Below, piece after piece: positions 1 through 64,000 of a DNA stretch of 64,000 nt; within the stretch, counting starts at the first letter, position 1, and the number at the start of each line of letters is the position of its first letter. Below the pieces are notes generated by a model. That model had not been told where the DNA came from. It did no database searches and saw nothing but the letters and a program-made list of their open reading frames with translations. Where the stretch lies: IMG/VR virus record IMGVR_UViG_3300044620_001243. One strand, given 5' to 3'. Both the position numbers and the translations under genes were made by a program. Source of the DNA: a virus.

Positions 1-142
1 TCTTATCAATGATTTCATTGATTTGTTTGTCCATTACTGTTATTTCTTGAGGAGAACTATTTGTAGTTCCTTCTGTTAATTGTACAGTGATTGTTTGATT
101 GTTAACTGCTTGATTGTTTTTTTTACATCCGCATCCGGCCAT
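1..142 (-). CDS. hypothetical protein, 5' part only (gene continues past left edge)
   Basis: Minus-strand ATG at 142-140 opens MAGCGCKKNNQAVNNQ... with no stop down to position 1; truncated, so absent from ORF track. Confidence 0.3.
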   Translation of the reverse strand, partial: MAGCGCKKNNQAVNNQTITVQLTEGTTNSSPQEITVMDKQINEIIDK

Positions 143-231
143 AATTAGTGTTTTTTTATAAATATTTGGTTTATTGAAAATAATTTACTATATTTTTGAT
201 GAAAAAATATTAAAATACAAACAAAAAGTAA

Positions 232-885
232 ATGGAAAAAGATTTTAAAATCGTAAAAAGTGTCCAACATTCAAACTATGAGGCGATAAAAAACATCATG
301 GAACTCTATGGTATAGAGAGATTTGACTTAGATTGCACCTACTCAAAAGGTAATTTTTGGAAAAATTTACCTGAACCATTACATAAAACCGACTTGTATC
401 CACATTATGAACATGTTATTGAGGCGAATTCTGAAAATTTACCATTCGAAGATGGTTCAATGAAAAGTATTATGTACGACCCACCTTTTGTTATTGCGGG
501 AAAAACATTTAAAGAAAACAGACCCGGAAGTTCGATTATAGCAAAAAGATTTGAAGGTTATACCACATATAAGGAATTACAAGAAAATTACCACAATACA
601 TTAAAAGAATTATATAGAATTTGTCAAAAAGATGGATTTGTGGTTATGAAATGTCAAGATACCGTGTCAGGGGGTAAACAACACTTTAGTCACGTAATGA
701 TAATGAATATGGCGTTTAAGCTTGGATTTTATCCATTAGATATGTTTGTTTTAATAAATAATGTGAGACTTAATAGTTTTGGTACAAAATGGACAAAACA
801 AGAACATTGTCGAAAATACCACAGTTATTTTTGGGTATTCAAAAAAATTAAACCAAAAGTTAATTATGATTTTATTGGGTTTTGA
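232..885 (+). CDS. DNA methyltransferase (N6-adenine/N4-cytosine class)
   Basis: 217 aa ORF with catalytic motif IV DPPF (SIMYDPPFVIAG); size typical of small phage methyltransferases. Confidence 0.55.
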   Translation: MEKDFKIVKSVQHSNYEAIKNIMELYGIERFDLDCTYSKGNFWKNLPEPLHKTDLYPHYEHVIEANSENLPFEDGSMKSIMYDPPFVIAGKTFKENRPGSSIIAKRFEGYTTYKELQENYHNTLKELYRICQKDGFVVMKCQDTVSGGKQHFSHVMIMNMAFKLGFYPLDMFVLINNVRLNSFGTKWTKQEHCRKYHSYFWVFKKIKPKVNYDFIGF

Positions 886-1235
886 GGTGAACCCAAATAC
901 ATATTAACCTTGTCTCCAACTTTCATACCTGAACACGTTCCCGATGGAAATTCAATTACATGGTCACCAATACCCGAATATCTTTTTGGGTTCATTTCGT
1001 TTCGACCAGCGGGTTCACAATTTAGGTGAATTTTACTGATTCGACCATTTAATATAAAAACAATATCCAAATTAATAAGACAATTTTTCATCCAAAATGA
1101 ATGATGACCAATTTTACCCATATTAAAAACCATACACCCGTCTAAATGGTCTCTACCCATCATACCTCTTTGGATTTCTTCTGGAGTCGATAGATATTCC
1201 GCAGAATACTTTTGGTTATTAATTATTACTGACAT
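864..1235 (-). CDS. DUF192-like protein
   Basis: 123 aa; pattern RGMMGR...GMVF...FWMKN..I.LDIVF recalled from the DUF192/COG1430 family; one of three minus-strand genes called. Confidence 0.45.
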   Translation of the reverse strand: MSVIINNQKYSAEYLSTPEEIQRGMMGRDHLDGCMVFNMGKIGHHSFWMKNCLINLDIVFILNGRISKIHLNCEPAGRNEMNPKRYSGIGDHVIEFPSGTCSGMKVGDKVNMYLGSPQNPIKS

Positions 1236-1284
1236 TTTTTTATAAATATTTGTTTATCTCATTATTTTTTTTTATATTTTAGAT

Positions 1285-1530
1285 ATGAGACCCATTTTTG
1301 ACGGAAACTTTAATTTTGAAAACCACATTGAGTTGGAATATGTTTTGGATAATTTAAATCCAAAAATAGCAATTAACATACTAGAATTAGGAATAGAACA
1401 GGGACTAAGGGAAGGTATATATGATTTGACCGAAGTTCATTGTTTATATAAATCACTTAGATTTTTAAAAAATTATGAAGATAAGAATAATAATTTATTC
1501 AATGATAATAATGATGGGGATAATAACTAA
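1285..1530 (+). CDS. hypothetical protein
   Basis: 81 aa ORF after divergent intergenic region; no motif recognised. Confidence 0.35.
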   Translation: MRPIFDGNFNFENHIELEYVLDNLNPKIAINILELGIEQGLREGIYDLTEVHCLYKSLRFLKNYEDKNNNLFNDNNDGDNN

Positions 1531-1634
1531 ATTATTTGTTGATACAACATACATATTTAATCATTATTTTTTGAATGGAATGATTTTCATGTCTTTAGTG
1601 AATATTTTATTAGAATATTTAATTAATAGAAAAA

Positions 1635-1859
1635 ATGGGTAAAATAGAAACTAAAAAATATTTATACGATTTTTTTATTCTTAAAAAGAAACATTTTTGG
1701 TTTTTAATACCAACCCCAATTTTTTATTATAATAAAGAAACGTTTTTTGAAACCGGTGTATATACACCATCATTTGGGTTTACATTTAGGTTTTTAAATA
1801 TTATGATTGGAATACAAATTCAAAAAAACTTATATATTAAAAATGAAAACAAAAATTGA
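1635..1859 (+). CDS. hypothetical small hydrophobic protein (doubtful)
   Basis: 74 aa ORF overlapping the glutamine synthetase start; low-complexity, F/I-rich. Confidence 0.2.
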   Translation: MGKIETKKYLYDFFILKKKHFWFLIPTPIFYYNKETFFETGVYTPSFGFTFRFLNIMIGIQIQKNLYIKNENKN

Positions 1860-2958
1860 ATACGTATGGTTAGATGGATATATATCTGAACCTAATTTAA
1901 GAAGTAAAATAAAAATAATCGATTACGCCAATCCATCAAGAATAACATTGGGGGATATACCTAATTGGGGGTTTGACGGTAGTTCAACAAAACAAGCCGA
2001 AGGTAATTTTTCTGACTGTTATCTTAAACCAATCAAATTATATCGTTCGGATAATAATGAATCAGATACGATTTACGTATTATGTGAAGTTTTGGATGGA
2101 GACAATAATACACATGACTCAAATACTCGAGCATTAATTGGTGATGAAGATATTGATTTTTGGGTGGGTTTCGAACAGGAGTACTTTATCAGAAAAGGTC
2201 ATAATCAAAACATTTTAGGATTTAACGGTACAATCATTGACCCACAAGGAAAATACTATTGTGGTGTTGGTGGACAAATGCATGGAAGACATCTAAGTGA
2301 TGAACATTTGGATATGTGTCTAAAGTATGGAATCAATATTGAAGGAACAAACGCAGAGGTTGCTATTGGTCAATGGGAATACCAAATATTTGGTAAGGGT
2401 AAAATATCAACATCAGATGACTTATGGATGTCTCGATATTTTCTTTATAAATTGGCCGAAAAATATGGATACCAAATTGATTTACATCCAAAACCTATTC
2501 AAATTGGTGAGTGGAATGGTTCAGGTTTACATACAAATTTTTCAAATAAAAAAATGAGAGAAGTTGGAGGAGAAGAATATTTTAACTCAATTTTTAAATC
2601 TTTTTCAAGTAGAACAAAAGAACACATTGATGCATATGGTTCCGATAACCATTTAAGATTAACCGGAAAGTATGAAACACAATCGATTGACAGGTTTAGT
2701 TGGGGATTTTCTGATAGGGGAGCGTCTATTAGGGTACCTAAAATGGTATCTGAAAATTGGACAGGGTATTTGGAAGACAGGAGACCGGCTTCACATGCTG
2801 ACCCATATAGAATTGTTAAAGTTATTTCAGATACGTTAAAATTTGCGGATGAATTATATAAAACGTTATATATGATGTATTACGAATCGGATGTTATTAA
2901 AAATGATTATGGTACATTAACAAAAGATGAACTTCTTAATGATTTCAAACAAGACTAA
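1843..2958 (+). CDS. glnII: glutamine synthetase, type II (eukaryote-like GSII)
   Basis: IEYVWLDG, WGFDGSSTKQAEG, GFEQEYF, NAEVAIGQWEYQI, HPKPI..GEWNGSGLHTNFS, RLTGKYETQSI..FSWG..DRGASIRVP match GSII signature blocks; start taken at second in-frame ATG (1843). Confidence 0.85.
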   Translation: MKTKIEYVWLDGYISEPNLRSKIKIIDYANPSRITLGDIPNWGFDGSSTKQAEGNFSDCYLKPIKLYRSDNNESDTIYVLCEVLDGDNNTHDSNTRALIGDEDIDFWVGFEQEYFIRKGHNQNILGFNGTIIDPQGKYYCGVGGQMHGRHLSDEHLDMCLKYGINIEGTNAEVAIGQWEYQIFGKGKISTSDDLWMSRYFLYKLAEKYGYQIDLHPKPIQIGEWNGSGLHTNFSNKKMREVGGEEYFNSIFKSFSSRTKEHIDAYGSDNHLRLTGKYETQSIDRFSWGFSDRGASIRVPKMVSENWTGYLEDRRPASHADPYRIVKVISDTLKFADELYKTLYMMYYESDVIKNDYGTLTKDELLNDFKQD

Positions 2959-3200
2959 TGTTTATACATATAACACCCGACGAACTCGAGGATGAATTTA
3001 AAAATTCTTGGAAAAGTGGATTGTTAACAAACGCTCACATTGATTACGCCACCAATGCGATTCATTGTTTATTTATGAATAGACAAGAAGTTATTGTTTT
3101 TAAATTCGATAAATATGGATTTATAAACGATAATCGATGTAACAAATATTCACTCTCTTCAGGTTCCGCTGGAATAACCATTAAAATAGAAAAAACATGA
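2958..3200 (+). CDS. hypothetical protein
   Basis: 80 aa ORF, ATG overlaps upstream stop (TAATG). Confidence 0.4.
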   Translation: MFIHITPDELEDEFKNSWKSGLLTNAHIDYATNAIHCLFMNRQEVIVFKFDKYGFINDNRCNKYSLSSGSAGITIKIEKT

Positions 3201-3367
3201 TACATCAAGAAATTTTAGACACATTTGTATTTGAAACAATAAATGGTCAGTTCGGTGTTTGCGACCCAACAGAATTCGACCAAATTATTGGTTATTACAG
3301 TACAAAAATTGAAGCTGAAAACGCTTTAAAAGAATATGTAACTCGAGAACAGATTGTTTTTGAATAA
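3197..3367 (+). CDS. hypothetical small protein
   Basis: 56-codon ORF (MIHQEILDTFVFETINGQ...) found by eye; fills the gap between neighbours; below ORF-track cutoff. Confidence 0.3.
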   Translation: MIHQEILDTFVFETINGQFGVCDPTEFDQIIGYYSTKIEAENALKEYVTREQIVFE

Positions 3368-3368
3368 T

Positions 3369-3734
3369 ATGAGTAGAATATTCTTAATCGATATTGATGG
3401 TACCATTTGTGATGATATCAGTAATGAAAATAGTCACCTTTATCCAAATGCAAAACCTATGGTTGGTGCTCAAAACATCATCAATAAATGGTACGATGAA
3501 GGAAATATCATTACTTTCTTTACCGCTCGTGAATCCAAAGACAGGACAATCACCGAAAATTGGTTAGATACACACGGATTCAAATATCATGGTTTGATTA
3601 TGGATAAACCGCGTATTCAAGATGGTCAAGAATACGTGTGGATTGATAATAGAAAAGTTAGAGCCATAACTTATCTTGGTACTTGGTCTGAGTTAACAGA
3701 AGTAGACGCTAAAATTCAAATGTTTAAAAAATGA
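3369..3734 (+). CDS. HAD-family phosphatase, resembles T4 Pnkp 3'-phosphatase domain
   Basis: DxDGT motif (FLIDIDGTICDD), TARESKDRT..W and IDNR blocks parallel the T4 Pnkp C-terminal domain as recalled; start moved to ATG 3369. Confidence 0.5.
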   Translation: MSRIFLIDIDGTICDDISNENSHLYPNAKPMVGAQNIINKWYDEGNIITFFTARESKDRTITENWLDTHGFKYHGLIMDKPRIQDGQEYVWIDNRKVRAITYLGTWSELTEVDAKIQMFKK

Positions 3735-3913
3735 ATATACGTTTAATAACAAAAATGAAAGAGATACAGACTTTTTATAGAGAAATAGGAAGTTTTTGTT
3801 ACGAATTGTATACGTTGATGTACGCATTCGCATTAAAAGAAAATATACCTTACGGCTTAGATATTCATCTGAAACTCATGGATGTAGTAGAAGAAGAATA
3901 TGCGGGAATTTGA
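3731..3913 (+). CDS. hypothetical protein
   Basis: 60 aa ORF, ATGA overlap with upstream gene. Confidence 0.35.
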   Translation: MNIRLITKMKEIQTFYREIGSFCYELYTLMYAFALKENIPYGLDIHLKLMDVVEEEYAGI

Positions 3914-3939
3914 TTTTTTTTGAATTTTTGTTATATTTG
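3909..3939 (+). promoter_or_regulatory. Bacteroidota-type promoter
   Basis: TTTG (3909-3912), 19 nt, TATATTTG (3932-3939). Confidence 0.5.
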
Positions 3940-3967
3940 TATTAAACCGAAAATTATTAAAAAAGTT

Positions 3968-4567
3968 ATGAACAACGAGATGAATAACAAAGGAGGAAAA
4001 ACAATTATTATTGATGATGCTAAAGCATTTTTCGAACATCTATCATTTTGGCATAACAAATCAGATGATGAGTGTATTGAATTAGCAACAAATGAATATG
4101 GTTTAGACGCCGAACAAGCATTGAGGAACATGTTCGAAAGAGATTTTGTTACTGGTATGAATAATAATTTAATTGAAGAACTTAAAAATTTAAGAGACAA
4201 TGAGGATGAAGAAAGATACAATCGGATTATTGATGATGCTTATAAGAATTTCAAGAATAATTTCCCGATGAAAAAATCTAACCCACCGAAAGACTATATT
4301 AATAGTAAAGGACAATTACTAACAAAAGAAGAATTCATCAACAAATGTAAAACCGATACAGAATTCTCCCAAAGGTGGGGATTGAAGATTGAACAACGAG
4401 AGTTGAGTTTGGAAGAAAGAGCAAAATGGTTACAAGATAATAAAGGATACGACTTATTGGTTGGTAATTTAGACCACGACCATATAAGAGAAGTTGTTGA
4501 AGAAGAAGCACCAACCAAACTAATCACAATAACATATAACGATAAAACAATAGAAAGCTATGAGTAA
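3968..4567 (+). CDS. hypothetical protein, paralog of 4865-5311 (shares a ThyA-insert-like segment)
   Basis: Start moved to ATG 3968 downstream of promoter 3909-3939; contains EEFINKCKTDTEFSQRWG..RELSLEER and C-terminal ITITYNDKTIESYE shared with 4865-5311. Confidence 0.6.
   Translation: MNNEMNNKGGKTIIIDDAKAFFEHLSFWHNKSDDECIELATNEYGLDAEQALRNMFERDFVTGMNNNLIEELKNLRDNEDEERYNRIIDDAYKNFKNNFPMKKSNPPKDYINSKGQLLTKEEFINKCKTDTEFSQRWGLKIEQRELSLEERAKWLQDNKGYDLLVGNLDHDHIREVVEEEAPTKLITITYNDKTIESYE
4544..4563 (+). repeat. gene-junction motif AAAACAATAGAAAGYTATGA, copy 1
   Basis: Contains the ATG of the downstream gene. Confidence 0.6.
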
Positions 4568-4868
4568 AGAAATTAGCCCTGTTATTATAGTAGCAGTAGA
4601 TTTAATGAAACGTGTTAATGAGGGTTTGGAAGTGGAATTCATAGGTGAAATGAAAAGAACAGAACCATCGGAATACTATCCAATTGGTCAGTTGGGGATT
4701 TCCACTAAAATGACCTTGTTAGGTCTTGAAGAAAATGTTTTTTTAGGAGCACAACAATGTGAAGACATGATAAACCCTCTCGGACATCTCTTAGCTGAGG
4801 ATTTAGTGATGACAGTTTTTAGAGACAAGCTAAAAGTATTATTTGAGCAGATAAGCCAAAATAATTGA
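4560..4868 (+). CDS. hypothetical protein
   Basis: 102 aa ORF, start embedded in the conserved junction motif. Confidence 0.5.
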   Translation: MSKEISPVIIVAVDLMKRVNEGLEVEFIGEMKRTEPSEYYPIGQLGISTKMTLLGLEENVFLGAQQCEDMINPLGHLLAEDLVMTVFRDKLKVLFEQISQNN

Positions 4869-5311
4869 AAATTATGAATAAAGAACAACAAGAATTATTG
4901 GATGATGTTTATGAGACATACACAAATTATCCATTAGCAACAATACAAGACCATCATACAAACATACTTTATCAAAATTTATACAAAGGTTGGTGTATTC
5001 TCATTGGTCTTTCTATCGTATCCCCGCACCCAACTAGACATCTAACAAAAGAAGAATTCATCAACAAATGTAAAACCGATACAGAATTCTCTGAAAGGTG
5101 GGGATTAAAAATTGAAGAACGAGAGTTGAGTTTGGAAGAGAGGAGTATTATAGCAAAATCAAACCACTATGAAGTATCTCAGAACATAAAGAGGTCTGTT
5201 CGTGTTGATGAAGACCGCACATTACATAAAAATTTGGATGAAATTAACATCCCAACAAAACTAATCACAATAACATACAACGATAAAACAATAGAAAGTT
5301 ATGAAAGTTAA
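4865..5311 (+). CDS. hypothetical protein, paralog of 3968-4567
   Basis: Shares about 100 nt (5042-5143) and the 3' end with 3968-4567. Confidence 0.6.
   Translation: MKIMNKEQQELLDDVYETYTNYPLATIQDHHTNILYQNLYKGWCILIGLSIVSPHPTRHLTKEEFINKCKTDTEFSERWGLKIEERELSLEERSIIAKSNHYEVSQNIKRSVRVDEDRTLHKNLDEINIPTKLITITYNDKTIESYES
5285..5304 (+). repeat. gene-junction motif, copy 2
   Basis: AAAACAATAGAAAGTTATGA. Confidence 0.6.
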
Positions 5312-5591
5312 AATTAATGAAAAATGGTTTGAGGGTAGATATGATGATGAAAGAAAATTTATTATACCTCTATCTGAAGAACAAGATGTGATTTTTTTTT
5401 ATAAATGGCAAAAAAAATGTAATCTTGGATTGAATGGACAAATACCTAAATCAGATTATGTGAAAGATGTTGAATATAAAAGAATTTGCGAGTCTGGTAT
5501 TTTAAATAATTGTTACCCAACACTAAACCTAAATGAAGATGCGGTATGGTTAAAATTTGATAGTTATAAAACAATAGAAAGTTATGAATAA
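5301..5591 (+). CDS. hypothetical protein
   Basis: 96 aa ORF ending ...KTIESYE in the junction motif. Confidence 0.5.
   Translation: MKVKINEKWFEGRYDDERKFIIPLSEEQDVIFFYKWQKKCNLGLNGQIPKSDYVKDVEYKRICESGILNNCYPTLNLNEDAVWLKFDSYKTIESYE
5568..5587 (+). repeat. gene-junction motif, copy 3
   Basis: AAAACAATAGAAAGTTATGA. Confidence 0.6.
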
Positions 5592-5862
5592 AGAAATCAA
5601 AAAAGGAAATCTGAATTACGACGGGTCAGGTAGAGCATACCCTGATAATCCACAAATAAAAGAAAATTGGGATTGTATTTGGGAAAATAATGGTAAACAT
5701 TATATGCTAGTTGGTAGTGATGAACACAAGAAGTGGGAAATTTACTTGGGTGAAATGATTAATGTTTGGATTGAACGTCGTGGGTATCTTGATTTTGATA
5801 CTGATGAACAGGAGATTATTGATTTTTACAATAAGACACAACAAAACAATAGAAAGTTATGA
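5584..5862 (+). CDS. hypothetical protein
   Basis: 92 aa ORF; reads the junction motif in a different frame. Confidence 0.5.
   Translation: MNKEIKKGNLNYDGSGRAYPDNPQIKENWDCIWENNGKHYMLVGSDEHKKWEIYLGEMINVWIERRGYLDFDTDEQEIIDFYNKTQQNNRKL
5843..5862 (+). repeat. gene-junction motif, copy 4 (read in a different frame by the upstream ORF)
   Basis: AAAACAATAGAAAGTTATGA. Confidence 0.6.
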
Positions 5863-6434
5863 AAGGAATATTAACAAGGAATGAAGATGGTATTTGGATG
5901 GTAAAATGGTCTGATTTACATTCATTCGGTCACGGAACGCATTGGTCTTATACAGAACTATCTAATGATAGTAATTCAATCAAGTACATTAAAGATGGTG
6001 AAATTAAATATAACGTACTTAAAGAAGGTTTGGAAGTTGATTTCGAAATTATAACATCAGGATACGATAGGGTAAACTTTACACCAAATAATTCAGCTAA
6101 ACTTATATTCCCAGAAGTTGATATTTTTGAAAAAGAAGGTTATATTAAAGAGTATGTTAAAGAAGGTGGTGACCTATGGTCAATATACAATATATCAACT
6201 ATTAGGGATGGTGGTACAATTATGTTAATAAGACCACCACAAAGTAAATTAAACCCAATTTATATTCATAAAGATTATTGGACATTACATGATGGTTATC
6301 CAACAACGGATGAAAATCTAATAACTAATACAAATGAACAATATTACATAATAGATAGGTTACAAAAATATAAAAGAGATTGTGAATTTAATTTACGACA
6401 AATTAAAGATATTATAGAAAAAATAAAGCTATGA
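5859..6434 (+). CDS. hypothetical protein
   Basis: 191 aa ORF in co-directional gene train. Confidence 0.55.
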   Translation: MKGILTRNEDGIWMVKWSDLHSFGHGTHWSYTELSNDSNSIKYIKDGEIKYNVLKEGLEVDFEIITSGYDRVNFTPNNSAKLIFPEVDIFEKEGYIKEYVKEGGDLWSIYNISTIRDGGTIMLIRPPQSKLNPIYIHKDYWTLHDGYPTTDENLITNTNEQYYIIDRLQKYKRDCEFNLRQIKDIIEKIKL

Positions 6435-6868
6435 ATAAAGAAATAATAAAAAATAAATTTGGTGATGAATCCGTGTGGAATCAACCAGAATTAAATGAAG
6501 GATTTGATAAATTTATTAAGGAAAAAACATCTCCCATAGGTGAGGGAAATGACCCGTGGAACTACAATATTCCATTAAATGAATTAAACATTAATATAAC
6601 AAAAGTAGAAGGACCTACATTTGAATACAATGGACGAGCATTCATTTGTCAAATTAGAAAAGCACCTCTGTTAAGAATCCATAATTTAGATGAAAACTTT
6701 TCAAATCTTACAGATAACTCTAGAATAAAAAAAGAGTTGGAGGATTTTATAAATGATAACTTCACCCATATCTACCAAGTTTTTGAGGAGAGATTATTGT
6801 CCTTTGTTGGTGATAATAGAGTGATGAACGAAATCAAATATGTCGTTAGAGGAACTAAAATAATTTAA
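6431..6868 (+). CDS. hypothetical protein
   Basis: 145 aa ORF, ATGA overlap. Confidence 0.5.
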   Translation: MNKEIIKNKFGDESVWNQPELNEGFDKFIKEKTSPIGEGNDPWNYNIPLNELNINITKVEGPTFEYNGRAFICQIRKAPLLRIHNLDENFSNLTDNSRIKKELEDFINDNFTHIYQVFEERLLSFVGDNRVMNEIKYVVRGTKII

Positions 6869-6870
6869 TT

Positions 6871-8016
6871 ATGAACAATTTAGATAAAAAATACATAGCA
6901 CTCCTACAAGACATACTTGATAATGGAGTAGAAAAGAAAGACAGGACAGGTACGGGGACTCTATCAGTATTCGGTAGACAAATCCGTCATTCTATGAAAG
7001 ATGGTTTCCCACTATTAACTACAAAGAAGATGTATTTCAAAGGAATTGTAACTGAATTGTTATGGTTCTTGCGTGGCGACACAAACATCAAATTCCTTGT
7101 TGATAATGATTGTCATATTTGGGATGGGGACGCATACAAAAACTATACCAAAAAAATGACATACCACCCAGAAGAAAATTGGTTAGATGATGGAATAGGT
7201 GGGAAAACTTATCGTCAACTCACACAAGAAGAATTCATTAACAAAATCAAGACAGATGATGAGTTTGCTAAGAAGTGGGGGTCGCTCGGGCCCGTGTATG
7301 GTAAGCAATGGAGAAGTTGGAGTAAATTAGAACTTACTGAGGTTGGTAAAGAATTATCTGAAATTTGGGATGGTAGAACACATACTAAACTTGATTTTCC
7401 GATAGACCAAATCGCAAACCTAATCAACGACCTTAAAACAAACCCAGACTCAAGACGATTGATGGTTAGTGCTTGGAATGTTGGAGAATTAGACCAAATG
7501 GTTCTTCCTCCTTGTCACTACAGCTTTCAAGTTTATACAAGAGAGTTGAGTTTACTAGAAAGATATGAACTGATGAAAAAATTAGATAATTGGGTGTCGG
7601 TTCACTACAAAGAGCCTAAGACAATGGAGTATATGGATAAACATAATATCCCAACCAGAGCAATCTCATTAATGTATAACGCCAGAAGCCAGGACGTACC
7701 ATTAGGAACGCCCTTCAACATAGCCTCCTATGCACTACTCTTGGAAATAATTGCAAAGATGGTTAATATGGTTCCTGATGAATTGATTACTAATATGGGG
7801 GATTGTCATATCTACCTCAATCAAATTGAAGGTATTAAAGAACAATTGACAAGAGAACCTTACACACTGCCAAAATTATTGGGAAAGGATGAATATTATT
7901 ACTTAATGGATTTGGATATTCCTTTCTCTGAAAAAATTGATGCATTCAAACCCGATTTTTGGAAATTGGAAAACTACCAATCTCACCCAGCAATTAAATT
8001 ACCATTATCAAATTAA
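6871..8016 (+). CDS. thyA: thymidylate synthase (ThyA), long form with extra insertions
   Basis: DRTGTGT, GFPLLTTKK, LGPVYGKQWRSW, DSRRLMVSAWN, catalytic LPPCH, PFNIASYALL, GDCHIY; 381 aa versus about 264 aa for E. coli ThyA. Confidence 0.9.
   Translation: MNNLDKKYIALLQDILDNGVEKKDRTGTGTLSVFGRQIRHSMKDGFPLLTTKKMYFKGIVTELLWFLRGDTNIKFLVDNDCHIWDGDAYKNYTKKMTYHPEENWLDDGIGGKTYRQLTQEEFINKIKTDDEFAKKWGSLGPVYGKQWRSWSKLELTEVGKELSEIWDGRTHTKLDFPIDQIANLINDLKTNPDSRRLMVSAWNVGELDQMVLPPCHYSFQVYTRELSLLERYELMKKLDNWVSVHYKEPKTMEYMDKHNIPTRAISLMYNARSQDVPLGTPFNIASYALLLEIIAKMVNMVPDELITNMGDCHIYLNQIEGIKEQLTREPYTLPKLLGKDEYYYLMDLDIPFSEKIDAFKPDFWKLENYQSHPAIKLPLSN
7991..8016 (+). repeat. thyA 3'-end repeat, copy 1
   Basis: CAATTAAATTACCATTATCAAATTAA. 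Confidence 0.6.
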
Positions 8017-8032
8017 CACACAAATAAACACT

Positions 8033-8206
8033 ATGAAAAATCTACAAATTGAAATAACCATCACCGATGGCGAAAAAGAGGCAAAGGCATCAATCAATGT
8101 TGGAGAATATCAAATGATGAAAGAACTACACAATGTTAGTTTAATAGATATGCAAGTTGATGTTTTACTCAATGAAATCAAAAAATCAATCACACCCATC
8201 AATTAA
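8033..8206 (+). CDS. hypothetical small protein (cassette flanked by a thyA 3'-end duplication)
   Basis: 57 aa from ATG 8033 (track ORF 7937 overlaps thyA); flanked by 26-nt repeats. Confidence 0.4.
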   Translation: MKNLQIEITITDGEKEAKASINVGEYQMMKELHNVSLIDMQVDVLLNEIKKSITPIN

Positions 8207-8225
8207 ATTACCGCTTTCAAATTAA
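8200..8225 (+). repeat. thyA 3'-end repeat, copy 2
   Basis: CAATTAAATTACCGCTTTCAAATTAA (3 mismatches); flanks ORF 8033-8206. Confidence 0.6.
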
Positions 8226-8228
8226 AAA

Positions 8229-8498
8229 ATGGAAAAATATTACATCAATGTTAAAATTTCTGGCGGAAAATCAGAAATTAGTGAAATTCTAAATCTTTTT
8301 GCTAAGATACAATATCTTGGAAATGTCGGTGCCACCCGCACAATTCCGGTCGTTGTTGATGGGGATGGGTCAGGTCAGTTACGATTTGAAACTATTGAAA
8401 CGGACAACAATATAATTGACAACTTTGAATTAGAAAATTTCAAAAGTCAAGTTGACTCAGGCATAGATAAACTAGATGACCATTGGATAGGGGAGTAA
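8229..8498 (+). CDS. hypothetical protein
   Basis: 89 aa ORF. Confidence 0.45.
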   Translation: MEKYYINVKISGGKSEISEILNLFAKIQYLGNVGATRTIPVVVDGDGSGQLRFETIETDNNIIDNFELENFKSQVDSGIDKLDDHWIGE

Positions 8499-8526
8499 TA
8501 CATTTAAAAATTAAAATTAAAAAATT

Positions 8527-9099
8527 ATGAGTTTAACAAATTACGCAAAAAAAGAATTACAGACCGCCGGTTTCTTTGATGAAGATTCCGATTACGGGGG
8601 TTTAATTGGAGAGGCTGTAATGGAACTTATTGAAGTGTTCGATAAACAAGGACACTCGGGTATGTCTGCTCCTTATGTTGCTTCAATCTTTAACAAACTT
8701 GCCAACTTTGAACCTTTACTACCTATTACAGGTAAAGATGAAGAATGGGGAGATGTTAAGGATTTGGAAAGTGGAAAACCTTGGTATCAAAACAGGAGAT
8801 GTTCTGCTTTATTTAAAGATGGGAAGGATGGAAAACCCTACTTCATACACGCAATTATTAAAAGAGACCAAAATGGGAGTTGTTGGAGTGGAATGGCGTG
8901 GTTAAATGAAGAAGATTACAAATCAGGCGATAGAAGTAAAATGGTTGGAAAGAAGGGGTATGTTAAATCATTTCCTTTTGTTCCTAAAACATTTTACATT
9001 GATGTTAAGGATGTTGAGGTAGGAAAAGATGATTGGGAATCATTTGTTGTCGACCCATCACAATTGGAAGAGGTGTGGGAGTATTATGATAAGGATTAA
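8527..9099 (+). CDS. hypothetical protein
   Basis: 190 aa ORF; no motif recognised. Confidence 0.55.
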   Translation: MSLTNYAKKELQTAGFFDEDSDYGGLIGEAVMELIEVFDKQGHSGMSAPYVASIFNKLANFEPLLPITGKDEEWGDVKDLESGKPWYQNRRCSALFKDGKDGKPYFIHAIIKRDQNGSCWSGMAWLNEEDYKSGDRSKMVGKKGYVKSFPFVPKTFYIDVKDVEVGKDDWESFVVDPSQLEEVWEYYDKD

Positions 9100-9104
9100 T
9101 AGAT

Positions 9105-9341
9105 ATGGTTACTAAGATACACGTCAATCAACACCACATTCGTTCCAACAAAACCAAAGGAACTGATTTACCTGTTATCACCGTTAAACAGGGTAGAAAA
9201 AACACCTATTGTAATGAAGTGGAGATATTGGGACCAAGTAAAATAACTTACTGTGGAGCTGGGGATGATGTAAAACCTTTAATTTCTTGTGGAGCAAGAG
9301 TGGTTATTGAGACTGAATCTGATGTACGGATTTTGAATTGA
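9105..9341 (+). CDS. hypothetical protein
   Basis: 78 aa ORF. Confidence 0.45.
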   Translation: MVTKIHVNQHHIRSNKTKGTDLPVITVKQGRKNTYCNEVEILGPSKITYCGAGDDVKPLISCGARVVIETESDVRILN

Positions 9342-9356
9342 TTTATATTTATTGAT

Positions 9357-9788
9357 ATGATAAAACTTATAAATGTATTGAAAGAAATCGATGAACCACA
9401 AGAAATTGACCAAAAAGATTTGTTTAGATTTTTTGAAAAAGTATTTTATGAAATAAAAGATAAAAGACATGGTTTACCAACGTCAGACCAATTGGCCCAA
9501 TTAACACCTGAAGCAAAATCTTATTTGCTGACTGTGTTAGATACAGTTAAGATGTATGACAGCAAATATCAAAGACTAGGAAAATTCCTACACCCAGACA
9601 ACAACAAAGAACTTACATCAGAAGACGAGTTAATATCGTATCTTTCTTCTATGTACTTTGCTGGTTTTGATAGACCTTCAATATTGGGTAAACCAAATAA
9701 ACCTATTCAAGGGTTGAAATTACCCCAACCACCATCTCAAGAAGTGGTGAACAGTATAATCAATTTCGCTAAGGCTAGAAAAACTTAA
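9357..9788 (+). CDS. hypothetical protein
   Basis: 143 aa ORF. Confidence 0.5.
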   Translation: MIKLINVLKEIDEPQEIDQKDLFRFFEKVFYEIKDKRHGLPTSDQLAQLTPEAKSYLLTVLDTVKMYDSKYQRLGKFLHPDNNKELTSEDELISYLSSMYFAGFDRPSILGKPNKPIQGLKLPQPPSQEVVNSIINFAKARKT

Positions 9789-9800
9789 ATAAATTTGGAT

Positions 9801-9944
9801 ATGATACTTTTTTTTATTATATTATCAATGACAATACCTCTTTCCATTCTTTGGGTGCGAGGTATTGATTACATGAAAGAAAATCATCCTGACTATTGGG
9901 GTGAGAATTTATTTGATGAAGAAGATAAAATACACATAAGTTAA
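9801..9944 (+). CDS. hypothetical small membrane protein
   Basis: 47-codon ORF found by eye (MILFFIILSMTIPLSILW...), one predicted TM helix. Confidence 0.3.
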   Translation: MILFFIILSMTIPLSILWVRGIDYMKENHPDYWGENLFDEEDKIHIS

Positions 9945-9949
9945 TTTTT

Positions 9950-10138
9950 ATGAAAGAAACTAATTATAAATTCAAAGTAGGCGATAAGGCTTACAAACCA
10001 AAAGGATATAAATTTCCTTGTACAATTGTATCCGTTTTTGAAACAACTTCCTCTCAAGTAAGGGTGGTAGCGGAAATGGATGAATACGGATTGTTACATA
10101 TTTTTAACGAAGAACAGTTAGAACATTACACTCAATAA
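9950..10138 (+). CDS. hypothetical protein
   Basis: 62 aa ORF. Confidence 0.4.
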   Translation: MKETNYKFKVGDKAYKPKGYKFPCTIVSVFETTSSQVRVVAEMDEYGLLHIFNEEQLEHYTQ

Positions 10139-10139
10139 A

Positions 10140-10787
10140 ATGGCATATTTAAATCACAATTTACCTTTAACATCCTGTCTAATTAGAAATGAATTTTTAT
10201 ACAACCACGAAAAGGGACATGGAGAATATACCGTCGCAAATATGCATTCTGTGGCATCAGTGGAGGGTATGGTACCATTATTCGAAGCCTTTTTAGAAAA
10301 TGGTGTAAATTGGACTCGAAGACCGATTCATGCTTTTTGTTGGAAAAAAGATGCAGAAGTATTACCACTAACCGAACATGTATATTGGGATTCTTTTAGT
10401 CCGTACATTGATGTTCAAGTTAGGGCAAGGTTGTATCCACTCAGTGCTGAGTTAATTTCAATCACGGGAGTGAAAAGAAGAGGTGTTTATATGTTCACAC
10501 TTGACTGGTCTCATGAAAATAAAACCATGTTAGATACAAATTTTTCAGAAACAACTGAACACAAATGTGGACATATGTTCAAGATGGATAATGGCAATTA
10601 TTTTATTTACCCAAATAATCGAATTTTGTGGATAGATAAGGCATTTACATTTAAAAGAATAGACAAAAATCCTGGATTTAAAATAGATAGGACAATATAC
10701 ACGGTTGATTCCAATTCAGATTATTTCACGGATGAGAATTATATCACAAATTTTGAAAAAAATCCAAACACCAATGATAAAAGTTAA
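10140..10787 (+). CDS. hypothetical protein
   Basis: 215 aa ORF. Confidence 0.55.
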   Translation: MAYLNHNLPLTSCLIRNEFLYNHEKGHGEYTVANMHSVASVEGMVPLFEAFLENGVNWTRRPIHAFCWKKDAEVLPLTEHVYWDSFSPYIDVQVRARLYPLSAELISITGVKRRGVYMFTLDWSHENKTMLDTNFSETTEHKCGHMFKMDNGNYFIYPNNRILWIDKAFTFKRIDKNPGFKIDRTIYTVDSNSDYFTDENYITNFEKNPNTNDKS

Positions 10788-11139
10788 AACTATAATTAAA
10801 CTATCACCAGGTAAAGGAGTTGGATTATTTGCTTTAGAAAATATTATGAAAGGTCAATTAATTTACGATGAGGGAAGTTATGAAAAAATATTTCATAAAG
10901 ATAATCTGTCAAATTTAAACCAACATGAAATAGATTATTATGAAAATTATTCTTGGCGTGTTGGTGATTATATTTACCTTTCTACTGACAATACTATGTA
11001 CATAAATCATTCAAATGAACCAAATATAGATGGTATGAGTGGACGAGCGTTGAAAAATATTAAAATTGGAGAAGAATTAACTGAAGATTATTCAACATTT
11101 GATGCGGATTTTAATGATTACATCGAAACTTACATTTAA
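10774..11139 (+). CDS. SET-domain protein (putative lysine methyltransferase)
   Basis: GKGVGLFA, YINHSNEPN (NHSxxPN motif) and ELTEDY; start moved to ATG 10774. Confidence 0.6.
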   Translation: MIKVKTIIKLSPGKGVGLFALENIMKGQLIYDEGSYEKIFHKDNLSNLNQHEIDYYENYSWRVGDYIYLSTDNTMYINHSNEPNIDGMSGRALKNIKIGEELTEDYSTFDADFNDYIETYI

Positions 11140-11158
11140 AAAAAACAATTAAAAAAAA

Positions 11159-11407
11159 ATGAAAACACTTGGATTAATAAATTACGAAGGTGATAACCTA
11201 AGTCTAAAAAAAGTCGCACCCAATAAATTTATTGTGGTCGACCAATTTGATGTCAAGGTAAGTGAGTTAACTTTGGAAGAATTGTGTGATTGGATTGAAG
11301 GTAGAACCTCAATTAAAGATTCTCAAGGTATGGATTGGTATTACACATATCAACCTCAAGATGCGAGAGTCTCATTGTTTAAAATTATAAATTACATAAT
11401 GCGATGA
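11159..11407 (+). CDS. hypothetical protein
   Basis: 82 aa ORF. Confidence 0.45.
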   Translation: MKTLGLINYEGDNLSLKKVAPNKFIVVDQFDVKVSELTLEELCDWIEGRTSIKDSQGMDWYYTYQPQDARVSLFKIINYIMR

Positions 11408-12246
11408 TAAAATGGGTCACCTCCATTATAGAAAAATATAAAAAATCATTATTATTAATTTATTTTTACATTTTTATCTCCCAAATTATTTTTTTACTTG
11501 AACCATATGTTTTGGGTAAATCAATAGACGGATTGATAAATAAAGACTATTCGTGGATAATCGTTTTTTTACTTATAGATTTACTTGGATGTTTTTTTAT
11601 ATATAAAAGAATGGTATTTGATACAAAAATTTATACATCAATATACAACGATATTGTTTTTAATTATTTAGACAACACGAAAGATGGTGATGTTTCTACC
11701 AAATTGGGTAGAACAGACTTAGCACACAATATCATTGATTTTCTCGAACACCATATTCACTATTACATTGTTTCAATATTAACGGTTGTTGGTACACTTA
11801 TTTTTATAATGTATTCACATTTATTGACGGGATTAATTGCATTATCTACAACACCTTTTATTTGTTTTATTGTTTGGAAGTTTTATAGGAAAATTGCTCA
11901 ATCAACACAAGTAAGCCATAATCATCATGAAAAAAAAATGAACATTTTCAACACCAATAATGATGGATTTATAAAATCATTTTTTGAGAGAAGAAAAAAA
12001 TTGTGGATTTTTGGTTCAACAATTCAGGGAAAAAATTGGACAGCATTAAACACTACAAAAACATTTTTTTTGGTTTTATGTTTGGTGATATTTACAAATA
12101 AAAATATTAATTTATCACAAGGGGAGGCGATAGCAATGTATTCTTACATTAATCAATTTTTAAATTCTTTATTGTCTATACCTGTTGGTATGGAAATGTT
12201 TACAAGAATGAAAGATGTTATTCAAAGATTAAACACAACAATATGA
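11404..12246 (+). CDS. polytopic membrane protein (ABC-exporter TM-domain-like, no ATPase)
   Basis: 280 aa with about 5-6 hydrophobic helices; N-terminus resembles ABC exporter membrane domains (weak recall). Confidence 0.4.
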   Translation: MIKWVTSIIEKYKKSLLLIYFYIFISQIIFLLEPYVLGKSIDGLINKDYSWIIVFLLIDLLGCFFIYKRMVFDTKIYTSIYNDIVFNYLDNTKDGDVSTKLGRTDLAHNIIDFLEHHIHYYIVSILTVVGTLIFIMYSHLLTGLIALSTTPFICFIVWKFYRKIAQSTQVSHNHHEKKMNIFNTNNDGFIKSFFERRKKLWIFGSTIQGKNWTALNTTKTFFLVLCLVIFTNKNINLSQGEAIAMYSYINQFLNSLLSIPVGMEMFTRMKDVIQRLNTTI

Positions 12247-12467
12247 TAAAAAAAATAATAGTTTCAATTAGAAAATTATTCTCACCTGAAATAAAAAAAG
12301 AATTGTCATGGACGGTTAACGATTTTAATATTGCAAAAAAATGGGCAAGTTGTCGTTTTCATCCAAATCATGAAAATAAAACAATATGGGAAATTGTTTA
12401 TTCACCAAGACAAGATTCTGTTGATGTAATATACGAAATAAATAAACTAACAAAAAAAATAAAATGA
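12243..12467 (+). CDS. hypothetical protein
   Basis: 74 aa ORF, ATGA overlaps on both sides. Confidence 0.45.
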   Translation: MIKKIIVSIRKLFSPEIKKELSWTVNDFNIAKKWASCRFHPNHENKTIWEIVYSPRQDSVDVIYEINKLTKKIK

Positions 12468-13846
12468 AAGCAATAAAAGTACTAATAATAATTTTCGGTG
12501 TAATTTTTACAATTTACTCCTGTACAAAAGAAGAAACAATAACACCTGTTGATTTCCCTAAAGATTTGGGGATTGATAATTTTAAATTTCCTGAAGATTC
12601 TCTTGAGATAATGAAATGGGTCGAAAATCAAGATACACATAAAATAGTTTCACATGCTTGGGGTATTTGGGCGGGGTTAACCGAACCAACAAATCAAAAA
12701 TACAACGGTCAGACCTTATTGGTTTTTGAAACATGGATGGGAGTTCAAGAACTTGCGGCAATGTCCGCAAATGGACAAATCGCAAACAATAATATGGTTC
12801 GAAAAAATAGAACAAATTTAAATGTACCAAAACAATTTGTTCACGGTTTTTTATTAACTGGCGAAAAACACATCGTTGACACCAATTTTTCGGTGTTGGA
12901 AACGGTTTCTTATGACCCATCCGCATCAAAATTTGTAACAGAAAACTCACTTTTTAACCAATCAAAATTAAATTCATATAAAAAAGATGGACAAATAAGT
13001 AGTATTCCTGAGTTTCCAAATACATCAATCACAATAAAACCAACGTATTACGCTGGTGTTCCAAATAAAGATGGTTATATAAGAGTCCCTGTTTGGACAG
13101 AACCATACGGACCGGGTGCTTACAAATATACTGAATGGAAAGAATGGGTCTTTGTCGATATAAAAAATAGACAAGAAGAAGGTAAAGTTATATATCCAAC
13201 AACAGACCCATCTCCATCAAATAATGATATGTATTGGTCAACATGCAACTTAAAGGACTTTATTCATTATAAAATTGATAGAGTTGGTGCTGATTATTTA
13301 AATAATCATCAAGATGTTGGAACATCACCGAGTAGACAATTTATTGATGGTGATTACGTATTGTTAGTGGCAATGCACGTTACAACTAAGGAATTTAAAA
13401 ATTGGACTTGGCAAACATTTTTTTGGGTTCCTAATATTGAAAGTCCACCATATCCAAGTTCGTGGTTTGAATCAAATTTAATGCCCGTTGAATTAAAAGG
13501 AGCTGCTTCACATTATGCCGTTAGTGTGGCATATGCCATGGTTTGGCCAAATCAACCTGTTACTGGTGGTACGGATAAAGACGCCAGACCTATAATTGCC
13601 TTTAACCCATATTTGGAAGGTGGATTTGGACCAAAAGTTTTCAAATTACCAAATAAATTTAGAACTGATTTTGTTTACGGCATGCAAACCAATTGCATGT
13701 CCTGTCACGCGTTATCAACAATGTCTGGTAAAAATGGATATACAACAAACCAATACATTGATATGATGGATACTACACTTTTTAAAAACGACGTAAAATT
13801 AGATTTTACGTGGTCTATTCAAGGAAATATTAATTTGGATAAATAA
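12464..13846 (+). CDS. lipoprotein with C-terminal CXXCH motif
   Basis: Signal peptide plus lipobox (VIFTIYSC); single CMSCH (CXXCH haem-c type) motif near the C-terminus. Confidence 0.55.
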   Translation: MKAIKVLIIIFGVIFTIYSCTKEETITPVDFPKDLGIDNFKFPEDSLEIMKWVENQDTHKIVSHAWGIWAGLTEPTNQKYNGQTLLVFETWMGVQELAAMSANGQIANNNMVRKNRTNLNVPKQFVHGFLLTGEKHIVDTNFSVLETVSYDPSASKFVTENSLFNQSKLNSYKKDGQISSIPEFPNTSITIKPTYYAGVPNKDGYIRVPVWTEPYGPGAYKYTEWKEWVFVDIKNRQEEGKVIYPTTDPSPSNNDMYWSTCNLKDFIHYKIDRVGADYLNNHQDVGTSPSRQFIDGDYVLLVAMHVTTKEFKNWTWQTFFWVPNIESPPYPSSWFESNLMPVELKGAASHYAVSVAYAMVWPNQPVTGGTDKDARPIIAFNPYLEGGFGPKVFKLPNKFRTDFVYGMQTNCMSCHALSTMSGKNGYTTNQYIDMMDTTLFKNDVKLDFTWSIQGNINLDK

Positions 13847-13893
13847 AATAATTTTATTAATTTTGTGATATTTATAAATAAAAAAATATCACT

Positions 13894-15225
13894 ATGAAAA
13901 TGAACTTTTTCAACAGATTTCTAAGTTTTGTAAATAAAAAAAACCATAACAAAGAAAGGGCAAAAAAAATAGAAGAACTAAGTAAAAAAATTACATTACT
14001 TGAGCCCGTAGTTGCGGTGGTACCTGTCGTGGAAGAAACACCTGTTGTAGAAGAAATACCGGTAATTGAAGAAACACCTGTCGTGGAGGAACCCGTTGTA
14101 GAAGAGGTACCAGTAATTGAAGAGACACCTGTAGTTGAAGAAACACCTGTTGTAGAAGAACCTGTCGTGGAGGAAACACCTGTTGTAGAAGAAACACCTG
14201 TTGTAGAAGAGGTACCAGTAGTTGAAGAAGTACCTGTTGTAGAAGAGGTACCAGTAATTGAAGAAACACCTGTCGTGGAGGAACCTGTTGTAGAAGAGGT
14301 ACCGGTAATTGAAGAAACACCTGTTGTAGAAGAACCTGTCGTGGAGGAAACACCTGTTGTAGAAGAACCTGTCGTGGAGGAAACACCTGTTGTAGAAGAA
14401 ACACCTGTTGTAGAAGAGGTACCAGTAGTTGAAGAAGTACCTGTTGTAGAAGAGGTACCAGTAATTGAAGAAACACCTGTTGTAGAAGAACCTGTCGTGG
14501 AGGAAACACCTGTTGTAGAAGAACCTGTCGTGGAGGAAACACCTGTTGTAGAAGAAACACCTGTTGTAGAAGAGGTACCAGTAGTTGAAGAAGTACCTGT
14601 TGTAGAAGAGGTACCAGTAATTGAAGAGACACCTGTAGTTGAAGAAACACCTGTTGTAGAAGAACCTGTCGTGGAGGAAACACCTGTTGTAGAAGAAACA
14701 CCTGTTGTAGAAGAGGTACCAGTAGTTGAAGAAGTACCTGTTGTAGAAGAGGTACCAGTAATTGAAGAAACACCTGTCGTGGAGGAACCTGTTGTAGAAG
14801 AGGTACCGGTAATTGAAGAAACACCTGTTGTAGAAGAACCTGTCGTGGAGGAAACACCTGTTGTAGAAGAACCTGTCGTGGAGGAAACACCTGTTGTAGA
14901 AGAAACACCTGTTGTAGAAGAGGTACCAGTAGTTGAAGAAGTACCTGTTGTAGAAGAGGTACCAGTAATTGAAGAAACACCTGTTGTAGAAGAACCTGTC
15001 GTGGAGGAAACACCTGTTGTAGAAGAACCTGTCGTGGAGGAAACACCTGTTGTAGAAGAAACACCTGTTGTAGAAGAGGTACCAGTAGTTGAAGAAGTAC
15101 CTGTTGTAGAAGAGGTACCAGTAATTGAAGAGACACCTGTAGTTGAAGAAACACCTGTTGTAGAAGAACCTGTCGTGGAGGAAACACCTGTTGTAGAAGA
15201 ACCTGTGGTAGAGGAGACACCATAA
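13894..15225 (+). CDS. acidic PVVEE-repeat protein
   Basis: 443 aa; 35-aa basic N-terminus, then uninterrupted E(T/V)PV(V/I)EE and EPVVEE units to the stop codon. Confidence 0.6.
   Translation: MKMNFFNRFLSFVNKKNHNKERAKKIEELSKKITLLEPVVAVVPVVEETPVVEEIPVIEETPVVEEPVVEEVPVIEETPVVEETPVVEEPVVEETPVVEETPVVEEVPVVEEVPVVEEVPVIEETPVVEEPVVEEVPVIEETPVVEEPVVEETPVVEEPVVEETPVVEETPVVEEVPVVEEVPVVEEVPVIEETPVVEEPVVEETPVVEEPVVEETPVVEETPVVEEVPVVEEVPVVEEVPVIEETPVVEETPVVEEPVVEETPVVEETPVVEEVPVVEEVPVVEEVPVIEETPVVEEPVVEEVPVIEETPVVEEPVVEETPVVEEPVVEETPVVEETPVVEEVPVVEEVPVVEEVPVIEETPVVEEPVVEETPVVEEPVVEETPVVEETPVVEEVPVVEEVPVVEEVPVIEETPVVEETPVVEEPVVEETPVVEEPVVEETP
14040..15225 (+). repeat. 504-bp higher-order tandem repeat (about 2.3 copies) built from 15/18-nt PVVEE units
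   Basis: Landmark strings recur at +504 (14107/14611, 14247/14751, 14454/14958); the blocks compared by eye were identical. Confidence 0.8.
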
Positions 15226-15255
15226 AGATTTTTTTATTTTACAGTAAAAACTTTT

Positions 15256-15286
15256 TTTGTTGATTTAAGTTTTTTCCGTATCTTTA
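15256..15286 (+). promoter_or_regulatory. Bacteroidota-type promoter
   Basis: TTTG, 19 nt, TATCTTTA; 14 nt upstream of ATG 15301. Confidence 0.5.
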
Positions 15287-15300
15287 CAAAAAAAACGGAT

Positions 15301-17031
15301 ATGGAGATTTTAAACCAAAGATTTCAGTATTTCACAATAGACTTGTGCCAAAATTATTCAAACATAAATGGCTCGGATTGTTCCGATTCATATGATTTTG
15401 AAAAGTACAGGTACATGTCATTGACCCCAAAAGAAAAAAATCCAAAAAGAACAAAATACTATTACACAAATGACGCGCGTGGTGAAAGAATAATATTAAA
15501 ATCTTGTTTCCCAAAACCAATTGAGACACAAAAAGAAAAACAATTAAAAAGACATTATGGTAATCCTTTTGCTCAAGTAGAGACACATTTTAAACAAAGG
15601 AGTGTTAAAATTATTGATAATAAAATTTCTTTTAGAATTTTTAGTCATTCAAAATATAGGGGTATCAATGATAAATTTTTTATAAAAACCTCAAATGTCA
15701 AAATCATAAAAATGGATTTAAATACTGGAGATTTTACCTTATGCGATATTAATTCTAAATTGAAAAGGAAACAATTTAGAAAAAATAATTTTGAAACTTT
15801 AAAAAATTTTATAACTGAACATGATTTTTTTACAAAAAAATATCATTTATCTAATGAATCTTTAATGAAAGAACAAAACATATCATTAAATGATGATATG
15901 TTTATTGATGTTTTATTGAAAAAAATTTCTTCAAATTTGGAAAGTAAAGAGGTTTCCAATATGGATATTTACAATGCATTTATTGATTTTTTCGTTATGA
16001 AGAAAAAAATCAAAACACCAAACAACTACCACTCTCTTATTTCAAATTTATACCCAACAGAAAAATTTCTCAAGAAAAACGATAGAAAATTAATACTATC
16101 CGTTTTAGATAGTTTTGGGATGAAATCAAAATTTTTCATAAAATATTTTCATGAAAATTCAGACAAATCAATAGTGGTGCACTCATTTTTTGTTAAGTTT
16201 TTTGGTGACGATTATCCAAAATACATGACAGCATTGTCTCCGATGTACTATCACCAATCAAAAATTGAGAATTCCAAAGTTTCAGTTCCTACCGTTAAAG
16301 ATAGAAAAATAAAATTTATTACTTTTTTAGAAAAGAAAGAAAAAGAGAATCTTGTTAAAATAATTAATTCATTTATTAATTGTCAAGATTTTTTAAAACA
16401 TGAATCGACACCACTTAGAACTCTTTGTTTACTTATAGATGACCATATTGAAATGTACAAAAAAATAAAAGATTATGAAATCGATGTCAAAATTAATGCA
16501 ACTAATAAGGAATCATTTATGTTAGAACACCAAGAATTTACTAGACTATCTTCTTTGATAAAAAAAGGTTGGACGATAGAATATCAATATGACAATAGAA
16601 TGGTTAGATACGTGGAATCACCAATTACAGTAAATTATGTGAATAAAGAATATACGTTTTTCCCAATCATACTAAAAAGAGAAGAAGAATATGAAACCGA
16701 AGGTGATTTTATGCACCACTGTGTTGCGTCTTATTCATCAAAAGAAAATTCGTTAATTGTTTCACTGAGGACAAATAATGGGATGGATAGGGTGACCTGT
16801 GAGTTCAATAAAAAAACAGGTGAATGTGTGCAATCGAGACATTTTTGTAATGCCAATCCCCCAAAACATTTTGAAAGGGCACTAGATATTTTAGATTCAA
16901 GAGTTAAAAGATTCAAAAACCAAAGATTACTTAACCATGTGGATGTTAAAAAAGTTAGGGTATGTATAAATGGAATAGAAATAAAAAATAATACGGTTAA
17001 CAATGAAGTGTTACATCATTTACCATTTTAA
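15301..17031 (+). CDS. PcfJ-like protein
   Basis: 576 aa; C-terminal EGDFMHHCVASY...SLR...Q.R block recalled from the PcfJ family; promoter 15256-15286 upstream. Confidence 0.45.
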   Translation: MEILNQRFQYFTIDLCQNYSNINGSDCSDSYDFEKYRYMSLTPKEKNPKRTKYYYTNDARGERIILKSCFPKPIETQKEKQLKRHYGNPFAQVETHFKQRSVKIIDNKISFRIFSHSKYRGINDKFFIKTSNVKIIKMDLNTGDFTLCDINSKLKRKQFRKNNFETLKNFITEHDFFTKKYHLSNESLMKEQNISLNDDMFIDVLLKKISSNLESKEVSNMDIYNAFIDFFVMKKKIKTPNNYHSLISNLYPTEKFLKKNDRKLILSVLDSFGMKSKFFIKYFHENSDKSIVVHSFFVKFFGDDYPKYMTALSPMYYHQSKIENSKVSVPTVKDRKIKFITFLEKKEKENLVKIINSFINCQDFLKHESTPLRTLCLLIDDHIEMYKKIKDYEIDVKINATNKESFMLEHQEFTRLSSLIKKGWTIEYQYDNRMVRYVESPITVNYVNKEYTFFPIILKREEEYETEGDFMHHCVASYSSKENSLIVSLRTNNGMDRVTCEFNKKTGECVQSRHFCNANPPKHFERALDILDSRVKRFKNQRLLNHVDVKKVRVCINGIEIKNNTVNNEVLHHLPF

Positions 17032-17050
17032 TTAACTTAAAATCACAATT

Positions 17051-17368
17051 ATGACAAAAATAAACCCGCACAACCCAAATGAAAAAGATGTAACATTTGA
17101 ATATGGTTACATCAATATAAAAACATCAACAATCGTAAAATTAAATGAAACATTTATTGTTGATACCGAAGACGGACCTGTTTATTTAAATGTTGAAATT
17201 TCCTCAGATTTCAAATTAATAGATGAGAAATATCATGAATTGTTTCTTAATATCTTATCATCAAAATATCTCAATAGAGTTTCATTTGGTAAAAATCCAT
17301 TTTCAGAATGTAAACCAATGAAAAAAAGAAAATGGTATGAATTTTGGAAATCAGAATACTTCACTTAA
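17051..17368 (+). CDS. hypothetical protein
   Basis: 105 aa ORF. Confidence 0.45.
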   Translation: MTKINPHNPNEKDVTFEYGYINIKTSTIVKLNETFIVDTEDGPVYLNVEISSDFKLIDEKYHELFLNILSSKYLNRVSFGKNPFSECKPMKKRKWYEFWKSEYFT

Positions 17369-17822
17369 ACCAATACGGTATCTCTCTGTTTTTCCATTTC
17401 GCAAATTTTGATTTATCACCAATATAGTACTTTCTATACGATTCGACTACCGAATCTGTTTTATATTGGTCAGGCATTGCCATTGGTGGTATAGTAAAAC
17501 CTTTGTCACAAATATTGATTTTATTTGTGACACACCATTCAATTATGTATTTAGATTTGTGTTGGTTATTGTATCTATGATTATACTCTTTACATAATTC
17601 TAAACCTAATTCACATAGGTATAGATAATTTGACAAAGACTCTCTAACCCATTTAGAACATGGGTGATTTTTGTGTACCATTTTGTATGGGGCCTCTGAA
17701 CCTGAAACCCAATGGGAGGTGCATAATAATTGAGCACTTTCTAATATCATTTTAACAACATGTTTGTCACAATGATATTGGGCACATTTTCTGACATCTT
17801 CGTCTAAAAAGAATATATTCAT
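17361..17822 (-). CDS. conserved hypothetical protein (family recalled from phages and giant viruses)
   Basis: 153 aa minus-strand ORF; N-terminus FFLDED..KCAQYHCDKHVVKMILESAQLL recalled as a conserved family of unknown function. Confidence 0.5.
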   Translation of the reverse strand: MNIFFLDEDVRKCAQYHCDKHVVKMILESAQLLCTSHWVSGSEAPYKMVHKNHPCSKWVRESLSNYLYLCELGLELCKEYNHRYNNQHKSKYIIEWCVTNKINICDKGFTIPPMAMPDQYKTDSVVESYRKYYIGDKSKFAKWKNREIPYWFK

Positions 17823-17872
17823 GGTGTAAATATACTTATTATACCTTATATTTAAAAAAAAATTAAAAAAAG

Positions 17873-18541
17873 ATGAAAATTAATCATCCATTATTAAAGT
17901 GTGAAGTGGTTGAAATTAAACCGAGAATTTTTGTTGTGACCGTTAAAAATGATTATGATAGGTCAATGTTGTTTTGTAGATACCAAGAATACTACGAGTC
18001 ACCACATTCAATGTTTTATCGTAAATTTTTTACATTAGAAGAATTTATGAAAATCTATTCCAAAAAAAGAAAAACATCATTTTTTTCATATCCTCTTGAT
18101 TGGATTGGATTTAATATTCCATCAGAAGTTTTAATCGAATCCCACAATTTATTTAAAAACTCTGGCAGTTTTTATGATGATATCATGGGTCAGATTATTT
18201 CTTTCTGTAAAAAAGAAATAAATGATGATAGTAAAAATTGGTATTTAATTGGTACGGATAAATTAAATTCTAAAATTTTAAAACATGAAATTTCACATGG
18301 TTTTTATTATACAAATGTAGACTATAAGAAAAATATGGATAAAATTATTAAAAAAATAGATAATGAAGACTTTCTTTTAATGAAAAAAAAATTGATTTTG
18401 ATGGGGTATCGAAATGAAAAGAAAATAATTTATGATGAAATACAAGCATACATGTCAAGTTATAAACTACCATCATGGAGTGATAATATTTATATGAAAT
18501 ATAGGTATGAATTTATTGAAGTTTTTGATATTTATAAATAA
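17873..18541 (+). CDS. hypothetical protein with HExxH motif
   Basis: 222 aa; HEISH motif (possible zinc metallopeptidase). Confidence 0.4.
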   Translation: MKINHPLLKCEVVEIKPRIFVVTVKNDYDRSMLFCRYQEYYESPHSMFYRKFFTLEEFMKIYSKKRKTSFFSYPLDWIGFNIPSEVLIESHNLFKNSGSFYDDIMGQIISFCKKEINDDSKNWYLIGTDKLNSKILKHEISHGFYYTNVDYKKNMDKIIKKIDNEDFLLMKKKLILMGYRNEKKIIYDEIQAYMSSYKLPSWSDNIYMKYRYEFIEVFDIYK

Positions 18542-18551
18542 ATATATTATT

Positions 18552-18722
18552 ATGAAACCTACAAAAGAACAAATTTTTGGAATGATAAGACACGGATTAA
18601 CATTTATTGGTGGTGTTTTAGTTATGAACGGATTAATAAATGAAGGAATGTCTCAAGAACTAATTGGCGGTTTAATGACATTTATTGGAACCGTTTGGTC
18701 GGTTTTTGATAAAAAAAAGTAA
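18552..18722 (+). CDS. small membrane protein, holin-like by position
   Basis: 56 aa from ATG 18552, two hydrophobic segments, basic C-terminus, directly upstream of the M23 peptidase. Confidence 0.4.
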   Translation: MKPTKEQIFGMIRHGLTFIGGVLVMNGLINEGMSQELIGGLMTFIGTVWSVFDKKK

Positions 18723-18731
18723 TTTTATTTA

Positions 18732-20066
18732 ATGAAAAAACTCACGATTGAAGAGGAAATCAAAAGATTTCATGAGATAACTTTTGGAAAAACATTTCTA
18801 CCAGAAGAAGATAGGGGTTTTTTAAGTAGACTTTTTGGGAAGAAAAAAATTGATGACCCCAAGAAAGCAGATTTCGTAACTGATGATGTTACTCAATTTT
18901 TTAAAACCATAGAAGATGCTTCGAATTCAGGGGGACTGAAACAGAGTGAAAAGGGTAGTATGAATTTTCAAAAAGAAGTTGAGTCAATGCAAATTGGTTT
19001 AAAATTATTAGACCCAACAGTTTTACCAAAATATGGGGTTGACGGTTTATATGGACCCGAAACGGCGGCGGCGGTTAAGAGTTTTGTTGAGAAAAATTTA
19101 AGTCAACAAAAAACAGTTAATGAAGTTGCACTATCTTCTCCGATTGGTGACACTGTTATTACATCACCATATGGACCAAGAAATGGAAAGACTCACCATG
19201 GTATCGATTTAAAAGCTGATTCAGGTACACCAATTAAGGCCCCATTGGATGGTCAAATCATTGACGCAGAAATAAGGGCAGATGCATGTGGAGGAACGAT
19301 TAGAATACAACACGCTGATGGATTAACAAGTAGATATTGTCATTGTAAACAAATTAATGTGAAAAATGGTCAATCAGTAAAAAAAGGAGAGATAATTGGT
19401 TTAACAGGTGGAGGTCAAGGTGATTCGGGAAAAGGTCGTTCTACTGGTCCACATTTACATTTTGAACTTTATAAAAATGGACAGATTGTAAACCCCGTAC
19501 AGTATTTAGGTTCAGAAGTTGGGGAGTTTACAGGGGTAAATAGTGGTGGTTTTATGTATAATGCGTCTCCTGAAATGTTGAGAAAACTATTGGAGATGTT
19601 GAAAGAAAGAGGAGTTAAATCTGAAGAATTAAAATCGTTTATTGATGTTGGTGTTACATTTGTTGGTGAAGTTACCGATAAAGCAGTTTATGAAAAAATA
19701 TTACAAGAATTGGGGGCACCAATTACAGATGAAAATATGAAATTTATGTTTGCTTGGAGACAAGCGGAAGGAAAAGGAGGAAAAAATAACCCATTTAATA
19801 CCACTCAAAATATGGCAGGTGCAACCAATTTTAATAGTGTTGGTGTTAAAAATTATTTAACAATATCGGACGGAGTTAATGCAACATTAAAAACCTTAAA
19901 AAATGGTCGATATAATTGTATCATAAATGGTTTACAACAAAATATTGGAGCAAGTGAAATTGCGAAATGTCAATCATTAAAAACTTGGGGAACGGGTGAT
20001 TTGGTTGCAACAGTATTGAACGGATATGATAGTGGGGCTAAACCAAAAATCTCAAGTCTTGCATAA
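18732..20066 (+). CDS. peptidoglycan-binding M23 metallopeptidase (lysin)
   Basis: PG_binding_1-like GVDGLYGPETAAAVKSF; M23 motifs HHGIDL and GPHLHFEL. Confidence 0.85.
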   Translation: MKKLTIEEEIKRFHEITFGKTFLPEEDRGFLSRLFGKKKIDDPKKADFVTDDVTQFFKTIEDASNSGGLKQSEKGSMNFQKEVESMQIGLKLLDPTVLPKYGVDGLYGPETAAAVKSFVEKNLSQQKTVNEVALSSPIGDTVITSPYGPRNGKTHHGIDLKADSGTPIKAPLDGQIIDAEIRADACGGTIRIQHADGLTSRYCHCKQINVKNGQSVKKGEIIGLTGGGQGDSGKGRSTGPHLHFELYKNGQIVNPVQYLGSEVGEFTGVNSGGFMYNASPEMLRKLLEMLKERGVKSEELKSFIDVGVTFVGEVTDKAVYEKILQELGAPITDENMKFMFAWRQAEGKGGKNNPFNTTQNMAGATNFNSVGVKNYLTISDGVNATLKTLKNGRYNCIINGLQQNIGASEIAKCQSLKTWGTGDLVATVLNGYDSGAKPKISSLA

Positions 20067-20116
20067 CATTTACTTTTTATAGTTATTATTTTATAATATA
20101 ATTAAAAAGTAAAAAT

Positions 20117-20335
20117 ATGAAAGATAAATGTGTTATATGTGGAAAAGAATCACCTTATGATATTACAACCAATGTAGATTATAGAATCGGTTACATTGAT
20201 GGAGGTGGTCAGGGTTGTTTTCAATCCGAAATTTGTAAAAAAACAATTTCAATTAATGAAGAATTAATTAAAGATACCCCAAATGATTTTGAATTGGGTG
20301 GTAAAGTTAGAGAATTATTTAATAAAATTAAATAA
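20117..20335 (+). CDS. small zinc-ribbon-like protein
   Basis: 72 aa with CVIC...C...C cysteine pairs. Confidence 0.4.
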   Translation: MKDKCVICGKESPYDITTNVDYRIGYIDGGGQGCFQSEICKKTISINEELIKDTPNDFELGGKVRELFNKIK

Positions 20336-20373
20336 TATCTAATTTTTAGATATTTATAATAAAAAAATATTTT

Positions 20374-21570
20374 ATGGATAAATTAACTGAAAGTTATCTC
20401 AAAAAAATCATAATAGAATCACTATCTAGAGAAGTTGAAGAATTAGCTTATGTTCGTAAAGACAAACAAAGTACCTCACTAAAATCTGGCGAAAAAAGAT
20501 TAAGACAATATGTCCCAATGAATGACGATGGTTCGCCTTTTCCAGAAGAAGATAGAAAAAAAAGTATACCCGATTATGTTATTGCAAATCCAAATTTAAT
20601 AGATGGTGGGGAAATTATTGTCGTTCCATTAGGATGTAATGAACTTGAAATGTTTAAAGACCAAAACAAAGAATGGTTAGAAAGTCTTGGAGTTAAACAT
20701 GGTAATCTTGAAGTACAATTAATACAATGTGGTAGAACTAAATATCCACATAAGTCTCTTGAAAAATTTTATCCCAAAGAAAAAACGGGAGAAAAAATGG
20801 GAGAACAAGAAAAAATTAAGAGAAAATTTTTTAGAATTGTATACAATGAATTAGATAATTCTGAGTTTCAAGGAATATTGAATAAGGCTAGCATTCCCGC
20901 TTTAAATATGAAAGATAATTCGGAATTTGGTAAAGCTCAAACAAAGAAAACAAATATAAGTCAATATGATATGTACGGTAACGATAAAATTGAATTTAAT
21001 TTACACAGTTACAATGGATATGATAGTTTAAAAAATTTCTTAGATTCAGTAATTGGTCGAATAAAAGGTACAGAAAATATCCCTAATACGTTTTTTATGT
21101 CAAGACAATATAACACAGGAGGATATGGTAATTACGATGCTGCTAGAAAAATGGAAAAAAAATATAAAGGTAAAACACCAGTACAGAAAAAAGATTCAAG
21201 AGATTACTACGAACAAAATTTAGATGCGACAGTTAGACTTGAAATTAATATTACAGGTGAGTTAATGGATAATAGTTATTTGTGGAATTTTGGATTAAAA
21301 ACACTTATCGGAAGAAAACTTGAAGATGAAAGTGGATTGAAAGGTGGTTATTTGGACAATAATTTAATACAGTCTTCAGAGACCGTACAATTGGAACCTA
21401 ATATCGAATTCAATGAAGAAAATACAGTTATGGATAATAAAGACATTGTTAATGGATTGATAAATGTATTAGATGATGTGAAATCACAAATTGAACAAAT
21501 TAGTCCTAAAACCATGTTAAAATGGGCAACAGTGAGAAGGAACGAAGTAGTAAGAAACGAATTAGCATAA
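20374..21570 (+). CDS. hypothetical protein
   Basis: 398 aa ORF; no motif recognised. Confidence 0.55.
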   Translation: MDKLTESYLKKIIIESLSREVEELAYVRKDKQSTSLKSGEKRLRQYVPMNDDGSPFPEEDRKKSIPDYVIANPNLIDGGEIIVVPLGCNELEMFKDQNKEWLESLGVKHGNLEVQLIQCGRTKYPHKSLEKFYPKEKTGEKMGEQEKIKRKFFRIVYNELDNSEFQGILNKASIPALNMKDNSEFGKAQTKKTNISQYDMYGNDKIEFNLHSYNGYDSLKNFLDSVIGRIKGTENIPNTFFMSRQYNTGGYGNYDAARKMEKKYKGKTPVQKKDSRDYYEQNLDATVRLEINITGELMDNSYLWNFGLKTLIGRKLEDESGLKGGYLDNNLIQSSETVQLEPNIEFNEENTVMDNKDIVNGLINVLDDVKSQIEQISPKTMLKWATVRRNEVVRNELA

Positions 21571-21589
21571 ATTTAAAAAAATAAGAAAA

Positions 21590-21784
21590 ATGAAAAAAAA
21601 TATTGTAAAGTTGTCACTTAAGGACATTGAAAACATCGTAGAGAGAACAATTAATGAATCAATGAATGAAGACGATTCTTTAGAGGGTGTTTCTTCGGAC
21701 AGAAATATAATGATTGGTAAAGACGAGGATGGTAAAATATATGTTATGGATGTTGAGACGGGTGATATTTTAGGTACAAAATAA
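21590..21784 (+). CDS. hypothetical protein
   Basis: 64 aa ORF. Confidence 0.4.
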   Translation: MKKNIVKLSLKDIENIVERTINESMNEDDSLEGVSSDRNIMIGKDEDGKIYVMDVETGDILGTK

Positions 21785-22264
21785 TTAATTACTTTTTTTA
21801 CAATTTGTTTTTAATTTTTGCACCATCCGTATAAGTTTCTCATCTTTTTCTAATTGAATTTCTGTTTCCATCATTTTACCATTCACTACTCCACCATATA
21901 TGGTGTCACCATGGTAGATTTCACTAACCCTGTAAGTCGTTGATTTTTTAGGTTTTTTAACATAGTTTTCAATCTCATTAACAATTAATAAAATTTCATT
22001 TTCTCTTTCTATAATACGATTGGTACATTCTATCTGATTTTTTATAACTTTTTGATTTAAATCATTTACATTTTCATTTAATTCAGTTATTAATTTTTTT
22101 TGTAATTCAATCTTTGTTTCCAATTCTTCGTTGTTATATGTTGTTAATTCAACAATTTTTGGACCAATTGAGATAGATACAATTGAAAATAAAATAATAA
22201 TAAGTGCAACTACCCTTTGTGTTTGAGTGAATTTTGATAAAATCTCAGATATATATTTAAACAT
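21785..22264 (-). CDS. membrane-anchored coiled-coil protein
   Basis: 159 aa minus-strand ORF; N-terminal TM helix, then heptad-like E/K/L/N-rich region. Confidence 0.5.
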   Translation of the reverse strand: MFKYISEILSKFTQTQRVVALIIILFSIVSISIGPKIVELTTYNNEELETKIELQKKLITELNENVNDLNQKVIKNQIECTNRIIERENEILLIVNEIENYVKKPKKSTTYRVSEIYHGDTIYGGVVNGKMMETEIQLEKDEKLIRMVQKLKTNCKKSN

Positions 22265-22290
22265 AATAATAAATATTATACATTAAAAAA

Positions 22291-22647
22291 ATGGCAAAAA
22301 AAGATATTGAAGCAAAACTAGTGAATGTTTTCAATCCTGAAAACGGTGATGAATTTGAAGTTTTTGTTACTTATGAATTCATAAACGATAATTTGTTGGA
22401 AGAAGATGAAGAAATCTACATGTACAATTATGGTTTCGACATAAAAAGTTATGTTTCATCCAACAATGAAGACGTACCCGAGTGGATGACCGAAGAAATG
22501 GTGTACCACTCATTAAGTGAGATTATTAATGATTCAATGATTGAAGATATGTTTTATGATGATGGAGACATTGACGATGCCGATGAAATTGAAGATTATG
22601 ATGACGATTTAAATTTCTCCGAATCTGATGATGAGGATGATTGGTAA
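22291..22647 (+). CDS. highly acidic protein
   Basis: 118 aa, D/E-rich throughout (C-terminus DDGDIDDADEIEDYDDDLNFSESDDEDDW). Confidence 0.5.
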   Translation: MAKKDIEAKLVNVFNPENGDEFEVFVTYEFINDNLLEEDEEIYMYNYGFDIKSYVSSNNEDVPEWMTEEMVYHSLSEIINDSMIEDMFYDDGDIDDADEIEDYDDDLNFSESDDEDDW

Positions 22648-22662
22648 AAATTTGTTATCCAT

Positions 22663-22693
22663 TTTGATTTTTAATGTTTTTTTTATATATTTG
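22663..22693 (+). promoter_or_regulatory. Bacteroidota-type promoter
   Basis: TTTG, 19 nt, TATATTTG. Confidence 0.5.
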
Positions 22694-22710
22694 TTTTATA
22701 ATCGACAAAT

Positions 22711-23811
22711 ATGAAAATAAACATATCTAATGCAACCTTTTCTTCTATTGTGGGTATTGGGCAGAAAGTAAAAAGAGCAGCTAAAGAAACTGGACACGAG
22801 TATTTGGAGTTAAATAGGGGGGTCAATGCTGTTGTTGAAATCGATTTAGAAAATATTATTAAAACTATTGATTTTAATTCAAAAGAATTTCAAGTATATG
22901 CGCCAAATTTAGGTATAGAATCTTTTAGAAAATCGATTCTTAAAGAATATTTTCCATCAATAGATGTTAACGAAGAATCATTAAATTATGTGTCGGTAAC
23001 ACCGGGGGGAATGCCCGCACTTGATTTAGTAATTCAAATATTGAACGTTGAAAATGTTTTATTTCCCAAATTTTATTGGGGGTCTTATTCTAAAATGGCA
23101 ACAATAAGAAAACGTTCATTCTCCTTTTATGAATCAATAGAATCTTTAGATGTTGATAAACTCAACGAATCCTCTTGTGTTTTCATATGTGACCCAAATA
23201 ACCCAACGGGAATAAAAATTAACGATGGGAAGTTATTAAACAAAATAGAGGAATTAACAAAAAAAGGAGTAATTGTCGTATTTGATTCACCATACAGAAA
23301 ACTTTTTTTTGACAATGATGATTTTTTTAATACGATATCCAAATTCGATAATTTAATTATTACAGAGTCGTTTTCTAAATGGATTGGACTATCTGGACTT
23401 AGAATGGGATTTATCTTCTGTAAAAATAAGGATTTCAATTCCGAATTAAATATACGTTTATTATACGAATTTAATGCTGTATCCTCACCATCACAAATGA
23501 TTGTCGAAAGAGTAATATCAACACCAGAAGGTAAAGAGGCTCACACAAAATTTAGAAATATTACGGTAGATAACATTCGTAAAAATATTGAACTATTAAA
23601 AAATTTAGAACTCTTACCTTATGAAATATATGGTGATAAATCACCAATAGGTATTTTTTCTGTAATAAAAAAATCTGAAGATTTTCTATTTCAAAACAGA
23701 ATAGGTGCGGTAGGAATGGATAAATTTGTTTATCACGATAAAGATTACTGGTCATCATATTCCAGAATATGTGTGTCAGTTAAACATGAATTATTTTATA
23801 AATTTTTTTAA
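22711..23811 (+). CDS. PLP-dependent aminotransferase (class I/II fold)
   Basis: 366 aa; FICDPNNPTG, SFSKWIGLSGLRMGF (PLP-lysine motif); promoter 22663-22693 upstream. Confidence 0.65.
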   Translation: MKINISNATFSSIVGIGQKVKRAAKETGHEYLELNRGVNAVVEIDLENIIKTIDFNSKEFQVYAPNLGIESFRKSILKEYFPSIDVNEESLNYVSVTPGGMPALDLVIQILNVENVLFPKFYWGSYSKMATIRKRSFSFYESIESLDVDKLNESSCVFICDPNNPTGIKINDGKLLNKIEELTKKGVIVVFDSPYRKLFFDNDDFFNTISKFDNLIITESFSKWIGLSGLRMGFIFCKNKDFNSELNIRLLYEFNAVSSPSQMIVERVISTPEGKEAHTKFRNITVDNIRKNIELLKNLELLPYEIYGDKSPIGIFSVIKKSEDFLFQNRIGAVGMDKFVYHDKDYWSSYSRICVSVKHELFYKFF

Positions 23812-23822
23812 AAAAAACAAAA

Positions 23823-24041
23823 ATGCAAACACTATTATTTAACACAACAAATAAAGAAGTAAAATTATTTAGTTCTTCTTTACATGAATCAAAACTATTA
23901 TTGATGTTTACCGATATTCCAACTGTTAGAATGTCCTCCGATGGGTATTATGAAGTTATGAAAAGAGATGAACTAAACGATAGGAACATTCCGGTTCTTA
24001 GAGTTCCTATTGCAAATACAAACATGTTAATTGAGCGATAA
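23823..24041 (+). CDS. hypothetical protein
   Basis: 72 aa ORF. Confidence 0.4.
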   Translation: MQTLLFNTTNKEVKLFSSSLHESKLLLMFTDIPTVRMSSDGYYEVMKRDELNDRNIPVLRVPIANTNMLIER

Positions 24042-24056
24042 TTCTTTAAAAGAAAT

Positions 24057-25970
24057 ATGACAAATTTTGTTCCAAGTAAGTATCAAAAAGAAATTTTTAA
24101 CTTTATTTCAAAAGACACCAAAAATGCGGTAGTATCTGCCGTTGCTGGTAGTGGTAAGACCACAACTTTGATAAATGCGTTGGATAAAGTACCTGACACA
24201 AAAAGTGTTTTATTTTTGGCATTTAATGTTAGTATTGTTGAGGAACTACAAAAAAGATTGGTTGGTAAAAACAACATTCGAATTAGTACTGTTCACAAAT
24301 TCGGATTCGATATTTTAAGGAACAATTTTTCTTGTGAAAAAAATAATCAAAAATATCGAGACATCTTTAAACAAATATTGTGCGAATATTTTGATGTAAA
24401 AAAATACATCACAAATATTACATTTGATGAAATTCATTATCCATATGTTGAAAAAATATATCAATTTCTTTCGGCTGATGGATTAGATAGGACAAAATTT
24501 ATTTCCAATTGTATTTCTTTATGTGATTTGGCTCGTTCAAATTATGTTGATTTTGAAATAAAAGCAATTGGAATTGGTGAAATAAATAGTTTGGCCGAAA
24601 ATCATGGTATTAGTAATGAAGATGGGGAATCAACAGTTACATGGTATTTGGGTAAATTAGGTTCTATGTTTACTAATGTGATTGATTTTACCGATATGAT
24701 TTTTTTACCAAATATCTTAAATGTAAAATCTGAAGAATTTGACTTTGTGTTTATTGATGAGTGTCAAGATTTAAATAGTTGTCAGAGATTAATAATGCAA
24801 AAAGCGGTTAAACTAGAAACAGGTAGATTTATTGCCGTTGGAGACCCAAAACAAGCAATATATGGTTTTGCCGGTGCCGATTATCAATCGTACAATAAAT
24901 TAAAATCTTTACCAAATACTGTTGAACTACCGTTATCATTCACATATCGAGTGGCCCCTGAAATTTTAAATTTGGTTAAACACATAAACCCTTCAATATC
25001 TGCACACAGTAAAAATAAAAAGGGAAGAATAGATAACAATTCATCATACAAAGACATTATGGATGGTGACATGGTCTTATGTAGAAATACTTTTCCCTTG
25101 GTTGTTTTATGTATCAGGTTATTACAAGAAAATAAAAAATCATATATTATTGGTTCAGATATTGGCGCATCCTTAAAATTTTTAATTTCAAACCATATAA
25201 ATCACAATGAACCACATACAATGGAAAACGTGATTATTAGTTTAATAAAAGAAAAGGAGAGAATGATTGAGAAAATTATGTCAACACACAATGTTGATAG
25301 GTCAGTTGCATGTGAAGAAAATTCAGTAATATTATTTAGTGAAAATATAAAAGTTATTGAAGCGTTATCTGAAAATATTGAGAATCCCGATAAGGTAATT
25401 GAAAAAATAGATAGTATTTTTTCAAAAGATACTAAAATAGGTATTTGTTTGAGTACAATACATAAAGCAAAAGGATTGGAATCCGATAGAGTATTCATTT
25501 TACACCCTGAACTAATACCTTCAAAATATGCTAAATTAAGTTGGCAATTAGAACAAGAAAAAAACTTAGAATATGTGGCCTATACTAGAGCAAAAACGTT
25601 TTTAGGTTTCATAACCGATTTCGATGCGTTTAAAGAACATAAATCAAAAAATTATGATTCAAATAAACTTAAAGTAAGTAAACATATTGGTAAACCAAAT
25701 GATAAACTTTGGTTAAGTTTAACAGTTACAAATATTAGACAAGTTGATTCTAAATTTGGTGGGGGAAAAACGCTAGTGTATGATATGGTTGATGATGAAG
25801 GAAATGTTTTTTGTAAATTTGATAAAATTGATAATTCTTTTTTAGATGATGACAATGATACCGATAGAATTGAAATAAATTCCAAAGTATCTTTTTATGC
25901 AAAAGTAAAAAACCACGGAGAATTTAAAGGTATAAGATATACCAATTTATCCACAATTTCACATTATTAA
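24057..25970 (+). CDS. UvrD/Rep-family (SF1) DNA helicase
   Basis: Walker A AVAGSGKTT, FIDECQD, GDPKQAIYGFAGA, STIHKAKGLE; extra C-terminal domain of about 100 aa. Confidence 0.85.
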   Translation: MTNFVPSKYQKEIFNFISKDTKNAVVSAVAGSGKTTTLINALDKVPDTKSVLFLAFNVSIVEELQKRLVGKNNIRISTVHKFGFDILRNNFSCEKNNQKYRDIFKQILCEYFDVKKYITNITFDEIHYPYVEKIYQFLSADGLDRTKFISNCISLCDLARSNYVDFEIKAIGIGEINSLAENHGISNEDGESTVTWYLGKLGSMFTNVIDFTDMIFLPNILNVKSEEFDFVFIDECQDLNSCQRLIMQKAVKLETGRFIAVGDPKQAIYGFAGADYQSYNKLKSLPNTVELPLSFTYRVAPEILNLVKHINPSISAHSKNKKGRIDNNSSYKDIMDGDMVLCRNTFPLVVLCIRLLQENKKSYIIGSDIGASLKFLISNHINHNEPHTMENVIISLIKEKERMIEKIMSTHNVDRSVACEENSVILFSENIKVIEALSENIENPDKVIEKIDSIFSKDTKIGICLSTIHKAKGLESDRVFILHPELIPSKYAKLSWQLEQEKNLEYVAYTRAKTFLGFITDFDAFKEHKSKNYDSNKLKVSKHIGKPNDKLWLSLTVTNIRQVDSKFGGGKTLVYDMVDDEGNVFCKFDKIDNSFLDDDNDTDRIEINSKVSFYAKVKNHGEFKGIRYTNLSTISHY

Positions 25971-25972
25971 TT

Positions 25973-26185
25973 ATGAAATTCTTAGAATTACTTGCGATTT
26001 TAATATCTACAATTTTGGGATTTGTACCAATGTATTTAATTATTTTTTTTCTAACAAAAAACCCATATCTGTTGGAATGGGATTTGTGGGAAAAAATTCT
26101 TTTTCTTTTCATTTCATACGGATTATCCGGTATCTTATACGATAAGATAAAAAAAAATGTAGATGAAGATGATGAAGTTGTTTGA
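25973..26185 (+). CDS. small membrane protein
   Basis: 70 aa with two TM helices and an acidic tail. Confidence 0.45.
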   Translation: MKFLELLAILISTILGFVPMYLIIFFLTKNPYLLEWDLWEKILFLFISYGLSGILYDKIKKNVDEDDEVV

Positions 26186-26226
26186 TTTTTGAACTTTTTT
26201 TCTTATATTTTTTATAAAAAAACATT

Positions 26227-27081
26227 ATGATAATAAAAACTTTTACACCCGAATGGAAACTGTGGATATGGTCGAATATTGTAAACGGATTTAATAAAGA
26301 ATCTGTTTTTAATATTTTGTTAAATAACGGATTTGATTATTCACTAATAAGAAATGAGCTTGGAATTGAACCAACAAACTCTTTAATATGGAGAAGACAA
26401 TACAACCAAGAAAGTTTAAATACACCATATGAAGTTGAACTATATCCATATAATAAATTCATATGTGATAATCCGAGAGCGTATCGTATAGAAAATAATC
26501 AAATGGAAATATATCATTTTCCTGAATTGTTAACATATGAAGAGTGTGATGAATTACTTTCAATAACAAATAAAAAATTAAATAAGAAAAATCAAGTAGC
26601 ACATAAATTGGACATGTCGTTAGATATATCCAAAACAATTAATAAGAGACTATGTGATGTTATTGGTCTTTCAGAAGATTTTGGTGAGGACATCTTTATT
26701 CAAAAATATTCATCAAATGTTGAATATGGTGAAAATGTTGATTATATGTTACCAGAATTAACAGACAATTTGTTTCAGACAAAAGGTCAACGAGTTTGGA
26801 GTGTGCACATTTGGTTAAATAATGTTAATGAAGGTGGACATTTAACTCTAAAATCGATAGATAAAAGTATTAAACCAGTTAAAGGGGAGGCGACCATATG
26901 GAAAAACATTCATCACGATGGTAGTATTAACGAAAACACTAGTTATGTTCACAACTCATTTACCGATGGCGATAAATACGTTTTAGTAAAATATTTTAGG
27001 GAAAGAGGCGATGTTAGTGTTGAGGTTTTAGAAAGTAAGGGTCCTACTGAAATTGAGTTCGAAATTACAGAAATTAAATAA
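26227..27081 (+). CDS. 2OG-Fe(II) oxygenase (prolyl 4-hydroxylase-like)
   Basis: C-terminal half resembles P4Hc: WSVHIWLNNVNEGGHLTL...GEATIWKN. Confidence 0.55.
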   Translation: MIIKTFTPEWKLWIWSNIVNGFNKESVFNILLNNGFDYSLIRNELGIEPTNSLIWRRQYNQESLNTPYEVELYPYNKFICDNPRAYRIENNQMEIYHFPELLTYEECDELLSITNKKLNKKNQVAHKLDMSLDISKTINKRLCDVIGLSEDFGEDIFIQKYSSNVEYGENVDYMLPELTDNLFQTKGQRVWSVHIWLNNVNEGGHLTLKSIDKSIKPVKGEATIWKNIHHDGSINENTSYVHNSFTDGDKYVLVKYFRERGDVSVEVLESKGPTEIEFEITEIK

Positions 27082-27082
27082 A

Positions 27083-27634
27083 ATGGGAAATTACAATTTC
27101 TCTGAAGATTTAAAATTTGGTAATATTGGTGAGGAAATTGTTGCAAAATATCTAACCAAAAATTATGGCGCGAAATTAATCGGTAAAAGTGATGTAAAAG
27201 AAAAAAACCATAAACATTTTGATTTATCTTTTGAATTTCCACATTCCAAAAATGTAACTTACGAAGTTAAGTCTGAAGACATTTATATTGTACCAAAAAA
27301 AGTTTTACCTAATGGTGCAATTTTTCCAGGAAAAGATACGGGTAATCTTTTTATCGAATATATGTGTTATCAAAAAGATAGTGGTATTATGGTGACGATG
27401 GCAGATTGGTGGGCACATGTTTTGGTACACATTGGTGAAATATGGTTTATTAAATGTGAAGAACTAAAATCGTTATTAGACAAAAACAATTTTCCAAAAA
27501 CTATTGGTGGGGATTCTAAAGATAGAAGTGGTAATATAATAAAAGAAGAAGATAGGTCACATGGTTATTTGATTCCAAGAAAAGAAGTTGAAGAACATTT
27601 TATCATAAAAAAATTTAACATCAAAAACTTGTAA
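27083..27634 (+). CDS. PD-(D/E)XK-like nuclease (putative)
   Basis: GNIGEEIVAKYL...FDLSF...YEVKSE arrangement (D...E.K); start moved to ATG 27083. Confidence 0.4.
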   Translation: MGNYNFSEDLKFGNIGEEIVAKYLTKNYGAKLIGKSDVKEKNHKHFDLSFEFPHSKNVTYEVKSEDIYIVPKKVLPNGAIFPGKDTGNLFIEYMCYQKDSGIMVTMADWWAHVLVHIGEIWFIKCEELKSLLDKNNFPKTIGGDSKDRSGNIIKEEDRSHGYLIPRKEVEEHFIIKKFNIKNL

Positions 27635-27684
27635 TTTATTTAACAAAAAGATAAATATTTATCTTAATAAAGAATTTAATACCT

Positions 27685-27876
27685 ATGACATCAGAAGAAA
27701 TGTATGAATATTACGGTTGGATGGCGTATCGCCATGGTTTTTTTAATGAATGGAGAAATGAAGTAACCAAAGAAATTAAACAAAACATAAAAGAACATGA
27801 ATTTTCCACAAAAAAAGCGGAAATTTCTGAAATCGTTTTTAGTAAAATATTATCAATTAAAAACATAAACGAATGA
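27685..27876 (+). CDS. hypothetical protein
   Basis: 63 aa ORF. Confidence 0.4.
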   Translation: MTSEEMYEYYGWMAYRHGFFNEWRNEVTKEIKQNIKEHEFSTKKAEISEIVFSKILSIKNINE

Positions 27877-28574
27877 AAGTAGAATCGTTGTTTTTATCTG
27901 ACATTCATTTGGGTTCAAAAGGTTCCAATTCAGATTTAGTTCTTAAAATATTAAAAAAATATGAACCCGAATATCTTTTTTTAGTTGGGGATATTATAGA
28001 CGGTTGGTTATTGAAAAGAAGATTTAGGTGGAAACAATCTGATACAAATGTTATAAGAAAAATTCTTTCATATTCAAAAAATGGAACAAAGGTAATTTAC
28101 ATAACTGGTAATCATGATGATTTTTTAAGAGAATATGGTGATTTAAATTTTGGTAATATTGAAATTTGTTTAGAATATAAATATAAAAATATTTTTATAA
28201 CCCATGGTGATTTATATGATGGAGTTATAAAATTAAAATGGTTGGGCGTGTTAGGTTCTTTTGGATACGATTTAGCAATTTCAATCGATAGATTTTTAAA
28301 AAAAATTGGATATAAACGTTCATTGTCTAAATTCTTAAAAGATAAAGTAAAAGAGGCGGTAAAATTTATAACCAGTTTTGAAAATGAATTAGTTAGACAA
28401 GCGAAAAAAAGAGAGTGTGATGTGGTGATTTGTGGACACATTCACAACCCCGAAGATAAAACAATTAATAATGTTCGTTATTTAAATTGTGGGGATTGGA
28501 TTGAAAACAACACATACATTACTTTTGATAAAAATATATTCAAAATTAATTATATTAAAAATGAAATACCTTAA
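27873..28574 (+). CDS. LpxH-like metallophosphoesterase (UDP-2,3-diacylglucosamine hydrolase family)
   Basis: FLSDIHLG, GDIIDGW, TGNHD, THGD, CGHIH motif series. Confidence 0.65.
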   Translation: MKVESLFLSDIHLGSKGSNSDLVLKILKKYEPEYLFLVGDIIDGWLLKRRFRWKQSDTNVIRKILSYSKNGTKVIYITGNHDDFLREYGDLNFGNIEICLEYKYKNIFITHGDLYDGVIKLKWLGVLGSFGYDLAISIDRFLKKIGYKRSLSKFLKDKVKEAVKFITSFENELVRQAKKRECDVVICGHIHNPEDKTINNVRYLNCGDWIENNTYITFDKNIFKINYIKNEIP

Positions 28575-29289
28575 TATAAAAGAAAAATTGACCATTGTCA
28601 TTCCTTGTTATAATGAAGAAAATTATTTGAAAAAAACTGTTGAATCTATATATAAACAAATTTATATAGAAGGAACTAGAGTAATTATATCAGATAATCA
28701 TTCGACAGACAGAACAAGACAGATTATTCATAATTTATCTAAAATGTATGCCGATAAGTTGAGAATTGAGTTAATTGATGGTGGGCCCGTTGCTGTATCG
28801 AGAAACTTGGGTAGTGATTTAGTGGATACCGAATATGTTTTATTTATGGATGCGGATACTCATTTATTTACGATTACAACAATATATGAAACATTGAATA
28901 ACATGATTGATTATGAATTAGATTTATTAACTTGTAAAATAAAATCTATTTCAAATGACATAAAAAGCAAAATAATATTTTCATTGTTTAATATTTTAAA
29001 TAACTTCATAAGTCTTACAAGTCCATTTGCTGTTGGTACTTATTTTTTAACACGAATTGATATTTTTAGAAAACTCGGTAAATTTGATGAAACATATAGA
29101 CATAGTGAAGATTATGGGTTAAGTAGAAAATACAACCCAACTAATTTCATGATATCTAAAAATTTTGTTGGTCAAGACAATCGTAGATTCAAAAAGTTTG
29201 GTTATATTAATATGTTAAAGTTGGTAATAAACTCATATAAAAATAGAAACAACCCTAATTTTTTTAAAAAAGATGTTGGGTATTGGTAA
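28561..29289 (+). CDS. family 2 glycosyltransferase
   Basis: IVIPCYNEE, SDNHSTD, MDADT (DxD); start moved to ATG 28561. Confidence 0.75.
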   Translation: MKYLNIKEKLTIVIPCYNEENYLKKTVESIYKQIYIEGTRVIISDNHSTDRTRQIIHNLSKMYADKLRIELIDGGPVAVSRNLGSDLVDTEYVLFMDADTHLFTITTIYETLNNMIDYELDLLTCKIKSISNDIKSKIIFSLFNILNNFISLTSPFAVGTYFLTRIDIFRKLGKFDETYRHSEDYGLSRKYNPTNFMISKNFVGQDNRRFKKFGYINMLKLVINSYKNRNNPNFFKKDVGYW

Positions 29290-29299
29290 AAAATAAGAT

Positions 29300-29737
29300 A
29301 TGACAAAAAAAATTTATATCGCATCGGACCACGCGGGTCTTGAATTAAAAAAAATTTTAATAAATAGAATAGTAAAATCGAACATAGATTTTGAAGATAT
29401 GGGTCCATTCACATATGAACCTGTTGATTATCCAGAATTTGCCCATAAGGTGTCCGATTGTGTATCGAAAAATGGGGGCACAATGGGAGTGTTAATTTGT
29501 GGTAGTGGTAATGGTGTTGCAATGACCTCAAATAAATGGGAAAATATAAGAGCATCTCTTTGTTGGAGTAGAGAAATTGCGAGTTTAGCTAGGTCACATA
29601 ACGATTCGAATGTCTTATGTATACCTGGAAGATTTTTATCAGTTGAAGACGCTATCGATATTTTGGATTATTTTATACACACACCCTTTGAAGGTGGAAG
29701 ACACGAAAATAGAGTCAAAAAAATAAACAAAACATGA
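29300..29737 (+). CDS. rpiB: ribose-5-phosphate isomerase B / sugar-phosphate isomerase (RpiB/LacAB)
   Basis: IASDHAGLELK, ICGSGNGVAMTSNK, SREIASLARSHNDSNVLCIPGRF. Confidence 0.8.
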   Translation: MTKKIYIASDHAGLELKKILINRIVKSNIDFEDMGPFTYEPVDYPEFAHKVSDCVSKNGGTMGVLICGSGNGVAMTSNKWENIRASLCWSREIASLARSHNDSNVLCIPGRFLSVEDAIDILDYFIHTPFEGGRHENRVKKINKT

Positions 29738-30498
29738 ACGTAACAATTCTTCAAACCGACATCAAGTGGAATGATGTTATTTATAATAGAAATAGAATAG
29801 AAAATAATTTAATTGATTTAAAAGACAGTGATTTAGTTATTCTTCCTGAAATGTTCACAACGGGGTTTAACATGAACCCATCTGAATCATTCGAAACAAT
29901 GGAAGGGGATACAGTTAACTGGATGAAAAAAATATCAAACGATAACGGTTTTGCGATTTGTGGGTCGATTATAATTAAAGAAAACAATAAATTTTACAAT
30001 AGATTTTTGTGGGTTGAACCAAATGGCACAGTTAAGTCTTATGATAAAAGACATTTATTTTCTTATTTGGGTGAAAATGTTAATTATGTTAAAGGTAACA
30101 AAAAAGTTATTATAGAATATAAAGGTTTTAAATTTTTACCTTTAATTTGTTATGATTTGAGATTTCCTGTTTTTTCAAGAAACAGTGAAAATTATGATGT
30201 TTTAATTTATATTGCAAATTGGCCATCAAAAAGAATAGATTCATGGGGAAACTTATTAACCGCTAGGGCGATTGAAAACCAATCTTACGTATTTGGGGTA
30301 AACAGGGTGGGTGAAGATGAGAATGGATTAACATACAGTGGTATGTCTCAAATCATTGACCCAAATGGAAACAAAATAATAATTATGTTACACATTGAGG
30401 GTAAATACACCTATACAATTGAAAAAGACCACATATCACAGATAAGGTCTGAATTTCCCTTTTTAAAAGACAAAGATTATTATCAACTATATATGTGA
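29734..30498 (+). CDS. carbon-nitrogen hydrolase (nitrilase superfamily, omega-amidase-like)
   Basis: LPEMFTTGF (Glu), KRHLF (Lys), ICYDLRFP (Cys) catalytic triad context. Confidence 0.8.
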   Translation: MNVTILQTDIKWNDVIYNRNRIENNLIDLKDSDLVILPEMFTTGFNMNPSESFETMEGDTVNWMKKISNDNGFAICGSIIIKENNKFYNRFLWVEPNGTVKSYDKRHLFSYLGENVNYVKGNKKVIIEYKGFKFLPLICYDLRFPVFSRNSENYDVLIYIANWPSKRIDSWGNLLTARAIENQSYVFGVNRVGEDENGLTYSGMSQIIDPNGNKIIIMLHIEGKYTYTIEKDHISQIRSEFPFLKDKDYYQLYM

Positions 30499-30544
30499 TT
30501 CAATTGAACATGGTTGCATAATATAAATTTTATTTTTAATTCAT

Positions 30545-30567
30545 CGGTAAAATTTTACCGATTTTTT
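30545..30567 (+). terminator. rho-independent terminator (AT-rich stem)
   Basis: Palindrome CGGTAAAATTTTACCG followed by ATTTTTT, after the nitrilase gene. Confidence 0.45.
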
Positions 30568-30596
30568 GGTTTTTACGAAAAAAACCACTATATTTG
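30565..30596 (+). promoter_or_regulatory. Bacteroidota-type promoter
   Basis: TTTG, 20 nt, TATATTTG. Confidence 0.5.
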
Positions 30597-30623
30597 ACTG
30601 TAATTTGAAAATTAAAAAACGTT

Positions 30624-31046
30624 ATGAAGATAACTCAATCAATGAAGTTAAATGATTGGACCTACAATCAAAAAAGAAATGTCGTTTCAAGGGCAATTAA
30701 ATGGTGTAAAGAAAATATTAAATCAAATAAGAAAAGTAAAATTCCATTAACATATGTTGTAAAAAAATACGAAAAAGATAAAATAACCTACGGAGGTTAT
30801 AGTCATGATTATAATAGAATATTTATTTACTTTAAAAATATAAATAATTTAAAATTATTATTGTGTACAGTAATTCATGAATACCAACATTCAACTCAAC
30901 CAATGATAGTAAAATATAATTTGTATTCAAAAAAATATGGTTATTGGAAAAATCCATTAGAAATTGAAGCGAGAGACGCAGAAAAGAAGTATTTTCGCGA
31001 ATTGTATAAACACATTAAAAAAACACAAAATGAAAACCAAAATTGA
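30624..31046 (+). CDS. hypothetical protein with HExxH motif
   Basis: 140 aa; VIHEYQH; promoter 30565-30596 upstream. Confidence 0.4.
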   Translation: MKITQSMKLNDWTYNQKRNVVSRAIKWCKENIKSNKKSKIPLTYVVKKYEKDKITYGGYSHDYNRIFIYFKNINNLKLLLCTVIHEYQHSTQPMIVKYNLYSKKYGYWKNPLEIEARDAEKKYFRELYKHIKKTQNENQN

Positions 31047-31149
31047 GTTTATTATAAATCTAATCATTAGTTCAACTTCGATTATTGCTTTTTCAATTCT
31101 TGTTTATGGGGTATACACCTTAATAAATGATATGTTTAATAGAGGATGA
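31030..31149 (+). CDS. small membrane protein
   Basis: 39 aa from internal ATG of track ORF 30964; single TM helix. Confidence 0.3.
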   Translation: MKTKIEFIINLIISSTSIIAFSILVYGVYTLINDMFNRG

Positions 31150-31817
31150 TTTTAATATCTAAATTAAAAAAAACCATGAAAAGTAAATTCGAATTCAAAG
31201 ACAATCGTTCTTTTAGTGTAAAGATGAAAGATTTTGCTCAATCTCTACTTTTTTGGAAAGGTAGAAAAAAAGGAATGATTTACACTCGTGATATTGTGTG
31301 GGGTGATATTCGTGAAATATTCTTTCCTAAAAACTTTGAGGAAAAATATGGTTATTTAGGTTCGGTTCCTTATGACCCGAGGACAAATACTTTTAAGGCA
31401 CTTTTACCCTTAGTTCTTGCTATGGATTACGAAGCAAAACCTAAATGGTGTCCTCGTTGGGTATTGAGATTTCTTTATGTATTTGGTGATGATAAATCTA
31501 TGGTAAGGGTTCGTAATAGGTTTTTATCTAATTTATCTAAAAAACTAACCAAAGGAATTACATTATACGATTACAAGACTAAATGGTCGTACTATGATTT
31601 AAGGATTAGTATTGGTGCTCCCCAATATCTACAAGATTTGGCCGATGACATTGAGCATGGTTATTACCAAAGAGGTAGGAGAGAAGAACTATTGAGTAAT
31701 ATCAAAAAGTATGAACCAGATTTTAATAAATGGATGACCATAAAAGAATTAGGTGAATATTTGGATGGTTTATCAGAAAAAAAAATAGTTAGAAAAAATG
31801 ATGAGGAGGGCGATTAA
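31146..31817 (+). CDS. hypothetical protein
   Basis: 223 aa ORF; same frame as 31818-32075 with only one TAA between them. Confidence 0.5.
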   Translation: MILISKLKKTMKSKFEFKDNRSFSVKMKDFAQSLLFWKGRKKGMIYTRDIVWGDIREIFFPKNFEEKYGYLGSVPYDPRTNTFKALLPLVLAMDYEAKPKWCPRWVLRFLYVFGDDKSMVRVRNRFLSNLSKKLTKGITLYDYKTKWSYYDLRISIGAPQYLQDLADDIEHGYYQRGRREELLSNIKKYEPDFNKWMTIKELGEYLDGLSEKKIVRKNDEEGD

Positions 31818-31877
31818 ATTAGAGATGAAGCAGATAAAATACTGAGCGAAGGTAGAAACAAACTCCTACAAGAAGAT

Positions 31878-32075
31878 TTGGGTAAAAATGGAAGTTATAG
31901 TATTTATAACCCCAATGAAGTAGATGAAAGTTGTAGGGTTGCTTTTGACTTGATACAGGTTATTAGACATGAATTTTGGAAAAACGAACCAAACAGAAGT
32001 AGCATAACTGTCGATTCATCAGTACATTTGAGAACAAAGGAATCAGGTAAAATTAAATGTAAAATAGATGTCTAA
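31878..32075 (+). CDS. hypothetical protein (TTG start, or read-through extension of 31146-31817)
   Basis: Frame is open from 31818; no ATG start available. Confidence 0.3.
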   Translation: MGKNGSYSIYNPNEVDESCRVAFDLIQVIRHEFWKNEPNRSSITVDSSVHLRTKESGKIKCKIDV

Positions 32076-33363
32076 ATACAAACCCATAGGGATTACACCC
32101 AAAGAAAAAGCAGACCAGTTGTTAGAATCTGTTATGTTTAGTCTAAATAAACAATTTGACCCAAACACAGGTGAATATCAACCAATCCCAACCAACCCGC
32201 ATTATAAAGAATGCGCATTAGCAATTGTAAACGAAATCTTTGAGTTTATTAAAAAAGATGATTTAGATTCCGAAACGGCGTATTGGGCAAATCATCCTAT
32301 TTCTAATTTTTGGGTTGAAGTTGAACGTGAAATTAAAAAACAAATGAATTTGATTCAAATTTTAGAGAATTATTTTCAAAAAGGTTGGTTGATTAAACAA
32401 ACTCACCCAACTTTACCTCTGACAATTTGGAATTATTCCCAAACAACCCAATACGAGGGTAGGTGGGATGAAATAACCCTCATGTGTAGAGGTTTGGTTA
32501 CAGATGATGATGGAAATATTGTTGCCAGACCTTTCAAGAAGTTTTTCAATTTAGAAGAGGGAAAACACACACCAACCTCAGAATTCGAAGTATATGAAAA
32601 GATGGATGGTTCTTTGGGTATTTTCTTTTATTATCAGGAGCAACCCGTTTTTGCATCCAGAGGTTCTTTCACTTCCGACCAAGCCATCAAAGGAAGAACT
32701 CTTTTAGATAAGTATAATTGGCAAGGTGGAACTTACCCTGGCTACACTTACCTATTTGAGATTCTTTACCCGGAAAATCGGATAGTAGTAAATTACGGTG
32801 ATTTAGAAGAACTGGTTGTTTTGGGTGTGCTCAATACCCAAACTGGAGAAGAGTGTGATTTTTCAGAAATGAAAAACGAAGGATTCGTTCTAGTTAAAAA
32901 ATACGATGGAGTTAAAGACTATACCAAATTAAAGAGTATGATTTTTAACAATCAAGAAGGGTTTGTTGTAAAGTTTTCAAACGGAAATAGGGTAAAAATC
33001 AAAGGAGAAGAATACTTGCGTCTTCATAAGATTATGACTGAAGTTTCGACTAAATCTGTTTGGGAGATTTTATCCAATGGTGATAATATGGAAGAGATAC
33101 TCAGAGATGTTCCTGATGAATTTTTTGATAAGGTCAAGGAATATGAAACAGAACTTGTTTCTAAATTTGATGATATAAAGAATGAATACACTTGGATTTA
33201 TAAAGTTTTAGAAAGAAACGAGGAAATTTCAGAAAATAGAGCTATCTTTGCCCAATACGCTAAAAGATACAAACACCCATCCATTTTATTTGGTCTATTG
33301 GACGGTAAAAATATAGACCCTATGATTTGGAAAATAATACAACCCGAATATAAAAAACTATGA
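32068..33363 (+). CDS. rnlA: RNA ligase, T4 RnlA (Rnl1) family, with about 92-aa N-terminal extension
   Basis: CRGLV...IVARPFKKFFN, adenylylation motif I YEKMDGSL (T4: KEDGSL), SRGSFTSDQA, FEILYPENRIVVNY, EGFVVKF..G.RVKIKGEEYLRLH all parallel T4 Rnl1 as recalled. Confidence 0.85.
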   Translation: MSKYKPIGITPKEKADQLLESVMFSLNKQFDPNTGEYQPIPTNPHYKECALAIVNEIFEFIKKDDLDSETAYWANHPISNFWVEVEREIKKQMNLIQILENYFQKGWLIKQTHPTLPLTIWNYSQTTQYEGRWDEITLMCRGLVTDDDGNIVARPFKKFFNLEEGKHTPTSEFEVYEKMDGSLGIFFYYQEQPVFASRGSFTSDQAIKGRTLLDKYNWQGGTYPGYTYLFEILYPENRIVVNYGDLEELVVLGVLNTQTGEECDFSEMKNEGFVLVKKYDGVKDYTKLKSMIFNNQEGFVVKFSNGNRVKIKGEEYLRLHKIMTEVSTKSVWEILSNGDNMEEILRDVPDEFFDKVKEYETELVSKFDDIKNEYTWIYKVLERNEEISENRAIFAQYAKRYKHPSILFGLLDGKNIDPMIWKIIQPEYKKL

Positions 33364-33773
33364 AATACTCAATTTACTTAGATGATGTGAGGACACCCAT
33401 TCCGGGTAATATAGACTGGATTGTTGTCAGAAGCTACGACGAGTTTGTGAGTAAAGTCACCCAAATCGGTCTTGACAACATAGACCTTATTTCCCTCGAC
33501 CATGACCTTGGCGACTCTGCTATGAAGGAGTGGCACACAAATGTCTATCACAACTACACGCTGGATTACAACAACATTACAGAAAAAACAGGTATGGACT
33601 GTGCAAAATGGTTGGTTAATCAGTGGCTGGACGGTGCTCCCGTGGTGAAAGTTATGGTTCATTCTGCAAACGCTATCGGCTCGGCTAATATGATGGGTTA
33701 CATCAACAATTACAAGCATGTGCATAGAATGATACAAGATTGCCAAAGGTGGGTAGTTCCACACACGGTTTGA
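33360..33773 (+). CDS. receiver-like domain protein of the type found next to RNA-repair genes
   Basis: IYLDDVR...W..VRSYDEF...ISLDHDLG pattern, recalled as a 'cyclic-phosphate processing receiver'-like domain (low certainty). Confidence 0.4.
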   Translation: MKYSIYLDDVRTPIPGNIDWIVVRSYDEFVSKVTQIGLDNIDLISLDHDLGDSAMKEWHTNVYHNYTLDYNNITEKTGMDCAKWLVNQWLDGAPVVKVMVHSANAIGSANMMGYINNYKHVHRMIQDCQRWVVPHTV

Positions 33774-33811
33774 TTTTTTGGGAATTTTTTTGTATGTTTG
33801 TGTAAAATGAA

Positions 33812-34021
33812 ATGATGAAAAAATTGTTGTTCCTGATATGTTTTTTCACAATCTCCTGCAATAATGAACGTCCGTGGCGAGTCATTGAGGTGAGACAAAA
33901 AAGTGAAATGTGTGAGTACGTTCTGAGCCGCAGTAACGGACTAGGTCCACAGTTAAAAGAAGTAATCGACACTTGTGGAAAATACCAATGGAATCAAGTA
34001 ATTCAAAACAAAGACCTATGA
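33812..34021 (+). CDS. small lipoprotein
   Basis: MMKKLLFLICFFTISC signal peptide plus lipobox. Confidence 0.5.
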   Translation: MMKKLLFLICFFTISCNNERPWRVIEVRQKSEMCEYVLSRSNGLGPQLKEVIDTCGKYQWNQVIQNKDL

Positions 34022-34446
34022 AACAATACTTAGAGTGGCTTGAAAAACAAATTGACTTTTATTTAGAGGATAAAACGATGCAAAGAGAACATTGGGCTTT
34101 TTGTAAGGCATACGAGAAGTTCAAAAGCCTTGAAACGACCGCTGAATCAGAAGAACTCACACCCTACATTGAATACTACTCCAACGGAAATGTATCTATT
34201 AAAGGACAATTGAACTCCAAAGGACAAGAAGAAGGTCTTTGGGAGTGGTTCTATCCAAACGGAAACATCGAATGGAGAACCCCATACAAGGAGGGTAAGA
34301 TGGATGGAATTGAGGAGCGGTTTGATAAACAAGGAAACATCAAATGGAGAATCCCATACAAAGAGGGAAGGAGGATGGGATTGAGGAGGAATTTGATGAA
34401 CGAGGAAACATCACCGAAACCCATATTTGGAAAGATGGAGAACTAA
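34018..34446 (+). CDS. MORN/YwqK-type repeat protein, frameshifted at its last repeat
   Basis: Repeats YYSNGN..G.W.WFYPNGNIEWRTPYKEGKMDGIEE; after about 34368 the conserved repeat continues in another frame (ending 34454). Confidence 0.55.
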   Translation: MKQYLEWLEKQIDFYLEDKTMQREHWAFCKAYEKFKSLETTAESEELTPYIEYYSNGNVSIKGQLNSKGQEEGLWEWFYPNGNIEWRTPYKEGKMDGIEERFDKQGNIKWRIPYKEGRRMGLRRNLMNEETSPKPIFGKMEN

Positions 34447-34470
34447 TTGAATAAACTAAACACTAAACCT

Positions 34471-34719
34471 ATGAAAGACGGACAAACAATCGGCCAATGG
34501 CTGAACTGGGACTTTGAGGACAATGGTAACCTTAATGTTAAAGACAAGAATGGCAATCTCATCTACCAAGAATCTCCAAGTGGCTTTTGGGATAGGCGCG
34601 AATTTAATTCGAATGGCTTTGTCATCTACTATGAAAATTCAGATGGTGTCATTACTGACAACCGCACTCCCGAAATCATCGAACACAACGGACGCAAATA
34701 CCAATTAATTCCTAACTAA
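34471..34719 (+). CDS. hypothetical protein
   Basis: 82 aa from ATG 34471 (track ORF starts at TTG 34447). Confidence 0.45.
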   Translation: MKDGQTIGQWLNWDFEDNGNLNVKDKNGNLIYQESPSGFWDRREFNSNGFVIYYENSDGVITDNRTPEIIEHNGRKYQLIPN

Positions 34720-34725
34720 AACAAA

Positions 34726-35382
34726 ATGAAACTAATTTTAGAAAAAGACCAAAGATTATTTTTTACTAGTGATACCCACTACAATCACTCTAATATTTGT
34801 AGGGCAACTACAAAATGGGAGGACAGTTATGATGCCACTCGTGATTTTAAATCTTTAAGTCACATGAACGACAGTATTGTTCAGAATATTAATGATTTGG
34901 TAAAAGAAAATGATGTTTTAATCCACATGGGAGATTGGTCATGGGGTGGATTTGAATATATTGAAGAATTTCGAAAAAGGATTGTTTGTAAAAACGTTCA
35001 CTTAGTTTTTGGAAACCATGATGAACATATTAAAAAAAATACAGAAAACATTCAAGATATATTCACATCAACTCATGATTATTTACATTTGGATGTTAGA
35101 CAACCTTCCTCAACCAACAAAGGGTCAGTAAATAAGTTTGAATTTATTTGTATGCACTATCCTATTGCTAGTTGGGATGGTTTGTACCACGGTACAATTC
35201 ATTTACATGGTCACACACATCTAACTCCTAACTCTAGAATTTCACAAGGAAAAGCAATGGATGTTGGTGTAGATGGTAACGAGTATAAACCTTTACTTAT
35301 GCAAGAGATTATTGTTATCATGGGAAATAGAGAAATAAATCACCTTTGTTTACCAAAAGACCGTAACGAAAAAAGAATTTGA
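34726..35382 (+). CDS. calcineurin-like metallophosphoesterase
   Basis: SDTHYNH, MGDWSWG, FGNHDEH, MHYP, LHGHTH motif series. Confidence 0.75.
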   Translation: MKLILEKDQRLFFTSDTHYNHSNICRATTKWEDSYDATRDFKSLSHMNDSIVQNINDLVKENDVLIHMGDWSWGGFEYIEEFRKRIVCKNVHLVFGNHDEHIKKNTENIQDIFTSTHDYLHLDVRQPSSTNKGSVNKFEFICMHYPIASWDGLYHGTIHLHGHTHLTPNSRISQGKAMDVGVDGNEYKPLLMQEIIVIMGNREINHLCLPKDRNEKRI

Positions 35383-35783
35383 AAATTATGAAAAATCTAA
35401 TATTATTAAGGGGTTTACCTGGTTCGGGAAAATCGACAGTCGCAAAAATGTTGGTCAACAAAGACTACTGTCATAAAGAAGCAGATATGTTTTTCGTCGA
35501 CAGAGAAGGCAACTATAAGTTCGAGCCGTCGAAAATCAAAGACGCACACGCTTGGTGCCAAGAAGAAGTTGAGTTCTTGTTGAGACTCGAACACACGCCG
35601 GTGGTTGTTTCCAACACATTCACACAAGAATGGGAGATGGAAGCTTATTATAAGTTGGCCAAAGATTACGGTTACACAGTTTTCTCATTGATTGTTGAAA
35701 ACCGACACGGCGGAAGGAATATTCACGGTGTTCCTGATGATAAGTTAGAAATTATGAAAAACAGATTTGAAATAAAATTATGA
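35379..35783 (+). CDS. P-loop polynucleotide-kinase-like kinase (PNK/N4BP2 clade)
   Basis: LLRGLPGSGKSTVAK Walker A, EADMFF, VVSNTFTQEWE; about 134 aa stand-alone kinase. Confidence 0.6.
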   Translation: MKIMKNLILLRGLPGSGKSTVAKMLVNKDYCHKEADMFFVDREGNYKFEPSKIKDAHAWCQEEVEFLLRLEHTPVVVSNTFTQEWEMEAYYKLAKDYGYTVFSLIVENRHGGRNIHGVPDDKLEIMKNRFEIKL

Positions 35784-36130
35784 AAGAAAAACAAATTGAT
35801 AAGTTATACCTAGACAGATTCATCGATTCGATGGAGAATGATTATGAAAATTGGAAAATGGACCATTACGCCGGACCAGGGATGTCATGGGCAGAATTTC
35901 ATAGTCCAACTTATGAAAAAGAAAATGGAGGAAGGTTATCTTTTGGTTGGAGTTCAAATCATATTGGTGCCTGGGTGAACGGTCATTTTTCTTGGAAAAT
36001 ACCGTTTGCTGTTTTGAATCCATTCAATCCTATTTTTTGGAAATTCAGAAGGGCCGAAAAAAGAATGAAAAATTATTTGAGAAGTAAAGAAAAAGAGTTA
36101 TATTTGGATAATTTAAAAAACGTATTGTAA
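35780..36130 (+). CDS. hypothetical protein
   Basis: 116 aa ORF, ATGA overlap. Confidence 0.5.
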   Translation: MKEKQIDKLYLDRFIDSMENDYENWKMDHYAGPGMSWAEFHSPTYEKENGGRLSFGWSSNHIGAWVNGHFSWKIPFAVLNPFNPIFWKFRRAEKRMKNYLRSKEKELYLDNLKNVL

Positions 36131-36669
36131 TGATTAAACTATATTATATAATACTCAAAGATAAAATCCGGTCTTGGAAAAACTTTATCAAAAATATTTG
36201 GTTATTTAGAAAGGAGCTTACTGATTTTCATTGGTGGGATTATAGTGGTCTAATTCAATTTATGAACACAGGCATTAATGAAATGGTTAATGGGATTGAG
36301 AATAAAGGTAGTGAGATTAAGTCCACTAAAATGAAAAAAGTGGACAAAATGAGGCGTGCTTGTGAGATTTTACAAAACCATATAGATGATAACTACACCA
36401 CAATGGCTGAAAACATTTTGGGTAAACTTTACGATTCTGAAATTAAATTTGTTCCTTTGGAAGATAGACCTGATTTATTTAGATATGAAGATGGTTTAAC
36501 TGAAGAACAAAGTGAACACAACTTAAAAGTTTTTTTAAAATCTCGTGAACTTGAAGTTAAGGAATGGGAAGAATTTTGTGAAATAATTAAAGGACAGGGA
36601 GATTTTTTCGAACAAGATAGTTGGGAGGAAGAGTTTGATGGTTCGGGACTTAAAAATTGGTGGAATTAA
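36130..36669 (+). CDS. hypothetical protein
   Basis: 179 aa ORF. Confidence 0.5.
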   Translation: MIKLYYIILKDKIRSWKNFIKNIWLFRKELTDFHWWDYSGLIQFMNTGINEMVNGIENKGSEIKSTKMKKVDKMRRACEILQNHIDDNYTTMAENILGKLYDSEIKFVPLEDRPDLFRYEDGLTEEQSEHNLKVFLKSRELEVKEWEEFCEIIKGQGDFFEQDSWEEEFDGSGLKNWWN

Positions 36670-36691
36670 AATTTTCAAAGCATAAAAAATT

Positions 36692-36982
36692 ATGAAAATA
36701 GAAATAAACAAAACATATTTAACAAAGCACGGTCGATTTGTGAAAATGGTATGTGAGCCTTGGTCCGGAGTATTTAACGGTGAATATGAAGAAGATGGAA
36801 GAGGGGGGGATATGGTTCCCAGATATAAAGAAGATGGAAAAGCGTGGAATGTTTTTTTTACCATGGGGGGTGTTTATTTTCCCGAACACGACATCATAAT
36901 GGAAGATAGTGCTGAAGCAAGAAAACTTGCTCAAGAAATGAAGTTAGAAAGAAAGAGGAAAGCATACGAAGAAACTAATTAA
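36692..36982 (+). CDS. hypothetical protein
   Basis: 96 aa ORF. Confidence 0.45.
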   Translation: MKIEINKTYLTKHGRFVKMVCEPWSGVFNGEYEEDGRGGDMVPRYKEDGKAWNVFFTMGGVYFPEHDIIMEDSAEARKLAQEMKLERKRKAYEETN

Positions 36983-37006
36983 GTATTAATTTTTAATCGA
37001 AAAAAT

Positions 37007-38032
37007 ATGAAAAAACTAGAATTAACAAAAGACGAATTGGAAAAACTTTATTATCTCCCCCCAAAGGATGTTGAGAAAGAAACAGAATTCCAAATAACCT
37101 ATCGAATGGGTAGAAACTCATTAGTGTTGGAGTTGATAAAAAAGATAGATGAGGAACTCACACCCTACATTGAATACCACGACAACGGAAATGTGTGGAT
37201 TAAAGGACAAGAGAACTCCGTAGGACAACGAGAAGGCATTTGGGAGTATTTCTGGGTGAACGGAAACATCGAAAGGAGAATCCCTTTTAAAGAGGGTAAG
37301 GTGGACGGTATTCAGGAGGTTTTCTATCCAAACGGGAACATCGATTTTAGAACCCCATTCAAAGATGGTAATATGGATGGAATTCAGGAGTGGTTTGATG
37401 AACAAGGAAACATCACCAAAACCACTCTATGGAAAAATGGTGAAGTAATTGAAGAAACTGAACCCGAACTCACACCATACGTTGAATACCACGACAACGG
37501 AAATGTAGCGGTAAAAGGACAAAAGAACTCCGTAGGACAGGAAGAAGGTATTTGGGAGTTCTTCTATTCAAACGGAAATATCCAATATTCAAACGGAAAT
37601 ATCCAATGTAGAACCCCATACAAAGAGGGTAAGGCGGATGGTATTCAGGAGGTTTTCTATGAAAGCGGAAACATCCATTGGAGAACCCCATACAAAGAGG
37701 GTAAGAGGGATGGAATTGAGGAGTGGTTCTATGAAAACGGAAACATCGAATGGAGAACCCCATACAAGGAGGGTAAGATGGATGGAATTGAGGAGCGGTT
37801 TGATAAACAAGGAAACATCAAATGGAGAATCCCATACAAAGAGGGAAAACTGATTGAAGAAACTAAACCCAAACCACAACCTGACCCACAACTAATTGAT
37901 TTTATGGCAATGAGATACAGACATGACTTTGGGTTTTTGGATGAAAAACACAAAGAATCCATCAGAATAACAATGAAACAACTTTGGGAAGAAGTTGTTG
38001 GTCTTGGATTTTATAAACCAAAATCAAAATAA
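37007..38032 (+). CDS. MORN/YwqK-type repeat protein
   Basis: 341 aa; about 9 tandem roughly 23-aa repeats (G.W..F..NGNI..R.P.K.GK.DGI.E.F). Confidence 0.7.
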   Translation: MKKLELTKDELEKLYYLPPKDVEKETEFQITYRMGRNSLVLELIKKIDEELTPYIEYHDNGNVWIKGQENSVGQREGIWEYFWVNGNIERRIPFKEGKVDGIQEVFYPNGNIDFRTPFKDGNMDGIQEWFDEQGNITKTTLWKNGEVIEETEPELTPYVEYHDNGNVAVKGQKNSVGQEEGIWEFFYSNGNIQYSNGNIQCRTPYKEGKADGIQEVFYESGNIHWRTPYKEGKRDGIEEWFYENGNIEWRTPYKEGKMDGIEERFDKQGNIKWRIPYKEGKLIEETKPKPQPDPQLIDFMAMRYRHDFGFLDEKHKESIRITMKQLWEEVVGLGFYKPKSK

Positions 38033-38038
38033 TGAAAT

Positions 38039-38338
38039 ATGAATAAAATTAAATTTTACAGGGATTCTCATAGCATTTCCCGAGATATGTATGAACATAT
38101 TAATGACCCATCTTTGGTAGATGAATTAGATAAATGGGAATCGGTTCGATATAGAATGAGTGATGAAGGAATTGAATATTGTTTTAAACATTATTCTACT
38201 TTTAGTGAAATTGAAGATGAACAATTCCATTCAAAACGTGAAAAACTAATTGAACTGATGGTAGACATAGAAGAATATGTCCAAAATAAAATCACAGAAA
38301 TAAAAGACGAAATAACCAAACTAACAGAAGATGAATAA
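38039..38338 (+). CDS. hypothetical protein
   Basis: 99 aa ORF. Confidence 0.45.
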   Translation: MNKIKFYRDSHSISRDMYEHINDPSLVDELDKWESVRYRMSDEGIEYCFKHYSTFSEIEDEQFHSKREKLIELMVDIEEYVQNKITEIKDEITKLTEDE

Positions 38339-38380
38339 AATCGAAAAAGCAATTTACGACACAAAACTCCATATTGAAAA

Positions 38381-38412
38381 GTTGGAAAATCAAAATTTAC
38401 TTCGTATATTTA
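38381..38412 (+). promoter_or_regulatory. Bacteroidota-type promoter
   Basis: GTTG, 20 nt, TATATTTA. Confidence 0.45.
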
Positions 38413-38430
38413 CACCATAATTAAATCTCT

Positions 38431-38658
38431 ATGAAATACATTCTCCACAAAACACTCATACTTGTCATGTTTGCATTATTTTGCTCCGAAGTATTGAAAA
38501 TATGCTTCGGATTAATGAACCAACCATCCACACTTCAATTCCTAACGGGCGTTGCAGTACTGATGACAGGAATTTATGGTTCTTTTTACTTTGTAAAATG
38601 GCTTATCAATTACCCAACTTCAAAAACCAAAAATAACTCTCAAAATCAAAACAATTAA
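38431..38658 (+). CDS. small membrane protein (possible partner of the SPFH protein)
   Basis: 75 aa, two TM helices; promoter 38381-38412 upstream; directly precedes the SPFH gene. Confidence 0.45.
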   Translation: MKYILHKTLILVMFALFCSEVLKICFGLMNQPSTLQFLTGVAVLMTGIYGSFYFVKWLINYPTSKTKNNSQNQNN

Positions 38659-38670
38659 AAAACAAAAAAA

Positions 38671-39525
38671 ATGAATCAGAAAAACTTAATTATTCTCGGA
38701 GTTGCCGCCTTTATCTTAGGCCTCTTCTCTATGACCAGCTGTGAAATAATCGACGCTGGTCACGTTGGTGTTAAAGTCAATCTTTACGGCGACGGAAAAG
38801 GTATTGACGATGTGACCGAAGTCAATGGCAGGGTATTCTACAACCCCTTTACCACAAAAATTGTTGAATTTCCAACTTTTATCCAGCACAAAGAATACAA
38901 ACACAACGGAGAAGACAATCCCGATGAATCTTTTGTGGTCAACTCAAAAGATGGGTCAGAGTTTCATGTATCTCCATTATTGAACTATTCAGTCAAGAGG
39001 GAAAGAGTTCCTTATATTTTCGGTAAGTACCGAGTTACTCTGGATGAAATCGAATCTGGTTTCTTAAAAACAGCAGTCTATGATGCCTTTCGTGTTGTCG
39101 CAAATTCATACACCGCAGATGAATTGATTTCAAATCGTGAACAGTTCGAAGTAAAGGTTCGTAAGGTTTTGGTAACCCATCTCTTACCCGAAGGATTCAT
39201 ACTAGCACAATTTACATCTAATCTTGTCTATCCCGAAACATTCAAGAAAGCCATTGAAGCTAAGAACAATGCGGTTCAATCAGCACTCACCGCAGAGAAC
39301 AGAGTAAAACAAGCGGAGGCCGAGGCAAAAATCAAAATTGCACAAGCCGAAGGTAATGCTCAAGCAATGCTGACTTCGGCCAAGGCAGAAGCGGAGTCAA
39401 ACAGGATGAAACAACAAACCATTACACCTATGCTTCTACAACTTGAGTACATCAAGAAATGGAACGGAGTTGAACCCACAACACAATTGTGTTCAGGGTC
39501 AAATATGATGTATAACATAAAATAG
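38671..39525 (+). CDS. SPFH/Band-7 (prohibitin-homology) domain protein
   Basis: N-terminal anchor, SPFH core, and A/E/K-rich coiled region RVKQAEAEAKIKIAQAEGNAQA typical of the family. Confidence 0.7.
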   Translation: MNQKNLIILGVAAFILGLFSMTSCEIIDAGHVGVKVNLYGDGKGIDDVTEVNGRVFYNPFTTKIVEFPTFIQHKEYKHNGEDNPDESFVVNSKDGSEFHVSPLLNYSVKRERVPYIFGKYRVTLDEIESGFLKTAVYDAFRVVANSYTADELISNREQFEVKVRKVLVTHLLPEGFILAQFTSNLVYPETFKKAIEAKNNAVQSALTAENRVKQAEAEAKIKIAQAEGNAQAMLTSAKAEAESNRMKQQTITPMLLQLEYIKKWNGVEPTTQLCSGSNMMYNIK

Positions 39526-39550
39526 AAATTAAAAGAGAAATGTTTAAAGA

Positions 39551-39576
39551 GGGAAGAATTGTCTTCCCTTTTTTTT
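39551..39576 (+). terminator. rho-independent terminator
   Basis: GGGAAGA-ATTG-TCTTCCC followed by TTTTTTTT, 25 nt after the SPFH stop. Confidence 0.65.
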
Positions 39577-39601
39577 GTTTGGTATTTTAAAATTTATTTC
39601 G

Positions 39602-39609
39602 TATATTTA
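39602..39609 (+). promoter_or_regulatory. -7 box TATATTTA
   Basis: Directly after terminator 39551-39576 and 4 nt before ATG 39614. Confidence 0.4.
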
Positions 39610-39613
39610 CACT

Positions 39614-40333
39614 ATGAAAACCGTATTCATCGGCGATATTCACGGACGTTCCATTTGGAAAGAAATTGTAGAACAGGAAAAACCTGATAGGGTTATTTTT
39701 GTCGGAGACTATTTCGACTCACTTGATATTCCAGGTATTGACCAAATTCATAATTTTAAAGAAATCATTCACCACAAAAAAACAAGTGGAATTGAGGTTG
39801 TACTGTTGGTAGGTAATCACGATTATCATTATATGGATATGGGTGAAACTTACAGTGGATTTCAACCTGCTCTAAAATTTGATATTGGGCAGTTACTCAA
39901 AGAAAATATGGAACATTTACAAATGGCACATTCATTTGATAATTTCCTTTGCACCCACGCTGGTGTATCTTCGGTGTTTATGAATGATAATTTTAGAGAT
40001 AGTTGGGATTGCGATAATTTAGTTGAAAAACTGAATGAAACATTTAAATATTCTCCATTCATTTTTAAGTTCAATGGTTTTAATCCATATGGGGATAATG
40101 AAACACAATCACCTATTTGGATTAGGTTGAATTCATTGAGAAGTTCAAATAACAAACGAGGTAAAGATGGAATTAAAAAGCAATTTATTCAAGTGTTTGG
40201 ACACACCCAAGTTAAAGAAATTGATTTGGTTGGAATGGCGAAATTTTTAGGTGGTAGATATATTATGATTGATGCTTTACCATCCCGTCAATACCTAATT
40301 TACAATGGAGAAATTAAAGTAGGAAAAGTGTAA
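39614..40333 (+). CDS. Ser/Thr phosphatase-type metallophosphoesterase
   Basis: VFIGDIHGR, VGDYFD, VGNHD, THAG, GHT motifs; start moved to ATG 39614 downstream of promoter. Confidence 0.7.
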   Translation: MKTVFIGDIHGRSIWKEIVEQEKPDRVIFVGDYFDSLDIPGIDQIHNFKEIIHHKKTSGIEVVLLVGNHDYHYMDMGETYSGFQPALKFDIGQLLKENMEHLQMAHSFDNFLCTHAGVSSVFMNDNFRDSWDCDNLVEKLNETFKYSPFIFKFNGFNPYGDNETQSPIWIRLNSLRSSNNKRGKDGIKKQFIQVFGHTQVKEIDLVGMAKFLGGRYIMIDALPSRQYLIYNGEIKVGKV

Positions 40334-40337
40334 GAAA

Positions 40338-40538
40338 ATGAAAGATTTGATATACGTTAAAGACCCAAAACTAAGTGCCATACCGATTACAAAATTAATG
40401 AAATTAGTTTACGAGTTTATCCCAATAGAACAAAGAGAAGAATTTTTATCTGAATATAAAAAATTATATATGGAATCGTTACAAGACTTACAAAAATCAT
40501 ATGAATATGGACTTAATGAAAAAATACATAACGAATAA
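40338..40538 (+). CDS. hypothetical protein
   Basis: 66 aa ORF. Confidence 0.4.
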   Translation: MKDLIYVKDPKLSAIPITKLMKLVYEFIPIEQREEFLSEYKKLYMESLQDLQKSYEYGLNEKIHNE

Positions 40539-40636
40539 AAAAATAGTTATTATTGTTTCAGTAATAATTCTTCAAATACTCTTCGGTTTTGACCCCAAAT
40601 TCACATTTATAAATCTCATCTGGTTACTTTTTTAAT

Positions 40637-40969
40637 ATGAACAACAAATTAATATCCACATCAAATTATCTCTATTTGGTAGACGATTCAATAATAAACA
40701 ATGGTGATTATGTTTTTAACATTGAGGCTAAAATTGTGTGTGATTATAATTCTGATTTTAATGTAAACAAATCTTCTCTAAAAAAGATAATCGCCCATTT
40801 ACCATTGAAAGAAGATTCGTTTTATTTAAAAAAATTAAAATTACTTCCAAAATTAGATATGAACCTAATGCCAAATAAATTTATCTGTGAAACAGATTCA
40901 TCAGGTAAACCAGTAATTAAGGTTGACGAAAAAAATAGACCTATTTTGGTTGGAAAATACGAATATTGA
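40637..40969 (+). CDS. hypothetical protein
   Basis: 110 aa ORF. Confidence 0.45.
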   Translation: MNNKLISTSNYLYLVDDSIINNGDYVFNIEAKIVCDYNSDFNVNKSSLKKIIAHLPLKEDSFYLKKLKLLPKLDMNLMPNKFICETDSSGKPVIKVDEKNRPILVGKYEY

Positions 40970-41310
40970 TGAAAAATTTATTATACGGCATTTTCTTAAT
41001 GGTTATTGCACAAATTTTAACTTTTTATCAAATACAAGGTCCACTTAAAATTGCGTTTTTTAAAAACAATTATTGGTTTGCCATTTTGATGGGTATTCCT
41101 TTATCGATTTTATATGTGGAGTCAGTTAAACAAATTGTAACATATTATGATGGTTTAGTGTGGCCAGGTAGATTAATTGGTTTTGGTGTTGGTGTGATTG
41201 TCTTTGGGATTTTTTCCTATTATGTGTTTAATGAAACATTAACCACAAAAACATTATTGTGTCTTTTACTGTCTTTAGGGATTATAGCTATTCAACTTTT
41301 TTGGAAATGA
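40966..41310 (+). CDS. membrane protein
   Basis: 114 aa with about 4 TM helices. Confidence 0.5.
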   Translation: MMKNLLYGIFLMVIAQILTFYQIQGPLKIAFFKNNYWFAILMGIPLSILYVESVKQIVTYYDGLVWPGRLIGFGVGVIVFGIFSYYVFNETLTTKTLLCLLLSLGIIAIQLFWK

Positions 41311-41369
41311 TAGAATATTCAGATGTGATTGTCGATTTACATATGATATATAATTTATTTAATGAAAAA

Positions 41370-41401
41370 TTTGGTTTTTTGAATTTTATTGCGTATATTT
41401 G
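41370..41401 (+). promoter_or_regulatory. Bacteroidota-type promoter
   Basis: TTTG, 20 nt, TATATTTG; drives the lipoprotein ORF and first shell RNA. Confidence 0.5.
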
Positions 41402-41420
41402 AATCATAAAAAAAACACTT

Positions 41421-41579
41421 ATGAAAAACCTATTTATGTTTTTGGTTCTTTGTGGTCTAACAATGACCTCATGTTCCAATGGTGGTGAAAACTCGAGCGA
41501 GACTCCTGTTGAGGTACCACAAGATTCAGTATCCGTCGATACCGTCCCAGCGTATACGGATACTGTTCGTCCACTTTAA
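41421..41579 (+). CDS. small lipoprotein
   Basis: 52-codon ORF found by eye: MKNLFMFLVLCGLTMTSC (lipobox); promoter 41370-41401 upstream; stop lies 7 nt before a tRNA-like element. Confidence 0.45.
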   Translation: MKNLFMFLVLCGLTMTSCSNGGENSSETPVEVPQDSVSVDTVPAYTDTVRPL

Positions 41580-41586
41580 GTGGAAT

Positions 41587-41725
41587 AGTCAGATGGCGAA
41601 ATGTAGCCGCTATTTGGGTAAAACAGTTTAACACGAGACGCGAACCTCACACAAAGCCTGATAATAACCAAATGAAAGTGCGAAGTACAGTAACACTTAT
41701 ACGGGTTCGACTCCCGTTCTGACTG
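41587..41725 (+). ncRNA. tRNA-Leu-like shell RNA 1 (divergent copy)
   Basis: AGTCAGA-TG-GCGAAATGTAGCCGC ... ACGGG-TTCGACT-CCCGT-TCTGACT-G; 90-nt insert with ATTTGG/CCAAAT stem around 51 nt, plus AAGTG/CACTT arm. Confidence 0.55.
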
Positions 41726-41737
41726 CGAGCCAGAGAT

Positions 41738-41911
41738 ATGGTAGTAATCGCACTGGTATATGAAGTAATTCAAATGTTGAATCCTAAGAATCTCAATCTT
41801 ACAACTATGGGTGGCTTAATTGTTGGTTCTACTCCTGAAATTACAGAGGAAATTGTCCTGAGAAAACAAGAGTACTCTGTAATCAGGTTAAATTTAAAAC
41901 AAAAATCATGA
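41738..41911 (+). CDS. hypothetical small protein (doubtful)
   Basis: 57-codon ORF starting 12 nt after tRNA-like element 41587-41725; contains a 13-bp hairpin, so it may instead be non-coding. Confidence 0.25.
   Translation: MVVIALVYEVIQMLNPKNLNLTTMGGLIVGSTPEITEEIVLRKQEYSVIRLNLKQKS
41834..41887 (+). other. long imperfect hairpin
   Basis: CCTGAAATTACAGAG ... CTCTGTAATCAGG (13 bp plus one bulge) around 26 nt. Confidence 0.4.
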
Positions 41912-42018
41912 TACAAATAATTTCAGTTTTATTGATTTACGTTCTTATCTACTTAATAGTTTCCGCTTGGATTAAGTTCTCAAATGAAAACACAATTAAA
42001 AACCTTTACAAAAAATAA
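41908..42018 (+). CDS. hypothetical small membrane protein
   Basis: 36-codon ORF MIQIISVLLIYVLIYLIVSAW..., ATGA overlap. Confidence 0.25.
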   Translation: MIQIISVLLIYVLIYLIVSAWIKFSNENTIKNLYKK

Positions 42019-42022
42019 AAAT

Positions 42023-42184
42023 ATGAAACAAAACAGTCACCTAATTCTTGCAATTAGTTTATTTTTACTTGGAATTTTAATTCAATGTGTATTACCACAG
42101 TTTACCGTTTTAGCGCATTTATCCTGTTTTATTTCGGGATGGTTTTTTGGTAACTATTTTTTCAATAAACAATATTCAGAATAA
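42023..42184 (+). CDS. small membrane protein
   Basis: 53 aa from ATG 42023 within track ORF 41984; two hydrophobic segments. Confidence 0.35.
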   Translation: MKQNSHLILAISLFLLGILIQCVLPQFTVLAHLSCFISGWFFGNYFFNKQYSE

Positions 42185-42194
42185 ATTTAACAAC

Positions 42195-42271
42195 AGGGAT
42201 GTATCCCCTCATGCTTATACCATGTAGAAAGGGTAATTGGTGACATATGAGTTCGAGTCTCATCTTCCCTA
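42195..42271 (+). ncRNA. atypical tRNA-like element lacking a D arm (candidate UAU anticodon loop)
   Basis: Acceptor AGGGATG/CTTCCCT (6 of 7 bp), T arm ATGAG-TTCGAGT-CTCAT, hairpin CATG-CTTATAC-CATG at positions 16-30, no foldable D arm; 77 nt. Confidence 0.4.
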
Positions 42272-42300
42272 CAATTCAAAAATCAAATTAAAAAAAAACC

Positions 42301-42711
42301 ATGAAAAAACTGTTCACATTTTTATTCTTAATGATTATTTCCATTGTTTCATATGGTCAAAAACCAATGGTTGGTTTTACGGAAGACGATATTAAAACAT
42401 ATAATAGAATTCAAAATGAAACGTTTTTTTGGGATAAAATTTATGAATCAAATATATGGTGTCTTTGGACAAAACACCAAACTCTTGATTTAATGAGCTT
42501 TTATGTTTTTGAATATGGTAAAAATAAAAACACCATGTTTGTAAACGCCACAAAAGATGATGAACTTGCTTTAATTATTTTAGATAAAATAAGAGAAGAT
42601 TGTGTTTTTTTAGGTAATGATAGGTACTTTAACAAAGACAATGGTTTGACAGTAAAATGTGAGTACAACCAAAGTGAGAAATCATTCATGTTTAAGTGGT
42701 GTTTTGAATAG
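42301..42711 (+). CDS. secreted protein (signal peptide)
   Basis: MKKLFTFLFLMIISIVSYG N-terminal signal-like sequence. Confidence 0.5.
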   Translation: MKKLFTFLFLMIISIVSYGQKPMVGFTEDDIKTYNRIQNETFFWDKIYESNIWCLWTKHQTLDLMSFYVFEYGKNKNTMFVNATKDDELALIILDKIREDCVFLGNDRYFNKDNGLTVKCEYNQSEKSFMFKWCFE

Positions 42712-42727
42712 TTTAAAAAAACATAAC

Positions 42728-43375
42728 ATGATTAATAATATTGAACTTATTAAACCCCTATTGAATTATGAAGAACACGGGGATTTTTACATGCTCTATG
42801 TTTTTAAAAGAAAAAAAGACCAACCCGAAGGAGAAAAAGATAACCATCAATCTGTTAGGACAATAAAAACATATTGTGTAGAAAGTATTGAATACTTAGA
42901 AAAAAGATTTGATGAGATAAAAGAATTGTGTGAATATTTTAAAGCGAGAGCATACATCCATGTTCAAAAACAAAACCATAAGGATGTCTCATTAGATATG
43001 ATGATTAGTTTGGCGGAAAAAATTAAAAATGGGCAACTGAATCAAAAGAATCTATTTGATTCGGTTGTTGGTCAAATAAAAACACACGAGAAAAGATGGG
43101 TCATTGACATTGATGGGTCTGAAACCCCATCTCCATTAATGATGGCAAATATTGAATATCATTGTAAACCAATAACCACACTTAAATATGATAAATCGGG
43201 GGTGATGAACGGTTATACTTCTGGCCCAAAAATTGAGGCCATTATCCCAACAAAAAACGGTCACCATATCATCACGAAAAAATTTGATGTGATGGAGTTT
43301 AAAAAATATTATCCCGATGTCGATATTCAAAAAAAGAATCCAACATTATTATATTATCCAAAAAGTTTAGGATAA
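42728..43375 (+). CDS. hypothetical protein
   Basis: 215 aa from ATG 42728 (track ORF 42659 overlaps upstream gene). Confidence 0.5.
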   Translation: MINNIELIKPLLNYEEHGDFYMLYVFKRKKDQPEGEKDNHQSVRTIKTYCVESIEYLEKRFDEIKELCEYFKARAYIHVQKQNHKDVSLDMMISLAEKIKNGQLNQKNLFDSVVGQIKTHEKRWVIDIDGSETPSPLMMANIEYHCKPITTLKYDKSGVMNGYTSGPKIEAIIPTKNGHHIITKKFDVMEFKKYYPDVDIQKKNPTLLYYPKSLG

Positions 43376-43399
43376 TTTTTTATTTTCAATTTTTTTTCT

Positions 43400-43407
43400 T
43401 ACATTTG
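43400..43407 (+). promoter_or_regulatory. -7 box TACATTTG
   Basis: 23 nt upstream of ATG 43431. Confidence 0.4.
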
Positions 43408-43430
43408 TACTAACAAAAAAAAATACCAAC

Positions 43431-44411
43431 ATGAAAACAAAAAAAACTCAATTTGTAAATCTTTATGACGTATACAAAATAATTTTTAGTGATGATAAAA
43501 CTAAATATATTGATATGTTGTCAAGAATTTCAACTAAAAGTATTGAAAACGTTGAATTAATCAACTTACGAGAACATTTACTATCGTATGGTATTGGCGT
43601 TGATGTTTTAGATAAAATGTCAAATGTTGATTTATTGTTTCTTCATTCTGTTATGGATGGGATATTTCGTTATCACATGAAACTTGATAAGCAAGAAATT
43701 CAAACCGTAAGGAAGTTTATTGAATACAATGAGAGAGGTTTAATTGCAAATAATGATGTGTCCACATATAAAGATTTTAAAGAATTAGAAGATTCTGTTA
43801 GAATTGCAAATCTCAAAAGTCTTGATAAAGAAATGAGTAAAGAAATAAAAGAAATTTATTCTGACGATGAATGGTTTGTTTTAAGACCACTCACCACTTT
43901 ATCTGGTGAAAAATATGGATACGGTACTAAATGGTGCACAACCATGAATTCTGAATATTTTTTAAGATATTCACGAAATGGTATTTTGATTTACATAATC
44001 AATACAAAGACAGGAAAAAAAGTTGCATGTCATTCCTCTTTGGTAGAAGAAAATTCTACTTCTTTTTGGAATGAAGCAGATAATAGGGTGGACTCGATTG
44101 ACACAAATTTACCCGATTTTATTCTTGAAAAATTAAGAGTTGAACTTAAAAGTGGGGTAGACAATTTCAGTTTTCTTTCTGAAGAAAAACAAAAAATTGA
44201 ATTAGATAAAATTCATATAACCCTTAAAGAAAGTCATGAAATTGTAGAAAATATGGCAATGGATGAAATAATGGGGGAGGATGAGATGATTCCGACTCCA
44301 ATAAATCTGCATGAAAATATACGAAGGATGATAAATGGTGGTGGGGTGACGGGATTAAGAGGAAATGAATACGAACCCACGGAACAGAGGGAAGAAATTA
44401 GTGAAGAATAA
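43431..44411 (+). CDS. hypothetical protein
   Basis: 326 aa; promoter 43400-43407 upstream; no motif recognised (GTKWCTT block noted). Confidence 0.55.
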   Translation: MKTKKTQFVNLYDVYKIIFSDDKTKYIDMLSRISTKSIENVELINLREHLLSYGIGVDVLDKMSNVDLLFLHSVMDGIFRYHMKLDKQEIQTVRKFIEYNERGLIANNDVSTYKDFKELEDSVRIANLKSLDKEMSKEIKEIYSDDEWFVLRPLTTLSGEKYGYGTKWCTTMNSEYFLRYSRNGILIYIINTKTGKKVACHSSLVEENSTSFWNEADNRVDSIDTNLPDFILEKLRVELKSGVDNFSFLSEEKQKIELDKIHITLKESHEIVENMAMDEIMGEDEMIPTPINLHENIRRMINGGGVTGLRGNEYEPTEQREEISEE

Positions 44412-44439
44412 GAAATACCACGGTTTATTGGATAAAATT

Positions 44440-44604
44440 ATGCAACCAAAAGAATCAAAAACAAATACCCATTTTCAATTAAGTTTGATAAAATCTCTTT
44501 TAAGGATATTAGGATGTATTTATCTATTCTTTGGGTGTACAAGTATGTTTGTAATTATTTTCATATTTGCAGAAATTCTTGGAATTTTAGAAGAAATTTT
44601 GTAG
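44440..44604 (+). CDS. small membrane protein
   Basis: 54 aa from ATG 44440; C-terminal TM helices. Confidence 0.35.
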   Translation: MQPKESKTNTHFQLSLIKSLLRILGCIYLFFGCTSMFVIIFIFAEILGILEEIL

Positions 44605-44628
44605 TTTGAATTTTTTTTCGTATATTTG
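44598..44628 (+). promoter_or_regulatory. Bacteroidota-type promoter at the head of the RNA array
   Basis: TTTG, 19 nt, TATATTTG; tRNA-Met starts at 44654. Confidence 0.55.
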
Positions 44629-44653
44629 TATTCTGAATATGAAAATAAACAAT

Positions 44654-44727
44654 AGCGGGGTGGTGGCAGATGGTAGCCCGCCAGGCTCATAACCTGGAGG
44701 TCGTAGGTTCGAGTCCTACCCCCGCAA
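44654..44727 (+). tRNA. tRNA-Met (CAU), initiator-like
   Basis: Hand-folded cloverleaf colinear with E. coli tRNA-fMet (AGCGGGG..CCAGG-CTCATAA-CCTGG-AGGTC-GTAGG-TTCGAGT-CCTAC-CCCCGCA-A); A1/A72 mismatch; one bulged U in the D stem; starts about 25 nt after the -7 box at 44621-44628. Confidence 0.75.
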
Positions 44728-44791
44728 CCGTATAGTTTTTGTTCTTTGACATCTTGGGAATTAAAAGTAAAAGTCGAGAGACTTAAAAATT

Positions 44792-44901
44792 AGTCAGGTG
44801 GCGGAATTGGTAGACGCAAGTGAGAATAGTAATTGCGCTGATGTAGCGGCAGATGCAGTAAGTTATTATTCATACAGGTTCGAGTCCTGTCCTGACTACC
44901 A
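44792..44901 (+). ncRNA. tRNA-Leu-like shell RNA 2
   Basis: Consensus ends (AGTCAGGTGGCGGAATTGGTAGACGC ... ACAGGTTCGAGTCCTGTCCTGACTACCA); 56-nt insert forms a rod GAATAGTAA/TTATTATTC + TTGC/GCAG + GCTG/CGGC; no 5-7-5 anticodon arm. Confidence 0.6.
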
Positions 44902-45008
44902 AAGAAACAAGTAAAACGCAAACGCACAGTCCCTTGATGCATCAGGTGAGGCGCACACTGTATACTGGATGACCTCTGTTTCTTTTTTAATCAGTCAGGT
45001 GGCGGAAT
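44871..45008 (+). repeat. 138-bp exact duplication, copy 1 (T arm + acceptor + spacer + next 5' half)
   Basis: Identical by eye to 45339-45476. Confidence 0.8.
44902..44992 (+). ncRNA. structured 91-nt spacer RNA candidate (copy 1 of 2)
   Basis: AAAGAAACA (from 44901, sharing the terminal A of the preceding CCA)/TGTTTCTTT 9-bp closing stem, internal ACAGT/ACTGT and GAGG/CCTC pairings, palindrome TGATGCATCA; identical copy at 45370-45460. Confidence 0.3.
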
Positions 45009-45101
45009 TGGATAGACGCATTGAGGAATCTAAACTTGGTAGCATTTGTTAGATTTAATAGTAATCCTCCTTCCTTACAGGTTCGACTCCTGTCCTGACT
45101 A
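44993..45101 (+). ncRNA. tRNA-Leu-like shell RNA 3
   Basis: Consensus ends; 57-nt insert with GAGGA/TCCTC and ATCTAA/TTAGAT stems. Confidence 0.6.
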
Positions 45102-45267
45102 CGACAGTTAGCAGATAATACTTGGTAGTTCTTGTAACGTCTGACTATGCGTGAGGTGGTTTTATAACTTTCCACCAGCTGGTCCAAAACTAAAAGTTAA
45201 TACAGGTTTAATAACGGGGTGAAGGAAAGTCTAACTAACAAGTACTTCACTACCTACTGTAAAAATT

Positions 45268-45369
45268 AGTCAGGTGACGAAATTGGTAGACGTGCCACGA
45301 ATAAAACTAAGTGGTGGAGAAACAGCTTTCAGGCACTCCATACAGGTTCGAGTCCTGTCCTGACTACCA
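45268..45369 (+). ncRNA. tRNA-Leu-like shell RNA 4
   Basis: Ends AGTCAGGTGACGAAATTGGTAGACGT ... CCTGACTACCA; 48-nt insert with CCAC/GTGG and GGAG/CTCC hairpins. Confidence 0.6.
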
Positions 45370-45476
45370 AAGAAACAAGTAAAACGCAAACGCACAGTCC
45401 CTTGATGCATCAGGTGAGGCGCACACTGTATACTGGATGACCTCTGTTTCTTTTTTAATCAGTCAGGTGGCGGAAT
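45339..45476 (+). repeat. 138-bp exact duplication, copy 2
   Basis: Identical by eye to 44871-45008; offset 468 bp. Confidence 0.8.
45370..45460 (+). ncRNA. structured 91-nt spacer RNA candidate (copy 2 of 2)
   Basis: Identical to 44902-44992. Confidence 0.3.
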
Positions 45477-45558
45477 GGTAGACGCACTGGACAGGCGATG
45501 CATTTAAAACAGAAATAAGCCCAGTCGGTACTTACAGGTTCGAATCCTGTCCTGACTA
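45461..45558 (+). ncRNA. tRNA-Leu-like shell RNA 5
   Basis: Consensus ends; 48-nt insert with ACTGG/CCAGT + GGC/GCC around a 22-nt loop. Confidence 0.6.
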
Positions 45559-45926
45559 CAAATCTTAGGAGTAATTAACCTAAGACTGAGAGGTTCGAAA
45601 CTCTCGATTGGCTATGGTGTAATGGGCACAGAGAAACGGAGTACGAAAGGGGTTACGGGAATTTTCCCGCAAACATCAGAAACGGGACTCAGGATTATGG
45701 TTCGAATCCATATTAGTCAACAAGCCGTCTTTTTTTCTTGTCCGCCGTGGACGTGGATTGTTGAGACGTAAAAGTAACAATCGATTGATTAGAGAACGGT
45801 AGGATACAGGTTCACTAGACGAAGGTAGAAGTTTTTTTTTGATAGATGGGTTTGAGTTCTTTATAACAACAAACCAACTATAATTCAGTAGGGACAAATG
45901 GGAGCGGCTTACTCCAGTCCCGAAAT

Positions 45927-46085
45927 AGTCAGGTGGCGGAATTGGTAGACGCTATGAAATCATGTTTTAAGATTGAACGGGTAGGCAGACGTAACATATA
46001 GGTAAAAGAGTGTTATCGCCGAATACACTTATAAGGGTCCTATGAAAAAACTTCAATCATACAGGTTCAAGTCCTGTCCTGACTA
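45927..46085 (+). ncRNA. tRNA-Leu-like shell RNA 6 (largest insert)
   Basis: Consensus ends (T loop TTCAAGT); 108-nt insert with GATTGAA/TTCAATC closing stem and nested helices. Confidence 0.55.
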
Positions 46086-46328
46086 CACGTTCCGAAACAG
46101 ACAACGGATAGTTCCACTATGAACGATGAGAAACAGGGTGATGTCCTGTATTAGTTATCGCCTCCCGAATGCGGTCGGGATAGGTTGACCACCTAAACAT
46201 CAGCAATGTGAACGGTCTATTTCTAACTCACCTACGTTTGTAAGACAACATAGAAGTGACGAGACGGGAAACTCGTCGTGAGGACATCCAAGACACCTGT
46301 AAGTTGGATAAATTAGGGTGTTATTTTT

Positions 46329-46451
46329 AGTCAGGTGTGGGTAAAAATGCGCTAACTGGAAACCCACTGAAAGCGAAAGCAAAGTCGAGGTCTAAATGCG
46401 CACTATGGCCGAGGTAATGGCGAGATACAGGTTCAAGTCCTGTCCTGACTA
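46329..46451 (+). ncRNA. tRNA-Leu-like shell RNA 7 (D arm replaced)
   Basis: AGTCAGG-TG, then GTGGGT/ACCCAC hairpin instead of the D arm, GC-GAAA-GC hairpin, consensus T arm and CCTGACT-A. Confidence 0.5.
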
Positions 46452-46596
46452 CAAAGACAATGGTTTTCCCCATTCAACGGATGTCGACAATCCAGAATGG
46501 AATCGGAATTCAGCACCCTCAGCCGAGGCGCCTCGTAAAACTACGATTAAGCTGTTAAGATTGGAGCGAGACGGGTACTCCATCATTGTCTTATTT

Positions 46597-46668
46597 GGTC
46601 GGTTCATCTAGAGGTTAGGATACAAGATTTTCATTCTTGTCACATGGGTTCGATTCCCATACCGACTA
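46597..46668 (+). tRNA. tRNA-Glu (UUC)
   Basis: GGTCGGT/ACCGACT acceptor, D arm ATCT-AGAGGTTA-GGAT, anticodon arm CAAGA-TTTTCAT-TCTTG, T arm ATGGG-TTCGATT-CCCAT, A73. Confidence 0.85.
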
Positions 46669-46843
46669 CCTTGGAGGTATAGGGGTAAACCCTTGAGGCG
46701 AAGTACAAGCCATAGTCACTGAACTTAAACTGACCTCCAACCAAATTAGAAGTGTCGCAATACGCGTTTCAATCTAATTGATAGACGTATCAATGAAGAT
46801 GTTCGAGGGTGAAAATCCCAAGCTTCTAATCCTCCATTCTTAG

Positions 46844-46938
46844 TGTTATGTGGTTAAAACACGTTAACTCTTACATCGCCTGATTAGCGCTAATCCGAAT
46901 GTAAGACGAGTAAGTTGGTTCGAATCCAACAGAATGGA
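46844..46938 (+). ncRNA. tRNA-like RNA of a second lineage with rod-like anticodon arm
   Basis: Acceptor CCATTCT/AGAATGG (7 bp), D arm GTGT-TATGTGGTTAAA-ACAC, T arm GTTGG-TTCGAAT-CCAAC, A73; 50-nt rod TTACAT/ATGTAA + palindrome GATTAGCGCTAATC. Confidence 0.55.
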
Positions 46939-47216
46939 CAATGAGTAAGAGATACTCAGAGTCTTTGGTCTAAGACTTAAACAATAGACTCGCAGAATGT
47001 CTACGGCGTGAGTGGGACATCATGGGAACAAAGAAGAGTCACACACCTTCTCCCAGTAGTGTTGACAGGTTTTTATGTGGTAAGACACTAATGAAAAAGA
47101 CTCGTTCTATGGGGTACTTATCTGGAGTATCAAACAAGTGTGAGTGATATGGTTCTCGAACAGACAGAGAAACCCGTTAAAATCTACCCGTCTGGAATCT
47201 CAGGATGGGGAAACAT

Positions 47217-47319
47217 AGTCAGGTGGCGGAGTGGGCTAACGCTAACTTGGAAGAGTCTGAGGAGTGGTAACCAAGTACCTATACTCTGATGACCGCAGGT
47301 TCGAATCCTGTCCTGACTA
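47217..47319 (+). ncRNA. tRNA-Leu-like shell RNA 8
   Basis: AGTCAGG-TG-GCGGAGTGGGCTAACGC ... GCAGG-TTCGAAT-CCTGT-CCTGACT-A; 52-nt insert with ACTTGG/CCAAGT stem; loop AGAGT complementary to downstream ACTCT. Confidence 0.6.
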
Positions 47320-47337
47320 CAAAAATAAATTAAAATT

Positions 47338-47598
47338 ATGTTTATAGAAAGATTTTTTAACCCCTATGTGTCATCTCACGAAAGGGTATTATATGAGAAT
47401 AAAGAAGCAATTGAACATTGTTTGAAATATCATACATGGATTAGACATTATTCATTTGAAGGTGATGAATATATCAAAAATGTTAATGGTAAATTAGTTT
47501 GGAATGATGGTAGTAAAGTTGATAAAAGAAAATTACCTAAAAAAGGAAAAGGATGGGGCAGATATTCAAGTGAACTTTATAATTTGTGTTCTTTTTAA
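47338..47598 (+). CDS. hypothetical protein (cassette between tRNA-like elements)
   Basis: 86 aa ORF starting 18 nt after element 47217-47319 and ending 7 nt before element 47606. Confidence 0.5.
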   Translation: MFIERFFNPYVSSHERVLYENKEAIEHCLKYHTWIRHYSFEGDEYIKNVNGKLVWNDGSKVDKRKLPKKGKGWGRYSSELYNLCSF

Positions 47599-47605
47599 AT
47601 TAAAT

Positions 47606-47751
47606 AGTCAGGTGGCGGAATTGGTTAGACGCTGTAAAAGTAAGATATGGGAATTGTGCACTCGGTAAACCTACGCACAAGGCTTAGATAGTTGTGCAAC
47701 AGCGGAAAGTCTTACAAAACTATCTTACAGGTTCGAATCCTGTCCTGACTG
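47606..47751 (+). ncRNA. tRNA-Leu-like shell RNA 9
   Basis: Consensus ends (G73); 94-nt insert with AAGATA/TATCTT and TTGTGC/GCACAA stems. Confidence 0.55.
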
Positions 47752-47764
47752 CAAAATTAAAGAT

Positions 47765-47908
47765 ATGTTTAGAACATTAAATTATATTTGGAAATTGTTT
47801 TGGAAAAGACCTAGTAGAAGAGTATTTTTTATATTTTTTAGAATGCTAAAAACGGAAATTAAGTGTTTAATGTTGACTGGATACTCAACAGATGAATTAC
47901 TAAATTAG
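47765..47908 (+). CDS. hypothetical small protein (cassette between tRNA-like elements)
   Basis: 47-codon ORF found by eye; its TAG stop overlaps the first 2 nt of element 47907. Confidence 0.3.
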   Translation: MFRTLNYIWKLFWKRPSRRVFFIFFRMLKTEIKCLMLTGYSTDELLN

Positions 47909-48033
47909 TCAGGTGGCGGAATTGGTAGACGCACGATTTATTGTTTAACGATGTGGCTCAATGTCCTAATGGATGAGAGAAAATAAACAGAGAAATATAC
48001 CACATACAGGTTCGAATCCTGTCCTGACTACCA
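47907..48033 (+). ncRNA. tRNA-Leu-like shell RNA 10
   Basis: Consensus ends with encoded CCA; 73-nt insert with crossing complementarities TTTATT/AATAAA and ATGTGG/CCACAT. Confidence 0.6.
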
Positions 48034-48085
48034 AGTTAACCCACTAAGACTAGAAACGGGTGACACCTCGGAAAGACGAGGACAT

Positions 48086-48170
48086 AGTCAGGTGGCGGAA
48101 TGGATAGACGCGGCCCTATCAGGGGTAGAGGCGAAAGAAACTCATACAGGTTCGAATCCTGTCCTGACTA
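48086..48170 (+). ncRNA. tRNA-Leu-like shell RNA 11 (tRNA-sized, non-canonical anticodon loop)
   Basis: 85 nt; best arm CCCTA-TCAGGGG-TAGAG has a C/A mismatch and C at position 33; looks like a damaged Leu(CAG) loop. Confidence 0.5.
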
Positions 48171-48278
48171 CACAGTGTTGGCTTCAAGGACCTATTAGGG
48201 AAGTACACTTAAATAAAACAAGAACGGGGAAAACACCGAATCTGCAGATAACGGCGAAGTACCAACGAAAGGTGAAAC

Positions 48279-48352
48279 GACCTCATAGCTTAATTGGTAA
48301 AGCACCTGGCTTTTAACCAGGGGAGTCCAGAGTTCGAGTCTCGGTGGGGTCA
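48279..48352 (+). tRNA. tRNA-Lys (UUU)
   Basis: GACCTCA/TGGGGTC acceptor, D arm GCTT-AATTGGTA-AAGC, anticodon arm CCTGG-CTTTTAA-CCAGG, T loop TTCGAGT, A73. Confidence 0.8.
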
Positions 48353-48517
48353 CAAAGGTTGATTGGGGAATGATGGTGACAAAGACTTGAGAGTTTATGC
48401 CGGTCGTTACCATCGGAGTTGGGAGGTATAAACCTAAGCAATGCCAATCGTAAAAGGAGTTGTCCACTCGACCATCTTCTCCTTTCCTTTTTTTTAAAAA
48501 AATTCTTAAAGACACAT

Positions 48518-48549
48518 TTTGGTTTTATCATTTTACTTTTGTATATTTT
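48518..48549 (+). promoter_or_regulatory. Bacteroidota-type promoter
   Basis: TTTG, 20 nt, TATATTTT. Confidence 0.4.
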
Positions 48550-48553
48550 ACAT

Positions 48554-48820
48554 ATGAAAAACATAATAAACATAAGAAAAGTTGTATCTCAACTAACTCA
48601 AGAATATCTCTTTTTTAAAGAGGCATTTGAATCAGACGTGGATTCTGAAACTATGGAAAACACCAAAACGATTATGGATGATTTTGAAGATTTCGTTGAT
48701 GCATATTTGGATGAAAACGATGTTGATGATACGATAACAGACGATGAGATTTTAGATGATTGGATTGAAAAAAATGAGAGGTCAATGTATAAAAAGTTGA
48801 ATCGAAACGATATCAATTAA
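48554..48820 (+). CDS. acidic protein
   Basis: 88 aa from ATG 48554 downstream of promoter 48518-48549; D/E-rich. Confidence 0.45.
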   Translation: MKNIINIRKVVSQLTQEYLFFKEAFESDVDSETMENTKTIMDDFEDFVDAYLDENDVDDTITDDEILDDWIEKNERSMYKKLNRNDIN

Positions 48821-48870
48821 TCAATGGAAAAGAAGTGACCAAGTTTACTTTAATAAAATTTTTGAATTTT

Positions 48871-48902
48871 TTTGGAATTCTCATTTCTTTTAGTTATATT
48901 TG
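48871..48902 (+). promoter_or_regulatory. Bacteroidota-type promoter
   Basis: TTTG, 20 nt, TATATTTG; about 100-nt leader to ATG 49002. Confidence 0.45.
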
Positions 48903-49001
48903 TATCATATTCGTTCTTTGAAATATTAAAAATGTAATTAATACCATTAACACTTATAAATACCCTTTCTATAACGATATAAATAATTTATAGATATTTA
49001 T

Positions 49002-50435
49002 ATGTGTGAATTTTTACCAAAAAGAATGGGTTATAAGTTAGAATTACTTAAAAGTGCGTTAAGTATTGATGGGGTTGAATCAATAGATAATGTGATAAAT
49101 TGGATTTTACTTCAAAATAAATCAACACATATTTCTGTAAATCGTGTTGATTTAATGTCACTTAAAAATTGGTTTTTTTCAAATGACATTCAAAACATAT
49201 ATCATAAAACTGGTAAATTTTTTTCTATTGATGGAATAACAGTTAAAACTAATTGGGGAACTATTAATGAATGGGACCAACCCATTATTAACCAACCTGA
49301 AATAGGGTTTTTAGGGTTTATCACACAAGAAATAAATGGGGTTTTACATTTCTTATTACAAGCTAAGATTGAACCAGGAAACGTAAATTATGTGCAATTA
49401 TCCCCAACTTTACAAGCCACACGTAGTAATTACACTCAAATTCATAGAGGAAATAAACCTTTTTTTCTTGAATATTTTTTAAATGTTAAATCAGAAAACA
49501 TTCTTTTTGACCAGTTACAATCTGAACAAGGTGCTCGTTTTTTGCGAAAACGAAACAGAAACATTATTATTAAAGTTGACGAACCAATAAAGCCACCTTC
49601 TAATTTTATGTGGTTAACTTTAGGTCAACTCAAACTATTAATGAAGATGTCTAATATCGTAAATATGGATACAAGAACAGTAATTTCTGGTATTTTATTT
49701 GACGGTCTTTCTCAATTTAATTATGAACAAATCATGAATGAAAAAGGAATAGTTCCTTCTGATTTGGGTGTTTCATTTTTTAAATCTGCAATTCTTAATG
49801 AAGGGTCTCTTCATAGTATTGAAGAGATAATTACATTTTTAACTAAACACAAAAGTTTTTTTGAAATTTTTATTGAACGAATACCACTTACTCATTTACG
49901 TAAATGGGAAGTCAAATCAGACGAGATTGTACGTCCTGATAATAAATATTTTAAAATTATTGGTGTAAATGTTGAAATTGATAATCGAGAAGTATCTAAT
50001 TGGGACCAACCGATGTTAATGCCATTGCAAGAAGGTATTTGTGCCATGATTGTTAAAAACATAAATGGTGTAATGCATTTTTTAATGTTAGCAAAATTAG
50101 AGTGTGGTAATCATGATATTATTGAATTTGCACCAACTATTCAACACACATCAACTGGCAATGATTTGTCATCTAATTGTCCACCATTTTTAAATTATGT
50201 GCTTGAATCCAATGAAAAACAAATAATTTACGACACTTATCAATCAGAAGAAGGTGGTAGATTTTATCGAGAACAAAATAGGTATCTAATTGTCCTCGCA
50301 GATGAAGATTTTAAAAACGAAGTGCCTGAAAATTATATTTGGATGACATTGTATCAAATTCAAGTTTTTTTAAAATTTAACAATTATATTAATATACAGG
50401 CACGTAGTCTTATCGCGGCTATTTCTTATTTATGA
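49002..50435 (+). CDS. NDP-hexose 2,3-dehydratase
   Basis: 477 aa with two internal repeats of the hexose-dehydratase domain (WDQP...G.L......G...FL.QAK.EPGN; second copy WDQPML...HFLMLAKLECGN; GGRF). Confidence 0.7.
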   Translation: MCEFLPKRMGYKLELLKSALSIDGVESIDNVINWILLQNKSTHISVNRVDLMSLKNWFFSNDIQNIYHKTGKFFSIDGITVKTNWGTINEWDQPIINQPEIGFLGFITQEINGVLHFLLQAKIEPGNVNYVQLSPTLQATRSNYTQIHRGNKPFFLEYFLNVKSENILFDQLQSEQGARFLRKRNRNIIIKVDEPIKPPSNFMWLTLGQLKLLMKMSNIVNMDTRTVISGILFDGLSQFNYEQIMNEKGIVPSDLGVSFFKSAILNEGSLHSIEEIITFLTKHKSFFEIFIERIPLTHLRKWEVKSDEIVRPDNKYFKIIGVNVEIDNREVSNWDQPMLMPLQEGICAMIVKNINGVMHFLMLAKLECGNHDIIEFAPTIQHTSTGNDLSSNCPPFLNYVLESNEKQIIYDTYQSEEGGRFYREQNRYLIVLADEDFKNEVPENYIWMTLYQIQVFLKFNNYINIQARSLIAAISYL

Positions 50436-51418
50436 AAAAACGTTTTGTTGTTGGTATCATGGGTTGTGCAAGTATTGCTGAGAGAATGATGATTCCGGCA
50501 ATACAAAATAGTTTGTATTTTGATTTAAAATTAATAGCGAGTAGGTCTCAATCAAAAGCAAAACAATTTGCTCAAAAGTTTAATATTGAGGCGGTAGTTG
50601 GTTATGAGAATTTATTAAACAATCCAAATATAGAAGTCATATATATGCCTCTCCCAACTGGTCTTCATTTAGAATGGGCAATAAAAACATTAAATGCGGG
50701 AAAACATTTACTTATAGAAAAATCATTAGCAAATAATTACGAAGAAACTAAAACGATAGTATCTTTAGCAAAAAAGAAAGGACTTCTTGTTATGGAAAAT
50801 TTTATGTTTCAGTATCACAGTCAGATGGGTGAATTAAGTAAATTATTAGATTCACATGTAATAGGTGATATTCGTTCTGTACATATTAGTTTTGGATTCC
50901 CACCATTCAAAGATTCCTCTAATATTCGTTACTCTCATGAGCTTGGGGGTGGGTCGTTACTTGATGCGGGGTCATATACATTGAAAATCGCTCAATTATT
51001 ACCTGTAGGTAAATTAAAAATTCAAGGAGCCAGTTTAGTTCAATCAAGAACCCATGGTGTTGATATTTCAGGAGAATGTTTTCTAACTACTAATCAAGGT
51101 ATAGGAATACACACTTCTTTTGGATTTCAACACTATTATCAGTGTAAATTAGAAATATGGGGTAGTCAAGGTAAAATCATCGCTCATCGTATTTTTACCG
51201 CTGGTCCGAATGTGATTCCTAAAATTGAAGTTGAAACAGAAAAAAAAACCATTCAAATATCTACTTCCGCAGATAATCACTTTATAAATCTATTGTCTCA
51301 TTTTGGAAATTGCTTACAACAAATGGATTTTATTGAGTCTGAATATCAATTACTTTTACAACAATCGTATTTATTGGAGGAATTAAGGTTAAAAGCCGAA
51401 ATTTTTTATCAAAATTGA
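50432..51418 (+). CDS. Gfo/Idh/MocA-family oxidoreductase (likely NDP-3-keto-deoxysugar reductase)
   Basis: N-terminal Rossmann fold GIMGCASIAERMMIPA, EKS motif (LIEKSLA); ATGA-coupled to the 2,3-dehydratase. Confidence 0.65.
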   Translation: MKKRFVVGIMGCASIAERMMIPAIQNSLYFDLKLIASRSQSKAKQFAQKFNIEAVVGYENLLNNPNIEVIYMPLPTGLHLEWAIKTLNAGKHLLIEKSLANNYEETKTIVSLAKKKGLLVMENFMFQYHSQMGELSKLLDSHVIGDIRSVHISFGFPPFKDSSNIRYSHELGGGSLLDAGSYTLKIAQLLPVGKLKIQGASLVQSRTHGVDISGECFLTTNQGIGIHTSFGFQHYYQCKLEIWGSQGKIIAHRIFTAGPNVIPKIEVETEKKTIQISTSADNHFINLLSHFGNCLQQMDFIESEYQLLLQQSYLLEELRLKAEIFYQN

Positions 51419-51469
51419 TAAAAAAAACACAAATACAATCTTAAAATTTACGTAAGATATTTATATCAT

Positions 51470-52702
51470 ATGAGAGAATTAATTAGAAAAATTTTATATG
51501 AGACGGTTGGTGTGCCTTCAGGTATCACCACAGTCGGAAAAAACATTTATAATAAATTAATGGAGTATTTGAGACAAAATCCGGATTTTGCTATAAATGG
51601 TCAAGAAATAAGATTTTACAATGAAGATGGACCCAACGGTCGTATATTTGACTTTGCAGATGTTGGACCAGAATATATCAATATATATATAAATTTAAGA
51701 GAAGTAGATAGTGATGAACTTAATAGATACGTTATGATAGGACTTGGTCTAAGAGAACATATCAAGTTTAACGTAGATACATTAAAAGTTGACATACCAC
51801 CAAGAAATTTCATTAGTTTAAATTTTAATATTGCATATCCGTCCAACGACACTCCAAAACCTGAAAGTGTTATTGATTTATTAAAAAAAGATACGGAAAC
51901 AGAAAAATATGATAATGGAATTGATATAATATCCTCAATCGTTCACGAAATTATGCATGATTACGATTCATTTAAAAAGAAAAGAGAGGGGGTAAGAGAA
52001 AGGACAAAATACTCAAACGCGGCGAATAAACGATTTGGTATTAAAGTTATTGATAAATTTATTTATAATACCTATTTTGTCACCAATATTGAATCGACTG
52101 TTAGACCAAGTGAGATTTTTTCTAAATTTGAATTAATGAATGTAACCCAAGAAACTTTTTTGGAAGAATTAAGAAAGACCAAAACATACGAGAAATTAAA
52201 AGAAATCGAAAGCTTTACGTATGATAAATTTATAGAAAGATTAAAAAATGAAGTTGATTTAGATAGCCCACCCAAGACAGATAATATGACCGAGGAAGAA
52301 AAAGTTAAATTATTTTTAAAGAGAGTATATGTTGCATTTCACCAAAGTTTTGTTGATTTGTTGCCAAGATTTTTAGGAATGGAAACTTTCACATCAATTT
52401 TAGATAGTGATGACACCAAAGAGAAGAAAAGAAATATGTACGATAAACTTTCCAATGAAGTTGTTAGAAACGTTGATAACCCAATAGATTATTTTCAAAA
52501 GACAATAAAAAGAAATTCATTTCTTGCTCAAAACGCAATAAAAAGGATTTCAAAAATTTATTCACTATTACCATCATCAAAAAATCAAAATAATTCAATA
52601 AATCCAAATATTGCATTAAAAGAATATGATTATTTTCCAGAAAAAAGGGTAAAGTTGGGTGGAGTAAAAATTAAACGTCTTAATTTTAAAAAAGATAACT
52701 GA
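51470..52702 (+). CDS. hypothetical protein with HExxH motif
   Basis: 410 aa; VHEIMHDYD. Confidence 0.5.
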   Translation: MRELIRKILYETVGVPSGITTVGKNIYNKLMEYLRQNPDFAINGQEIRFYNEDGPNGRIFDFADVGPEYINIYINLREVDSDELNRYVMIGLGLREHIKFNVDTLKVDIPPRNFISLNFNIAYPSNDTPKPESVIDLLKKDTETEKYDNGIDIISSIVHEIMHDYDSFKKKREGVRERTKYSNAANKRFGIKVIDKFIYNTYFVTNIESTVRPSEIFSKFELMNVTQETFLEELRKTKTYEKLKEIESFTYDKFIERLKNEVDLDSPPKTDNMTEEEKVKLFLKRVYVAFHQSFVDLLPRFLGMETFTSILDSDDTKEKKRNMYDKLSNEVVRNVDNPIDYFQKTIKRNSFLAQNAIKRISKIYSLLPSSKNQNNSINPNIALKEYDYFPEKRVKLGGVKIKRLNFKKDN

Positions 52703-52746
52703 AATGGTTTTTTACACATCTTGTTAATTTTATATATTTATTATAT

Positions 52747-53517
52747 ATGAAAATAATAAGATTAGTTGAAGAAATTGTTATTGATAAATATAGGTTAAAA
52801 CTATTGACCGAAAACCTTGAGGTTTTTTTATCAAAAAATGTTGGAAATGAGGGTCAGGTAACACAAGAAGAGTACGATAAAATTGATAAAACATTTAGTA
52901 AATACGGCCAGGGTTACGTTCAATGGATGGTAAGGAGAATAAATGAAAAGAAAATAAAACTTGAAGATTTAATTCAATGGGATATCATTATTGATACTTA
53001 TATTAAACCAATATACAAAAATGAATGGGCTCAAAGTGGGGTTCCAAGGGATATCAATCAAATTAAAACGTTGGATGATATTGTAATGTTATCTAAAGCA
53101 TCCCAAGATGTTAGAAGTAAACATAGAGAATCTATGGGTATTACTTCCGATGTTGATGTTCTTGATACAAATAATTATCTAAGTCCGAAAGACATTCAGA
53201 GATTAAAAAATGTGGGAATTATTTTTCATGGCATTGTTGAGGGATATCAATTATTTCAAGTACCACCTTCCGCTGCAAATTTTAATGAGGACCAATGGAA
53301 AGTTTATAAAGGAATACTCGGCCAATGTGCGAACCGTGAAAGTGAAAAAGTTGCATTATGTACGGTGGCCACATTAGAACATTTTCATCATTACCTTAAT
53401 CTACATCCAGATTCCTCTTATTGGGTTTTGTTTAATTTGGGTGACCCGTTGTCCCCATATCAGTTTCATTATGAAAGTGGTCAATTTATGCATAAAAATA
53501 ATCTTACCATCTTATAA
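52747..53517 (+). CDS. hypothetical protein
   Basis: 256 aa ORF. Confidence 0.5.
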   Translation: MKIIRLVEEIVIDKYRLKLLTENLEVFLSKNVGNEGQVTQEEYDKIDKTFSKYGQGYVQWMVRRINEKKIKLEDLIQWDIIIDTYIKPIYKNEWAQSGVPRDINQIKTLDDIVMLSKASQDVRSKHRESMGITSDVDVLDTNNYLSPKDIQRLKNVGIIFHGIVEGYQLFQVPPSAANFNEDQWKVYKGILGQCANRESEKVALCTVATLEHFHHYLNLHPDSSYWVLFNLGDPLSPYQFHYESGQFMHKNNLTIL

Positions 53518-53524
53518 TTAGAAA

Positions 53525-54256
53525 ATGGATAAAGATAAATTAAAAAATATCATTACCAGAATTGGTCAAATAAATCCAAAATATGAATTGGAAAATATTC
53601 TGCCTCAATCGCCAAAATTAATTAAATTAATGCCTAAATTAATTCAACTCATGGGTGACCCATTAGAAGATGCTCAATTGGCTGCAGTTAAAAAAGATGG
53701 TTTAACAATCGAATATATCGTTAAAGGTGGAATCACCCCATCAGAAGATGTTCAATTGGCTGCAGTTAACGAAAATGGTTATGCAATCCAATATATCATT
53801 AATGGTGGAATCGTCCCATCAGAAGGTGTTCAATTGGCTGCAGTTAACAAAAAGGGTTATGCAATCTCAAATATCATTAAAGGTGGAATCGTCCCATCAG
53901 AAGATGTTCAATTGGCCGCAGTTAACGAAGAGGGTTATGCAATAGGATATATCATTGATGGTGGAATCGTCCCATCAGAAGGTGTTCAATTGGCCGCAGT
54001 TAATAATAATGGTTATGCAATCCAACATATCATTAATGGTGGAATCGTTCCATCAGAAGGTGTTCAATTGGCCGCAGTTAACAAAAAGGGTTTATCAATC
54101 GAATATATCATTGATGCCGGAATCATTCCATCAGAAGATGTTCAATTTGGAGCAGTTAATTATAATGGTTTATCAATCCAATATATCATTGATGCTGGAA
54201 TCACCCCATCAGAACGTGTAAAAGAACTTGCTCGTTCCAAGGGTGTTCAAATATAA
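53525..54256 (+). CDS. DUF4116-like repeat protein, paralog 1 of 3
   Basis: Seven roughly 30-aa repeats GGI.PSEDVQLAAVN.NGYAIQYII; shared N- and C-termini with the next two genes. Confidence 0.6.
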   Translation: MDKDKLKNIITRIGQINPKYELENILPQSPKLIKLMPKLIQLMGDPLEDAQLAAVKKDGLTIEYIVKGGITPSEDVQLAAVNENGYAIQYIINGGIVPSEGVQLAAVNKKGYAISNIIKGGIVPSEDVQLAAVNEEGYAIGYIIDGGIVPSEGVQLAAVNNNGYAIQHIINGGIVPSEGVQLAAVNKKGLSIEYIIDAGIIPSEDVQFGAVNYNGLSIQYIIDAGITPSERVKELARSKGVQI

Positions 54257-54261
54257 ATAAC

Positions 54262-54897
54262 ATGGATAAAGATAAATTAAAAAATATCATTACCAGAATT
54301 GGTCAAATAAATCCAAAATATGAATTGGAAAATATTCTGCCCCAATCACCAAAATTAATTCAATTCATGGATAATCCATCAGAAGATGTTCAATTGGCCG
54401 CAGTTAAAAAAGATGGTTTAACAATCTATTATATCATTGAAGCCGGAATCGTCCCATCTGAAGATGTTCAATTGGCTGCAGTTAATAATAATGGTTCATC
54501 AATCTATCAAATCATATATGATGCTGGAATCACCCCATCAGAAGATGTTCAATTGGTTGCAGTTAAAAAAGTGGGCGACTTAATCTATGATATCATTAAA
54601 GTCGGAATAACCCCATCAGAAGATGTTCAATTGGCTGCGGTTAATAATAATGGTTCATCAATAGGATATATCATTAACGGTGGAATCACCCCATCAGAAG
54701 ATGTTCAATTGGCCGCTGCTAATCAAAATGGTAGGGTAATCCAATATATCATTAAAGCTGGAATCACCCCATCAGAAGATGTTCAATTGGCCGCAGTTAA
54801 TAATAATGGTTATGCAATCCAACATATCATTAACGCCCGAATCACCCCATCAGAACGTGTAAAAGAACTTGCTCGTTCCAAGGGTGTTAATATATAA
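54262..54897 (+). CDS. DUF4116-like repeat protein, paralog 2 of 3
   Basis: Same architecture; N-terminus MDKDKLKNIITRIGQINPKYELENI identical. Confidence 0.6.
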   Translation: MDKDKLKNIITRIGQINPKYELENILPQSPKLIQFMDNPSEDVQLAAVKKDGLTIYYIIEAGIVPSEDVQLAAVNNNGSSIYQIIYDAGITPSEDVQLVAVKKVGDLIYDIIKVGITPSEDVQLAAVNNNGSSIGYIINGGITPSEDVQLAAANQNGRVIQYIIKAGITPSEDVQLAAVNNNGYAIQHIINARITPSERVKELARSKGVNI

Positions 54898-54902
54898 GTT
54901 AT

Positions 54903-55616
54903 ATGGATAAAGATAAATTAAAAAATATCATTACCAGAATTGGTCAAATAAATCCAAAATATGAATTGGAAAATATTGTGCAGCAAGCGCCACAATTAAT
55001 TCAATTCATGGATAATCCATCTGAAGAAATTCAATTGGCCGCGGTTGAAAAAGATGGTAAATATATAAAAAATATTATTGAAAGTGGAATCAAACCATCA
55101 GAAGATGTTCAATGGACAGCTGTTAATCAAGGTGGTCAGTCACTTTATTTTATCCTTGAAGCCGGAATCGTCCCATCTGAAGATGTTCAGTTGGCAGCGG
55201 TTAGAAGTAGAGGTTCGGCAATCCAATTTATCATTGAAGCTGGAATCATTCCATCAGAAGATGTTCAATGGTTTGCGGTTAACGAAAATGGTTATGTAAT
55301 CCAAGATATCATTGATGCCGGAATCACCCCATCAGAACGTGTTCAATTGGCCACAGTTAATTATAATGGTTTGTTAATCAAATATATCATTGATGTCGGA
55401 ATCACCCCATCAGAACGTGTTCAATTGGCTGCTGTTAATCAAAATGGTTTGTCAATCAAAGATATCATTGAAGCCGGAATCGTCCCATCTGAAGATGTTC
55501 AGTTGACTGCAGTTAGAAGTAGAGGTTCGGCAATCCAATTTATCATTTATAATGGTGGAATCAAACCATCAGAACGTGTAAAAGAACTTGCTCGTTCCAA
55601 GGGTATTAATATATAA
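54903..55616 (+). CDS. DUF4116-like repeat protein, paralog 3 of 3
   Basis: Same architecture; C-terminus PSERVKELARSKG.NI shared. Confidence 0.6.
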   Translation: MDKDKLKNIITRIGQINPKYELENIVQQAPQLIQFMDNPSEEIQLAAVEKDGKYIKNIIESGIKPSEDVQWTAVNQGGQSLYFILEAGIVPSEDVQLAAVRSRGSAIQFIIEAGIIPSEDVQWFAVNENGYVIQDIIDAGITPSERVQLATVNYNGLLIKYIIDVGITPSERVQLAAVNQNGLSIKDIIEAGIVPSEDVQLTAVRSRGSAIQFIIYNGGIKPSERVKELARSKGINI

Positions 55617-55621
55617 ATAAC

Positions 55622-56194
55622 ATGGAAAAAAATCTAAATGAAGAGATTTCAAGAATAAAATCAATAATCAATTTTATGAATGAAAATGAATTGCCCAAAA
55701 ATTCTGGAGACTTAATAAGGATGTTACCTGAAAAGTTAAAAGAATTATTTTTCAATCAATGGAAAGCAAAACAAAACCCAAAATGGCACCCCGAAGGTAA
55801 CACATTGAAACATATTCTTGTTGTAATTAAAAGGGCTTATCATTATTATCCTGATGACCCCAATATGATTATGGCGGCGTTGTTTCATGATTTGGGGAAA
55901 ATTGATACATACAACATTAACCCAAAAACGGGGGAACCAACTGCGTATGGTCATGAGAACAAGTCAGTGCAATATGTGGAAGAATTCAAAGATTGGATTC
56001 AGAGTTTTGAGGGAACGAACGTGGAAGAGATTAAATATTTGGTTAAAAACCATATGAAGGTAAAACCATCCACATGGGACTCAATGAGGGATATTAAGAA
56101 AGAACCGATACAATCACACCCCGCATTTGATAAATTAATGGGTTTTACAAGTAAATTGGATGGTGGGGGGATTAATTTGGAAAAAAATATTTAA
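55622..56194 (+). CDS. HD-domain phosphohydrolase (CCA-enzyme HD-domain-like)
   Basis: NPKWHPEGNTLKH and LFHDLGK (H...HD) resemble the HD domain of bacterial CCA-adding enzymes. Confidence 0.6.
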   Translation: MEKNLNEEISRIKSIINFMNENELPKNSGDLIRMLPEKLKELFFNQWKAKQNPKWHPEGNTLKHILVVIKRAYHYYPDDPNMIMAALFHDLGKIDTYNINPKTGEPTAYGHENKSVQYVEEFKDWIQSFEGTNVEEIKYLVKNHMKVKPSTWDSMRDIKKEPIQSHPAFDKLMGFTSKLDGGGINLEKNI

Positions 56195-56211
56195 ACAAAA
56201 AAGTTAATTTT

Positions 56212-56243
56212 TTTGGAAGTATGGTATCTTTTACTTATCTTTG
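56212..56243 (+). promoter_or_regulatory. Bacteroidota-type promoter
   Basis: TTTG, 20 nt, TATCTTTG. Confidence 0.5.
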
Positions 56244-56249
56244 TAGAAG

Positions 56250-56369
56250 ATGAAAACAAATCTATTCATGGAAATATTAATTTATATTGGGTTTATCTTG
56301 TGGTTTTTTGCGGGATATAATATGGGTGTGTGTGACCAAAGAATGAAAAATTTATTTAAAAATAAATAA
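56250..56369 (+). CDS. hypothetical small membrane protein
   Basis: 39-codon ORF found by eye, downstream of promoter 56212-56243. Confidence 0.3.
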   Translation: MKTNLFMEILIYIGFILWFFAGYNMGVCDQRMKNLFKNK

Positions 56370-56376
56370 ATCCAAA

Positions 56377-56631
56377 ATGGGAACCGAAGTAAAATTGTTT
56401 GTCAAATACAATGAAATTGACGGTAGGTCATATTTTGATTTAAGTGTTGGTGATGGTAATAAAGACATATCTTTACGTGATATTCGTGCAATATTAACTG
56501 GTGCCGTTGCTATGACCATTAGATTATCTGAAAATGATGTCGAGGCAATGACAGAGGTTATAAACTTATTGAATGAACAATTTGTGAGTCCTCATGCATT
56601 CGAAGATGGTAAATTAAAAAAAATAATATGA
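56377..56631 (+). CDS. hypothetical protein
   Basis: 84 aa ORF. Confidence 0.45.
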   Translation: MGTEVKLFVKYNEIDGRSYFDLSVGDGNKDISLRDIRAILTGAVAMTIRLSENDVEAMTEVINLLNEQFVSPHAFEDGKLKKII

Positions 56632-56819
56632 TATTACTTAGACAACAAAAAGTATTGGTGACTGGTGATGAATACGCCGGCGATATTCAGAACAAGATTG
56701 ACAAAATCTTGGAAGATGGTTGGTTCATTGTATCTGTAACAGCACAACACATATCAACAGGTAGTAGTAGTTATCTAAGAGGAGGTTATCTCATCGTGTT
56801 TGAAAGAACCATTAGTTAA
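56628..56819 (+). CDS. hypothetical protein
   Basis: 63 aa ORF, ATGA overlap. Confidence 0.4.
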   Translation: MILLRQQKVLVTGDEYAGDIQNKIDKILEDGWFIVSVTAQHISTGSSSYLRGGYLIVFERTIS

Positions 56820-56830
56820 ATCCAAAACCG

Positions 56831-57448
56831 ATGCAAAAAGTTATTTTCTTGGATATTGATGGGGTAATGAACTCACATATTTTCTATGAACAAAGGCATA
56901 GAAAAAGATGGTTGAAATGGAGAACTTATTATTTTTTGATTAGAAGATTTTTGGGGATTAAATCCAAATCCGTGAGTCTTGCTAACCACAAAACACCCAA
57001 ATCCCATTGCACATACCAACACCAATTTAAAAGATTAAAAGAAGAGACTTGTCAGCAAAAATGGAAATGGCTTGCTAATTTCTGCAACGAGACTGGAACT
57101 AAAATTTGTGTATCATCTGTGTGGAGATTTCATTTTGGAAATGAAGAATCGGTTATACCCCTGTGGTGGGAACGAGCACTGATTGATTTGGGTTTCAACG
57201 AAGGAACATTTGTTGGTATCACCGACAGATTGGGAATGAGAGGAGAAGAAATCAAGGATTGGCTTCAAAAAAATCAGGAAGTTCAGGAATATGCAATTTT
57301 AGATGATGACTCTGATATGCTACCTGAACAGATGGATAAATTTTATCATTGTGATGGATATTTTGGTCTTTCTCCCAATCACTTATATCGTATCCAAAGA
57401 GCCTTCTCGGGTAAAAGTAAATATGGACATTTGAATAAAACCGTATAA
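56831..57448 (+). CDS. HAD-like phosphatase (recalls the HAD domains of 'Swiss-army-knife' RNA-repair proteins)
   Basis: VIFLDIDGVMNS motif I; ILDDDSD motif near the C-terminus. Confidence 0.45.
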   Translation: MQKVIFLDIDGVMNSHIFYEQRHRKRWLKWRTYYFLIRRFLGIKSKSVSLANHKTPKSHCTYQHQFKRLKEETCQQKWKWLANFCNETGTKICVSSVWRFHFGNEESVIPLWWERALIDLGFNEGTFVGITDRLGMRGEEIKDWLQKNQEVQEYAILDDDSDMLPEQMDKFYHCDGYFGLSPNHLYRIQRAFSGKSKYGHLNKTV

Positions 57449-57467
57449 ATTTATAATTCAAAATCGA

Positions 57468-58595
57468 ATGAGACACGAAAAATTGATTGAAAAACATTTA
57501 GGTATTAACACACCTGATTGGGTTAAAGAAAAAGTAAATAATGCCATAGATGAAGCACTTGGTTATAATTTGAAAAAATCTGAAGAACTCACACCATACA
57601 TTGAATACTACTCCAACGGAAATGTACTTGTCAAAGGACAAAAGAACTCCAAAGGACAAGAAGAAGGTCTTTGGGAGTGGTTCTATAAAAACGGAAACAT
57701 CCGTATGAGAATCCCATACAAAGAGGGTAAGGAAGATGGAATTGAGGAGGTTTTCTATGAAAACGGAAACATCAGTATGAGAATCCCATACAAGGAGGGT
57801 AAGATGGATGGAATTCGGGAGTGGTTTGATAAACAATGGAACATCAAAGCAAGAATCCCATTCAAAGAGGGTAAGGAGGATGGAATTGCGGAGTGGTTTG
57901 ATGAACAGGGAAACATCACCGAAACCCGTGTATGTAAAAATGGTGAAGTAATTGAAATAACTAAACCCGAACTCACACCCCACATCGAATACTACTCCAA
58001 CGGGAACGTAAGGGTCAAAGGACAAAGGAATTCCAAAGGACAACGAGAAGGTATTTGGGAGTGGTTTTTTGAGAACGGAAACATCCTATGTAGAACCCCG
58101 TACAAAGAGGGTAATATGGATGGTATTGAGGAGTTGTTCTATGAAAACGGAAACACCAAATGGAGAATCCCATACAAAAATGGCGTGGAGGATGGAGTTC
58201 AGGAGTGTTTTGATGAACAGGGAAACATCACCGCGACCAGTCATTGGAAAGATGGTGAAGTAATTGAAGAAACTAAACCCGAACTCACACCCCACATTGA
58301 ATACTACCCCAACGGAAATGTATGGTTCAAAGGTCAAAAGAACTCCAAAGGACAACGAGAGGGGATTTGGGAGATTTTTTGGATGAACGGAAACATCGAA
58401 TGGAGAACTTCTTACAAAGAGGGTAAGGAGGATGGTATTGATGAGGGGTTCTATTCAGACGGAAACATCCGTTGTAGAACCCCATACAAAGAGGGTAAGG
58501 AGGATGGAATTGAGGAGCGGTTTGATGAACAAGGAAACATCACCGAAACCCGTCATTGGAAAGACGGGGAAATAATTGAAGAAACTAAACACTAA
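57468..58595 (+). CDS. MORN/YwqK-type repeat protein
   Basis: 375 aa; about 12 tandem roughly 23-aa repeats in three blocks, each starting ELTP.IEYY.NGN. Confidence 0.7.
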   Translation: MRHEKLIEKHLGINTPDWVKEKVNNAIDEALGYNLKKSEELTPYIEYYSNGNVLVKGQKNSKGQEEGLWEWFYKNGNIRMRIPYKEGKEDGIEEVFYENGNISMRIPYKEGKMDGIREWFDKQWNIKARIPFKEGKEDGIAEWFDEQGNITETRVCKNGEVIEITKPELTPHIEYYSNGNVRVKGQRNSKGQREGIWEWFFENGNILCRTPYKEGNMDGIEELFYENGNTKWRIPYKNGVEDGVQECFDEQGNITATSHWKDGEVIEETKPELTPHIEYYPNGNVWFKGQKNSKGQREGIWEIFWMNGNIEWRTSYKEGKEDGIDEGFYSDGNIRCRTPYKEGKEDGIEERFDEQGNITETRHWKDGEIIEETKH

Positions 58596-58598
58596 ACT

Positions 58599-59222
58599 AT
58601 GACACACAACATCATTAAAACAGACAACTATCTTTTTATTGGTTCTGATGATGACATTAGAAGAGGATTGTTTTATTGTGTAAGAAGGAAAAATATTTTC
58701 CAAGATGAGGGTGAAGATATTCATTGTTGTATGGGAGATATCAGAATTATGGCCCACTTACCACTCAACAACTCACCTGTTCTTGAAGGTATAGACTTAT
58801 TACCCGCTTTAGAGGATGGTGTTGAGAAGTTGGCTGAGGAATTTAAAAGTTCATATAAAAAAGTTGGAGTTACTGATTATGAGGTTTCATCATTTATTGT
58901 AGGCTACAACAAAGCCAAAGAGAAGTACAAGTACACAGAAGAAGATTTGAGAGAAGCTTTATTTGAAGTATTAAATACATCAAAAGAAGAATGTTGTGCA
59001 ACTCATACGAAAGATAGTATTGTTCGTAGAGTAATCAAATCCCTCCAACAACCAAAGATACCTGATGCTTTTGAGTGTGAGATGGTAACTATGAACAAAG
59101 GTTATACTGAAGAATCTGACTATCCGTATCAACAGTGTGATATACCAAAAATCACAACCAACTCACAAGGTCTCACGCAGTGGGTTGGTAGCTATATCTT
59201 TAAAACCAAAAATCAAAACTAA
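58599..59222 (+). CDS. hypothetical protein
   Basis: 207 aa ORF. Confidence 0.5.
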   Translation: MTHNIIKTDNYLFIGSDDDIRRGLFYCVRRKNIFQDEGEDIHCCMGDIRIMAHLPLNNSPVLEGIDLLPALEDGVEKLAEEFKSSYKKVGVTDYEVSSFIVGYNKAKEKYKYTEEDLREALFEVLNTSKEECCATHTKDSIVRRVIKSLQQPKIPDAFECEMVTMNKGYTEESDYPYQQCDIPKITTNSQGLTQWVGSYIFKTKNQN

Positions 59223-59232
59223 ATTAAAAATT

Positions 59233-59427
59233 ATGCAAAATTTAATCTCAACCGAATTATACGAAGTAACCGAAAAACTTTACAGAGATATGAACCCAAA
59301 TGGCAGGATGTCAGAACCACCGAGTAGTGTCTATGTTACTGTTATTGAAAAGTGGTATCCCGAATACCGGCAATCAAATTCCGAATTGAGTTTCTACGAA
59401 TGGTGTAAAAAAAATAAAAGTAATTAA
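59233..59427 (+). CDS. hypothetical protein
   Basis: 64 aa from ATG 59233 (track ORF 59137 overlaps upstream gene). Confidence 0.4.
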   Translation: MQNLISTELYEVTEKLYRDMNPNGRMSEPPSSVYVTVIEKWYPEYRQSNSELSFYEWCKKNKSN

Positions 59428-59429
59428 AT

Positions 59430-59549
59430 ATGATAGGACTTATTATTTTCGGATTGTTGATTTTTTGGATTATTATAACGGAAGGAAATATTTTTCTTCG
59501 CGATAATGACGATGATTGGGACGGAACAAATCAAAGTATAGATTTGTGA
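59430..59549 (+). CDS. hypothetical small membrane protein
   Basis: 39-codon ORF found by eye (MIGLIIFGLLIFWIIIT...). Confidence 0.3.
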   Translation: MIGLIIFGLLIFWIIITEGNIFLRDNDDDWDGTNQSIDL

Positions 59550-59590
59550 TTATTTTCAAAAATAATTTTTTTTTTTGAACTTGTAGTTAG

Positions 59591-59598
59591 TATATTTA
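59591..59598 (+). promoter_or_regulatory. -7 box TATATTTA
   Basis: 22 nt upstream of ATG 59621. Confidence 0.4.
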
Positions 59599-59620
59599 CA
59601 CCATCAAATCAAGATTAAAA

Positions 59621-59875
59621 ATGTACGAAGCAAAATACGTAATCGTTGAAGGGAGTGGAATCATCTTTTCCGCAGCAATCCAACACAAAGACATGGTTGG
59701 TTATAATGAAAAATGCGAAGGTGCTGGGTTCGTAAGGTTTGCCGTTGAAAAAGATAGCTACGGCGATGACATCATCGTTGCCCAATGCTACGGCGAGTCC
59801 ATTTCATTGGGTATCGAATCTCGACCAGAAAAAGATTCAAAAATTCTAACGCGTCAAATCACCAATCCTTTTTGA
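59621..59875 (+). CDS. hypothetical protein
   Basis: 84 aa ORF downstream of the -7 box at 59591-59598. Confidence 0.5.
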   Translation: MYEAKYVIVEGSGIIFSAAIQHKDMVGYNEKCEGAGFVRFAVEKDSYGDDIIVAQCYGESISLGIESRPEKDSKILTRQITNPF

Positions 59876-59901
59876 ATGTAAAACTAAAAAATATTAAAAC
59901 G

Positions 59902-60105
59902 ATGATAACAATTTCAACTCTATTCATTTTGCTGTACTCATACAGTCTGTATAAAATTAGAAAAGACTCTGGGTCTTGGAAAGAATTCGACCCATTTGGG
60001 AGTAGTCTATTTGTCTCGTTGGTATTCATATTCGGTACATCAGCAATCATAGTATGTGTGTTAGGAATTCTAGGTTATGTGGTACAAAATAATTTAATAC
60101 CCTAA
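59902..60105 (+). CDS. small membrane protein
   Basis: 67 aa from ATG 59902; two TM helices. Confidence 0.4.
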   Translation: MITISTLFILLYSYSLYKIRKDSGSWKEFDPFGSSLFVSLVFIFGTSAIIVCVLGILGYVVQNNLIP

Positions 60106-60117
60106 ATAATACAAAAC

Positions 60118-60225
60118 ATGAAAAAAGAAAAAACATATTTTGATGGAATTATAGTAGGGTTTGGTATAACTTTTATACTTTATTCAATCTTGTTAGGTTA
60201 TATCATTTCAATCTTAACACCATAA
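60118..60225 (+). CDS. hypothetical small membrane protein
   Basis: 35-codon ORF found by eye. Confidence 0.25.
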   Translation: MKKEKTYFDGIIVGFGITFILYSILLGYIISILTP

Positions 60226-60239
60226 AACTCTTCAACCAC

Positions 60240-60947
60240 ATGTACGTAGTATACGCAAAGAATGATTTCACTCTTTTAGGAAAAGAGTATTTCGGTACTG
60301 ACGAAAAAAGTATCATCGGCTTTCATGACCCAGTTAGAGCTTCTCACTTTGAATCTGTTGAAGCGGCAGAAGAGTTCTGTAAACTTTTTGACTATCCAGA
60401 TAGAAAGATAGAACCTCTGTCAAAACACATAAAGCTTTTTCAAAAGTGCACTTATGTTTACAGAAAGATTGATAAGCTAGATGACTGTATAAACATCAAG
60501 TATGATGAGAAAAAGCACGATGCTCTCGCAGTTCTTGATTGGAGAATGAAACATGCTAAAGAACCAGAAAGAGCGGTTGCTTATGAGAACTATCGAACTT
60601 GGCCAGATTTGTATTCTGTATTTACATACTTATTCAAACTCACTAGATACTACTCAAGAGATTACAAATCCCTGTTCTATTCGGTTCAGTTAAAGACTCC
60701 AAAGAACGGAAACTACGAGGCTTTTTACAAGGAATTCGCACTCGTTCTTGACTATTGTACTTTTGTAGATGAGGATGGCAGAAAGGTATTTGACATTATA
60801 GACCTCGAACTTTGTGAATATGAAAGAAGAAGATTATGTTTCGGTGGAGAAGATGATTGCACCATTTCAAATGGTAGGCGCGACATCTTCAAGGGAACTC
60901 TGAAAGAGTGTTTTGAGGAAATGAGAAAAGACTTTTGGTATAACTGA
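60240..60947 (+). CDS. hypothetical protein
   Basis: 235 aa ORF, less AT-rich than surroundings. Confidence 0.55.
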   Translation: MYVVYAKNDFTLLGKEYFGTDEKSIIGFHDPVRASHFESVEAAEEFCKLFDYPDRKIEPLSKHIKLFQKCTYVYRKIDKLDDCINIKYDEKKHDALAVLDWRMKHAKEPERAVAYENYRTWPDLYSVFTYLFKLTRYYSRDYKSLFYSVQLKTPKNGNYEAFYKEFALVLDYCTFVDEDGRKVFDIIDLELCEYERRRLCFGGEDDCTISNGRRDIFKGTLKECFEEMRKDFWYN

Positions 60948-60965
60948 TATTCCAAGAAATCTTTA

Positions 60966-60992
60966 CCCAGATTTGAATCCTATCTTGACAAC
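60966..60992 (+). other. decayed 3' half of a shell element
   Basis: CCAGATTTGAATCCTATCTTGACAAC versus consensus ACAGGTTCGAATCCTGTCCTGACTAC; followed by the shared cassette leader. Confidence 0.5.
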
Positions 60993-61015
60993 AAAAAAAA
61001 CAAAAAACAAAACAA

Positions 61016-61222
61016 ATGAAAAACAAAGTTTGGAACAAAACAGTTATTGCAACTGAAGAACAAAACGTAAGCATTTATCCGACAGATGAGTTTGATGGCA
61101 TTATAGTTGAAACAAAAGAGTTGGACGATAAAACATTAAATGGTAAGTTGTATCTTAACAAAGATGAAATGGAACTGTTGATTCAGAAAATGGTGGAAAT
61201 GATGAATTACGTAAAAAGTTAA
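61016..61222 (+). CDS. hypothetical protein (cassette after a decayed tRNA-like 3' half)
   Basis: 68 aa; leader AACAAAACAAATGAAA shared with other cassettes. Confidence 0.45.
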   Translation: MKNKVWNKTVIATEEQNVSIYPTDEFDGIIVETKELDDKTLNGKLYLNKDEMELLIQKMVEMMNYVKS

Positions 61223-61237
61223 TCGAATCCTGACTGC
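61223..61237 (+). other. truncated 3' half of a shell element
   Basis: TCGAATCCTGACTGC equals the consensus T-loop/acceptor with an internal 5-nt deletion; followed by the shared leader. Confidence 0.45.
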
Positions 61238-61264
61238 AAATCAAATCAACTAAAAACAAAACAA

Positions 61265-61405
61265 ATGAAAAATAAGTTAAAAACAATTTGGCATGATTTT
61301 TGGACTGACCCCCTATACTACATTGTAATTATGTCGTATATTGGTTTGCTTTTAATTATGTTAATAGTTAGTGTGGCTTGGTTTATCCAACCTTTAATAA
61401 AATAA
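61265..61405 (+). CDS. hypothetical small membrane protein (cassette)
   Basis: 46-codon ORF found by eye; same leader; stop 6 nt before the tRNA-Leu at 61412. Confidence 0.35.
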   Translation: MKNKLKTIWHDFWTDPLYYIVIMSYIGLLLIMLIVSVAWFIQPLIK

Positions 61406-61411
61406 CAAAAC

Positions 61412-61501
61412 AGTCAGGTGGTGGAATTGGTTAGACCGTCCCCTCCCTTAAGTGGAAGGGGGAGACCGAAAGGTATACAGGTTCGAATCCTGTCCTGACT
61501 A
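61412..61501 (+). tRNA. tRNA-Leu (UAA), type II; the most intact member of the AGTCAGG shell family
   Basis: Family acceptor and T arms; anticodon arm CCTCC-CTTAAGT-GGAAG (one C/A mismatch; U33, UAA, G37); variable arm ACC-GAAA-GGT. Confidence 0.5.
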
Positions 61502-61518
61502 CTAAAAATTAAAGAATT

Positions 61519-61680
61519 ATGAAAATAAAAGTACACTTATTAAGTCAATCTAAACCGATTGAATATGAGGATGTGAAAAACGCATACACAAAAAGCGGTT
61601 TGTATTGTGTCTATCTAAAAAACAATCAAGTACACAAATACCCTTTGTGTAATGTATTTAGAATTGAAGAAGATTATTAA
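61519..61680 (+). CDS. hypothetical small protein (cassette)
   Basis: 53-codon ORF found by eye between elements 61412-61501 and 61686-61768. Confidence 0.35.
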   Translation: MKIKVHLLSQSKPIEYEDVKNAYTKSGLYCVYLKNNQVHKYPLCNVFRIEEDY

Positions 61681-61685
61681 AACAT

Positions 61686-61768
61686 AGTCAGGTGGCGAAA
61701 TTGGATAGACGCTAGGGAAACCTTCCCGAGAATGAAAGTTCATATAGGTTCGAGTCCTGTCCTGACAA
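61686..61768 (+). ncRNA. tRNA-Leu-like shell RNA 13 (tRNA-sized)
   Basis: 83 nt; A1/A72 mismatch (CCTGACA); centre folds as GGGAA-ACC-TTCCC, not a 7-nt anticodon loop. Confidence 0.5.
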
Positions 61769-61784
61769 CTAAAAATTAAAGAAT

Positions 61785-61967
61785 ATGGAATGGGTTGAAA
61801 TTAAAAATGGAAAACCAAAAGATGGTAGTTGGGTACTAATTCAAAGTTCTTTGAAGAACGTACCGAAATATGAGGTTTGCTATTATGAAAATGATGAATG
61901 GTACATACCTTCGTATAATGATGTATGTGAAGAGAAACATATTATTAAATGGTCGTACATTGAATAA
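61785..61967 (+). CDS. hypothetical protein (cassette)
   Basis: 60 aa ORF between elements 61686 and 61974. Confidence 0.45.
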   Translation: MEWVEIKNGKPKDGSWVLIQSSLKNVPKYEVCYYENDEWYIPSYNDVCEEKHIIKWSYIE

Positions 61968-61973
61968 TCAAAC

Positions 61974-62096
61974 AGTCAGGTGGCGGAATTGGTAGACGTA
62001 TAGAGTAGGGAGTAGCACTCCATTTATGGTAAGGCAAGCAAATAAGACCTAACCCTCTAAGGTAGCACCATACAGGTTCGAATCCTGTCCTGACTA
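61974..62096 (+). ncRNA. tRNA-Leu-like shell RNA 14
   Basis: Consensus ends; 72-nt insert with TAGAG/CTCTA closing stem and GGAG-TAGCA-CTCC hairpin. Confidence 0.6.
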
Positions 62097-62115
62097 CAAA
62101 CAAACAAAAAAAAAT

Positions 62116-62322
62116 ATGAGTCAATTTATCAACACAAATCACGCAAACGAAGCGGCAAGAGAAGCCTTTCAGGGTTATAGGAAAGACACAGAAAGAATCA
62201 AACAAATCAGACAGATGTTACAGAATGGTGAATCTGTTAGCAATGAAGATATTCTTTGGTTGTGTCAAAGAGCTCAATCAGGCATACTACAAGAAGAATC
62301 AAGTTGGTATGACCACGGATAA
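62116..62322 (+). CDS. hypothetical protein (cassette)
   Basis: 68 aa ORF between elements 61974 and 62329. Confidence 0.45.
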   Translation: MSQFINTNHANEAAREAFQGYRKDTERIKQIRQMLQNGESVSNEDILWLCQRAQSGILQEESSWYDHG

Positions 62323-62328
62323 AAATAT

Positions 62329-62435
62329 AGTCAGGTGGCGGAATTGGTAGACGCAATAAGGCATGGAAACATGCGCATCATGACGGATTGGTGATATTAG
62401 CCAAAGTTATACAGGTTCGAATCCTGTCCTGACTA
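62329..62435 (+). ncRNA. tRNA-Leu-like shell RNA 15
   Basis: Consensus ends; 56-nt insert with ATAA/TTAT closing stem, GCATG-GAAA-CATGC (GNRA tetraloop) and TTGG/CCAA hairpins. Confidence 0.6.
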
Positions 62436-62454
62436 CAATAAAAAAACAAAACAA

Positions 62455-62943
62455 ATGAAACTAAATCAAAACTCACTCTCGGCAAAACTCTATCGTTGGT
62501 TCTATAAAACCGACACAATGCCAACCAACCTATGTCCTTACTTTTGGAAACTGGTCACTGCGGTGATTCTTTCACCTTTGCTTGCAATTCACACCCTACC
62601 CTATGAAATCATCAACTACAAACGTCAGCGTTGGGATACATACAGTGATATGCTCGGAATATCGCTTGTTTGTTGGTGCCTTATCGCTGTTGTTATTTGC
62701 ATGATTTCATCATTGGGTCTTTTCTTTTACATCCCTGATAAGGGTTCATCACTTTGGACAATGATGTCAATCGGTCTTATTTGTTGGGGTACCCTTATCC
62801 TAGTTGGCATTACTTGGGCTATTACTAAAACAGTAGTATACTTAAAATCAAAGAAGAGTGATAATGAAAAGACAGACAACATCATCGTTGAAATGGTGAA
62901 AGCAAAGTATCACAAATACTGCCCTAAAATTGATTGGAAGTAA
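62455..62943 (+). CDS. membrane protein (cassette)
   Basis: 162 aa with about 4 TM helices, between elements 62329 and 62951. Confidence 0.55.
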   Translation: MKLNQNSLSAKLYRWFYKTDTMPTNLCPYFWKLVTAVILSPLLAIHTLPYEIINYKRQRWDTYSDMLGISLVCWCLIAVVICMISSLGLFFYIPDKGSSLWTMMSIGLICWGTLILVGITWAITKTVVYLKSKKSDNEKTDNIIVEMVKAKYHKYCPKIDWK

Positions 62944-62950
62944 AACAAAT

Positions 62951-63028
62951 AGTCAGGTGGCGGAATGGTAACGCAGCTCGCGGTGTACACAAAGGGGTGA
63001 ATTGCAGGTTCGAATCCTGTCCTGACTA
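62951..63028 (+). ncRNA. tRNA-Leu-like shell RNA 16 (shortest)
   Basis: 78 nt; 29-nt centre tested at every register for a 5-7-5 arm, none found. Confidence 0.5.
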
Positions 63029-63047
63029 CAATAAAAAAACAAAACAA

Positions 63048-63320
63048 ATGAAAAGACTATTTTTATTTCTTCTCAGAAGATACAGCAACACTGAATCACA
63101 ACGAATGGAAATTTACCGTGAGTTGTGGGAAAAAACCAAAGAGGAATATTGGGCACAAACCGCATTTGGAAATGTCTACAATATGAATATTGAGGTTCTA
63201 ATGGCAAATCCATTTTTCGAAAGTAGAGTTAAGTTAGGAGAGGATGAACATTTAAGAATGTTAAAAGCTGGACTATCAGATTCATTTGACGATAGTGTTG
63301 AATATATCCTGAATGGTTGA
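63048..63320 (+). CDS. hypothetical protein (cassette)
   Basis: 90 aa from ATG 63048; the track ORF start at 62934 reads through the tRNA-like element and is rejected. Confidence 0.45.
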   Translation: MKRLFLFLLRRYSNTESQRMEIYRELWEKTKEEYWAQTAFGNVYNMNIEVLMANPFFESRVKLGEDEHLRMLKAGLSDSFDDSVEYILNG

Positions 63321-63374
63321 AAAAATTAATTTACTGTTTCTCTAAATTTAAAAATATGTCAGATTTCAAAGGTA

Positions 63375-63424
63375 GTAAATTTTTCTTTGGAGATTCGGAA
63401 AATCAAAATTTATTACTTATATTT
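63375..63424 (+). repeat. 50-nt promoter-bearing repeat, copy 1
   Basis: GTAAATTTTTCTTTGGAGATTCGGAAAATCAAAATTTATTACTTATATTT. Confidence 0.7.
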
Positions 63425-63425
63425 A
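63418..63425 (+). promoter_or_regulatory. -7 box TATATTTA inside the 50-nt repeat
   Basis: 24 nt upstream of ATG 63450. Confidence 0.45.
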
Positions 63426-63449
63426 GGCCATAATTAAACAAAAAATAAG

Positions 63450-63638
63450 ATGGAAAAACAATTGAATATATCTGATGATAGAAGTAGTAAAATTATATAC
63501 ACAGTTGTACCTTACTTTTCAAATGGATATGAAGTAAATCAAAATGATGTAAAATCTTTCACTGATTTTAAAAAAGCGGAAGAATATACATGGACATTAA
63601 ACTGTCATTTTGATGTGATTGAAAATGAACTTATATAA
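63450..63638 (+). CDS. hypothetical protein
   Basis: 62 aa ORF downstream of repeated promoter module. Confidence 0.45.
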   Translation: MEKQLNISDDRSSKIIYTVVPYFSNGYEVNQNDVKSFTDFKKAEEYTWTLNCHFDVIENELI

Positions 63639-63687
63639 TTTTATTTCATATAACGTCCGCACTTGATTTGAAATTAATTTTAAAACT

Positions 63688-63885
63688 ATGAACGGAAGAA
63701 AATTATACAGAGAGTATGCTCAAAGTAAAGGTAAAGAAGCAAAGGAATTTGTAAAAATAGAAGAAGATTGGTACAACCAAGACACATTAATTACGAAAGA
63801 TAACAAAGGTAATGAAGAACGAACAAGTATTAATTACAAAGACCTTGTGAACTGGATTATACGTACCGTACCCAATGGTGCGTAA
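63688..63885 (+). CDS. hypothetical protein
   Basis: 65 aa ORF. Confidence 0.45.
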   Translation: MNGRKLYREYAQSKGKEAKEFVKIEEDWYNQDTLITKDNKGNEERTSINYKDLVNWIIRTVPNGA

Positions 63886-63903
63886 CGTCCACAAATATGA
63901 GTG

Positions 63904-63953
63904 GTAAATTTTTCTTTGGAGATTCGGAAAATCAAAATTTATTACTTATATTT
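63904..63953 (+). repeat. 50-nt promoter-bearing repeat, copy 2
   Basis: Identical 50-mer; a partial relative (GGAAAATCAAAATTTACTTCGTATATTTA) lies at 38384-38412. Confidence 0.7.
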
Positions 63954-63954
63954 G
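63947..63954 (+). promoter_or_regulatory. -7 box TATATTTG inside the 50-nt repeat
   Basis: Second copy of the promoter module near the window end. Confidence 0.45.
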
Positions 63955-64000
63955 CTGTTAGAAATAGTTAGACATAATTGTTTCTAACGGTTGGGTATAT

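Follow-up and report, generated by a model that had tools for sequence, protein, structure and literature searches.

Nucleotides 60966 to 63320 of the window, the 64,000-nt stretch of viral DNA analyzed here, probably form a hyperplastic region of accessory genes in a large phage that uses Bacteroidota-type promoters. Our favored explanation is that promoterless ORFs are packed there between tRNA-Leu-derived RNA genes, which would act jointly as junctions for DNA exchange and as presumed sites of RNA processing. The region holds seven small ORFs, all on the + strand, each with an element 5' to it, of which five are intact and two are truncated 3' remnants. These elements belong to a phage-specific, tRNA-Leu-derived family in which a near-invariant acceptor/D/T shell encloses an unrelated variable core; we call them shell elements. 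All of them share the orientation of the ORFs, and the tRNA-shaped units directly abut ORFs on the same strand. The features of the array and of related sites in the window are given below, with related viral loci designated by L numbers.

41587..41725, + strand: divergent shell element flanked by ORFs 41421-41579 and 41738-41911; its acceptor and T stems show compensatory changes
44598..44640, + strand: Bacteroidota-type promoter motif TTTG-N-TAnnTTTG, just 5' of tRNA-Met and the 44.6-48.4 kb tRNA/shell array
47217..48030, + strand: second alternating stretch (element 47217-47319, ORF 47338-47598, element 47606-47751, ORF 47765-47908, element 47907-48030); L009 and L184 have the same element or ORF with other partners
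60966..60992, + strand: truncated, decayed shell 3' half (T arm and acceptor 3' strand) matching the 3' consensus at 20/27 positions by hand count, the changes being mostly G:C to A:T
61016..61222, + strand: ORF of 68 aa, a portable small gene (homologs at 72-97% aa); it is bracketed by two intact elements in L022, follows an intact element and precedes a remnant in L121 and L127, and has no adjacent element in L111 and L036
61223..61237, + strand: truncated 3' part of a shell, running from the T loop to the acceptor 3' strand with an internal deletion of 5 nt, directly 3' of the stop codon
61265..61405, + strand: ORF of 46 aa, with a possibly membrane-spanning hydrophobic segment, that fills 80% of its interval (5/2000 shuffles); a homolog at 45% aa lies behind a similar remnant in L126
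61412..61501, + strand: shell element 1, with a tRNA-Leu(UAA)-like anticodon loop, CUUAAGU, on an over-long stem (ARAGORN Leu(taa); Rfam tRNA 33.5 bits); its core is also present in the 51-53% GC contigs L059, L065 and L093
61519..61680, + strand: ORF of 53 aa, phrog_10299 (full-length PHROG match, E = 5e-28), with 65% identity to a small ORF of KVP40-like vibriophages that overlaps or adjoins the annotated dexA/exonuclease gene
61686..61768, + strand: shell element 2, with matching shell and a short core lacking a credible anticodon arm (Rfam tRNA 25.5 bits, below the gathering score); a 98% identical copy occurs in L123
61785..61967, + strand: ORF of 60 aa, with 97-100% aa identity in L122-L126
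61974..62096, + strand: shell element 3, with perfect shell halves and a 71-nt core, whose length explains the absence of an Rfam call
62116..62322, + strand: ORF of 68 aa filling 88% of its interval (1/2000 shuffles); no relatives were found in viral contigs
62329..62435, + strand: shell element 4 (Rfam tRNA 40.3 bits)
62455..62943, + strand: ORF of 162 aa, membrane protein phrog_944, with 49 related viral loci; shell elements lie near only those relatives that are 77-83% identical, and upstream neighbors differ among these
62951..63028, + strand: shell element 5, with the shortest core (Rfam tRNA 46.7 bits)
63048..63320, + strand: ORF of 90 aa, last gene of the block, with homologs at 81-84% aa; that in L184 lies behind its own TAnnTTTG promoter-like spacer, and that in L185 in a locus without shell elements

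The upstream ORF, 60240-60947, had no relatives in viral contigs. In the array, stop-to-element gaps are 5-7 nt (ORF end/element start 61405/61412, 61680/61686, 61967/61974, 62322/62329 and 62943/62951; 6, 5, 6, 6 and 7 nt) and element-to-ATG gaps are 16-19 nt (discriminator/next ATG 61501/61519, 61768/61785, 62096/62116, 62435/62455 and 63028/63048; 17, 16, 19, 19 and 19 nt). These junctions had been proposed in a sequence-only reading of the window, and all proved correct on recheck, as did the secondary sites at 41579/41587, 41725/41738, 47319/47338, 47598/47606 and 47751/47765 and the overlap of the TAG at 47906-47908 with an element starting at 47907. The common leader ascribed to four cassettes, AACAAAACAAATGAAA, is present in exactly four copies, at 61006, 61255, 62445 and 63038, a number reached in 0/100 shuffles (mean 0.13, maximum 1). 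A single + strand ORF fills 80-94% of every inter-element interval, and at most 5 of 2000 shuffles get there. Strict alternation of elements and ORFs, also claimed from sequence, holds locally in 60966-63320 but not in the 44.6-48.4 kb array, where mostly non-coding spacers separate the elements. The same phage has an RNA-repair gene set and an anti-Thoeris gene.

The shell element family

All five intact array elements, and 16/16 elements of the window, have the cloverleaf features of the shell: the acceptor stem has 7 bp, the D arm carries G18G19, and the T-arm loop is TPsiC. Shell base pairs are retained in 97-100% of 188 unique elements, and variants are mostly G-U or compensatory. The Rfam tRNA model RF00005 scored three of the five array elements at 46.7, 40.3 and 33.5 bits and one, below gathering, at 25.5 bits; one gave no match. 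None of them has an anticodon arm of standard form, 5 bp of stem and a 7-nt loop presenting an anticodon. Only element 61412 has a tRNA-Leu-like loop, whose stem is over-long and mismatched; in the remaining elements the core is an unrelated hairpin, 18-145 nt in length, and ARAGORN isotype calls for the elements are scattered or undetermined. Most elements are without an anticodon arm and are not decoding tRNAs. The shell does retain A73 and the D-loop and T-loop features required by LeuRS; for the A. aeolicus enzyme, deletion of the anticodon arm lowers affinity just 2.5-fold (PMC2377443).

At least 120 viral contigs, with GC contents of 26-53%, carry the shell, in up to 16 copies per 64 kb. 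A search of 185,579 species genomes with a shell 25-mer gave 14 matches, all in MAG contigs with non-canonical elements; the 25-mer was absent from cellular tRNA genes, and an origin as host tRNA or att-site was rejected on this ground. The compared loci also contain 225 unique canonical tRNAs, whose acceptor stems are nearly all different from one another, and genuine tRNA-Leu(UAA) genes coexist with shells. The array and its neighboring operon had no blastn match among GenBank phages, and no description of the shell-element family was found in Rfam or the literature searched. Within about 1.5 Mb of related loci, cores match only other elements, and a spacer-like origin of cores was rejected. 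Searches of cores against Rfam down to E = 1 returned only tRNA and one sub-threshold PreQ1 match that is probably due to chance. Cores show compensatory changes. No signal of within-genome concerted evolution was detected among shells (2.28 mismatches within versus 1.86 between loci; permutation p = 0.92), in a test weakened by ascertainment of the elements through the exact 25-mer. Shell conservation is far above the needs of processing, so some other constraint or spreading mechanism must act.

Exchange of ORFs and cores among related phages

When the array was compared with its relatives, all of which are metagenome assemblies, ORFs and cores were found to reassort independently. The sequence-only reading had suggested that the elements might be handles for homologous recombination and had called for a synteny comparison; the reshuffling of ORF-element pairs, with one ORF flanked by different cores in different phages, supports that suggestion. 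Whole cassettes are present or absent among relatives, with junctions in shell halves or common leaders. For example, L121 and L127 join window position 61270 straight to 62443 at the shared leader, L123 parallels the window up to 62005, just past the D arm of element 61974, and then has another core, and L122 carries window 59410-59891 inserted behind an element. ORF 61785 is associated with two different upstream and three different downstream cores, and in L122-L126 the cores on both sides differ from those in the window. Pairing with different cores across loci was seen for 7 of 10 downstream and 6 of 9 upstream ORF families. Contigs of about 52% GC share a fixed locus where the flanks are 88-95% identical and the cores cannot be aligned. 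Overall, 30 of 36 endpoints of homology blocks fall in the constant shell and leader segments, which make up 22.6% of the arrays (p = 2e-14), although endpoints at conserved/variable boundaries are partly expected by construction. The independent reassortment of ORFs and cores led us to reject a partnership of cores with specific neighboring ORFs, of the toxin-antitoxin or partner-protein kind.

Perfect repeats of 49 and 138 nt extend across shell halves in the window; for instance, the 3' half of element 4 and the adjoining leader (62412-62460) are 100% identical to 63005-63053. Assembly chimeras are a remaining caveat, but are unlikely to be behind the mosaicism because repeats in the 60.9-63.4 kb array are no longer than 49 nt and one common arrangement was obtained from three separate metagenomes (L123, L124 and L125). 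As far as assembled sequences can tell, these comparisons support shell and leader sequences as junctions for modular genome shuffling. At the DNA level, near-identical shell halves and shared A-rich leaders give perfect tracts of 25-49 nt at which related phages have exchanged, gained or lost ORFs and cores, most simply by homologous recombination or gene conversion; sequence-conserved repeats with perfect tracts of up to 49 nt fit the former. The analogy to attC sites, raised alongside, found no such backing: the repeats are conserved in sequence, no integrase was detected among the scanned ORFs of the window, and junctions occur in the leader and in either half of the shell instead of at one crossover point. 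Among the ORFs scanned in the 64-kb window, which included all of at least 250 aa, no integrase or recombinase Pfam domain was detected.

The eroded 3' halves described ahead of the ATGs at 61016 and 61265 are indeed truncated shell 3' parts, and we regard them as scars of deletions that took the 5' part. They had been assigned to older junctions, but for 60966 this is unsupported; L121 and L127 have an intact element at the homologous site, and the truncation postdates the split from them. At the position of 61223-61237, L127 has the undeleted form TCGAATCCTGTCCTGACTG. The remnant at 60966-60992 contains TTTG and TATCTTG, but a promoter born there was rejected, as the spacing is wrong.

Transcription and proposed RNA processing

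The flanks of the shells show U at -1 (80%), A at -2 (70%), A at -4 (72%), A73 (94%) and C74 (98%), and canonical tRNA genes in these loci exhibit the same pattern (A-4, A-2, U-1; A73, C74). The elbow, and not the anticodon arm, is the reference point from which RNase P, RNase Z and the CCA-adding enzyme measure (PMC4919913). Bipartite Bacteroidota promoter motifs were found upstream of arrays, and one lies at 41370, 5' to ORF 41421; none was found within 60.9-63.4 kb, and the nearest upstream is at 56212. Leaders of 16-19 nt leave no room for a promoter, neither a terminator nor a promoter motif of sigma-70 or Bacteroidota type occurs in shell plus leader, and sigma-70-type promoter-like and terminator-like sites are not enriched. 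Given tRNA-type flanks and no promoter motif in the array, co-transcription of ORFs and elements followed by RNase P and 3' processing is likely on sequence grounds. Promoterless ORFs and elements would be transcribed together as a polycistron, from which RNase P and the 3' tRNA-processing pathway would excise the elements, cutting beside the ORFs; excision is to be expected because the elements retain the tRNA elbow, the acceptor stem and the flanking signals of genuine tRNAs. The proposal that the elements work as tRNA punctuation thus appears plausible.

The geometry of the junctions recurs across the family. Among 214 element contexts, stop-to-element gaps peak at 5-7 nt, with none at 0-2 or 20-29 nt, and a TAG stop overlaps the element at 11 junctions, that at 47908 included; element-to-ATG gaps peak at 13-19 nt and are hardly ever below 11 nt. 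Unconserved spacing had been named as a finding that would count against the sequence-only reading, and conservation is what was found. The fixed spacing may represent room taken by flanking processing signals: positions -5 to -1 would constitute a conserved RNase P-type leader, so that stop codons lie 5-7 nt upstream or share U-1 as TAG, and at least 12 nt of unstructured A-rich leader would be required ahead of the next ATG. Tight spacing is also a product of simple genome compaction. At the 11 tight junctions the TAG spans -1 to +2, and cleavage by RNase P would there yield a non-stop mRNA; translation must therefore at least partly use unprocessed RNA. ORFs 61016 and 61265 retain the same leader though they lie behind truncated elements, which cannot serve as RNase P substrates. 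Homologs of ORFs 61016, 61519, 62455 and 63048 exist without an adjacent element, so punctuation is not required for their expression.

Alternative explanations and comparable systems

An ordinary tRNA cluster with small ORFs, of the T4, T5 or KVP40 type, might present a similar picture if compaction had set the spacing and the elements were mere repeats. The many canonical tRNAs in the same loci, the element-free occurrence of ORFs elsewhere, the lack of strict alternation at 44.6-48.4 kb and the persistence of ORFs behind truncated elements agree with such incidental packing. We nevertheless think it unlikely, since most elements are non-decoding and without an anticodon arm, the shell is near-invariant over contigs of 26-53% GC while real tRNAs of the same loci diverge freely, mosaic junctions cluster in shell and leader segments, and the gap distributions are sharply bounded, with no smooth decay.

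A site-specific cassette system, akin to integrons or tRNA-gene integration, would involve a dedicated recombinase recognizing the T-loop and acceptor 3' part, with circular ORF cassettes being inserted and each leaving a duplicated 3' half downstream. It is suggested by the recurrence of 3'-only remnants, usually starting in or beside the T-loop GAATCC (L035, L036 twice, L062, L121 and window 61223), by the rarity of convincing 5'-only remnants, and by ORFs situated between an upstream intact element and a downstream 3' remnant with the same leader (L121, L127 and L035). Such a system seems to us very unlikely: the scanned ORFs of the 64-kb window encode no integrase or recombinase domain, junctions also occur in the 5' half and leaders, and the remnants, too few for statistics, include one (L036 4568-4597) that is a plain internal collapse from the D-loop GGAAT to the T-loop GAATCC and so points to microhomology deletion. 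It is most improbable that the elements are selfish or mobile units whose cores spread by gene conversion into resident shells of co-infecting phages, with the ORFs as bystanders. Core replacement between flanks of 88-95% identity, the presence of one core beside different ORFs, identical shells in unrelated genomic backgrounds and the lack of within-locus homogenization would all fit. However, the same junctions also gain and lose ORF cassettes; the unit swapped at the fixed locus includes the D arm, so that just about 10 nt of constant sequence remain for homology on the 5' side; and compensatory changes in cores suggest useful RNAs rather than pure parasites. The selfish-element proposal overlaps with our preferred explanation and does not exclude it.

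The preferred explanation, in which shell elements serve both exchange and processing, has its closest parallel in the PeSLs (promoter-early stem-loops), mobile regulatory cassettes of T4-type phages (Arbiol et al. 2010, PMC2839356; Comeau et al. 2014, PMC4122927). Both are short conserved non-coding repeats between small non-essential ORFs of hyperplastic regions, and in both, close relatives differ by insertions, deletions and replacements with junctions in the repeats, for which homologous recombination is proposed; here too, intergenic repeats flank small accessory ORFs and recombination junctions lie within them. A PeSL, however, consists of a strong early promoter and a terminator stem-loop, whereas the present repeat has neither motif and is a tRNA-shaped RNA gene with a variable insert that is itself exchanged. 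Integron attC arrays likewise have co-oriented promoterless small ORFs, structured repeats between them and a cassette content that varies among relatives. They differ from the array in that no IntI-type integrase is present among the scanned ORFs of the window, and in that attC sites are conserved in structure and recombine as a folded single strand at a fixed point, whereas the repeats here are tRNA-shaped and sequence-conserved, with dispersed junctions.

On the RNA side, polycistronic transcripts of animal mitochondria are punctuated by tRNAs, and the T4 tRNA cluster, like the E. coli tRNA-tufB operon, yields tRNA-mRNA co-transcripts; the acceptor/T-arm stack is what RNase P and RNase Z recognize. 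As in these systems, tRNA-shaped units lie a few nt from ORFs on one strand, with no promoters between. In contrast to them, the elements are mostly non-decoding, the ORFs also work element-free, cleavage is predicted, and there is no polyadenylation to mend stop codons cut by RNase P. Gammaherpesvirus MHV68 encodes tRNA-miRNA TMERs, which are tRNA-like processing handles. The mascRNA of MALAT1 is another such handle (e.g. PMC11693755). In both, as proposed here, a non-decoding tRNA-like fold is the RNase P/RNase Z signal that sets the ends of adjacent RNAs, but they are eukaryotic, present in single or few copies, take no part in DNA recombination and lack a variable core family. Engineered tRNA scaffolds and polycistronic tRNA-gRNA arrays keep a constant acceptor/D/T frame in which cargo RNA takes the place of the anticodon arm, and in the arrays host tRNA processing frees the units. 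Those constructs are man-made; shell RNAs would be their natural counterpart, and none of this kind was found for phages in Rfam 15 or the literature searched.

More tentatively, the tRNA-Leu shell might be a standard cassette interface of unrelated phage lineages, acting on the DNA and RNA levels together; this is possible, but we hold it with clearly less confidence than the explanation given above for the array. On the DNA side, any shell-framed core or shell-flanked ORF could recombine into any shell-bearing genome, in an integron-like exchange without an integrase. On the RNA side, the shell would be a natural tRNA scaffold from which dozens of structured RNAs are excised and stabilized by host enzymes, which possibly also add CCA tails or leucylate them. 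The swapped cores could then be a diversifying arsenal, e.g. decoys or inhibitors in conflict over host tRNA and RNA, and shell RNAs might constitute a new effector RNA class in phages. Phage genomes are mosaic, and the sequences that join their modules are rarely visible; here they are explicit, as one 7-bp acceptor stem plus T arm. If the model is true, it provides a testable case of linker-mediated modular exchange outside the T4-type phages, in which DNA crossover and RNA cut sites would be specified by one and the same element, tying recombination to RNA processing. The comparison brings to light, besides, a large family of tRNA-Leu-like RNAs that do not decode and whose structured cores are swapped fast; in viral annotation these RNAs give rise to false tRNA calls.

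Organization of the array and of the shell element family

The region from 60.9 to 63.4 kb was checked by reading nucleotides 60600-64000, with the ORF list and with pattern searches. The sequence-only reading had described a strict alternation of small ORFs and shell elements (tRNA-shaped RNA genes with a constant acceptor/D/T shell around a variable core), and this was recovered as seven + strand ORFs and five intact elements, in which stop codons lie 5-7 nt before an element and ATG codons 16-19 nt after a discriminator.

ORFs (from the ORF list and sequence reading; named by first nucleotide) and intact shell elements (from pattern searches) of the array
61016-61222, + strand, ORF
61265-61405, + strand, ORF
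61412-61501, + strand, intact shell element
61519-61680, + strand, ORF
61686-61768, + strand, intact shell element
61785-61967, + strand, ORF
61974-62096, + strand, intact shell element
62116-62322, + strand, ORF
62329-62435, + strand, intact shell element
62455-62943, + strand, ORF
62951-63028, + strand, intact shell element
63048-63320, + strand, ORF

A single + strand ORF covers 80-94% of every interval between elements, a coverage equalled in at most 5 of 2000 shuffles. The leader said to be common to four cassettes, AACAAAACAAATGAAA, was indeed found in four copies, and none of 100 shuffles had four matches. The 3' half of the element together with the leader forms a perfect 49-nt repeat (62412-62460 and 63005-63053). 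There are 16 shell elements in the window, all on the + strand, and only three canonical tRNAs (Met, Glu and Lys).

The elements form a phage-specific family resembling tRNA-Leu and have the layout AGTCAGG-TGGCGGAAT(T)GGTAGACGC-[core]-ACAGGTTCGAATCCTGT-CCTGACT-A, folded as a cloverleaf shell around one to three unrelated hairpins. Their only Rfam match is 'tRNA', with a score that derives from the shell, and no description of the family was found in Rfam 15 or in the literature searched. Lengths range from 68 to about 310 nt, and clustering of the cores of the 188 unique elements gives 160 groups. Shell base pairs are intact in 97-100% of these elements, the variants being mainly G-U or compensatory; judged by the compensatory changes found in core stems of recurrent core families, the cores too look like constrained RNAs. 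At least 120 viral contigs contain an exact 25-mer of the shell 3' half. A search of 185,579 species genomes found it only 14 times, in all 14 cases on MAG contigs with non-canonical elements of the same type (taxonomic labels tending to Chitinophagaceae and Bacteroidota), and copying of the shell from a host tRNA was thus ruled out. The GC content of shell-bearing contigs varies between 26% and 53%, and among canonical tRNAs of one isoacceptor in the same loci distinct acceptor stems are nearly as numerous as the genes. The shell is thus kept constant, or is spreading horizontally, well past the needs of a tRNA fold. Genuine tRNA-Leu(UAA) genes are present alongside shells in the same loci. 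Since the shell keeps A73 and the D-loop and T-loop features needed by LeuRS, and the anticodon arm is mostly dispensable for leucylation (PMC2377443), leucine charging of shell RNAs is a possibility.

Exchange of ORFs and cores among related loci

Comparison with related viral contigs from metagenomes (L-numbers) upheld the suggestion that ORFs and elements are exchanged between relatives. In L121 and L127, alignment to the window shows 60968-61270 fused straight to 62443-62962 at the shared leader, the intervening stretch with its four ORFs and four elements being absent. L123, L124 and L125 are 98% identical to the window over 61680-62005, past which they switch to the core found at window 44993; a lipoprotein ORF and then the 162-aa membrane ORF (ORF62455) come next. 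In L122, window 59410-59891 comes right after an element, and L009 and L184 behave likewise in the 45-48 kb array. ORF61785 has two different cores upstream and three downstream; over all loci, different cores in different loci were seen for 7 of 10 ORF families downstream of elements and for 6 of 9 upstream. At a fixed locus between 49-aa and 215-aa ORFs in contigs of about 52% GC (L065 6895, L090 11345, L099 4006, L110 4365, L093 4390 and, on the - strand, L044 4303), the same shell has five unrelated cores, depending on the contig, between flanks that are 88-95% identical. Among them is a tRNA-Leu(UAA)-like core that recurs at window 61412, in a genome of 32% GC. Within the window arrays, 30 of 36 distinct homology-block endpoints fall in the constant segments, whose share of the arrays is 22.6% (binomial p = 2e-14).

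Two truncated elements lie at the beginning of the array, and relatives identify both as the eroded 3' halves that they had been taken for.

Truncated elements of the array
60966-60992, decayed T arm and acceptor 3' strand; intact at the homologous site in L121 and L127
61223-61237, 3' remnant that follows the ORF61016 stop directly and starts within the T loop; L127 retains the undeleted 19 nt

The first has drifted chiefly by G:C to A:T changes and, as L121 and L127 are intact there, this scar postdates the split from them. Comparable 3'-only remnants, starting at or near GAATCC, occur in L035, L036, L062 and L126, and convincing 5'-only remnants are rare. A collapsed element at L036 4568-4597 (AATCAGGTGGGGGAAT|CCTGTCCTGACTA) has D-loop GGAAT joined to T-loop GAATCC with the entire core gone; the ORF that follows keeps a normal leader.

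The elements had been proposed as recombination handles in the manner of attC sites. The handle part of this proposal stands, in that the mosaic patterns observed are those expected from homologous recombination or gene conversion between short tracts of identity; the same homologous-recombination mechanism has been described for the promoter-early stem-loop (PeSL) cassettes of T4-type phages (PMC2839356). The likeness to attC sites did not hold: the layout is similar to that of integrons, but the repeats here are conserved in sequence, the junctions are dispersed, and no integrase was found among the window ORFs scanned. Site-specific recombination at the shells is an alternative that draws its main support from the asymmetry of the remnants, recurrently 3'-only and rarely 5'-only. 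PeSL-mediated modular shuffling is the closest known system, with the difference that here a tRNA-shaped RNA gene, without promoter or terminator, serves as the linker and has its own insert swapped as well.

The ORFs of the array are ordinary portable small genes. ORF61519 (53 aa; phrog_10299) matches Sinorhizobium phages and is 65% identical to a small ORF of KVP40-like T4-type vibriophages that overlaps or adjoins the annotated dexA/exonuclease gene; thus the same small gene is found in very distant phage lineages. ORF62455 (phrog_944) has relatives at 49 viral loci, and shell elements are near only the seven closest (77-83% amino acid identity). Homologs of ORF61016 have an intact element on either side in L022, lie behind one intact element in L121 and L127, and in L111 and L036 have no element and a promoter-like region upstream. 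The ORF63048 homolog has its own promoter-like spacer in front in L184 and overlaps the preceding ORF in L185, at a locus without elements. The elements are thus dispensable for expression of these genes.

Spacing, transcription and predicted processing

The spacing is shared by the whole family, as gap statistics from 214 element contexts show. The stop-to-element gap has its maximum at 5-7 nt (30 cases) and no gaps of 0-2 or 20-29 nt were seen in these contexts; in 11 cases, at 47908 and ten other junctions, a TAG stop is made of U-1, A+1 and G+2. The element-to-ATG gap has its maximum at 13-19 nt and is hardly ever below 11 nt. On the 5' flank, shells have U at -1 in 80% (C in 16%), A at -2 in 70% and A at -4 in 72%, and on the 3' flank A73 in 94% and C74 in 98%, then an A-rich run; canonical tRNA genes of the same loci have T at -1 in 69%, A at -2 in 63%, A at -4 in 62%, and C74 in 91%, then AAA. 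Thus, stop codons pile up directly 5' to a conserved 5-nt leader box, and an unstructured A-rich leader of at least 12 nt is retained before start codons.

The bipartite Bacteroidota-type promoter motif, TTTG-N17-23-TAnnTTTG, is found upstream of ORF 41421, at 44598, where it directly precedes tRNA-Met and opens the 44.6-48.4 kb array, and again at 48871 and 56212. The 60.9-63.4 kb region contains no copy of it and shows no enrichment of sigma-70-type promoter-like or terminator-like sites. The tRNA elbow is the point from which RNase P, RNase Z and the CCA-adding enzyme measure, along the T-arm/acceptor stack (PMC4919913). As this stack is whole in the shell elements, we infer on good grounds that ORFs and elements are co-transcribed, with tRNA-type excision. 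RNase P cleavage would destroy the TAG stops that span -1 to +2, and ORFs persist behind truncated elements. Processing at the elements is likely, but is probably a side effect of the layout, tolerated or exploited by the phage; translation is unlikely to depend on it. On the RNA side, mitochondrial punctuation, MALAT1 mascRNA and the MHV68 TMERs offer functional analogies.

Other features of the window

The region 44600-48400 is nearly free of ORFs and by eye GC-richer, with tRNA-Met, ten shell elements, tRNA-Glu, tRNA-Lys and long structured-looking spacers. Two perfect copies of a 138-nt unit (3' half, 95-nt spacer, 5' half) lie here between different cores, at 44871-45008 and 45339-45476. 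Additional T-arm-like motifs (GGTTCGAATCC) at 45680-45712 and 46905-46940 have other 3' ends (...CATATTAGTCAAC, ...AACAGAATGGAC) and are candidates for tRNA-like elements missed by the shell pattern, their acceptor stem being different or degenerate. Just past the 60.9-63.4 kb array, a promoter-like intergenic repeat of about 70 nt (GTAGTAAATTTTTCTTTGGAGATTCGGAAAATCAAAATTTATTACTTATATTT(G)) occurs at 63372-63447 and 63883-63954, the second copy terminating in TAnnTTTG, and also in L123 at 2091-2186; it is possibly an ordinary PeSL-like linker.

Comparison of 31800-40300 and 57500-63000 to L122 and L126 reveals large-scale rearrangement between close relatives; in L122 a block homologous to 57.5-63 kb sits between regions homologous to 34.2 kb and 34.7 kb. 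An RNA-repair-type gene set at 32068-33363, 34726-35783 and 55622-57448 includes a T4 Rnl1-like RNA ligase, a metallophosphoesterase beside an AAA_33 kinase (a Pnkp-like pair), an HD-domain protein and a protein with the HAD_SAK_2 'Swiss Army Knife RNA repair' domain, which suggests that conflict over cleavage of tRNA or RNA is important for this phage. The ORF at 8527-9099 matches Tad3, a type I Thoeris inhibitor (E = 6e-38), and DUF4116 repeats are found in three tandem paralogous ORFs (243, 211 and 237 aa) at 53525-55616.
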